A stretch of DNA of 64,000 nucleotides from Okamejei kenojei (taxonomy: Eukaryota): contig CM069142.1 in the NCBI GenBank assembly GCA_035221665.1, positions 34,472,001-34,536,000 on the forward strand. The letters are read 5' to 3'. The position numbers and the translations under genes are program-made. Below the pieces are notes generated by a model. It was not told the DNA's origin. It did no database searches and saw nothing but the letters and a program-made list of their open reading frames with translations. Positions 1-64,000 of this stretch are shown here, piece by piece; positions within the stretch are counted from its first letter, which is position 1, and every line of letters starts with the position of its first letter.

Positions 1-10
1 TGTTGTGTGA

Positions 11-318
11 TTAGTTTAGAGATACTGCGTGGAAACATCCCGTTAGGCCGGCCGAGTCTATGCCAACCAGCGATCACCCATTTGTTCTATGCTATCCCAG
101 TTTTGCATCCACTCCCTACACACTAGGGGCAATTTATAGAAGCCAATTAACCTACAAACCTGCACGTCTTTGGGATGTGGGAGGAAACCAGAGCACCTGG
201 AGGAGACCCACACGGTTACAGGGAGTATGTGCAAACTCCACACAGACACCATCCATGGTCAGGATAAAATCCCTGAGGGTGTATGGCAGCAGCTCTACTG
301 CTGCACCACTGTACCGCT
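11..318 (-). mobile_element. HE1-like tRNA-derived V-SINE
   Basis: Reverse complement shows tRNA-like head, V-domain (gggtctcctccaggtgctctggtttcctccc) and CR1-type tail ending ctctaaactaa. Confidence 0.85.
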
Positions 319-499
319 CTAATGCCATTGTGCAGCTGTAACATAACCCCCAACCCTCTATGCACTTCTTGCAACAGACTGAAGGAGCTCGTCGGAGGAA
401 AGCTGAGAATCACGCCCATTGGTGTGCTGCTTTCTTTTCCTAAAGGGCATTTGTGAAAAGGTTAACGAGACTGGTGTACTGAGCTTCAGATTTTGTAAT

Positions 500-1105
500 A
501 ATATTTTTATTATAAGTAATCCATCATAACAACGGTATAACAACTTTTCAAATACACAACCAACTTATTTCAATAAGTATACGAATGTTACAAGTGATTC
601 TTATAAACTTCTATTTTTTTAGAAAGTAGAAAAAGAAAAGAATAGATTTTAATCAATAAAAATAGTGATTAAATAATAATTTTGATATAGAAGAAGAGAG
701 AAGAAAAAAAAATGTATATATTCTTGTTATATGTATTTAATTAAAACAAAGTATTATATATATTAAAAAAAAGAGAGATTATAGTATGCATCTTAATAGT
801 GAATAACACAATTTCAAATAGCAATGTCAATAGAGACATGTATACAAATCAAAAAGACAAACAGAAAGTTATTTTCATCTGATCCTGCCGGGTTCCCATT
901 GAGTTGTGATGCCAAGAACAGCTACCCCTTCAAATATTCTGTATATGGAGACCATATCTGTTCAAATTGACTGATATTTACTTGAATAAATCTACACTTC
1001 AGATTTATTCAAGTGTAGCCTAATTCCTGCGTACCACCTACACACAAACACTTTCCACTCGGAATCCCAAGAGCAACATTTCTATCCAATTTAGGATTAT
1101 CATAG
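500..1105 (-). mobile_element. Degraded L1-clade 3' fragment
   Basis: Minus strand reads ..FEQIWSPYTEYLKG*, like the C-terminus of the other L1 copies, followed by an AT-rich UTR. Confidence 0.6.
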
Positions 1106-1635
1106 ATCAAAAATGATAGTAGGATTAGGCTATTCGGCCCATCAAGTCTACTCCGTCATCAATCATGGCTCACATCACTCCCTCCTAACCCCATTCTCCT
1201 GCCTTCTCCCCATAACCTCTGACAGCAATACCAATCAAGAATCTATTTATCTCTGCCTTAAATGTATCCATTTGCTATTATACAATGGCAAGACACCGTA
1301 TGGCCTATCAGTGTCTTGAGCCAAGAGAAATAGGACAGGAATAATTGGCTTGAAGTATGATGAGGGTTTGACGGCACTGGGCCAGCATTCGCTGTTTAGA
1401 AGGATGAAAGGGGATGTCATTGAAACTTTCCAAATAGTGAAAGGCCGAGAAAGAGCAGATGCAGAGGGAAAGATAGATCAGACATGATTGAATGGCGGCG
1501 TAGATTTGATGGTCAAATGGCCTAATTCTGCTGCTATGACTAATGAACTTATCAGGGAACTACTGAGATCCTGTTTGTGCCTTGATATACGCGGTGTGAT
1601 GCCTTCAAGTGATTCTAAGACATGTCTTTCTCTAG

Positions 1636-2043
1636 TTATTCCAGATACACTGAGTGCAACATTGGTGCCTCAGGTCATCAATAAGGTGGAAGGCGATTCG
1701 CTGGAGCTGGTCTGCGAGGTATCCAAACAAACGCCGTACCACACGCATGTGGCCGTCACATGGTACCTGGAGAAGGGAGGTCAGGCGGTCCAGGTCATCG
1801 CTCTATCGCAAGATTTCATCCTGAGTGCAGGAGAGCTGTACAAGCAAAGGCAGGAGTCGGGAGACGTGAGATTGGACAAGATGGGTGCCACCTCGTTCCG
1901 GCTCACCGTCCACAAGTTACAGAGGTCCGAGCAGGGGCAGTTTCACTGCCAGAGTGTGGAGTGGATGCAAGATCCAGACAAATCCTGGCAGGAGCTGTCT
2001 GAAAGGCGGACGCACAACGTCACTGTCAATGTCAGAAGCCTGG
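1636..2043 (+). CDS. Exon: Ig V domain (equivalent to EWI domain 2)
   Basis: tctag|TTATTCCAGAT...CTGG|gtatgg; [40 protein letters not shown]; 408 nt. Confidence 0.93.
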
Positions 2044-5000
2044 GTATGGAGCAATGGTGGTTCATAAGTGCATAAGTTCTCAGAGGAGAATTAGGCCATA
2101 CTCTGCCATTCAATCATGGCTGATCTATCGCTTCCTCCTAACCCCATTCTCCTGCCTTCTCCCCATAATCCCTGGCAACCGTAGTAATCGGGAATCTGTC
2201 AGTCCCCAACTTAAAAATACCCAATGACGGCCTCCACTGCCATCTGTAGCAAAGAATTCTACAGATTCACCACCATCTGGCTAAAGAAATTCCAGCTCAT
2301 CTCCTTTCTGAAGGTACATCCTTTATTCTGAGGCTGTGCCCTGTGATTCGAGACTCTCCCACTAGTGGAAACATCCACTGTATCCAGACCTTTCACTATT
2401 CAGTAAGTCTCAATGAGTCCCCGCCCCCATCCTTCTAAACTCCAGTGAGTACAGGTCCGGTGCCGACAAATGCGCATCATATGTTAACCCAATTATCTTG
2501 GGAGGGGGGCTGCTGCTCCAGGCCCGCGGGGAGGGACAGCCCGCGGGGAGCCACCCGGGGTTGCAGGAGCGCCAACCAGGGCTGGCCTGCGGGGAAGGAC
2601 AGGAGCAGGACCCAGGCCAAGGATAGAGGTGAGGAGGGAGAGTGGGGGGTGGGATAGGAGGGGAGATGAGGAATGGGAGAGGAAGGGGATAGAGGGAGAG
2701 GAGGGGGGAGTGGGGGTGGGATAGGAGGGGAGATGAGGAATGGGAGAGGAAGGGGATAGGGGGGGAGTGGGGGAGGTAGGGAGTGGGGAATAGGAGAGGA
2801 GGGCAGTGGGGAAGGTGAGGAGGGAGAGTGGGGGAATGGGATAAGAGGGAGGTGAGGAATGGGGGACCAGGGTGGATAGAGGGAGAGCAGGGCGGTAGGG
2901 AGGGTAGAGGGGTTATGGAGAGAGGGAGGGGGAGACTGAGGGTAGGTGAGAGGGATGGGAGGTAAGAGGGAGGGAGAGGTGAGAGGGACAGGGGAAAGTA
3001 GAGGGAGGGTGAAGAGGAGGTGAGGGAGAATGGAGGACAATAGGGGTAGGAGGAGGGATGCCCATCAGCCGACAATGCGCAGTTGGGGGCTATGGGTCAG
3101 TGGTGGAATTTTGCATTGGGGTACCAGGCCTCCCTTGTGACACGAATCCAATGGGTCCCACTTGGTCTAGTATATATATATATATTACTGAAACTCTCTT
3201 CTTGGTTGTATCTATGTCTGTGATTTTGTGCGTCTGTCTGTGTGTGTGCGTGCATGTATGTGATGAGTGTGATCCTGAAATTACGCCAAAACGGTACACC
3301 AATAATACTACAATAATGTTTGGACCACCTTACTCACCATTGTCCTGTGGTGTGGCGTGGTGTGTCAAAGTTTCATTCAGATTGATGTTATATTTTACAA
3401 GTTATTCACATTTTAAACTTAAAAAATTTAACTTTTCACTTAACGTTTCACTGTAAAAAATCAAATTCCATGCTGGCCCTGCCCATTACAATGTAACAAA
3501 TTACAGGACACTGAGTCATTGTAACGGGCAGGGGCAGGGGAAGTGGAATTGTTTTTTTTTTAGGTTTATAAAGAGGGAGGGTTAAGAGGAGAGGGTGGGA
3601 GTGCTGGGGGATGAGGGGAAATGAGACGCGCCTGTGCAGTTGGGGGCTATGGGTGAATGGTGGAATATTGCGTTGGTGGGACGGGTTGCGTTGGGGTAAC
3701 GGGTGAGTGGTGGAATATTGCGTGGGAGGAACGGGTTGCATTGGCGGACCAGGCCTCCCGTGTACCAAGANNNNNNNNNNNNNNNNNNNNNNNNNNNNNN
3801 NNNNNNNNNNNNNNNNNNNNNNNNNNNNNNNNNNNNNNNNNNNNNNNNNNNNNNNNNNNNNNNNNNNNNNNNNNNNNNNNNNNNNNNNNNNNNNNNNNNN
3901 NNNNNNNNNNNNNNNNNNNNNNNNNNNNNNNNNNNNNNNNNNNNNNNNNNAAAGGATCCAAGTCCACAAATGAAAGTAGCAACAAAAATAGATGGAGTGG
4001 TAAAGAAGGCATATTGAGTATAAGAGTTGGGAAATCATGATGCTGCCTTATAAGATCAAAAGCCCTTTAACTAGCTTCGCAGTCCGCATCTATGTATCCC
4101 CTTTGTGTTCACACCTGTTTTTATCCCTCGCCTTTGTCTGACAATCTTGCTATCAGGGAACCCCATCGCCTATGATAACCTATTGCTGGCCATGATTTGT
4201 TCTGCCCCCTCTTCTCCCTTCCAGTTTTGTCTCCCACCCCCTCCCCCATGCCCCCCAACAAACAGTCTGAAGAATCCTGACCTGAAGCATCACCTATCCA
4301 AGTTCTCCAGAGATGCTGCCGGATGTGCTGAGTTAATCTAGCATTTTGTGTCTATCTTTGGTATAAACCAGTATTTGTAGTACCTTGGGTACACAAAAGG
4401 CTGGAGAAACTCAGCGGGTGCAGCAGCATCTAAGGAGCGAAGGAGATAGGCGACGTTTCGGGCCGAGACCCTTGTCGTTACATTATAAGGCTTTGGTTCG
4501 GCTGTATTTGGAGTATTGTGTGCAATTCTGGTTGCCTCATTTCAGGAAGGATGTGGAGACTCTGAAGAGGGTGCAGATGAGGTTTACAAGAACGATGCCT
4601 GCATCAGGGGGTTTAGTTACAGAGAGGTTGTACAGACTTGGATTGTGAAGACTGATTGCAGCAACCAGAAGCAATTGTAATTTAACTTCATTTAGAGATG
4701 CAGCACGGAAACAGGTCCCTCCGAACCCACGCCTACCATCAATCACCCGTTCATGCCAGTTCTATCTTATCCCACTTACTCATCCACTCCCTAAACACTT
4801 GGGGCAATTTACAGAGGGCTAATTAACCTACAAACCTTGGAAGGTAGTAGAAAACCGGAGCACCTGGAGAAAACCCACGCGGTCACAGGGAGAACGTGCA
4901 AACTCTACACACAGACAGCACCCGAGGTCGGGATCGAACTTGGGTCTCTGACACTGTAGAGGCATTCCAACCATTCAGTTACTTTAATCATTATGTGTTA

Positions 5001-8000
5001 TTTTTCCCTTGCCGACAGTTGACTTTCTCCTTTGGATGGTAACCAGTGAACTGCTGGTAATCTGAATAATTATAGTAGTGACAGGAGATGATAAGGGATA
5101 ATATACCATTGGACAGGTTAATTATGGTGGAGGCGAGTTTAAATGTAGCTTTTCTGTTGAACTTGGAGACAATGACCTTTAATAAAACACAGTGTTATAT
5201 TAATGGAGTGTGAATCACTGCTATTAAGCCTCAGCAAACGTCAACAGCAAACATCTCCCGGTTGCCAAACATTTTAACTCCACTTCTCATTTCCATACTG
5301 AGCTTTCTGTCCTGGGCTTCCTCTGCTGTCAGAGTGTGGCAAAACTCAAATTGGAGGAACGGCAGCTCATATTTTGCTTGGGCAGCTTACAACCCAGTGG
5401 TATGAATTATGATTTCTCTACTTGTAAGTAACCCTTGCATTCCCTCTCTTCCCCGTCCCCTCCCCACCCTAGTTCTCCCACCAGTTTCATTGTTTGTATT
5501 CCTTCATTATCCACCTCTTTCACCGCCAACAATGGACCAATGTGGGCTCCACCTTTCCTTGATCATCTTGCTGTCCTTGATTTGTTCTTTTCATACCTTT
5601 CTGTCTTTTGTTCTTTAACTCCTCATTCCTCTAGTTTCCCTCTCCCCTGACTTTCACCTTAAATCTATGTCCTCTAGTTCATGATTCCCCAACCTTGGGT
5701 GAAAGACTCTGTGCATCTGTCCTATCTATTCCCCTCATGATTTCAACATACACAGAGGGCGCATACTGAAATTTTAAAATACTATAATATTTCATAAAAG
5801 CAGAATTAGGCCATTCATCCCATCAAGTCTACTCCGCCATTCAGTCATGGCTGATCTACCTTTCCCTCTCAACCCCATTCTTCTGCCTTCTCCCCATAAC
5901 CCCTGATTCCCTTACCAATCAAGAATCTGCCAATCTCTGCTTTAAAAATGTCCATTGATGGCCTCCACAGCCGCCTGTGGCAATGAATTCCACAGATTCA
6001 CCACCCACTGACTAAAATAAAATAATCAGATAAAGTGTAATGGGCTATTAATGTTCAGAGTTTTGTTTGAGTTGAGTTTAATAGCCTGATGGCTGTGGGG
6101 AAGTAGCTATTCCTGAACCTGGATGTTGCAGATTTCAGGCTCCTGTACCTTCTACCTGAAGGCAGCGGGGAGATGAGTGAATGTCCAGGATGGTGTGGAT
6201 CCTTGATGATGCTGTCAGCCTCTTTGAGGCAACAACTGTGGTAGATCTCCTCGATGGTTGGGAGGTTAGAGCCGATGATAGACTGGGCAGTGTTTACAAC
6301 TTTTTGCAGTCTTTTCTGCTCCTGGGTGCACAAGTTGCCGAACCAAGCCAATGATGCAACCGGTCAGCACTTCTCTACTGTGCACCTGTAGAAGTTCGAG
6401 AGTCCTCCTTGATTTACCGACTCTACGTAATCTTCTCAGGAAGTAGAGGCGCTGATGTGCTTTCTTTATAATTGCATCAGTGTTCTCGGACCAGGAGAGG
6501 TCTTCAGAGATATGCATGCCCAGGAATTTGAAGCTTTGACCCTTTCCACCATTATCCCGTTGATATAAACGGGACTATGGGTCCCCATCCTACTCCTTCC
6601 AAAGTCCACAATCAGTTCCTTGGTTTTGCTGGTGTTGAGGGCCAGGTTATTGTGCTGGTACCATTTGGTCAAGCGGTCGATATCACTTCTATACTCTGAC
6701 TCATCCCCATCAGTGATACATCCCACAACAGTGGTGTCGTCAGCGAACTTGATGATGGAGTTCGCACTATCACCAGCTACGCAGTCATGAGTATGGAGTG
6801 AGTACAGCAGGAGGTTGAGCATGCAGCCTTGAGGTGCTCCCGTGTTGATTGTTATCGAGGCTGACACATTTCCACCAATACAGACAGACTGTGGTCTGTG
6901 AATGAGGAAGTTGAGGATCCAATTGCAGAGGGATGTGCAGAGACCCAGTTCTGAGAGTTTGGTAACCAGCTTGGAGGGGATGATTGTGTTAAATGCCGAG
7001 CCGTAGTCGATGAATAACAGGCTGACATATGAGTTTTTGTTGTCCAAGTGGTCCAGAGCGGTGTGGAGGGCCAGCAAGATCGCATCCACCGTTGATCTCT
7101 TGTGGCGGTAAGCGAACTGCAGTGGGTCCAGGTTTTTGTCGAGGTTTTTGTCAACTCTCAAAGCATTTCATCACCACAGGCGTTAGTGCCACTGGTCGAT
7201 AGTCATTGAGGGTGTCACCTTGCTCTTCTTGGGCACCGATATAATTGATGCCCTTTTAAAGAACATTGTGATTAAATAAAAATTTAAACTAAACTAAAAT
7301 TAAACTTAACTACATCTTCTAGCTAAACACAATACACTAACTGGCGCTTGCTTTATTTGCAGGTAAGGAGTTTCGTTCTCTCATTAAAGCCAAGGAAGTG
7401 AATATTAATGTAGGAGGCTCACTGGAGATTACCTGCATGGTGGAAGCTCAGAATCCTGCAGAGCGATTCTTCACGGTGGTCTGGTTCCTGAACAATGATG
7501 AGATAGTCCGTATGGAACCCAGTGCGGTCCTGTCCTTCCACGGGGAATACGGAGCGAGGGAGAATTTGGGAAAGTTGGCTGTCAGGAAGAAAGACGACAA
7601 GGAATACGTTCTGAAACTGTACCAGATTACAATGGAGGACGGTGGGAGATATCACTGCCAGGTGGAGGAGAGTGAGAAAGTTACAATGGGAGCGTTCTCA
7701 TCCAACAGGTCCGAGGAGATTGCAATCACTGTGCAAAGGCCACGTAAGGAACACGGACTTAAACAGCTTTCTTATTTTATTGTGACTAAGATAAAGTAAC
7801 AGGAAAATAATGCAATTTGGTCGTGTTTTTGATACAGCAATAGATATCGTTTTGCTGTTTACAATGCAGTAATAGAGAAAACAATGCATTTTGTAGTGTT
7901 TATGATATTGTAATAGATACGATACCTTTGTAGTTTATGTTACAGTAATAGATAAAGTACATTTTGTAGCATTTACAAAACAGTAAAAGATTAAATCGTA

Positions 8001-11000
8001 TATTTTTAGTGTTTACGATTAATCAATGAAGTTAATGCATTATTAGTGATAATATAGCAATAGAAAAAATTGTGCACTGTTAATGTGTATGATACATTGA
8101 TAGATAAAATAGTGCATTTTGATTGTAAGAAGATCTCGGCTCAGCCACAATATTGAAAAGGGTGGATGAAGCATTAATCTTGGGCAATAAAAACCAGATC
8201 AGTCTTGTGCACTCCACAATATTGCAATCGCAGTTGGTGCATGGATGAAGTGGAGGTGGGACTGGACTGAAAAAGCCTTGGCATTGGATTCAATTCATTC
8301 CTAGCCCAGTTAGGAGTAACTTTATGTATTTTTTGGCCTGGAATCCAGAATCTGTAGTTCCTTGTATCAAGAGTAAAATAGTTGGCTTTTTAGTAGGATG
8401 GATGTATGATAATGCATCGTTGGTAAGGCAAGTTTAGTCTGAAGAAATGTCCCAACCCTATCCATGTTCTCCAGAGATGCTGCGTTGAGTTACTCCAGTG
8501 TTTTGTGTAGTTTTGTTTTCACCACAAAACATTATTATTATTTGTCGTTATGTTACCTAACATTATCAATTCAAAAGATAAATACAAATGCTGGAGCAAC
8601 TCAGAGGGTCAGGCAGCATCTCTGCAGTAAAGGAATAGATGATGTTTTGGATCGAGACCCTTCTTCAGATGGAATAGTGAAAGGCCTGGATAGAGCGGAT
8701 GTGGAGAGGATGTTTCCACTATGGGGAGAGTCTAGGACCAGAGGCCATAGCCTCAGAATAAAAATACGTACCTTTAGAAAGGAGATGAGGAGGAATTTCT
8801 TTAGTCGGGGGATGGTGAATGTTTGGAATTCATTGCCACAGAAGGCTGTGGAGGTCAGGTCAATGAATATTTTAAAGGTGGAGATTGATAGGTTCTTGAT
8901 TAGTAAGGGTGCCAAGGGTTATGGGGAGAAGGTAGGAGAATGGGGTTGAGAGGGAAAGATAGATCAGTCGTTATTGAATGGCAGAGTAGACTTATTGGAC
9001 CAAATGACCTAATTCTACTCCACCAACTTGTAAACATGATTTAAATCTTGCTTTTCCTCTACCAAGTATACATTGCATCAAAGACTGCCGACATTAACAC
9101 CAACTCTCTCTTGCTTCACAGAGGCCGACCTTAAGGTGGAGATCAGCATTAATGCAACAAACATTTTGGAAGGGGATGTTCTTCTGTTTGCCTGCAACGT
9201 TCGCTCGGGGGCCTCCGTGCCTGGGCAGCTTTCTGTTATTTGGCAGTTCATGGACAAACACAACGTGAAGAGCGATATAATTGAGATGCAGCAGAATGGT
9301 GTCCAAGTCACGGCTCCGCCCTACCGTGAGCGAGTTGGTCACGGAGAAATCCGGATGGTCAGAGTGGGGTCCGATGCTTTCACCTTGGGCATTTACGATG
9401 CCAGGACTTCAGACGAAGGAATGTACTCCTGCAAAGTGATGGAATGGACAGCGGTGCTCAACCAAAACTGGAAACTAATCGGAGAATATGTCAGCAGTGA
9501 TAAGGCAGTGACGATTAAATCTCTGGGTGAGCATTTCAACATCAAGTATCTATGATACTTTGTTTTGATGCAAGGGATTTACAGCCTAGCGGCACAGTCA
9601 GAGTCATTCAGCATGGAAATAGATCCAACTCACCCACGCTGACCAAGATGTCCCATCTACACTAGTCCGTGTGGCCAATATCCTTCCAAGCCTTTCCTAT
9701 CCATGTACCCGTCCAAGTATCGCTTATATTCAATGATCACTGATACATTATTGTCACGTGTACCTAGCTGCAGTGAAATTTATTTTGCACACGTTTCTGG
9801 CACAAACAAAGTCACCTAAGTTCACCGAACGGTCCTATCTTCTTATAGTACCTGCCTCAACTACCTCCTCTGGCAACTCATTCCATATACCCCCCACCAT
9901 CCGTGTGGAAAAATGTTGCCCCATAGGTTCAGTTTACAGAAGCAGTGGGGAAATAGATCCTTCGGCCAACTGACTCCATGCTGACCACCAATCACCGTTC
10001 CCACCGTTCCCAATCACCGTTCCCACTAGTTCTATGTTATCCCACTTTCTCATCCATACCCTACACACGGGGCAATTTATAGAGGGCCAATTAAACTACA
10101 AACCGGAAGTCTTTGGGATGTGGGAGCACCCGGAGGTAACGCGTTTAGATGAATTTCTCTCTTTTTAAACATTTGTTGACAGAAAGCATCTTTAAAGTCA
10201 TTGCCATAACCCGCACGCCAACTGCAAGATACTACGGTACATTTGAACTGCAGTGCTTCATACAGCCACCAATCATCAGTCACCTCCCAATTGACGTGTC
10301 GTGGAAATTTCAGCCGGCTAATTCGACCGAGAGCTTCCACCTTGTGACTTTCAGCCACGACACTGCGATCGAGTGGGGAGACAAGGCGGTGAGCTTCAAA
10401 GGGAAAATGACAGTGGCTAAAACAGCGTCCAACACGGTCCGCTTGCACGTGTCCAGTGTCAGCAGCCTGGAAGCTGGCAAGTTTCTGTGTGACGCAGTAT
10501 TGTGGAAAAGACAACGGCCGGATCAATGGGTCAGGGTAGTCAGCATGACGTCAAACATCCTGCAGGTGGTAGTTCAAGCCCCAGGTAAGGCAATCATCCC
10601 TCCTCGTCTTTGTATGTTCCCAGCTTGGCTTCCTCTTTTTACTACAAGGAAGAAAAATAGGACTTTTAAAATGTTAGTTAGTTAGTTTAGTTTGTGGTCA
10701 CGTGTACCGAGGTACAGTGAAAAGCTTTTGAGCGTTATCCATTCAGCGGGAAGACAACACGCGATTGCAATCAAGCCTTCCGCAGTGTACAGATACGGGA
10801 TCAAAGGTATAATGTTTAGTGCAAGATAATGCTTAGTCCAGTTAATAGACACAAAATGCTGGAGTAACCCAACGGTTTAGGCAGCATCTCCTGAGAAAAG
10901 GAATAGGTGACGCTTTGGATCGGAACCCATCCTCAGAATGAGGGTGTCTTTGGAAGGGTTCCAACTCGAAATGTCACCTATTCCTTTTCTCCACAGAAGC

Positions 11001-14000
11001 TGCCCGACCTGCTGAGTTACTCCAGCATTTTGTGTCTATTGAAGTCCAGTAAAGTTTGATTAGAGATCGTCCGAGGGTCTCCAGTGAGGTAGGTGGGAGG
11101 TCAGGACCGCTCTCCAGTTGGAGGGTGTTTCAGTTGCCTGATAATTCAGTTGAATATTAAATCAAAACACACAGTGCTGGAGTAACTCAGTGGGTCAGGC
11201 AGCATCTGTGGAGGGAATGGTTTGGCTACATTTTAGGTCAGGAACCTTCTTCACAGTTGCTAATATTCAAAATATGAACAATCTGACTGAAGAAAATTTG
11301 AAGTAAAACCTAACTGATTGTTGTAAATGAATTAAAATATTAATTAAGGTGAAGTTAAAAATCACTTGGTTCAAGGATGTGGAAGGAAACTGGAGCACCT
11401 GGAGGAAACCCACGCAGAACGTGCAAACTCCATACAGACAGCACCCTAGGTCAGGGTCGAACGCAGGTCTCTGGCATTGTGAGGCAGCAGCTCTACCAGC
11501 TGCGCCACTGTGCTTAAATGGTACAAAGAAATATAATAATGTTTTTTTTTAATGTTTTCTCTTCTACTTCTGCAGTAAGCCAGTTGCAGCTTGCACAAGG
11601 GGACACAACTATATGGAAAAGGGTTAGCGACGTCATTGAACTCGATTGTAAAATCTTTGCTCAAACCCGGAATGATTCCCAGTTCTCTGTCTCATGGCTC
11701 TTCAAAAAGCCACAAGCGCAGAAGGAGATAACTCTTCTGAGCATCGATCGCAACAACGTCATTCGATACGACAAGGAATTGCGAGCCAGCGATCGGGAGG
11801 GGCCGAAGATGTGGGTTGAGAAGACTTTGCGTGATCTTTACAAACTAATTATAGGGCAAGCTGATGTGACCGATCAAGGGAATTACTGTTGTGCGGTCAC
11901 AGAATGGCTTTTAGACCCCAACAATGTTTGGTATAAAGTGGGCAAGGCCGTATCGGCAGCGACCACTGTCCAAGTGCATACACCAGGTAAACAAATCTCT
12001 CAAACGCCTCTTGACTGGAACCAATGCCACTGATTTAGGTGACGGTTTAGGTGATTGTTTACATCTCCATGAGTTCTCCAAAAGTCTCAAAGTGCTGGAG
12101 TAACTCTGTGGGTCGGGCAGCATCTCTGGACAACACGATTTTGGTGATGATTCACCTATTCCTTTTCTCCATAGATGCTGACCTGCTGAGTCTCTGTTCA
12201 GTGTAAACCAGCATTTGCACTTTCATCCTACGCCACTGAGTTAGATTGAAGTCTTGGTTTAGGTTTATTGTTATTGTTTGTGCACCGAGGTACAGTGAAT
12301 AACTTTGCCAAGCACGGCAACCAAGCAGATCAGATATACCACACGTAGATAGAGGCAGCACAGTGGCACAGCAGTGGAGTTGCTGCCTCACAGCGCCAGA
12401 GTCCCGGGTTTGATCCTGACTACGGGTGCTGTCTGTATGGAGTTTATACATTCTCCCTGTGACCGTGTGGGTTTTCTCCGGGTGCTCCAGCTTCCTCCCA
12501 CGCTCCAAAGCGTCCAAGTTTGTAGGTTAATTGGCTTCGGTAAATTATAAAATTGACCCTAGTGTGTAGGATAGTGCCAATGTACAGGGTGATCACTGGT
12601 GGGTGGGCAGAAGGGCCTGCGACCAGGCTGTATCTCTAAAGTCTAAATATACAGTCATTTCAAAAAGACACAAAGTGCTGGAGTAATTCAGCGGTTCAGG
12701 CAACATCTCTGGAGAAAATGGATCGGCGATGTTTCGGGTCGAGACTGAAGAAGGGTCCCGACCCGAGACATCCCCTATCCATTTTTATGGAAATGCTACC
12801 TGACTCGCTGAGTTACATATATTCATAACTTCCTAAGTCATAGGAGCAGAGTTAGGCCCTTTGGCCCATCGAGTCTGCTCTTCCATTCAATTTTAGCTGA
12901 TCTATCATTCCCTCTCGTACCGATTCTCCTGCCTTCTCCCCAGCCCTCCCCACTTACTCCAACATTTTGTGTCTATCTTTGGCCTGTCAGCATCTGCAGT
13001 TCCTTTTTATTGCATTTGGACTAAATGAAGTGCCACTGTTGTCCCTGTCTTCCGTCGGTTCTGCAGATGCCAATCTACAAGTCGCTGACACGGAGAGGTA
13101 TGAGTCACTCAAGGAGGATGCTGCCTTTGAACTCGAGTGTGTTATCAACAACCAAACGCAGGCAAGCTCTCAGTTCTCCGTGACATGGTTCTTCGAAAGC
13201 GAGGGGCAGTCCAGGGCATCTCGGAGAGAGCTGCTCCATACAGATCGCAACAACATCCAGCGTGACCTTGGGAACCTCACGGCAGATTCCCACAAGTCGA
13301 CACTGCAAAGTGTGAAGGTTTCCAGCAATAACTACAAGCTGATCATGACCAGCGTGGCGCCAGCTGATAGTGGCGTCTACTATTGCAGTGTGGAGGAATG
13401 GGTCACAAACGGCCAGAATCAATGGGCTCTTCAAGGAAGCGATGAATCCGGAAGAACAACCCTTAATGTACAACCTTCAGGTAATGCCAGCAGCCATTTT
13501 ACCCAGGGTGGCATGGTGGCCAAGTGGTAGAGTTGCTGCCTCACAGCGCCAGAGACCCGGGTTCGGATCCTGACTACAGGTGCTGTCTGTACCGAGTTTT
13601 ACGTTCTCCCTGTAACCGTGTGGGTTTTCTGCGGGTCCTCCGGTTTCCTCTCGCGTCCCCAAAAAGCACAGGTTTGTAGCTTAATTGACTTGGGTAAAAA
13701 TTGGACATTGTCCCCAGTGTGTGTCGGATAGTATTAGTGTACAGGACATGGACTCGATGTGCTGAAGGGCCTGTTTCCACCTTGTATCTCTGAAGTAATT
13801 CGACCTATTTTATTATTCTCCTTCTTTGACAACATGACCTGCTTCGAGCCATAAAAACAGGCAATTCTGCCCAACTTGCCCTTGCTGATCAAGATGCCCC
13901 ATCTACACTGTTCCCACCTGTTTGCTTTTGGCCCATATAACATCTTTAATAACATGATAATGTCTTTAATAAGCTTTAGAGTAATAGCTAAATATATAAT

Positions 14001-17000
14001 TATCCTGAAGGTATACATAGAATAAATAAAAGCTTTATTGGAATAATTAAATTCTCCAAATTCAAAATCCTGTGATTTTCTATAAAGAAAAAAAAAATTA
14101 CTTACAGAATTATACAAATGAGCCGTCCGACCCAACCTAGTCAATGGTGGATATGCGGTGCTGGAGTTACTCAGCAGGTCAGGCAGCATCTCTGGAAAAC
14201 ATGGATAGGTGACGTTGGTCCCAACCCAAAACATCCCCTATCCATGTTCTCCAGAAATGCTGCTGGACCTGCTGAGTAACTCCAGCACCGCATGTCCTTT
14301 TGTGTAAACCAACATCCGCAGTTCCTTGCTTCCACTGTGAAAGGTGGAATTTATTTTCCAGTAGCAACTCTTCCACCTTTTCCTAATATGATTATATTAT
14401 GTGTTCTAAATGTGGACTAGCTAAGTTTCATAATAAAACTTACTTTGATTCGACCTCAAGTTATGTTTTGCAAAACTTCTCCACTTTTGTCTCTTTGGAA
14501 ATGAACACACAATCTTAGTTCACTTTTATTTTGTCATTAGTGAGGTTATGATTTGAATATTTGTTCTGTAAAATCTCTGAGTTCTTCGAATTCATTTAAA
14601 TTCCACAAATAATATGTTGAGTTTTGAGTTTCGTTCATTGTCACGTGCACCGAGGTACAGTGAAAAGCTTCTGTTGTGTGCTAACCAGTGATAACACATC
14701 ATATATTGGAGTGCTGGAGGATGGGAAGTGATTTAAATGGGTACATGGATGGGAACGGTTTAGAGGGACGTGGGCGGGTGGGACTAGTGTAGATGGGGTA
14801 TCTTGGTCGCCAGGGACTTCCACCCTCGCTTGTATCCACCTATCACTCACCAGGCTTTGCCTCAATCCAACTCACTTTTCCAGCTTTCTCCCGCCTACTG
14901 CAATCATTCCAAAGAAGAGTCTTGAGCTGGCCCGCTGAGTTCCTCCAGCACTTTGTGTTGCTCTACTCTGTACTCCTCTGGGTCTCCCTCCATCATTAAT
15001 TTAGCTTATTGAGTTAAAAAATACAATGTGGAAACAGGCCTTTGAGCCCACCGAAGCCACGCCGACCAGCGATCACCCCATACACTATTCCTATCCTTCA
15101 CCTAAGGGCCAATTTACAAAAGCAAATTAACCTACAAACCTGTACGTCTTTGGAGTGTAGGTGGAAAGCAGAGCACCTGGAGAAAATCTACCACTGCGCT
15201 ACTGTGCCACCTCACGTTGCCTCTAAGTTTATTTATTATTTCTGGCTGTTTCTATTTTCTTCCTCCAAGGGAACCTTCAGACTGTTGAACACCACACATC
15301 ACTACATCACTACCCCAGCAACAGCGGACTAAAATGGACCTTGTTTTAGTTGCGCTGTAGAACTTTGGTTTTGCACTATTATGATCTAGTTGCCTAACAG
15401 TACTGATCATAGATTGATAGTATTGTTCATTATTGTATATTTATTTGAATCCTTTACGTTAATGGACCTGTTACGCTGCAGCAAGTAAGAAACTCATTGT
15501 TCCGTTGCCGCCACATATGACAATTAAACACTCTCGGCTCTTGAATTCCATTATTTTTCTTATCACTGAAATTAAACTATTGGGATTATTGTTCCCTGGA
15601 GATATTTCACTTCCCTTTTCAAATTTCCCATTACCCAAGCTATTGCACAGACCCTTGGCATCTATTTAAAGCAAATTGTTATGTGTAATTGTGTTTCTGT
15701 TTTCCTGGATTCTCTCCCTTACCAGAGTCAACCATTCAGATCAAGACTTTGATTGTCTTCATTTGATTAGCTTTTTATTTTAAATGCGGCTTTATTATTT
15801 TAATCTCGCGTTTTGATGCTGTGTCAGCAGATTCCCTGATAAATGCCAAAACTAAATAATTACTTCATATATCTTATTTTTAATACTGCATTCTGTGATT
15901 TAATCCTGTCATAGACCGTAGAACATTGAACAGTACAGCGCAGGAGCAGGCCATTCGGCCCACAATGCCCATGCCAAACACAATGCCAAATGAAAATAAC
16001 CTCTGCCTGCATGTGATGCATATCCCTCCGTGGGGTCAGCCCACTCCACGACAGAAGGGGGAGGATTTGTAGTTTAGTTTAGAGATACTGCGTGGAAACA
16101 GGCCCTTCGGCCCACCGAGTCTGTGCCAACCATTGACCCCCACACACAAATACTATCCTACACACTCTGGGGACAATTTACAATTTTACTAAAGCCAATC
16201 CTGTACGTCTTTGGAGTGTGGGTGGAAACTGGAGCACCCAGAGAAAACCCACGCAGTCACAGGGAGAACGTACAAACTCCATACAGACAGCACCCGTGGT
16301 CAGGATTGAACCGGGGACACTGGCGCTGTGAGGCAGCAATGCTACTGCTGTGCCGCCTGTATTGCAACTTTCCTTTTACTTGACATTTGTCAAGTCTTTC
16401 ACGTTTTTCTTTTGTCTTTTGATGAAGTAATTCAGTTGTTTTTATTTGCCTTCCAAATTGATTTTGTTAAAAATCATTTTCTCTAATAATCTTTTGTAAT
16501 CTTTATTATTGTTCTTCCCTGCTGTTCATGTACCAAGTTTGATACTTTCTTTTCACTCATTTTCATTCCTCCTGCATCTTAATTCATCCGTAGGGCTTAG
16601 TTTGTTTTTATTTGAGTAGCCTATATTTTCCTGGCCTCTGTTGGAAGCTCGTTTATATGTTCCCCACTGTTTTTCAATCTTATTTTCTGCCAACAATATT
16701 GTGTATTTTATTTACCAGGTTCTAGTCTTATACCCTTGACGCTGTCTGGTCTCCATTCTGTGGCAGGCTCATTATCTTACCCATGTCCTCAATAATTATC
16801 TTAACGCATGTTATATTATTTGGGCACTTGAAGAAGGGCCCTGACTAGAAACGGCACCTGTCCATTCATTCCACGGATACTGCCTGACTCGTCGAGTTCC
16901 TCCAGCGCTTTACGCTTTGCTCAAGATTCCTGCATCTGCAGTTCCTAGTGTCTTTATATTATTTGGCACATCCATAGAACACCCATGTTCTCTAGAGATG

Positions 17001-20000
17001 CTGCCTGACCCTCTGACTTACTCCAGCAATCTGTCTTATTTTGTAGACCCAGCATCTGCAGTTCCTTGTTTTAATATTATCTGGTATTGTTTTATTAAAA
17101 GACCATAGGACACAGGAATGTTCAGCCCATCTAGTCTACTCCGCCATTCAATCATGGCTGATCTAGTTTTCCCTCTCAACCCTGTTCTTCTGCCTTCTCG
17201 CTGTAACCTTTAATGTGCTCACTAATGGAGAACATCAATCTTTGTTTTAAAAATACCCAATGACTTGGCCTCCACTGCTGCCTGTGGCAATGAATTCCAC
17301 AGATTCATCATCTTTGGCTAAATAAATTCCTCCTCGTCTCCATTCTATTGTCACGTGTCCCGAGGTACAGTGAAAAGTTCTTGTTTGTGTGTTATCCAGT
17401 TAAATTACCCCTTGGTCACATTTTCTCTTTTTGTAATGGTACAGCACGCCAACACCCCTTAAGTGATACGTTTGTTTATTAATGTGAAGGAAGAAACTGC
17501 AGATGCTGGTTTAAACCGAAGATAGACACAAAAAGCTGGAGTAACTCAGCGGGACAGGCAGCAACTCTGGAGAGAAGGAATGGGTGACGTCTTGGGTCGA
17601 GACCCATTTCTCTTTCCAGTGAATTTCAGTCTGAAGAAGATTCTCGACCTGAAACGTCACCCATTCCTTCTCTGCAGAGATGCTGCCTGTCCCGCTGAGT
17701 TACTCCAGATTTGTGTGTATCTTCTGTTTGTTTATTAATAATGCTTAGCTGATGGATAATGTAAGTGAATGATTTAGAACATTTATTCGCTTAGAATTAG
17801 AGTTCTGTTATTATACGTATTACAAGTTAAAGTGTCTGCGACCGTGGGTATATTGATGGATAGTTGTTGATAAATGTAGGAACGGGAACTGCAGATGCTG
17901 CTTTACAAAAGAGACACAAAGTGCTGGAGTAACTCAGTGGGTTGGGCACCATCTCTGGTGGACATGGATCGGTGATGTTTCTGGTCAGGCCCCTTCCTCA
18001 AGTGTCCTCCAGAGATGCTGCCCGACCCGCTGAGTTACTCCAGAACTTTGAGTCTTTTCGTGATTACTCTAGGGTTTTTTTTAACTGGTTTTCCTAATTT
18101 ATTTGCACACTCAATTTACATCAAGTGCTGGTTTAGTTTGTATTACTGATGGAGCCATGCTGCTGCTATTTTATCCGGTGGATGCTAATACTGAAGTACT
18201 TTCCACATTGAAGTTGCCTCAGGACACTAGACACGCGAGCCAAGACCAAATCATTGGCTTATGGGCACGCAAATTTAATTACTTATTTTATAATCTCCAT
18301 TCAAATGAACATAATTATTCAGAGCTCTTTATTGCTCCTAATGATTCATTCAACAGAGGCTACCTACTGCTTGAATCATCTTGCTAATCCCTACTTTATT
18401 CAGTAAGACCTTGGAGGTACAGCACGGAAACAGGCCCTTCGGCTCAACGGGTCTGCACCGACCACCGATCATCCCACACACTAGCGCTACCCGACACAAT
18501 TTACAATTTTACCGAAGCCAATTAACCTGTAATTCTTTGGAGAGTTGGAGGGAACCAGAGCACCCGGAGAAAATCCACATGGTCACAGGGAGCACGTACA
18601 CACTGCGTACAGACAGCACCCATAGTCAGGTTCGAACCAGGATCTCTGGCGCTGTAAGGCAGCAGCTCTACCGCTGTGCCACTGTACCGCTCCATTTGTA
18701 AAGAGATAACCAGATGGGAGTACATGTTGAGGGACTCACTGAAGCTCGGTGGGGGAGGACAACACTCAAGGAGCCTTCCGCTGCTGGACAATGAGGGGGC
18801 TGAGCCTGGTGGGAAGGGATATCACCCCAGAGGACCACATGAGCGGCAAGGGTATCTTGTTTAATGATAGGCGCAACACAGTTGACAGTACAGTGGTGCA
18901 GCGGGTAGAGCCACTGCCTCACAGCGCCAGAGACCTGGGTTCGATCCTGACCTCGGGTGCCAAATTCTGTGTGGAGTTTGCATGTTCTCCCTGTGACTGC
19001 CTGGGTTTGCTCTGGGTGCTCCCACATCGTAAAGACGTGCGGGTTAGTGGGTTAATTGACCCTCTGTAAATTGCCACTGGTGTGTAGGGAGTGGATGAGA
19101 AAATGGGATAACTTTGACCTAATGTAAACGGGTCAGCATGGCCTTGGTGGGCCAAAGTGCCTGTTCCCATGCTGTATCTCTGAAACTAAACTGCTGAGTA
19201 TGACACTATTAGAGTAATGGAGTCGTACAGCATGGAAATGGGCTCTTCAGCCCAAGCTGACCAACGTCACATTTACACTAGTTCCACCTGAATGCATTTG
19301 GCCCATATCCCTCTAAACCTATCCTATCCATGTACCTATTCAAACATTTGTTGAAATGTTGTGACAGTACCTGCCTCAACAACCTCCTCTGGCAGCTTGT
19401 CCCACCATGCTCTGTGTGAAAAAGATGGCTTCAGGTTCCTATTGAATCTTTACCTCCTCGCCTTAAACCAATGTCCTCTGGTTCTTTATTCTGATTAAAT
19501 GTGTAGACACTGAGAATGAATGAAGACTTTTTGCAGTTTTTTATTTTTTATTTTTTTTTTTAATTTTGAATGATGTTTGTTTGAATAACAAGACCATGGG
19601 TACTCAAAAACAGAATATATTTTAGATGGTAGGATTTGAAGAGAAGCTCTCTTGAGCACTTCCTCCAAATGCAAATGTGTGAATCTTTCTTTAGATGCAG
19701 TCCTGGCCGTTGAACTTCTTCATTCTTTGATCCGATGCCTGCATTGTGGTTAAATTGAAGAAGTGAAAATCTCCCTCCTGATATAGTTTTAGTAGTTCTG
19801 GTTGCCTATTGGCACTTCACAGTCTTTTAAATAACTATACCCTGGGTATAATCAAACTAAACCTCAATCCCTAGTACAACCCAGGCAGTTGGTAGCTTGG
19901 ATTGGAGTTTAGTTGGAGTTTGTACTGTTTGATATCCTGATAGTTGGGAAGAAACGTTTGATATGCAGTTCATTGTTTCAAAGAACATTACCACTGCTAA

Positions 20001-20244
20001 CAAGATTTTTGCCTCTTTATTTCCAGCTGTTACACTCCACACCAAAGCCTGTGCCTCTCCATCCCTCTTCTACTTCCTATTTATCTACCCGTTCATCATC
20101 GCCATAGTTCTCTTCGTCCTCATTGTCTACTTTTACCTGAACCCGAAAAAGCCGCAGAAATCTTCTCAAGAAAATAATTTTTGGGCACCGATTGAACCCA
20201 TCGGTGACGATCTGAAAAATGAAGAGGATACAAGTGTGATATGA
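1636..20244 (+). CDS. EWI-family Ig superfamily type I membrane protein (CD101/IGSF2- or IGSF3-like), 5'-partial; join(1636-2043,7363-7743,9122-9526,10183-10584,11576-11986,13067-13480,20027-20244)
   Basis: Seven exons with canonical AG/GT ends, all phase 1, joining in one frame. Six V-set Ig domains (C..W..D-x-G-x-Y/F-x-C, EW motifs) collinear with recalled IGSF3/CD101 sequences, then TM and a short tail. Orthology CD101 vs IGSF3 is not resolved. Confidence 0.93.
2070..2497 (-). mobile_element. CR1 (HER1-like) LINE 3' fragment
   Basis: Same tail and ORF2 end as the CR1 at 58010-58890. Confidence 0.8.
2500..3770 (+). mobile_element. Two head-to-tail non-autonomous Helitron-like units
   Basis: Subterminal hairpin remnant (gaatccaatgggtcc) plus CTAG at 3167-3170, followed directly by tatatat..attactgaaac; the 3' block 3078-3140 recurs at 3636-3765. 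Confidence 0.6.
2620..3060 (+). repeat. Polypurine (G/A) low-complexity tract
   Basis: Almost only G and A, with many G3-G7 runs. Confidence 0.9.
3771..3950. other. Assembly gap
   Basis: Run of N. Confidence 1.
5235..5655 (+). mobile_element. Penelope-like element remnant (end of GIY-YIG domain plus pyrimidine-rich 3' region)
   Basis: Homologous to 50340-50516 ([27 protein letters not shown]). Confidence 0.75.
6050..7262 (-). mobile_element. Rex1/Babar-type LINE, 5'-truncated, frameshifted RT
   Basis: [55 protein letters not shown]. Confidence 0.88.
7363..7743 (+). CDS. Exon: Ig V domain (domain 3)
   Basis: tttgcag|GTAAGGAG...CCAC|gtaagg; [37 protein letters not shown]; 381 nt. Confidence 0.92.
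7805..8122. repeat. Degenerate AT-rich minisatellite, about 35-39 bp x 8
   Basis: Recurring unit like gatacagtaatagataaaa..gcattttgtagtgttta. Confidence 0.7.
8670..9035 (+). mobile_element. CR1 LINE 3' fragment
   Basis: [38 protein letters not shown]. Confidence 0.85.
9122..9526 (+). CDS. Exon: Ig V domain (domain 4)
   Basis: ttcacag|AGGCC...CTGG|gtgagc; [31 protein letters not shown]; 405 nt. Confidence 0.93.
10183..10584 (+). CDS. Exon: Ig V domain (domain 5)
   Basis: ttgacag|AAAGC...CCAG|gtaagg; [32 protein letters not shown]; 402 nt. Confidence 0.93.
11576..11986 (+). CDS. Exon: Ig V domain (domain 6)
   Basis: tctgcag|TAAGC...CCAG|gtaaac; [36 protein letters not shown]; 411 nt. Confidence 0.93.
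12353..12647 (+). mobile_element. HE1-like V-SINE, full length
   Basis: A box (tggcacagcagt), B box (ggtttgatcc), V-domain, CR1-like tail. Confidence 0.88.
13067..13480 (+). CDS. Exon: membrane-proximal Ig V domain (domain 7)
   Basis: tctgcag|ATGCC...TCAG|gtaatg; [46 protein letters not shown]; 414 nt. Confidence 0.93.
13506..13792 (+). mobile_element. HE1-like V-SINE
   Basis: Same head, V-domain and tail; starts about 25 nt after the exon donor. Confidence 0.88.
16070..16358 (-). mobile_element. HE1-like V-SINE
   Basis: Reverse-complement match to the SINE family. Confidence 0.85.
17484..17725. mobile_element. Penelope-related fold-back element with hammerhead-like core
   Basis: Inverted arms (acacaaaaagctggagtaactcagcgggacaggcagc / gctgcctgtcccgctgagttactccag); CTGAAGA 17631-17637, GAAACGTC 17651-17658; 14-bp TSD gtttgtttattaat (17470-17483, 17726-17739). 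Confidence 0.75.
18410..19192. mobile_element. Divergent SINE pair (18410-18690 minus, 18885-19192 plus) around a Tx1-type 3' fragment (18715-18870 plus)
   Basis: SINE consensus matches; [11 protein letters not shown] matches the Tx1-type fragment at 56.7-57.0 kb. Confidence 0.75.
20027..20244 (+). CDS. Terminal coding exon: stalk, transmembrane helix, cytoplasmic tail, stop
   Basis: tttccag|CTGTT; [45 protein letters not shown]...EEDTSVI-TGA; C-x-S-x-x-LFYF..YPF motif as recalled in IGSF3/CD101. Confidence 0.9.
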
Positions 20245-22679
20245 CGCACTGAATGAATGGTCTTTGCGCCTCTCTGTTGTGGATGAAGTGTGTCATTAAA
20301 TGACAGCCAGATAATATGTTGCTGGGGAGATGTTCACACAATCTGCATCTGAAGCTACCCACTCAACGTAAATGTCGGTTGTCTTCATTTAAAGTTGGCA
20401 TTCACAACTCTTGCCAAATGAGGATTGTTTAAATTGTTTAAATGAATCATCACTGGTTGAAAGCTCATCTTCGTTCCAATGCTGAAGAAGAGTCAGAAAC
20501 TGAAGAGAGATCCTGAAGATAGGAAATGTTGCCTATCCATTTTCCTCCACACATGACCTGCTGAGTTCCTCCAGCACTTTGTGTTTTGCTCAAGACTCCA
20601 GCATCTGCAGTTCTTTGAGTCTACCCTTCCAATTCATTCCCTTCCAGTATTTTATCTGTATAATTTGTTCCTCATAATTTTAATTGTGCATTTTTAGACA
20701 CAAACTAAACCAGTCTGAAGAAGGGACGCGACCCAGAACGTCGCCTATCCATGTTCTCCAGAGAGAGCAAAACATAGAAACATAGAAAAAATAGATGCAA
20801 GAGTAGGCCATTCGGCCCTTCGAGCCAGCACCGCTATTCAATATGATCATGGCTAATCATCTAAAATCAATACCCTGTTTCAGTTTTTTCCCATATCCCT
20901 TGATTCCTTAAGCCCTAAGAGATAAATCTAACTCTCTCTCTTGAAAGATGCTGCCTGACCTGCTGAGTTCCTCCAGCACTTTGTGTTTTAATCAATATTC
21001 CTGCATCTGCGGTTCCTTGTATCGCCGTTGTGGTTTGGCATATCCCCACTGTGCTGGGGCCAGGCGCCAACTCTTGGACAGTTGCTACTACCCTACCCCC
21101 TTTACCAGAACCCCACGCACGCATACCAGGCCATCATCTCCCAGACTCTTAAGGGGCCGCAGATGGGTCCCGGTCCGAAAAGTCGCCAATTCATTTCCTG
21201 CACAGATGCTGCCTGACTCACTGAGTTCCTCCAGCACTTTGTGTTATACTCGATACCAGCACCTGCAGTTCTTTGTGTCTACAACTTCGCTCATGATTGC
21301 TTAATCAATTTAATCTTATTATTGCCAGTATTAAACATTCTTCCGTTGGAACAACCACTTCCTAAATTGAAATTGTGTGACTCGGTTTTTGACAATACTT
21401 CTGTTTTGCTGTACCTCATTCCTTTCCATGAACTGCCCCAAATTGTATATACTGTCATATACACAATACAGAACAAGTCAGTAGATGATATTCTAGAAGT
21501 GCATGCTTTAAATTTCCCCCAGTGTGTACATAGAGAGTGAATAACATAGAACTAGTGTGAACAATTGATCGATGGTCGGCGCGGACGTGGTGGGCTGAAG
21601 GGCCTGATTCCAGTCTGTAAAGCTAAACTAAACTGAACTAAACTAGCAAAATAAAGAAGTTCCAATTGATAAGAGACAAATGCAGGACTCGATACAGAGT
21701 TCGTGAGGCAACAATCAAACTGAACACTGATTTATGAATGAAAGATGCAGCATGGAAACAGGCCCAATGGCTACTGAGTCCACACCGACCATCGATCACC
21801 CGTTCACACTAGTTCTATGTTCTCCCACTATTCTCATCTACTCCCTGTACACTAGGGGCAATTTACAGAGGGCCAATTAACTTACAAACCCACATGTCTT
21901 CACACAGGCGGAGTCTAGATGGGGAAAACCCAATTTGTATTCAAATGGATTTTGCACACTGGTTGATAAAGACTTTATGTAGACTGAATGAGGAACCTGG
22001 TTTTTTGTGTGTTTTTGTTGGTTATATAGCTTTATTACTTTTTAATACTTTTATATTTTTATAGATATGTTACTTTTACAATGAGGGAATATTTGGCTGA
22101 TTTCCTTTCAGCCTATTGCTATAAACCTGTAGAGAATGATAAATATGGAAAGGAGCGATGCTTTGTTTAGTTTAACCGTAGGGGTTGTAACATCCAGTCC
22201 TACTAAACAATCAGAGTTATAGCGTGGAAACAGGCCCTTCGACCCACCAACTCCATGCCGACCATCCATCACCTGTTCACACGAGTTCTATGTTATCTCA
22301 CTTTCTCATCCAATTCCCACACACTAAGGGGGCAATTTACAAAAGCCAATTAATCTACAAACCTACACATCTTTGAGATGTGGTAGGAAACCGGAGCACC
22401 CGGAGGAAACCCACGCAGTCACAGGGAGAACGTACAAACTCCACACACAGACTTAGGGTGCCCGAGGTCAGGATTGAACCCAGGTCTCTGGCGCTGTGAA
22501 GCAGTGGCTCTCCCAGCTGTGCGACGTCTGGATGGTGCTTCATTCTCCAATACCGATCCTTTGATGCACTGACTGCTTCCCGCTATCCACAGCTAATACC
22601 AGCCCCATTTCTCCTCCCCACCCCCATTGTCCTCTTACCATTCACTTCCATAATCCACACAATAGATTTCTTCCACTAG

Positions 22680-23982
22680 GGGGGAGCGGTGCAGTGGTAG
22701 AGTTGCTGCCTTACTGCGCCAGAGACCCGGGTTCGCTCCTGACTACGGGTGCTGTCTGTACGGAGTTTATACGTTCTACCTGTGACCTGCGTGGGTTTTC
22801 TCTGGGTGTTCAAGTTATCTCCCGCACTTCAAAGACGTACAGGTTTGAAAGACAAAAATTTTAGATGAATGTCTAAATAAACATCCGAACACAGAAAAAT
22901 TTATATCATGTATTTATAATATCCTATTGAAAAATGATGTCCCATTGACAGAAATATATAGACAAACATGGGAAAACGAATTAGGTCAAATTATTAGACC
23001 AGAAGTATGGGATGAAAGTTTACATATACACCACTGTTCGTTAAATGCTAGACACTCTCTTATACAATTTAAAATATTACACAGACTACATTACTCAAAA
23101 TCCAAACTACATAAAACTTTTTCAAATGTATCTGCCATATGTGATAAATGTCAGCACTTAGAAGTTAACTTGACACACTCGTTTACAAATTGTGTAAAAA
23201 TTACAAAATTTTGGATAGAAATATTTAGGATAATTTCGAATGTTGTTAATATGAATCTGACTCCTGACTCAAAGTTAATAATACTGGGAATACTGGAAAC
23301 AGATCAATTAATAACAACAAATCAAATAATTTTTATTGATTATGGTTTAATAATTGGGGGAAAAAACTAATATTAAAATTCTGGAAAGGTCCTACATCCC
23401 CCACAATCAAAATGTGGATTACAGGAATGTCGGAGACACTCCATCTGGAAAGATTGAGGCTTGTCCTAATGGACAGGTTGGATCTTTTCAGAGGAATATG
23501 GTCTCCATACATTGAATATCTAAAGGGTCAAAATGGCTCTGTGCGAGAGCCTGACTGGAACCTGAATAATGGAATAGATGAAGAAATACGTATAACAAAT
23601 CATGGATATATCTCCAACGATGGATAACTTTTTAATACTCCATTCACTTCTTTATTTTTGATTTCTTATCTCTATATTATTTTTCTATATCTTTTCTTAC
23701 TTATAAAAAAAATGTATAGAAATATAAATAAGTCTTAAATGTTAATATTAATAATATTACGAATGTATGGAAGAAGTATTTTCTATTAATATGTATTTAC
23801 AATTAATAAAAATATTCATCAAAGACGTACAGGTTTGTACACTAATTGGCTTCAGTAAAAATTCTAAATTATCCCTAGTGTGTGGGATCGTGTTAGTGTG
23901 CGGGGGTCGCTGGTTGGCGCAGACTCAGTGAACCGAAGGAGCCTGTTTTAATGCGCTGCATGTTTAAACTAAACTAAACTAA
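22680..23982 (+). mobile_element. HE1-like SINE split by an L1 insertion
   Basis: SINE 5' half 22680-22847, 3' half 23820-23982. Confidence 0.88.
22848..23819 (+). mobile_element. 5'-truncated L1-clade LINE (ORF2 C-terminal CCHC region plus 3' UTR)
   Basis: IQFKILHRLHY..CDKCQHLEVNLTHSFTNC; 18-bp TSD caaagacgtacaggtttg (22830-22847, 23820-23837). Confidence 0.92.
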
Positions 23983-24366
23983 AATGAGCTTTGTAAAGCT
24001 ATTTTTCCCCACATAATGGCCTAATAATCTCAGATGAAGTAGAAGCTTGTGCGAAATGTCCTTGTACTAAATTGGCATGTTCCCACCCCTCTCATCTCCA
24101 TTCTTCCACAAGCCTTTTTAAGGCAGCTTTTACAACCAGAATCTTCAGATTTGTATCTTCAGAAGAGTTACAAAAGAGTAATTATAGCCTCAGAAGAATA
24201 CTAAATCAACTCCTGATATCGTGACTTGCACCTGCACCCGAACAAATGATACGTGCGGTTGATTTTTACTGAAGAACATTCCATTTTTTAATTGTTTTTA
24301 ATTTAAAATTTATGATTGTTTCTTGTGTTGTCGAGGAAGCACTGATGTAAAAATTTGTCTTGCAAT

Positions 24367-24372
24367 AATAAA
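24367..24372 (+). terminator. Candidate polyadenylation signal of the EWI gene (3' UTR about 4.1 kb)
   Basis: AATAAA at the end of a unique AU-rich stretch, followed by TGTGTTTG; other AATAAA sites exist upstream. Confidence 0.35.
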
Positions 24373-24671
24373 ATAAGAACTAAAATGTGTTTGATTATCC
24401 CTTATTTTAGAGAGGACGCCATCACAGTAACTGATGAAAGGCAGGTGACTAATGAAATGTGGGAATGGATGTCGCAATTATTTCAGTCGATGGAGTAATG
24501 GAGCTCTCCAGCACGGAAATGGGCCCTTCGGCCCATCTTGTCCATGCCCACCAGGTTGGCCCACTGTGCTGGTCTCATTTGCCCTCTAAACCTTTCCTGT
24601 CCATATTGGACAAAGAAAGTAGTTCCTAGCTTGACACCTGATCTTCATCGCTGCAATGTGAAAACTTCCTT

Positions 24672-25223
24672 GGGGCTATCCCACTTGGGCGACCTAATTG
24701 GCGAGTTTAGGAGAGTTTGAAATGTCATGTTGAAGACCTTCTTCAACTACGCAGAAGGCCTCCTTCGACCTCCTTAAACTATGTTGAAGACTAGCGTCGA
24801 CTAGCTATAACTAACTTCGGGAAAATTGGACACTGAATAGTGGAGAGTGAAGACGATCTCCTTCAACCTCCCTTTGACCTCCCTTCGACTATGATGAAGA
24901 CTATCTACGACTACCTTCAACTACCCTCGATTATCTGCGACCAACATGCCGACCTACTAGGACCTACTATGACTAAACCTATGAGTAAAAAAAGTATCCA
25001 TTTTTTTTTCCATGGTGACCTTTTTTTTACTCACGGGCATTTTTCAACATGTTGAAAAATACGACGCGACCTAGCTGAGGCCTCGAGCACGCAGAGACCA
25101 CTCTCAAGCATGAAGGAGAGTTACAAAGACCTCCTACGACCTTGTGTCGACCATGCTGCGAGTATGAGACGAGGGCAAACTAGCCAGAACTCGTGGATTA
25201 GGTCCCTCAAGTGGGACAGCCCC
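24672..25223. mobile_element. Non-autonomous TIR element (PIF/Harbinger-like MITE)
   Basis: TIRs ggggctatcccacttg / caagtgggacagcccc; internal cttcgac-type repeats; superfamily inferred from the termini. Confidence 0.65.
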
Positions 25224-25489
25224 TTTAAGCACAAGAGAATTAAGAAACTGAACACATTGATTCAATGACACTTTGTTGCCACAGTGAAATGCTTTGCTTT
25301 GCATACAACCTAGTGAAATCATACAGCAAACCTCACCTAAACCTCACAAAGAGTTGCCACATCTTGGCACTCACAGCAGGAGGAAGATCCTGGAACACCA
25401 CCTATACATGGTCTCCAGAGATGCTGCCTGACCTGCACTTTGTGTCCTTTTGTGTAAACCGGCATCTGCAGTTCCCTGTTTCTACTCCT

Positions 25490-36081: not shown

Positions 36082-38597
36082 TTGTTAAATATTTTTATTG
36101 TAGAAACATATTAATAAAAAATGCATTATTAGATACATTCATAATATTATTAATATTAATATTAAGATTTAAGACTTTATGTTTCTATATACTTTAAAAA
36201 AAATTTTTATAAAGTAGGAAGAGATAGAGAAAAATAATATAGAAAATAAGGAAGTGAATGGAGTATTAATCAATAATCCGGCATTGGAGATATAACCATG
36301 ATTTATTATGCGTAATTCTTCATCCATTCTATTATTCAGGTCTCAGTCAAGCCCTCGCACTGAGCCACTTTGACCCTGTAAATATTCAATATATGGAGAT
36401 CATATCCCTCTGAAGAGATCCAACCTGTCCATTAGGACAAGCCTTAATCTTTCCAGATGGAGTGTCTCCGACATTTCTGTATTCCACATTTTGATTGTGG
36501 GGGATGTAGGACCTTTCCAGAATTTTAGTATTAATTTTTTCCCAATTATTAAACCATAATCAATAAAGATTCTTTGATTCGTTGTTATTAATTGGTCTGT
36601 TTCCAGTATTCCTAGTATTATTAACTTTGAATCAGGGGTCAGATTCATATTGACAACATTCAAAATTATCCTAAATATTTCTATCCAAAATTTCGTAATC
36701 TTTACACAATTTGTAAATGAGTGTGTCAGATTAGCTTCTAAATGTTGACATTTATCACATATGGGAGATACTTTTGGAAAGATGTTATGTAGTTTGGATT
36801 TTGAATAATGTAGTCTATGTAGTATTTTAAACTGTATAAGAGAGTGTTTAGCATTTAACGAACAATGGTGTATATGTTGTAAACTTTCGTCCCATACTTC
36901 TGGTCTTATAATTTGACCTAATTCGTTTTCCCAAGATTGTCTATATATTTCTGCTGATGGGACATCATTTTCCAATAGGGTGTTATATATATATATATAT
37001 ATATATGAAATCATTTTTTCTGTGTTCGGATGTTTATTTAGACATTCATCTAAAATTTCTGTCTTTCTATTTCTAAGTTCCTGTGTGTTTGCTTTTACAT
37101 AGTCTCTGATTTGTAAATATCTAAAATAATCTATAGAATGTAGTCCATAAATTTGTTGTAATTCTTGAAATGAAAGGAAAGAGTTTTCCTTATAGAGATC
37201 ACCCATCTTAATAATTCCCTTGTTTTTCCATTGTAAAAAGCCTTCATCCATCATTGAAGGTTTAAATGTAACGTTATTTACAATGGTAAGGGCTAGTGGT
37301 ATAGATTTCAGTTTTAATGTTTTCTTTATTTGTTTCCAAATACATATTCCACTTTCTATTATCGGGTTTTCACTATAGATTTTCTTAGCTAAATTAATAT
37401 TAGCGAATATTATTGAACTAATTTCAAAAGGAGAACAATCTTCTTTTTCCATATTTAACCAAATTGGTTGGTTATCTGTCTCTTCTATCCAAAAATTCAT
37501 ATTTTTAATATTAACTGCCCAGTAATAAAACATAAAATTTGGTAGTGCTAAACCTCCATTTATTTTTAATTTACATAAATGTTTTTTATTTATTCTATGG
37601 CTCTTATAATCCCAAATAAAGTTAGTAACTAGGGAGTCCACCTTCTTAAAGACATTTTTAGGAAGATATATCAGAATTAATTGGAAAAGATATAACAATT
37701 GTGGAAGAAAAATCATTTTTATTATTTTAATTTTACCTAACATTGAAATAGGTAGAGTTTTCCAATATAAAATATTCTTATTTAATTTATTCAATAGTAG
37801 TGGGAAGTTAGATTTAAATAAAGAATCAAATCTCTTTGTTACATAAATTCCAAGATATTTAATTTTTTCATTTGTTATCTTAAAAGGAAATTGTTGTAAT
37901 ATGTGTAAGTTATTTACCGTTATTGACATAAGTTCACTTTTATTCCAATTGATACTATATCCTGAAAAAGATCCGAATTCAGTTATTAATTTTAACAAAT
38001 TTTGTATACTAATTTCTGGTTTTGTGATGTAAAGTAATACATCATCCGCGTATAAGGAGATTTTATTTTTAGTATCTCTAGTATCATACCCATATATTAC
38101 AGGATGTAATCTCACCCCCTGAGCTAACGGTTCTATTGCAAGTGCAAACAGTAGGGGGGATAAAGGGCAACCTTGTCTACAGCCTCGAGATAAATTGAAT
38201 TTAGTTGATAACATTTGATTTGTTATTATTCTAGCTGTTGGGTTTGTATATAATAATTTGATCCAAGTAATGAACTTCTCTCCCAATTTAAAAGTTTCCA
38301 TAACCGAAAACAAATAGGACCATTCCACCTGATCGAAGGCTTTCTCTGCATCACGAGATAACTACTAGATCTTTTTTAATACCTCTTTTCGAATATATAA
38401 TATTGAATAACCGTCTCAAGTTATATGAGGAATATCGTTTTGGTATAAATCCTGTTTGATCGGGGTAAATTAATTCATTAATAACTGTGCTTAGCCTTTG
38501 TGCTAATATTTTGGTTAATATCTTTTGATCAGTATTTAAAAGAGCTATAGCTCTAAATGATCCTGGTTCATCCAGATCTTTGTTTATTTTAGGTATG
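36082..38597 (-). mobile_element. 5'-truncated L1-clade LINE with a 642-aa open RT plus CCHC region (36400-38328)
   Basis: RGCRQGCPLSPLLF, ISLYADDVL, KYLGI, GGLALPN, CDKC..HSFTNC. Confidence 0.95.
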
Positions 38598-39218
38598 AAG
38601 TTGTGTCCTTTTTTGTACTAACCATTATCTGCAGTTCCTTGTTTCAAAATTTCTTCAAGGTAAGTTAAGGTTTGAAGTGAAAAGTTCAAAAATCTAACTT
38701 TCCACGCAACCTATTCCCAACTGTTCTTCGAAGTTCTGATTATCCCCAGTGTGATTGTCACTGGGTCATTATTTCACAGCACAGAATCCCCAAGCTCTGA
38801 CGAAACATCATCTCTCACTGTATTTATTAACAGCATAAATCTTGAAGCGGCTAATAAAAAACATATTGGTTTCAGTATCCAGAGTGCTTAATATCCCAGG
38901 GTGGAGAGATTTGAAATACAACCCTATTAAAGCAGCACTAAACCAAATGGAACATCATGGAAGCAAGCTCACCTGAATGTAGTGGACCCTACTGAACCCA
39001 GACATTTGCAAGGTTATTGGACAAACTCAATTTATTTCTCAGGCATTTTTCTGCCATTTTTCAAAGGCAGTCTAACTACTATTGAGGTAAAAGGTGAAAT
39101 TGACCAGAATAAAGAAATGATTGTGAACATTGTTAGCACAATGTAGTTATTCTGGGTTTGGGAATTATGAGACACTTCAACATTGAAATAATTCTCCATA
39201 TGACAATAAATAATTTAT

Positions 39219-39547
39219 AGGGTGGCACAGTGCCACAGCTGGTAGAGCTGCTGCCTCACAGCTCCAGAGATCCAGGTTTGATCCTGACAGAGGAATTTGT
39301 GCATTCTCCCCGTCACAGTGTGGGTTTTCTCTGGGTGCTCTGGTTTCCTCCCACATCCCAAAGACATGGGATGTGGGAGGAAGGTTTGTAGGTTAATTGG
39401 CCTCTGTAAAAATTGCCCCTGATGTGTAAAGCTTAGATGAGAGAATGGGATAACATAGAACTAGCGTGAACAGGTGATCTATGGTCGGTGTGGACTCAGT
39501 GGGCCGAAGGGCCTGTTTCTATGCTGTATTTCTAAAACTAAATCTAA
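39219..39547 (+). mobile_element. HE1-like V-SINE with an internal inverted duplication
   Basis: ttcctcccacatccca-aagaca-tgggatgtgggaggaa at 39344-39382. Confidence 0.85.
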
Positions 39548-39614
39548 ATGGGTGTTGGTGAAATCTAGACTCTGTCCCAGAAAATCACTCAATGTGTTTC
39601 AAAGGTGTTCAAAG

Positions 39615-40735
39615 TCATGTCATGTGATAGGAGAAGAATTAGGCCATTCAGCCCATTAAGTCTACTCTGCTATTCAATCATGGCTGATCAATCTCTCCCT
39701 CCTAACCCCATTCTCCTGCCTTCTTCCCATAACCTCAGTCATCTGTATTAATCAAGAATCTATCTGTCTCTTCCTTAAATATATCCACTGACTTTGCCTC
39801 CACAGCCTTTAATGGCAAAGAATTCCGCAGATTCACCACCCTCTGACTAAAGAAATTCCACCTCATCTCCTTCCTAAAAGAACGTCCTTTAATTCTGAGA
39901 CTATGACCTCTAGTCCCAGACTCTTAGTGGAAACATCCTCTCCACATCCACTCTACCCAGCCTTTCACTATTCTGTATGTTTCAATGAGGTCCCCCCCCT
40001 CATTCTTCTAAACTCCAGTGAATATAGGCCCAGTGCTGTCTGACACCCATCATATGTTAATCTACTCATTCCTGGGTAGACAGAAAATGCTGGAGAAACT
40101 CAGCGGGTGAGGCAGCATCTATGGAGAAAAGGAGTAGGTGACGTTTAGGGTCGAGACCCTTCTTCAGACTGGGATCATTCCTGGGATCATTCTTGTCAAC
40201 CTCCTCTGGACCCTCTCCAGAGCCAGCACATCTTTCCTCAGATATGGTGCCCAAAATTGCTCACAATATTCCATATGCGGCCAGACCAGCGCCTTATAAT
40301 TTCTGGATTCTCTCCCCATTTAGAAAATAATCTACGCCTTTAATCCTACTGCCAAAACGCAAGACTCCACACTTTGCTAGACTATATTCCATCTTCCATC
40401 TCTCTGCCCACTCTCCCAAGCTATCCAAGACCTTCTGCAGAGTCCCTGCTTTCTCCACACTACCTGCCCCTCCACCTATTTTCGTATAATCCGCAAACTT
40501 GGACCCCCATCCACATCATTGATATCCAATGTGAAGAGCAGCGGCCCCAGCACCGAGCCCTGTGGAACTCCGCTAGTCACTGGCAGCAAACCAGAAAAAG
40601 CTCTTTGTCTTCTGCCCTCCAGCCAACATGATATCCATGTTAGTATCGGCCCTTTGATACCATGGGCTCTCACCTTCCTTAGCAGCCTTCCGTGTGGCAC
40701 CTTATCAAAGGCTTTCTGATAATCTAGATATACAA
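39615..40735 (-). mobile_element. Degraded CR1 ORF2 3' region with a Penelope-related arm inserted at 40075-40170
   Basis: PHGRLLRKVRAHGI..VTSGVPQGSVLGPLLF; tcattcctggg repeated around the insert. Confidence 0.85.
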
Positions 40736-43488
40736 CAACAAAGGTTATTAATTGGTTTAGTTCAGTTTTAGAGATGCAGCTAAACTAAATATCAGTAAAC
40801 ATTTGCTTTCACTTCTGTCTGGTTAGAATTCCTATTGCTTATCAGTCTTGCTCGCCATATTAATAATTACTGACTTCTTACAAATGGGAATAAATAACAT
40901 GGCCATAATATTCTATTGGCTCAGTGGAGTAATAAAAATCGGAAGCAGGCTTGAAATTGCGGGTTATAATCAATTTTATAGAAATAAATATCATTCAGGT
41001 AAATATGAACTCTCGATACCACATAGGCATAAGTTGAGACAGGAATGATTTAAGAGGGACCTCAGCAGTAACTTTTTTACTCAGAAGGTAGTCTGTATCT
41101 GGAATGAGCTGCCAGAGGAAGCTATAGAAACAGACACTTACAGCAGGCTTTAGAATTGTAGACATACAGGGTGGAACATGCCCTTCAGCCCACAGAGTCA
41201 CCGCCAACCAGCGATCACCCCGTGCTCCAGCACTATCCTACACAATAGGGGCAATTATTATAATATACGGAAACCAATTAACCTACAAACCTGTATGTCT
41301 TTGGAGTGTGGGAGGAAACCAGAGCAGCCGGAGAAAACCCACATGGTCACAGGTAGAACGTACAAACTCTGTACAGACAGCACCTGTAGTTAGGGTCGAA
41401 CCCCTGTCTCTGGCGCTGTGAGGCAGCATCTTTACTGCTGCATTACTGTGACGCCCTTAACACATTTATAACTTTTAAAGGACATTTGGACAGATATATG
41501 GATAGGTAGGGTTTAGAGGGTTATGGGCCATGTGTGAGCTTGATTGGCATGGACTCGATGGGCCGAAGGGCCTGTTTCCACACTGTAGCTCGAAGTTTAA
41601 AGCATCTGCAGATCTTTGTGTCTACAAAGTCTTGTGGAGCTGCACCATGACTTCCTGACTCTCATACTCAATGCCCCGACCAATGAAGGCGAGCATACTA
41701 TGGGTCTTCTTTTCCCTGATAAAATATACCATTCTATGTTGGTAGATTATCTTGTCAGACAGCCAGAAAACATATGCATAAAATATGAAGATAAGAACAT
41801 CAGAACCGTGTGTAATTCGTGTATCTGTTCCTTCCAATGAAGCTCATGCTGGATTTACTCGGATGACTGCTATCAAAGTGATGCAGAGCCCAGAGGGGAA
41901 GAGAATAATTTGTTAAACTTTGAAAAAGATACAAATCTGTAACATGTCTTTTTAATTAAGGACACTTCACATTGCAAGCTACATTATTCTCCATGTTCTC
42001 TGACTACCCTTATCTTTACAATATCCAGCCCTCTTCTCAACCAAATATTGAAGCTGTTATTCTTCAAAGTTGTTAATTGACATAGAAATGGGGCTTTGGT
42101 TTGAAGTTTGTTTCATACATCAATTATTAATGGGGGGGAAAAAACACTTCTTGTGAAGCCTGACCTCATTACATGCTTGTTAATTTAGTTGAGTAGTTGT
42201 ATCTAAATATTTTGCCGAGCACTTGCGCTTGTTCCACTGAGGCCTGCTCGGTTGCTAACCATGTTAACTCCCCTTCCCATTCCCTCGCCAACCTTTCTGT
42301 CTGGCGTCGGATATAGGAGAATACATATATATTCTCAGCGGAAAATGTTTATTAAAATGTTCCTTTTGTCTAACTCCTTTCGAAGTCAACATAATCAAAG
42401 ACTTGTCCCACCCTGGTTATTCCTTCTTCTCTCAGCTCTCACCCAGAAGCTTGAAAGTGCGCACTACCAGCCTCAGAAATCGCTTCGTCCCCTCTGTTAT
42501 CAGGCTTCTGAACAGCTCTTCCATAAGCTAGGGCATTGTCCGATTCACCTCTAATCCATTGCGGACATTGGACTGTGTCTATGGAACTGATGCGCCACAA
42601 TGCTGAGATTTATATTCTGCACTCTGTATCTTTCCCTCTGCTCTACCTTGAGTTTAAACTGATTATGTCTATGTATGGTATATCTGCTCTATTTGGATAG
42701 CATGCAAAACAAAACAAAGATTTTCACTGTATCTCAGTACACGTGACAATAATAAACCTAAACCTAAATCTAAAAAAACATTTTCCCACAGCAGAGTTTC
42801 TAATTCTTCTACCTTCAAAACTAATTCCCCCTTAAAATCCTTCCTTTATTACATGCAAAATTATCTAACAACATGTCAAAGCGTCTTACAGCGTAAAAAC
42901 AGGCCTTTTGGCCCAACTTGCCCACACCGACCAACATGTCCCATCTACAGTAGTCCCACCTGCCTGCATTTGGCCCATATCCCTCTAAAGCTTTTACTAT
43001 CCATGTATCTGTCTAAATGTTTCTTAAATGTCGCGAGAGTACCTGCCTCAACTACCTCTTCTGGCAGCTCATTCCATACACCCACTACCCTTTGAGTGAA
43101 AAAGTTACCCCTCAGGTTCCTATTAAATCTTTCCCCCCTCACCTTAAACCCATGTCCTCTGTAGGTTGATCTTGTACTTTCCCCTCACTATGAAATGAAT
43201 AAAATCAGCGAACAATTTGTACCTCAGAGTGTGATCACAAATTCTAACTCTATATTTAAAATGTGTCGCTGCTCTGTGATAGAATGAATTTGTGATATTC
43301 TCCAGGACATCAGCAGTCAGTTGTGAAAGGGAATTATGTTGGTCAACATTTTCAAAGGAAACCAACAAAGTTGTGATACATGTGGGTGTTGCCTGTACGG
43401 AGTGTGTACGTTCTCCCCGTGACCGCATGGGTTTTCCCCGAGTGCTCCGGCTCCTCCTGCACTCCAAAGACGTGCACGTTTGCAGGTT

Positions 43489-46400
43489 TGTTTTTTTTTT
43501 TTGTTTTTTTTTAATTTTTTTATTGTAGAAACAATATATACCAAGTACACTCTTATACGACATTGAGAGTTATATAATATATAAAATTATAACATATTGA
43601 TTATCGATTAATACTATTTATGTTAATTGTAATATTATCCATTATACATTTCATTGTTATTTATTTTATATAATTGGGAGTATATGTAGTATATTCCTAA
43701 AATAAGTAATACACTTAGATTTCTCAAATCATAGATATTCTTCTAATTACCAAATAGAAATCCCCGCTAATATAACTACGTAGTACCCAATCTTAAACAA
43801 AGTTTTTTTGATATTCATAATGTTATCAAAATATTAATAATGTTTGTATTATTGTTAATTTTATATTTCATAATTATTGTATAATTGAAAATACATAGTT
43901 TTATATAATTACAAGTTTAAGACATCTATAATCTTTTCATACGAACAGAAATAAGTGTGTACGTATTAAAAATGTATATAATATGTTTCTATAATTTTTT
44001 CCTTAATTAAAGATAGAAAGATAGAGAAAAAGAATAGAAAATAGAAAAGAAAATGTGAAAAGTTTGATGGAGATTGAAGTATTACTAAATAATCCAATCT
44101 TGGAGATACATTCATGATTTGTTATGTATATTTCTTCATCCATTCAGATATTCAGGCCTCAGTCAAGTCCCTGCGCCGAACCATTGTGACCCTGTAGATA
44201 TTTAATATAGGGAGACCATATCTCCTTGAAGAGATCTAACCTGTCCATAAGGACAAGTCTCAATCTCTCCAAGTGAAGTGTCTCCGTCATTTCTGTATTC
44301 CACATTTTAATTGTTGGGGATACAGGGCCTTTCCAAAATTTTAATATTAATTTTTTTCCCAATTAATTAAAGAATAGTCGATAAAAGTTCTATGATTCCT
44401 TGTAATTATTTGTTCCGTTTCCGGTATTCCAAGTATGATTAACTTTGGGTCATAAATCATAGTAATATTAATAACTTTCGAGATTATTTTAAATATTTCA
44501 TTCCAATATTCTAAAATCTTCGTACAATTAGTAAATGAGTGTGACAGAGTTGCTTCCATGATTTGACATTTATCACATATAGGTGATAGTTTTTGGAAAT
44601 ATATTATGTAGTTTAGATTTAGAATAATGTAATCTATGTAAGATTTTAAACTGTATAAGTGCATGTTTAGCATTTAAAGAGCAGTAATGTATATGTTGTA
44701 GGCTTTCTTCCCATATTTCTGGACTTATTATTTGACTTAGTTCATTTTCCCAGCGCTGTCTATGTATTTCCGATGATGGAATATCACTTTCCAACAAAAT
44801 ATTGTAAATGTATGATATCATTTTTTTCTGTATTTGGATGTTTATTCAAGCATTTAAAATTTCACTCTTTCTATTTCTAAGTTCTTGTGTATTTGCAGAG
44901 ATATAGTTTCTGATTTGTAAATATCTGAAATATTCATTATTATTATGAAGCCCGTAAGTTTGTTGTAATTCTTGAAATGAAAGAAAAGAATTATCCTTAT
45001 AAAGATCCCCTATATTTAAAATTCCTTTATTTTTCCATTGTATAAAAGCTTTATCCATCATTGACGGTTTAAACGTAAAGTTGTTGGCAATTGTAAGACC
45101 TAGCGGTATAAATTTTAGTTTTAGTGTTTTCTTTATTTGTTTCCAAATACGTATTCCACTTTCTATTATCAAATTTTCACTATAAATTTTCTTAGGTACA
45201 TTAGTATTAGCAAATATTATAGAGCTAATTTCAAATGGAAAACAGTCTTCTCTTTCCATTTTTAACCAATTTGGTTTATTATCTATTTCTCCTAACCAAA
45301 AATTCATATTTCTAATGTTAACTGCCCAATAATAAAACATAAAATTTGGTAAAGCTAAGCCCCCGTTTATTTTAGCTTTACATAAATGTTTTTTATTTAT
45401 TCTATGATTTTTATAATCCCAAATAAAGTTAGTGACTATTGAATCTACTTTTTTAAAGAAATTTTTAGAGAGATATATCGGGATTGATTGAAATAAATAT
45501 AATAATTGTGGGAGGAAAATCATTTTTATTGCGTTTATTTTACCTAACATTGAGATAGGTAAGCTTTTCCAGTATAAGATATTTTTATTTAATTTATTCA
45601 ATAATAACGGGAAATTAGATTTGAATAAAGAGTCAAATCTTTTTGTAACAAAAATACCAAGATATTTAATATTTTCATTTGTTATCTTAAAAGGAAATTG
45701 TTGTAATATCTGTAAATTATTCATGGTTATTGGCATAAGTTCACTTTTATTCCAATTGATACTGTATCCTGAAATTAAACCAAATTCCGTTATTAGTTTT
45801 AACAAATTACAGATACTTATTTCCGGTTTAGTAATATAAAGTAATATATCGTCCGCATATAACGAGATTTTATTCTTAGTATCTTTAGTATCGTATCCAT
45901 ATATTTCTGGATGTAATCTTACCCTTTGAGCAAGAGGTTCGATTGCTAACGCAAACAGTAATGGTGATAAAGGACAGCCTTGTCTACAACCTCGAAATAA
46001 ACTAAACTTAGTTGATAACATATGGTTTGTTATTATTCTAGCTGTTGGATTTGCATATAATAATTTAATCCAAGTAGTAAACTTATCACCAAGCTTAAAG
46101 GCTTCCATCACCGAAAATAGATAAGGCCATTCCACCTGGTCAAAAGCTTTTTCTGCATCCAACGAGATGACTACTAAGTCTTTTTTATCACTTCTTTTCG
46201 AATATATGATATTAAATAACCGTCTTAAATTATATGAAGAATATCTTTTAGGTATAAATCCTGTTTGATCAGGATGAATTAATTCGTTAACAATTTTGCT
46301 TAGTCTTTGTGCAAGAATTTTTGTTAAAATTTTTTGATCCGTATTTAATAAAGCAATTGCTCTATACGATCCTGGGTCATCCAAATCTTTATTTATTTTG

Positions 46401-48989
46401 GTATAAGTGTTATAATAGATTCGTTCAATGTATCTGGTAATTTCTCTTGTGTATATATCTGTTCATATAATGATTTTAAATATGGGACCATTTGGGCATG
46501 AAAAATTTTATAAAATTCCGAGCCTATACCATCTGGTCCTGGAGTTTTACCATTTTTTAAAGATTTAATAGATTCTTGGATTTCTTTTATTGAAATATCG
46601 GCATTTTAAAATTCTCTATTTGTAAATCTAATTCTTTTAAGTTACATACATTTAAAAAGGCATCTATTTCTGTTTTATTTACTGTTGTGTTACCAGTATA
46701 CAAATTTTATAATATTGCATAAATCTTTCATTAATATCCTTGGGTTGTATTAATAATTCACCGTTTTGTGATTTAATCCTATGTATAATTTTTTCCGCTT
46801 CAATTTTCCTTAATTGTCGAGCCAATAGTTTTTGTGGTTTGTCTCCAAATTCAAACAACAATTGTTTAGTATGTTGGTAGTATTTTTAAAACTTGATCAG
46901 TATATATTTAATTTAATTTATACTTCAATGCTACAATTTTATTATGTATTATTATATCTGATTTTGTTGCATTCTGTATATCTAATTGTTTAATCTCCCT
47001 TTCTAAGTCATGTTGTTCCTTCCGAATCTTCTTATTATGGAATGCTTGTGAAGAAATCATAATTCCTCGAAGATATGCTTTAAATGTTTCCCATAGTAAA
47101 GAGCGAGATATTTCTGGTTGATCATTTATTTCAAAAAACATCTTAATCTGAGTTATGATGTATTCCTGAGTTGTTTTATTTTTTAAAATTTGTGGATTAA
47201 GTTTCCATTGTCCTAGATTTCCTGTTTTACCATTTATTTTAATTTTAAATGTTAATGGTGCGTGATCTGAAAATTATAATATTATGATATTTTGGATTCG
47301 TAAGTAAGTGAAATAAGCTTTGCATCTACTAGGAAGTAATCTATTCTTGAATAGGTTTTATGTACTGGCGAGTAGAAGGAATATTCTCGACCAGTAGGAT
47401 TTTCTGTTCTCCAAACATCTTTAATGTTAGTCGTTTGAATGTATGCGTTTAATAAATCACTAGAATGCGATTTAGTTTTTCCTTTGTTTTGAAGATCTAT
47501 CTAAATAAGGGTCTAATGTACAATTAAAATCTCCTCCAATTATCAAATTGTAATGTGTTAATTCTGGAATATTATTAAGTACTTTCTTAAAGAATAAAGG
47601 ACTATCAAAATTTGGTCCATAGATGTTAACAAAAATCATTTTTTTCCCTATTTATTTCTCCTATTACAATAATGTATCTGCCATCTTTATCAGATATAGT
47701 AATATATGCTTAAATAAAGTACCTTTACGAAATAATATTGCTACGCCTCTTGATTTATGCGTAAAGGAAGAGTGATATATTTTATCTATCCATTTAGCTT
47801 TCAGCCTATTTTCAGCGTCTTTCTTTAGGTGAGTTTCTTGAATGTAAATTACATCAGCTTTCATTGCCTTTAAGTGTGTCAATATTTTTCCTCTTTTTAT
47901 TGGTTCATTGATACCTTTAACATTCCAACAGCAAAAGGTTAATCCCTCGTTCCCCATATTTCTTTTTAAATCCTGCATTTTAGGTTTGTGGAAATCTAGA
48001 ATAGGGTCCAAGGGTCCGCGCAGTAGACTCAACCTTACACCCGAAACACCGAATAGATGAATTTTAGATCTCTTTTATGTGCTTCACGAATGTATCTCCA
48101 TTGTTCCAGTATATAGCTCCATTCAAACTGAAAGATATAGTAAACATAAAAGAATAATGAAAAGTGAGTAAAAAGCTTAATAGAGTGTATAAAGAATAGA
48201 AAAACTACAAATAAAATATTTGTAGTTTGTGAAAGCCAAGCTATATTGGCTATTAATCTAAAGGCTTCCGGCATTGATGTTATTAATTTAGCCAGCTCCT
48301 AATTTTAAGGAATTATTATTCCATGATAATATTTTAACGGGAATATAGTATTAAAGAAATGAAAGGAGTGATATTAATCATCATAAAAGTATATATATCT
48401 AAGATTAGTTTAAAAAAATCTAATTATAAAGCCACAGTTAAAGAATTTTTTTTTTTTAAATACAAAAAATAGAAGTCATTATTAAAAGAGGGAGAAATAC
48501 ATTAAGGGGAGGATATCTCCAAATGTAACAAGACATAAGATATTAATTATTAGTAGTATTAATTAGCAATAGTGCACAGTCTTGGTTAATAACAGTCATA
48601 GTAATAATAAAACCGCGTTATAATTTTAGTATGTGTGTTATTTGTTTGTGTTAGTTGTATATTATGAGTAATTGTCAATGTTCGGTGAGCTTCTTCCAAT
48701 CCGGGAAAACATTTCGTTCCATACGACATTGTCCATTCCTTCTGATTTCTTCTAATTCCATATTGTCGTATAAAGTTTCATAAAATGTTAAGAGACCGTA
48801 CTAGGTCTTTAAAAATAGTAAAAGGCAGTATATTTGCTTGTAGATGGTTTTCAAGTGTCAAACTGCTTTGCAAATTCCATTGCTTCTGTTGGAGTCTTGA
48901 AAAAGTGTTCCACGCTGTTATAAGTAACTCTTAGGATGGCTGGGTAATTCAGACCGTATCTCAAGTTTTCTACACCCCTCATAAGGTTT
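43489..48989 (-). mobile_element. Near-full-length L1-clade LINE (ORF1 C-terminus, long spacer, disrupted ORF2, 3' UTR, poly(A)), inserted in a SINE
   Basis: ORF1 end RYGLNYPAILRVTYN..FKTPTEAMEF (stop 48851-48853); EN start CWNVKG..YIQETH; RT SLDAEKAFD, YADD; A-rich tail; 12-bp TSD cgtttgcaggtt (43477-43488, 48990-49001). Confidence 0.95.
44159..47957 (-). pseudogene. L1 ORF2 (APE endonuclease, RT, CCHC), frameshifted
   Basis: Consecutive ORF fragments 47664-48032, 46908-47141, 46679-46861, 44846-46384, 44573-44821, 44347-44673, 44159-44362. Confidence 0.92.
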
Positions 48990-50142
48990 CGTTTGCAGGT
49001 TAATTGGCTTCGGTAAAGATCGTAAATTGTTTCTAGTGTGTGTAGGATAGTGCTAGTATACGGTCAGTGTGGATTCGATGGGCTGAAGGGACTGTTTCTG
49101 CACTGTTTCTCTGAACTAAACTAAACTACAATGTCTGAAGAAGGGTCCCAGCCCGAAATGTTGGCTGTCGTACAGATGCTGCCTGACCCGCTGAGTTCCT
49201 CCATCTACAGTCTCCTCCCACATCACAAAGACGTGTGAGTTTGTTGCTTAATTATCCTCTGTAAATTGCCCCTAGTGTACAGGGAGTGGATGAGAAAGTG
49301 GGATAACGTAGAACTAGTGATTGATGGTCGGTGTGGACTCGGTGGGCCGAAGGGCCTGTTTCCACGCTGTTTCTTTCATTCAATGTGATTCCTTCAGAAG
49401 ATTCAGGAGAAGCAATTGCTGTATTTCATACCAATAATTGTCAGAGTGAAAGAGTCATTCATCCGACTACATGGAGCTAAGGAGATTATTTCAGCAGGCA
49501 AAGTGAAGCAAGACAGTGGTATGAGTAATAGTATAATAATGGCATTGCAGAGGGGAACAATATAGCTCATTGATATTGGATTCAGTGTTAGATGTAATAT
49601 GAATTATAAGATGTAATGTGGTGAAGCCGAGAGCATGCTTCCTATTATTAGTTGAACTTCTTTTATACCTTTCTAGTTTTAAGGGTCATATTTTTAAATA
49701 GCACCCAAAATTTGATGAAGCAGAGCTCAGAGACCCGGGTTCGATCCTGACCTTGGTTACTGTCTGCACAGAGTTTACACTGTAACCACGTGGGTTTCCT
49801 CTGGGTGCTCCGGTTTCCTCCCACATCACAAAGACATGTGTGTTTGTAGGTTAATTAGCCATCTGTAAAGTTGCCCCCAGTGTGTAGAGAGTGGATGAGA
49901 AAGCGGGATAACAAGGAACGAGTGTGACCGAGTGATCGATGGAGTCATTGGGCTGAAGGTCCTGTTTTCATGCTATATCTTCCAATCAATCAATTCAATA
50001 TAAAATGATCTATTTTAGTTTAGTTTAACTTAGAGATACAGCATTGAAACGGCCCCTGCAGCTCACTGAGTCTGCGATAACCAGCGATCACCCGTTCACA
50101 CAAGTTCTATTCCACACACTAGGGACAATTTACAGCAGCCAA

Positions 50143-50516
50143 ATGCTACACTTGTCGCTTTACCGCCACCCTCGACTCCATCCAAGGACTGAAACAGTCT
50201 TTCCAGGTGAGGCAGAGGTTCACCTGCACCTCCTCCAACCTCATCTACTGCATCCGCTGCTCTAGGTGTCAACTGCTCTACATCGGTGAGACCAAGCGCA
50301 GGCTTGGCGATCGCTTCGCCCAACACCTCCGCTCAGTTCGCATTAACCAACCTGATCTCCCGGTGGCTCAGCACTTCATCTCCCCCTCCCATTCCGAATC
50401 CGACCTTTCTGTCCTGGGCCTCCTCCATGGCCAGAGTGAGGCCCACCGCAAATTGGAGGAGCAGCACCACATATTTTGCTTGGGTAGTTTACACCCCAGC
50501 GGTAGGAACATTGACT
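50143..50516 (+). mobile_element. Penelope-like GIY-YIG endonuclease fragment inserted in a minus-strand SINE (50015-50697)
   Basis: FTCTSSNLIYCIRCSRCQLLYIGETKRRLGDRFAQH..PVAQHF..KLEEQHHIFCLGSLHPSG. Confidence 0.9.
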
Positions 50517-50934
50517 TTAACCTAGAAACCTGCATGTCTTTGGAATACGGGAGGACATCAATGCACCCAAAGAAAACCCACACGGTCACAGGGAGAACGT
50601 ACAAACTCCACACAGACAGCACCCATAGTCAGGATTGAACCCAGGTCTCTGGCGCTGCAAGGCAGCAACTCTGCGGGCGTGACATCGTGCTGCCCGTGAA
50701 TAATTTAGTGCAGCGTGAATACTTGTTAGTGTCAGATAAAGGATATTTGTATGATCCATTAATCTAAGCTCAAGCAACATTTGCCAAACTGTCACATCTG
50801 AAGTTGAAAGAGTTTTGTACACTACCAAAGACGGGCATCCATATGAATGCCTTCCTGTGTGGAAAGGTTGAGGAGTCTGTCTATATTTTACATTGCAAGT
50901 TAAAGATTAACGAGGCAAGAATTAGATAGAGTTG

Positions 50935-51335
50935 TTGACACACAGGTCTGCAGTTGCTGGAATCTTGAGCAAGACACAAAGTGCTGGAGGAACTCAGTGG
51001 GTCCGGCAGCATCGGTGGAGGGAATGGACAGACGATGTTTTGGGTGTGGACACTCCTTCAGGCTCTCTGAATATATCCCAAAATACAGAGACACAAGGAA
51101 CTGCAGATGCTGGAAATCTGCAGCTGAACACAAAGTGCTGGAGGAACTCAGCAGGTCCGGCAGCATCTGTGGAGGGAATGGACAGGCGACGTTTCTGGTA
51201 GGGACTCTGCTTCAGTCTGGTTGGACCCAATCCCCTGCATTCCTACCAGACTGAAGAATGGTATTAGCCCAAAGCATCGTCTGTCCATTCCCACCACAAA
51301 TGCTGCCAGACCTGCTGAGTTCCTCCAGCACTTAG
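50935..51335. mobile_element. Penelope-related arms: two in tandem plus one inverted
   Basis: acacaaagtgctggaggaactcag at 50974 and 51128; inverted copy ending 51332. Confidence 0.75.
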
Positions 51336-52707
51336 AGTTTGTAAATATGTATATATATTATTTTTCTTACTGAGGATCTTTCCAATGTTTGTATTGGAAC
51401 ATAAAATATATCTGGTCTCCTCTTTAACCAGTTTAGGGCTCAATTGCCAAAGTCTATTCCCATAATTGAAACCTTATTTGCTACACATTGGAGAGTGCTT
51501 TTAGGTGGACAATATTTGATATGGTCAGCATTATCACCCAGAGATCAAGCTGACACCCATGTTACTATAATTACCTTATAAAATTGAGGTTTTTTTTGCA
51601 CAGAATGGAGAAATAAATGCTCCACCAAAATGTGAAAGCTGCAGCAGAGAGTATAAATCATCTTCATTAAATGTCACACCAAGACATTGTCAAAAATCAA
51701 TACTCTAGACTTCCCTTGGAAATATTTGACATATACTTCCTCAGCAAATGAACTCAACTGCGTAGGAAGGAACTGCAGATGCTGGTTTATCCCAAAGATA
51801 GACACAAAGTGCTGGGGTAACTCATCGGGTTAGGCAGCATCTCTGGAGAAAGGTCTGAAGAAGGGGTTCCAACCCAAAACGCCACCTGTCCTTTTTCTCC
51901 AGAGATGCTGTCTGACCTACTGAGTTACTCTAGCATCTTGCATCGATCTAAGTGAAATTAACTCATCTGTTTGAAAAGCTTGGTTTGGGAACAGTGCCCT
52001 AGACCGTGTGAAATCACAGAGAGTTGTTGGTGCAGCCCAGTCCGCCACACAGACCAGACCCCCTACCATTGAGTCCATCTACACCATGCTGCCTCGGAAA
52101 AGCAGCACACATGATCCATGACGTCTCACCCCAGTCGTTTCTTCTTCTCCCTGCTTCCATCGGGCAGAAAATACAGCGGCAGCACACTGGCACAGCTGGT
52201 AGAGCTGCTGCCTCACGCCGCCAGAGAGCCGGGTTCAATTCTGACCTCGGATGCTGTATGTGTGGAGTTTGCACGCTCTCCCTGTGACCACATGGATATC
52301 CTCCCGGTGCTCCGGTCTCCTCCCACATACCAAAGACATGTAGGATAATTGGCTTCTGTAAATTGTCCCAGGTGTGTAGGATAGAACTAATGTATTGGTG
52401 ATAGCTTGTCAGCAGAGACTCGAAGAGTTGAAGGGCCTGTTTGCACGCTGCATCACTAAGCCATAAACTCAACTAAGAAGCTTGAAAGCACACATCACCA
52501 GACTCAGGAATAGCTTCTTCCCTATTGTTATCAGGCTACTGAATGGTCCTTTGATAAGCTAAGGTGTAGCCTCAATCCTTAATCTGATCTCATTGCAGAC
52601 TTTGGACTTTTTCTCTGGAACTATAATGCTACAAAGGTGAAAATTACTTTCCGCACTCCAGTGTTTATCTTTACCTGTTCTATTTGTGTATGACTTGATT
52701 GTATTTA

Positions 52708-54204
52708 CAGTGCCCTCCATAATGTTTGGGACAAAGACCCATCGTTTATTTATTTGTAATAGAAAAAATCACATGTGGTTAAAGTGCACTTTGTCAGATT
52801 TTATTAAAGGCCATTTTTATACATTTTGGTTTCACCATGTGGAAATTACAGCTGTGTTTATACATAGTCCCCCCATTCAGGGCACCATAATGTTTGGGAC
52901 ACATGGCTTCACGGTGTTTGTAATTGCTCAGGTGTGTTTAATTGCCTCCTTAATGCGGGTATAAGGGAGCACTCAGCACCTAATCTTTCCTCCCGTCTTT
53001 CCATCACATTTGGAAACTTTTATTGCCGTTTATCAACATGAGGACCAAAGTTGTGCCAATGAAAGTGAAAGAAGCCATTATGAGACTGAGAAACAAGAAT
53101 AAAACTGTTAGAGACATCAGCCAAACCTTAGGCTTACCAAAGTCAACTGTTTGGAACATCATTAAGAAGAAAGAGAGCACTGGTGAGCTTGCTAATCGCA
53201 AAGGGACTGGCAGGCCAAGGAAGACCTCCACAGCTGATGACAGAAGAATTCTCTCTATAATAAAGAAAAAAAAAAACAAACACCTGTCCGACAGATCAGA
53301 AACACTCTTCAGGAGTCAGGTGTGGATTTGTCAATGACCACTGTCCGCAGAGGACTTCATGAACAGAAATACAGAGGCTACACTGCAAGATGCAAACCAC
53401 TGGTTAGCCACAAAAGTAGAATGGCCAGGTTACAGTTTGCGAATAAGTAATTAAAAGAGCAACCACAGTTCTGGAAAAAAGGTTTTGTGGTCAGATGAGA
53501 TGAAGATTAAGGTGGGGGTGTTATGGCCTGGGCATGTATGGCTGCTAAAGAAACTGACTCACTTATCGTCATTGATGATACAACTGCTGATGGTAGTAGC
53601 ATAATGGATTCTGAAGTGTATAGACACATCCTATCTGCGCAAGTTCAAACAAATGCCTCAAATGCTCCTTAGATGCTGCTGCACCCGCTGAGTTTCTCCA
53701 GCTTTTTGTGAACCCTCAAAACTCATTGGCCGGCGAGTTCATTCTACAGCAAGACAATGATCCCAAACATACTGCTAAAGCAACAAAGGAGTTTTCAAAG
53801 CTAACAAATGGTCAATTCTTGAGTGGCCAAGTCAATCACCTGATTTGAACCCAATTGAGCATGCCTTTTATATGCTGAAGAGAAAACTGAATGGTACTAG
53901 CCCCCAAAACAAGTATAAGCTAAAGATTGTTGTAATACAGGCCTGGCAGAGCATCACTACAGAAGACACCCAGCAACTGGTGATGTCCATGAATCGCAGA
54001 CATCAAGCAGTCATTGCATGCAAAGGATATGCAACAAAATACTAAACATGACTACTTTAATTTACATGACGTTGCTGTGTCCCAAACATTATGGTGCCCT
54101 GAAATGGGGGACTACGTATAAACACTGCTGTAATTTCTACATGGTGAAACCAAAAGGTATAAAAATGGCCTTCATTAATGTCCCAAACATTATGGAAGAC
54201 ACTG
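52708..54204 (+). mobile_element. Tc1-family transposon (IR/DR-type ends), defective DD34E transposase 53038-54045
   Basis: TA|cagtgccctccataatgtttgggaca ... tgtcccaaacattatggaagacactg|TA; inner repeats near 52886 and 54078; GRPRKT, WSDE, QQDNDPKH, WPSQSPDLNPIEH. Confidence 0.95.
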
Positions 54205-54594
54205 TATATATCGTATGATCTGATTTATTTTGGTAGCACGCAAACAAAAGCTTTTCACTGTACCTTGGTACATGTGACTATAATATACCAATAACTAAAA
54301 CTGAAAACATAGCCATAACATCATCATTGAAAGATAGTTTTCAGATACATTTGGATAGATATATGGACAGGAAGAGTGTAGAGGGTTATTGACCAAATGT
54401 AACCAAATGGTTCCAGCCCTTGACCTAACTTGGTCAACAAGGGCATAGTGGGCTGTGGGGCCTGCTTCATGCTGTATATTAATCTATGACCAAGTGACAG
54501 GGGAAGGGCTTGTAGATAGTAAGATGCAAGTGTGATGCTGGATCTCATTGAAGTTCAAGAACTTAATATTGAAAGAGATATGGGTGTTTTTGAT

Positions 54595-54905
54595 TAAAAG
54601 ATACAGCATGGAAACCGGCCCTTCAGCCCACCGAGTCAATGCCGACCATCGACCACCAATTCACACCAGCTCTTCTCACTTTCTCATCCACTCCGTATGC
54701 ACTGGAGGCAATTTACAGAAGCCAATTAACCTACAAACCTGCATGTCTTTGGGATGTGAGAGGAAACCAGAGCATCCAGAGAAAACCTTTGTGGTGACAA
54801 GGAGAATGTGCAAACTCCACACACAGAGAGCACCTGAGGTCAGGGTCGAACCCGGATCTCTGGCGCTGTGAGGCAGCAGCTCCACCGCTGCGCCACCATG
54901 CCCCC
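54595..54905 (-). mobile_element. HE1-like V-SINE
   Basis: Reverse-complement family match. Confidence 0.87.
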
Positions 54906-54924
54906 TGTGTTGACCAGGGCAAAT

Positions 54925-55415
54925 CTGATTACAGAGCTCGGTGGACACTGCCTGGTACATCACAGGTACTGACCGCCCCACCATTAAAGGGATCTACAGG
55001 AGGCACTGCCTCAAAAAGGCAGCCAGGATCATCAAAGACCCACACCACCCTGGGCACGCGCTCATTTCAATCCTGCCATCGGGACGAAAGTGCAGGAACC
55101 TGAAAACTGAAAGGTCCAGGTTCAGGAGCAGCTTCTTCCTAACAACCATCAGGCTCTTGAACTCTGCGCAACACTAACTTCAAACTTACCTCAGCAACTA
55201 TGATCTTCTATGGACTGTGTCTGGTTGCATTAAGGACATCGATTTTGTGTTATTATGGTTAACTAGTATTAGGGTTATTCATGTATTGTATGTTTGATCA
55301 TTACACATCTGTGTGTTACTGTGTTAACAGACCTGTTATTTAATTTAATAACACTTAGTTTAAATAATGGTTCTGTTGCCAGTACATACGACAATTAAAC
55401 ACTCTTGACTCTTTG
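54925..55415 (+). mobile_element. Rex1/Babar LINE 3' end
   Basis: [37 protein letters not shown]; tail acaattaaacactcttgactc. Confidence 0.82.
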
Positions 55416-55451
55416 ACTCACAGGAAGCCACAGGCAACAAGATGTAATAGC

Positions 55452-55556
55452 TAATGTAAATGTCTGAAGAATGGTCTCGACCCGAAACGTCTCCTTTTCC
55501 TCCGCTCCATAGATGCTGCCTCACCTGCTGAGTTTCTCCAGCATTTTTATCTACCT
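55452..55556 (+). mobile_element. Single-arm Penelope-related insert with the best-preserved hammerhead core
   Basis: CTGAAGA 55464-55470, stem ggtc-tc-gacc, GAAACGTC 55484-55491; 13-bp TSD aagatgtaatagc (55439-55451, 55557-55569). Confidence 0.72.
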
Positions 55557-55627
55557 AAGATGTAATAGCACGTATTTCCACGAGAGGGAGTAATTTAGCA
55601 GATGAGCTCATAACATTTAAACTATCA

Positions 55628-56100
55628 AGGGTGGCACAGTGGCAGAGCTGGTAACCTCACTGCCCCAGAGACCTGAGTTTGATCCTGACCTCTGGTGCTG
55701 TCTGTGTGTGTGGCGTTTTGTACGTACTTGCTGTGACTGTGTGGGTTTTCTCCGGGTGCCCCGGTTTCCTCCCACATGACAAAGAACTGCAGGTTTGTAG
55801 GTTCAGTTTAGTTTATTATCACGTGTACCTCGGTGATAACACGGAGAAGCTTTTGTTGCGTGCTATCCAGTCAGCGGAAAGACAATACATGATTACAGTT
55901 GAGCCATTCACTGTGTACAGGCAGCCAGCTACCAGTGCAGTGTACAGTTAATCTGTAAATTGCCCCCGTGTGTGTTGGGAGTATATGAGAAAGTGGGATA
56001 ACATGGATCTAGTGTGAATGGGTGATCGATGGTCGGCACGGACTAGGTGGGCCGAAGGGCCTGTTTCCACGCTGTATCTCTAAACTAAACTAAAACTAAA
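55628..56100 (+). mobile_element. HE1-like SINE split by an antisense LINE-tail insertion (55804-55946)
   Basis: SINE stops at gtaggtt (55803) and resumes at gttaatctgtaaattgcccc (55947). Confidence 0.85.
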
Positions 56101-56724
56101 TTAAGGAATTTCTCCCATACTATAGTCACACCCAGTTACATTCAGTCTACACAGTCTCATTTTGCACTAAGTGTTATTCATATTATACCCTTTATCATGT
56201 ATCAGTACACTGTGGATGGGTGACTGTAATCATGTATTGTCTTTCTGCTGACTGGTTAGCACGCAATATAAGGTTTTCACTGTACCTCGGTACACGTGAC
56301 AATAAACTTAACTAAACTACATTCAGAGTGTTAACAGTTCTAGGCATTGTGGTATTAGTTTAGTTTAGTTTAGTTTAGAGATACAGCACGGAAACAGACC
56401 CTTCAGCCCACCGAGTCTGCACCGACCAGCGATTCCCGCACCCTTGCACTATCCTACACACAGTGAGGACAATTTACAATTTAAACAAAGCCAATTAACC
56501 TACAAACCTGTGCGCCGTCGGAGTGAGGGAGGAAACCAGGGGACCTGGAGAAAACCCATGCAGGTCACGGGGGAGAATGTACAAATTCCGTACAGACAAC
56601 ACCATGGTCAGGATTGAACCTGGGTCCCTGATGTTGTGAGGCAGCAGCTCTACCGCTAATGCTCCCAACATGATTTACAGGATGTGGAGGCTTTAGAGAG
56701 AGTGCAGAAGAGATTTACACATGA

Positions 56725-56970
56725 TTCCCCCCCCCCCCCCCATGTTTATCAGTGGACCCTAGACTGTGGTCCTCCCCCACAGAGCCTTGGCCCTGGCGTT
56801 GACTGCACTGAGCTTCAGTGAGTTCCTCAGCCCGTACTACCGCAGTCTGGAGCCGGCCAGTCAGCAACATTCCCTGACCGACATCTCGCTCTGCTGGGAG
56901 ACCAACACGATTCGGACGGACCAAAGAGCGTCTTTCACCATGTTGAGGGGCTTCCTGCAGCACTTGCATT
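56725..56970 (-). mobile_element. Tx1-clade LINE ORF2 C-terminal fragment
   Basis: Minus strand: VKDALWSVR..ECC*LAGSRL..SLKLSAVNARAKALWGRTTV*. Confidence 0.7.
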
Positions 56971-57422
56971 TATAAGTACTCTTCAATTATGCATAAGAAC
57001 GGTATGAATGTGACTGGTTGTAGCAAGGCAGAGTATGGGCCACACATCATGTTAACAATGACCTTTTAATCCATCCACAGCAGCATCCCTGGAACCCTCG
57101 CTGTGCAGTCAAGTTTACCAATATGCCAGCAACTAAATAGTCTGGGCAAAACATTCTCATCACTGTGATATACTATTCGGTCAAATAAATCATAAATCAT
57201 CTGAACACAACTTCAAAGATCCCCTCATTTACATGATAAGTAGAACACAGTAGCTAATTATTATCTGTCGGTCGCAACTTGCAGTTCCAGAGACAATCCA
57301 CGCTGGATACCCCAGGCAGAATCTGCCAACCCTTACTAATGGCTAAGATTTCCTTTGGAAACGTGGAAATTAACAATTAATATATAAGTTGTGTTCATTC
57401 ACGCATAGCATGCGGGAATATA

Positions 57423-57712
57423 GGGCAGCGCAGTGGCGCAGCGGGAGAGTTGCTGCCTCACAGCGCCAGAGACCCGGGTTCGATCCTGACTCATGATACT
57501 GTCTGTACGGAGTTTGTACGTTCTCCCTGTGAACGTGTGGGTGCTCCGGTTTCCTCCCACAGTCCAAAGATGTACAGGTTTTCGGGCTAATTCTCTTCAG
57601 TAAAGTTGTAAATTGTCCCCGGAGTGTAGGATAGTGCTAATGTACAGGCTGATCACTGGTCAGCAGGGACTCGGTGGGCCGAAGGGCTTGTTTCCACGCT
57701 GTATCTCTTAAG
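57423..57712 (+). mobile_element. HE1-like V-SINE
   Basis: A box tggcgcagcgg, B box ggttcgatcc, V-domain, tail. Confidence 0.88.
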
Positions 57713-58009
57713 TTACCCCTTGAATTCCTATTTAATCTTTCCCCCATCACCTTAAACCTATGTCCTCTAGTTCTTGATTCCCCTACTCTGGGTGAAAGAC
57801 AGTGTCGACTACCCTATCTATTCCTCTCATGATTTTTTACACCAATATAAGATTACTCTTCTTCCTCCTGACCTCCAAGGAATAAAGTCCTAGCCTGATC
57901 AACTTCTTCCTATAGCTCACAGCCTCAAGTCCTGTCAACATCCCCGTAATTCTTCTCGGCACCCATTCAACCTTAGAGTCATAGACTCATACAGAGTGAG
58001 TCATACAAG

Positions 58010-58893
58010 GTGAGGCTGCAAGGTGACTTGGATAGGTTGGGTGAGTGGGCAAATGCATGGCAGGCGCAGTATAATGTGGATAAATGTGAGGTTATCCACT
58101 TTGGTGGCACAAACAGGAACGTAGACTATTATTTGAAAGGTGGCCGATTAGGAAAAGGGGAGATGCAACAAGACCTGGGTGTCATGGTACACCACTGCAC
58201 CAGTCATTGAAAGGAGGCATGCAGGTGCAGCAGGCAGTGAAGAAAGCGAATGGTATATTAGCATTCATAGCAAAAGGATTTGAGTATAGGAGCAGGGAGG
58301 TTCTACTGCAGTTGTACAGGGTCTTGGTAAGATCACATCTGGAGTATTGCGTACAGTTTTGGTTTCCTGATCTGAGGAAAGACATTCTTGCCATAGAGGG
58401 AGTACAGAGAAGGTTCACCAGACTGATTCCTGGGATGGCAGGACTTTCATATGAAGAAAGACTGGATAGACTCGGCTTGTACTTGCTAGAATTTAGAAGA
58501 TTGAGGGGGGATCTTATAGAGACTTACAAAATTCTTAAGGGGTTGGACAGGCTAGATGCAGGAAGATTGTTCCCATTGTTGGGGAAGTCCAGAACAAGGG
58601 GTCACAGTTTAAGGATACGGGCGAAGTCTTTTAGGACCGAGATGAGAAAAACATTTTTCACACAGAGAGTGGCGAATCTCTGGAATTCTCTGCCACAGAA
58701 GATAGTTGAGGCCAGTTGGCTATATTTAAGAGAGAGTTAGATGTGGCCCTTGTAGCTAAGGGGATCAGGAGGTATGGAGAGAAGGCAGGTACGGGATACT
58801 GAGTTGGATGATCAGCCATGATCATATTGAATGGCGGTGCAGGCTCGAAGGGCGGAATGGCCTACTCTTGCACCTATTTTCTATGTTTCTATG
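58010..58893 (+). mobile_element. Relatively young CR1 (HER1-like) LINE 3' fragment
   Basis: RLQGDLDRLGEWA..YNVDKCEVIHFG; [34 protein letters not shown]; tail (ttctatg)n. Confidence 0.92.
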
Positions 58894-59698
58894 TGTGGAA
58901 ACAGGCCCTTCGGCCCAATTTGCCTGCACCGACCAACATGTCCCAACTACATTAGTCTCACCTGCCAGCGTTTGGTCCATATCCTTCCAAACCTTTTGTA
59001 TCCATGTACCTGTCTAACTGTTTCTTAAATGTTGGGATAGTCCCTGCCTCAACTACCTCCTCTGGCAGCTTGTTTCATACACCCATCACCCTTTGTATGA
59101 ATAAGTTATCCCTCAGATTCCTATTAAATCTTTTCCCCTTCACCTTAAACCTATGACCTCTGGTCCTTGATTCATCTGCTCTGAGCAAGAGGACTCTGTA
59201 CAACTGGACAACTTTCCTATAGCATGATAAGAGATAACTCTGTCAATGATAAATTGGGGCAGTTGGCAGGTTTTGCATCTGAGTCTCGTGGTTTAACCTG
59301 TGTCATGGTGTCAGGACAACAACCTAACCCGTAACGTCAGCAAGACGAAGGAGTTGGTTGTTGACCAGAGGAAGCGAAGGGGTGAATACAAACCTGACCT
59401 CATCACCAGTCCTGCTGTGGAGATGGTTGACAGCTTCAGGTTCCTTGACTTCCAAATCACCGACAACCAACCTTCACACTGATGTGTTGATCAAAAAAGT
59501 GCAGCAACGTGTTTACTTTCGTAGATGTCTGAGAGGATTTTCTGGGGGTTCAAGTCTGGAAAATGACAATCTGCCCTCTGAAGGTCTCTTGCCTTCAGGA
59601 CAATGCTGTATTCAATTGGTCAGCCAGCTTCTGAAATTGCTTGGGCGGAAATCTCGTTTAAAACATGGGGGCGTCGCAATGAGGCCTGACATCCAGGA

Positions 59699-60225
59699 CA
59701 GGGGTCGGCAACCGACGGCCCGTGGGCCGAATCCGGCCCGCAGGCGTATTTTTTTTCAATTCGTTGTCGTGACCTGGGAACTGCAGCCATTCCCAGGTCA
59801 CGCAGGCGACAGTGGAAGTTACAGCCAGACCTGGGGCACGCGAGCCGACCTGGGTGCTACAACCAGACCTGCAAGCTGACCTGGGCGCTACAGCCAGTCC
59901 CGGGGCAGGCGAGCCGACCTGGGCGCGCAGGTGACCTGGGAACCGCAGGTCCTTTGGCCCACTGTGTCCGTGTCAACCACTAATCATCCCGTGCACTTGC
60001 ACCAGCCGACGCACTGGGGACAATTTACAATTTACCAAGGCGCTTAACCTGCACGTCTTTGCAGTGTGGAGCAGGTGAGCTGACCTGGGGCTGGCTGTAG
60101 TGCCCAGGTCATGCCCAGGGGATTGTCCCTAGTGTGTCAGGAGCGGAGGATGGAGCTAGTGTAATGGATGATGGATGGCATGGACCTGGTGGGTTGAAGG
60201 GGCTGTTTTCACATTGTGTCTCTAA
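59699..60225. mobile_element. hAT-like left end followed by gacctggg repeats and inverted SINE fragments
   Basis: caggggtcggcaacc..ggcccgtgggccgaatccggccc; no matching right TIR found. Confidence 0.45.
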
Positions 60226-61131
60226 AAAGAAAAATAAATAAAATTAGTAAAACTTGGCATCATATTCGACACAGACATTGTGGGTCGAATGGCCTAGTCT
60301 TGTGCTGTACCGTTCTATGTTCTAACACAGTATACCAAAGTGTCGGGTGATGTATGAGTGTTGATCCTAGACTAAATCTCCCAGATCTCTGCACTACAAC
60401 GCACTCTCATTCACACTTGCTGGGACCACACGATATAGAAGTAAAGAATGGTTGCTATTTTCTGGAGATGACGGCTAAACTGACGGAGATAGTAAAGAAC
60501 CTCTATGCGCACAGGCTTCAGACTTTTAGAGATACAGGCCCTTCGGCCCACCAAGTCCATGCCGACCACCGATTACCCTGTACACTAACACAATCCCACA
60601 CAAACTAGGGGCAATTTATCAAAGCCAATTAAACTAGAAACCTGCATTTCTTTGGAATATGGGAAGAAACTCCACACCGACAGCACCCGTGGTAAGGATG
60701 AAGGCCGAGTCTATGGCGCTGTGAGGCAGCAACTCTACCGCTGCGCCACCATGCTGTCCTGAGTGGTATTTATTTTGTGAGCATATCAGTGCAAGTAGTC
60801 ATTCTGGGCACTTATTGGAATGAATTTAAACTAATTTTAAAACCCATTTCAGAACAATCTGTGTGGAGTGGACTTAGAGTGGGCACAGAGTCACTAATTT
60901 AAAAATAATGCGACTGGTTCTTTGTGCTGGCTCGGACATATTGGTTTTCCTTGATCGAAACATGCCTTTTCATCTTTACCAATATATTTATATATAATCG
61001 AAATGCCTCCCAAAAATTGATTGGTTAAGACATGATTTTAGAATTGGTCAGCTTGGGTCAAGTGGTGGTGTGACAGCATTCAATTTATAATGTTTAAATC
61101 TATAAAAGCAAATAAATATTAATACAGTGAA

Positions 61132-61358
61132 GGAAAGGACTGCAGGTGCTGGTTTACAGCGAAGATTGACACACAATGCTGGAGTAACTCAGCGGGTCAG
61201 GCAGCATCTCTGGAGAAACGGAATGGGTCACATTTCGGGTTGAGACGCTTCTTCAGACTCCCACTCTGAAGAAGGGTCTCAACCTGAAACATCACCTATT
61301 CCTTTTATCCAGATTTGTTGCCCGACCCATTGAGTTTCTCCAGCATTTTGTGCATATC
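61132..61358. mobile_element. Penelope-related fold-back element with two opposed hammerhead-like cores
   Basis: ..tttcgggttgagacgcttcttcag-actcccact-ctgaagaagggtctcaacctgaaacatc..; flanks ttaatacagtgaa / ttaataccgtgaa. Confidence 0.72.
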
Positions 61359-62054
61359 TTAATACCGTGAACCCTTATTTAAATAGGTTTTGATCATTGT
61401 GAATGATGGCTGCCCACAACATTCCCAGTTCACTACGCTTCTTCGATCCCTTCCAGGCCGGGCCTGTCACAGTCACCGCGGGTTTCACTGTTCTTAATAA
61501 TGTATAAAGGCTGTTATTAAATATACCTGGATTTTAAAAACCAGTTAACCAGCCATGTGCAATCCTAAAACTGGATTCCTAGTTTTGAAGATATCAAGGA
61601 ACTGCAGATGCTGGTTTACAAAAAAGACACATAGTGCTGGAGTAACTCAGTGGGTCCGGCAGCTTCTCCGGAGAGCATGGATAGGTGACGTTTTGGGTCG
61701 GGACCCTTCTTCAGACTATCTTACTTCTGGATTCACTTAGATGGTTAAAACACTCAATCTGGTTGGAATGTGCACAATTGAGGCAGTGTTAAAATTGTTC
61801 CAATTATATGGAATCGGTGCCAAAAATTGTGTTTAATGGAGAAAATGGGCTTTTATGCAAAGCAATGCACCATTATTCCTTATGTTTTTTTTATTGTGAG
61901 GGATAATTGGATGAATATCTTGAAGACTGCTCTGAACAGCGATTGTATTATACAGTTTTTGACATCCACCAAATCTTACTGTCAAATGCGCACTTGGAAC
62001 ATAGAACATAGCACAGGAACAGGCCCTTCGGCCCACAATGACCATTCCGAACAT

Positions 62055-62345
62055 GGTGCTGTATCTCTAAACTTTTAACTAGCTGAAAGGCCTGTTTCTA
62101 TGCTCATAACTAAATTAAACTAAATGTTCATAGCTGAGGGGCCTGTTTTGTATTGCGTCTCTAAACTAACTATACATACATAGCAGAAGGGCTTGTTTCT
62201 ATGCTCTGCCTCTAAACTCTTAACTAAACTAACCTAAATACTCATAGCTGAAGGGCCTGTTTTGATGCTGTACCACTAAATATACACTGCTGTAGGGCCT
62301 GATTCCATGCTGTATCTCCAAACTCTTAACTAAACTAAACATTCA
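62055..62345 (+). repeat. Tandem array of 5-6 SINE/CR1 3'-tail units (45-65 bp)
   Basis: Repeated (at)agctgaagggcctgttt..tgctgtatctctaaact..taaac. Confidence 0.85.
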
Positions 62346-63607
62346 TCGGTTCTCCAAGGAACAGGAAGCTCACCAGCTTTATTACCAGCTTTGCTACAGA
62401 TACAGAATGCCTTCACACTTAGTTATGGGTCAGCAGGTATCAGGTATCAAGAAATAATCCCAGTAAACAAGTGGGAAGCAATGCTCAATCAGTAGACGGG
62501 AGTTAACAAAGCGGCAACCAATAAATAACAAGTAAAGGAATAAAAGGTGATCTGAATTTCCTGGCGAAGGGCACAATAGTCACAGTTCTACAGAGAACCT
62601 GCATAAAAAGCATCCATGCAAATATTGTGGGGAAATGTGCCGATGCAAAAATTTCCAACACTTCAGAGTCAAATTTGTTAAAAAAACCCCACGTGGTTCC
62701 TTCATATCACGGGACGGTACGGTGCGCTGTGGTAAAGTTGCTGCCTTGCAGTGCCAGAGACCAGAATTCACACATGACTACGGACGCTGTCTCTACCGGA
62801 GTTTGTATGACCGCGTGGGTTTTCTCCGGGTGCTCTGGTTTCCACCCACATCCCAAAGATGTACAGGTTTGTAGGTTAATTGACATTGGTTAAATTGTTC
62901 CTAGTGTTTAGGTTAGTTCTAGTGTACAGAGGTGATTGCTGTCTCCATGCTGTATCTCAAAAGTTTAAAGTCTCGAACACGACACAGCACTGACCTTGAC
63001 GATGAACTATGCACTGTCGTTGGTTGTATTAAGGACTTTGGAGTTTTTTTTGCATAGTTTTGGCTAACATGCAAAACAAAGCTTTTCACTGCAGCTCGGT
63101 ACGCATGACAATAATAAACCTAATATAATCTATATTCCAAAATCTTAGTTGGATCTGTACCTGAAGATGTTAACATTTCTGGCACCTCACAGCAATATTT
63201 TTAGAAATATTTTTACCCTGCGTGTAGTTTTTGCTTTATCAAATGCTTTTTAATAATATTGAAACCTTGCATTACAAATTGAAATGCTTCCACAAATGCA
63301 CTTTCTTAAGTATGTTGATGCTGATGTATGTAAGCTCTTGTTTGACGATTTGGAACTTTAATGTTCATATTATCAATAAAGTTCGGAGATATTTAAATTC
63401 AGAAGATGGAATGAAAGCCTTTACTCCCCTGAGCCTTGTTGTCCTTATTGATCTCCACTTGTAGCTTCTGACGTTTACATTCTGTCGAGTGTTAGAACAA
63501 GTCTCGGGAAATCTGGACTAGAATTTTGTCAACAAATGTGATGTTCAAGTGCAGTGATGCCTGGAAAGACACTTTTAAAAATACTTTATTTTAGTTGATT
63601 TTATCTT

Positions 63608-63897
63608 GGGGTGGCATAGCAGTTGAGTTGCTGCCTTACAGCGCCAGAGACTCGGGTTCGATCCTGACCACCAGTGATGTCTGTAGGAAGCTTGCCTGTG
63701 CTCTCTGTGAACCGGCGGGTTTCCTCCGGGTGCTCCAGTTTCCTCCGACACTCCTAAGACGTTGGTTAATTGGCTTCTGTTATATTGTCCCTGGTGTGTA
63801 TGGTAGTATTAGTGTTTGGGGTGATCGCTGGTCAGCGTGAAATCGGTCGACCGAAGGGCCTATTTTCGCACTGTATCTCTAAAGTCTAAAGTAAAGT
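63608..63897 (+). mobile_element. HE1-like V-SINE
   Basis: A/B boxes, V-domain, tail. Confidence 0.85.
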
Positions 63898-64000
63898 CTT
63901 ATTTTTGTCAATTGTACCAATGTACAGTGAAAAGCTTTGTTGCGTGCGTGTCAGCGGGTGATTACAATTGTACAGATTGTACAGGATGAAGGGGTAACGT

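Follow-up and report, generated by a model that had tools for sequence, protein, structure and literature searches.

The window analysed here is a 64,000-nt stretch of the Okamejei kenojei genome (contig CM069142.1, forward-strand positions 34,472,001 to 34,536,000). At one end it carries a plus-strand gene (1488–20244) with at least six V-set immunoglobulin (Ig) exons and a transmembrane exon near 20060, which is presumably IGSF3/CD101-like; the host exon itself matched generic Ig domains only. The focal unit, at 17484–17725, sits in the last intron of this multi-V-set gene. Remnants of LINE reverse transcriptases (RTs) and an AP-endonuclease fragment, all on the minus strand, lie at 6469–7167, 36403–38361, 40479–40784, 44849–46462 and 47667–48074, and two of the LINE remnants in the window have long open frames of 653 and 538 aa. 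An HTH fragment on the plus strand (52984–53334) resembles Tc1/Sleeping Beauty transposase at a score below the Pfam cut-off for that family. The first-pass annotation of this DNA had reported remnants of a Penelope GIY-YIG endonuclease, and two such remnants of Penelope-like elements (PLEs) were confirmed, both on the plus strand. One, at 50141–50521, comprises the linker and GIY-YIG, lacks its own terminal arm and is 83% identical to protein P0002; the other, at 5231–5419, is an older GIY-YIG fragment with 56% identity to P0002.

The focal unit is 242 bases long and is bracketed by a perfect, AT-rich target site duplication (TSD) of 14 bp on the plus strand (17470–17483 and 17726–17739). Reading from the left, it consists of a 36-nt PLE tail (17484–17519, minus strand), an inverted arm derived from the PLE pseudo-LTR (pLTR; 17520–17609, minus strand, profile positions 12–101), a junction linker of 16 nt (17610–17625) and a sense arm (17626–17725, plus strand, profile positions 3–100) that belongs to subfamily cluster 0 and has no tail, so that the left arm is the sole tailed one. 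In long elements, the 36-nt tail continues into the 5′ region of the ORF. The linker is not common to the unit near 61 kb or to the nine best genome-wide look-alikes. The sense arm contains a decayed minimal hammerhead ribozyme on the plus strand (17631–17658), recognised by its features against the consensus in PMC4209133: CTGAAGA at 17631–17637, an extra A at 17638, a stem II with two of four pairs at 17639–17650, GAAA at 17651–17654 and CGTC at 17655–17658, with a predicted cut after 17658. Hammerhead cores had been proposed on both strands of this unit. This could not be upheld; the left arm retains stem II (17594–17605) and the GTC triplet and is without CUGANGA and GAAA, and the core of the right arm has the half-paired stem II just described. 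No hammerhead family of Rfam was matched. When folded, the unit forms a near-perfect hairpin (–158.7 kcal/mol, z = –19.7). A match to the MIR2118 family of Rfam (window 17540–17703; 49.8 bits, gathering score 85) reflects the hairpin only. Fold-back units may be misannotated in this way as miRNA precursors, and they would form long dsRNA in host introns. We conclude that the focal unit is a single insertion of two head-to-head PLE pLTR copies in which the ribozyme motif is broken.

The motif that these repeats had been reported to share is real, with 10 matches at three or fewer mismatches in the window and none in 100 shuffles. Profile (HMM) searches identified 38 arms in the window and likewise bore out the head-to-head pairing of arms, with nine such pairs. 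Apart from the focal unit, these pairs lie at 10844–11041, 12080–12195, 12663–12816, 14157–14299, 17909–18058, 51123–51341, 51796–51949 and 61119–61371. The last of these has its tail on the left arm and a 13-bp TSD with one mismatch (61119/61359). Three units had been cited as whole insertions flanked by TSDs. The TSDs are present and each of these units is a single TSD-flanked insertion, but the one at 55439–55569 (plus strand, 13-bp TSD, 55439/55557) is a solo arm without tail and not a fold-back. Copies had also been placed in the introns and 3′ UTR of the host gene. This holds for the focal unit, but past about 22 kb the copies are downstream of where the gene probably ends.

To place the arm within its parent element, we used 30 genomic loci fetched with the GIY-YIG remnant of the window. 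In 25 of these, a sense arm lies 86–130 nt (about 110 nt) downstream of GIY-YIG; the window's own remnant is among the five loci without a downstream arm. Walking upstream, a sense arm was found directly before the ORF region in 15 of the 30 loci, and 14 of these arms are tailed. The arm before the ORF is often preceded by a truncated GIY-YIG and UTR. An arm after GIY-YIG plus an arm before the ORF constitutes a partial-tandem pLTR. In locus L156, a single 555-aa frame encodes RT and GIY-YIG with a CxxxxCxxC linker between them, and a pyrimidine-rich UTR and the arm follow; its Pfam matches to RVT_1 and GIY-YIG are weak and below cut-off, and the motifs are visible by inspection. RT with C-terminal GIY-YIG in a single ORF was shown for arm clusters 1 and 5. 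Among PLEs with an endonuclease (EN+), the Neptune/Nematis type is defined in PMC8557442 by a CX2-5CxxC linker before EN and two cysteines within GIY-YIG, and both the CxxxxCxxC linker and the two cysteines are visible in P0001 and P0002. A search of the PDB with P0002 gave no matches. The parent protein has 1225 relatives with the same domains, the closest named ones being from sharks and rays (58–67% identity). Further hallmarks of EN+ PLEs are present here, namely an inverted 5′ pLTR, a tail of 30–40 bp at one end and a TSD of variable length. The arms also form a continuous 5′-truncation series back into the 3′ UTR, GIY-YIG and RT. Together, these data indicate that the arm is the pLTR of an EN+ PLE of the Neptune/Nematis type. 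PLE machinery, which had been proposed as the mobilising agent, is the likely one. A distinct non-autonomous, retrozyme-like family, as first suggested, is not what we found, since the arm is a PLE terminus in a truncation series and arrays of intact ribozymes were not seen in a 1.4-Mb genomic sample.

Two further features of the parent element were observed. The N-terminal part of the ORF is long and contains short tandem repeats that vary (L169, L170 and L184; upstream of the DKG motif by about 1.4 kb). In 21 of the 30 loci, a donor-like site occurs about 32 nt after the tail and an acceptor-like site 107–130 nt further on (minus strand, L203:1762–1879, with like positions in L191–L220), and a frame that opens in the arm runs into a stop within this stretch. 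The stretch may be a retained spliceosomal intron. In the genome, the unspliced motif was matched 1159 times and the spliced one not at all; one contig from run X1 skips 119 nt, but the skip is placed 28–29 nt off and is ambiguous. In a distant PLE relative on a metagenome contig (L283), an inverted arm lies on one side (1926–2027, minus strand) and a sense arm on the other (4196–4298, plus strand).

The abundance of the arm was estimated by a profile search of 140 arbitrary 10-kb stretches of the genome (1.4 Mb). This sample contains 630 arms of about 100 nt, or 4.5 per 10 kb, and 11 of the 140 stretches have none; the reversed sequence of the first 100 stretches gave no profile matches. The arms span 50 kb of the 1.4 Mb, about 3.6% of the genome. 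By extrapolation, there would be about 1.2 million arms and about 0.2 million fold-backs genome-wide. The arms fall into six clusters with 6–22% divergence from their own consensuses. Long, UTR-bearing members occur in clusters 0, 1, 4 and 5, and at least one copy linked to GIY-YIG in all six. Such linkage was seen in 2 of 137 sampled copies of the focal subfamily; in two other subfamilies, the counts are 10 of 63 and 8 of 43. Members of the focal cluster have a UTR of their own, about 225 nt long, which runs back to GIY-YIG in L120 and in one of 12 fetched loci (L120, L272); its linkage is to GIY-YIG only, and no RT linked to this subfamily was found. An ATG frame is open through the tail in cluster 1 and appears closed in cluster 0. 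The RNA data, 24 runs, were all assembled contigs; arm sequence is present in three RNA libraries, which does not by itself prove transcription, starts or cleavage.

By its sequence, the motif is a genuine, putatively catalytic minimal hammerhead at the level of the family. The minimal type I features (the core, an extra base after A9, G10.1-C11.1 and a palindromic helix III) are found in all six consensuses, CpG decay aside, and the focal copy itself fails them. For stem II, four pairs around a 4-nt loop are a better reading than five pairs around a 2-nt loop. In this genome, stem I is 2 bp, with A-C as the third pair in 175 copies, and a helix I of 4–5 bp is absent. Stem covariation within this genome was not seen, the changes being one-sided and mostly CpG decay. 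Among 80 metagenome loci with RTs 38–61% identical, 27 have at least 250 nt past GIY-YIG, and eight of these carry the motif in sense 101–152 nt downstream; there were no antisense matches and none in 540 shuffles. In 13 distinct motifs from these relatives, stem I positions 1–3 pair in 13, 11 and 12 cases, with swaps among A-U, U-A, G-C and C-G and with pairing not required by the search, although several of the 13 are close kin and do not represent independent events. Stem I is 3–5 bp in 11 of the 13. This covariation and the consensus features support the Penelope-type minimal hammerhead that had been proposed. A comparison of core and flanks had been set beforehand as a test, with a divided outcome: outside CpG sites, the core is no better kept than its flanks across genomic copies (0.91 versus 0.88–0.92), but it is kept across distant PLE lineages.

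Most copies appear to be inactive, as had been suspected. A strict descriptor was passed by 31 of the 630 arms and a relaxed one by 62; for the 38 arms of the window the numbers are 0 and 2. Two intact cores occur in one of 120 fold-backs. In a fold-back, the cores on opposite strands would pair with each other's complement and so would not form the dimer that minimal hammerheads need; the hairpin is predicted to bury the catalytic core. The hammerhead is probably a passenger, selected in master elements and decaying neutrally after insertion.

Arms have two discrete 3′ ends that lie 36 nt apart, the difference being the PLE tail, which was detected on 158 of 430 arms versus 18 of 2000 random 55-mers. 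Among 120 head-to-head pairs, both 3′ ends fall inside the sampled stretch in 88. One tail is present in 67 of these, none in 20 and two in 1, whereas 41.9, 32.5 and 13.5 would be expected under independence. The sole double-tail case looks like a false call, and by eye about eight of the 20 no-tail cases carry a decayed tail. A single TSD of 9–17 bp brackets the whole pair in 21 of 64 fold-backs versus 1 of 192 mismatched controls, and all 21 have one tail. Among short solo arms, a TSD was found in 29 of 113 versus 3 of 447 controls; 22 of these 29 have their end no more than 9 nt from CUGA. No TSD scored in 43 of the 64 fold-backs and 84 of the 113 solos. The TSDs are 65% AT compared with 56%. 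The two arms belong to the same subfamily in 65 of 78 pairs (21% expected) and have more private changes in common (21.7% versus 8.5%), which fits one template or later conversion; in only 40 of 92 pairs does the partner arm rank among the top 5% of look-alikes. The 120 pairs have 110 distinct junction signatures, and junctions also differ in the nine best look-alikes of the focal unit. Junctions thus differ from copy to copy, which argues that fold-backs are not copied as a unit and that each is built at insertion. A few fold-backs with shared junctions or flanks (L027:2352/L083:4196, L114:2458/L232:1707 and L083:3477/L019:1) are apparently passengers in larger repeats.

We therefore consider it probable that a fold-back is one insertion of two head-to-head pLTRs of an EN-bearing PLE, likely made when the enzyme of the element primed reverse transcription from both nicked target strands. 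One target strand would prime at the tail end of the RNA and the other 36 nt further in; both cDNAs would extend towards the RNA 5′ end, and their 3′ ends would be joined, often over a few shared bases. This model draws on genomic footprints, and priming of each strand at a different site would be the simplest joint reading of them. In vitro, the protein of an anole PLE cuts and extends both strands and has two internal RT starts that bracket the tail (PMC11167929). That paper also predicts that the protein is a dimer and finds ribozyme cleavage dispensable. Inverted stubs consisting of the tail only occur upstream of 13 of 247 tail-less arms and 1 of 115 tailed arms (p = 0.044). The similarity of the two arms could stem from gene conversion within the hairpin.

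Self-priming is the strongest competitor, and we regard it as unlikely. Here the first cDNA, or an antisense RNA, would fold back and be copied, and the endonuclease would trim the intermediate to leave a one-sided tail. Such self-priming has already been proposed (PMC3846280), as has a tail formed by EN-mediated resolution (PMC8557442). It accounts for arms of the same subfamily with shared private changes, and equally for the overlap (negative gap) at 51 of the 120 junctions. However, a tailed cDNA that snapped back should leave its tail on the longer arm, and in the 67 single-tail fold-backs the tailed arm is longer in 22, shorter in 22 and about equal in 23. Moreover, solo arms mostly have the tail-less 3′ end (253 of 371), as would be expected of a true start site.

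The other end of the arm is also fixed. Most short copies begin 1–4 nt before the hammerhead core, and an upstream UTR is missing from 214 of 282 arms with an anchored core. The loss per nt is 0.5% in the arm body and about 13% just before the core, a stop that would be inflated if rare or old UTR types escape the extended class. Contigs of two other organisms diverge at the same point (L156:3331, 18 contigs from each). The sequence TCAGT, which precedes the core, resembles an initiator. An internal TATA-less promoter is described for D. virilis Penelope (PMC2377424). Our best guess is that an RNA start causes the fixed 5′ boundary, with most cDNAs of the both-strand priming model perhaps stopping 1–4 nt before CUGA where the RNA would begin; a protein footprint or a nuclease block is equally open. 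A cap-derived extra G was considered and is not supported, with G at 11 of 33 non-C bases at position –4 in short solos and a weak signal in fold-backs (12 of 21). Splicing out of the pyrimidine-rich UTR as the cause is likewise not supported; for the one donor of one subfamily tried, the spliced junction had no matches and the unspliced one 1931. Nor is there support for ribozyme cleavage as what sets the copy ends, as there is no peak of 5′ ends (6 at position 36 and 1–6 at its neighbours). Inserts defined by TSDs showed no 5′ exon shared by short copies.

The fixed start and the many arms without UTR can also be taken to mean that solo pLTRs give rise to a short non-autonomous RNA (the hammerhead plus 100–137 nt) that is mobilised in trans in a SINE- or retrozyme-like manner, at least in the focal subfamily. 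The focal cluster is rarely linked to GIY-YIG and its ATG frame appears closed, in line with this scenario, and pLTRs are reported to act in trans (PMC3846280). We consider it improbable, and more so than self-priming. No subfamily is private to short copies, junctions are unshared, 602 of 631 same-strand runs consist of one arm, two intact ribozymes were seen in only 3 of the 102 same-strand pairs that lie within 1 kb, and there is no excess of 5′ ends at the ribozyme cut. Independent adjacent insertions or later rearrangement, for which the density of arms and the many units without detectable TSD could be cited, are largely refuted as the source of fold-backs and very improbable given the head-to-head excess among neighbours within 30 nt (112 versus 25 tandem and 4 tail-to-tail), the single TSD that brackets a pair, the tail exclusion and the subfamily matching.

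A more specific form of the both-strand priming model is put forward tentatively, at somewhat less than an even chance. In this form, PLE integration would be two-handed: a dimeric enzyme would use one RNA on both target strands, with one start always at the tail end and the other 36 nt inward; an RNA starting at the foot of the hammerhead would yield only stubs of 100–137 nt. If true, this single rule would account for the tail, for the inverted pLTR, for the abundance of solo ends and for why full copies need tandem read-through. The roughly 200,000 fold-backs extrapolated for this genome are material to test this rule.

Inverted pLTRs, one-sided tails, solo pLTRs and hammerhead pairs on opposite strands are already published (PMC3846280, PMC8557442 and PMC4209133). 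How PLEs make an inverted pLTR and a one-sided tail is called an open question in PMC8557442, and the steps after priming are described as unvalidated in PMC11167929. A title-level literature search outside subscription journals returned no prior account of twin priming by PLEs and no chondrichthyan description. For the existing in vitro system, the counts made here predict a single tail in each fold-back, either arm as the longer one and a single template, and they open a model of PLE integration to testing. In annotation, the 100-nt end should be filed as a PLE pLTR rather than under SINE, miRNA or retrozyme. Seen as a ribozyme discovery, the finding is ordinary.

In L1 twin priming, too, both target strands prime on the element RNA, and the resulting head-to-head inversion is enclosed by one TSD; there the second priming site varies and the two cDNAs are without overlap. 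By contrast, the second site is fixed here and the same 100 nt is present in both arms. Non-LTR retrozymes (Li et al., 2026, bioRxiv 10.64898/2026.07.22.740005) are alike in having a type I hammerhead, in deriving from PLE pLTRs and in being non-coding. As described in the consulted part of that preprint, they form head-to-tail arrays with a complete ribozyme in each unit, unlike the dispersed solo or head-to-head arms with mostly broken ribozymes seen here. Arrays of intact ribozymes of this type were not found in the 1.4-Mb sample, where none of the 3 intact same-strand pairs abuts, and propagation as a unit of its own, by which retrozymes are recognised, is not seen, as junctions differ. 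The preprint lists one chondrichthyan in the part consulted, and the family described here may be included in its supplements.

The minimal type I hammerheads described from metazoan PLEs (Cervera and De la Pena, 2014; PMC4209133) share with this motif CUGANGA, the extra base after A9, G10.1-C11.1 and the palindromic 15.1-16.1 without loop 3, and they too occur genome-wide as solo copies or opposite-strand pairs. Helix I here is 2 bp, as in D. virilis, rather than 4–5 bp, and helix II is 4 bp rather than 6–8 bp. Poseidon PAc of Anolis carolinensis (Frangieh et al., 2024; PMC11167929) is similar in that a hammerhead lies at the pLTR-ORF junction, two copy ends bracket the tail and targets are AT-rich. 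The CxxxxCxxC linker is present in the element described here and, in the sources as far as consulted, absent from Penelope and Poseidon. In contrast to our reading, the portion of PMC11167929 consulted does not tie the two starts to two strands or to fold-backs. A like architecture is seen in EN+ PLEs such as D. virilis Penelope and A. vaga Pen2a (PMC3846280, PMC8557442 and PMC2377424), which have RT with C-terminal GIY-YIG, a partial-tandem pLTR, a head-to-head inverted copy, a tail of 30–40 bp at one end, a variable TSD and strong 5′ truncation. As a comparison, TSDs here are 9–17 bp versus 8–10 bp for A. vaga, and both arms are usually cut to about 100 nt in what extrapolates to roughly a million copies. 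The tail rule and the symmetry of the arms, which are described for known EN+ PLEs, are counted here.
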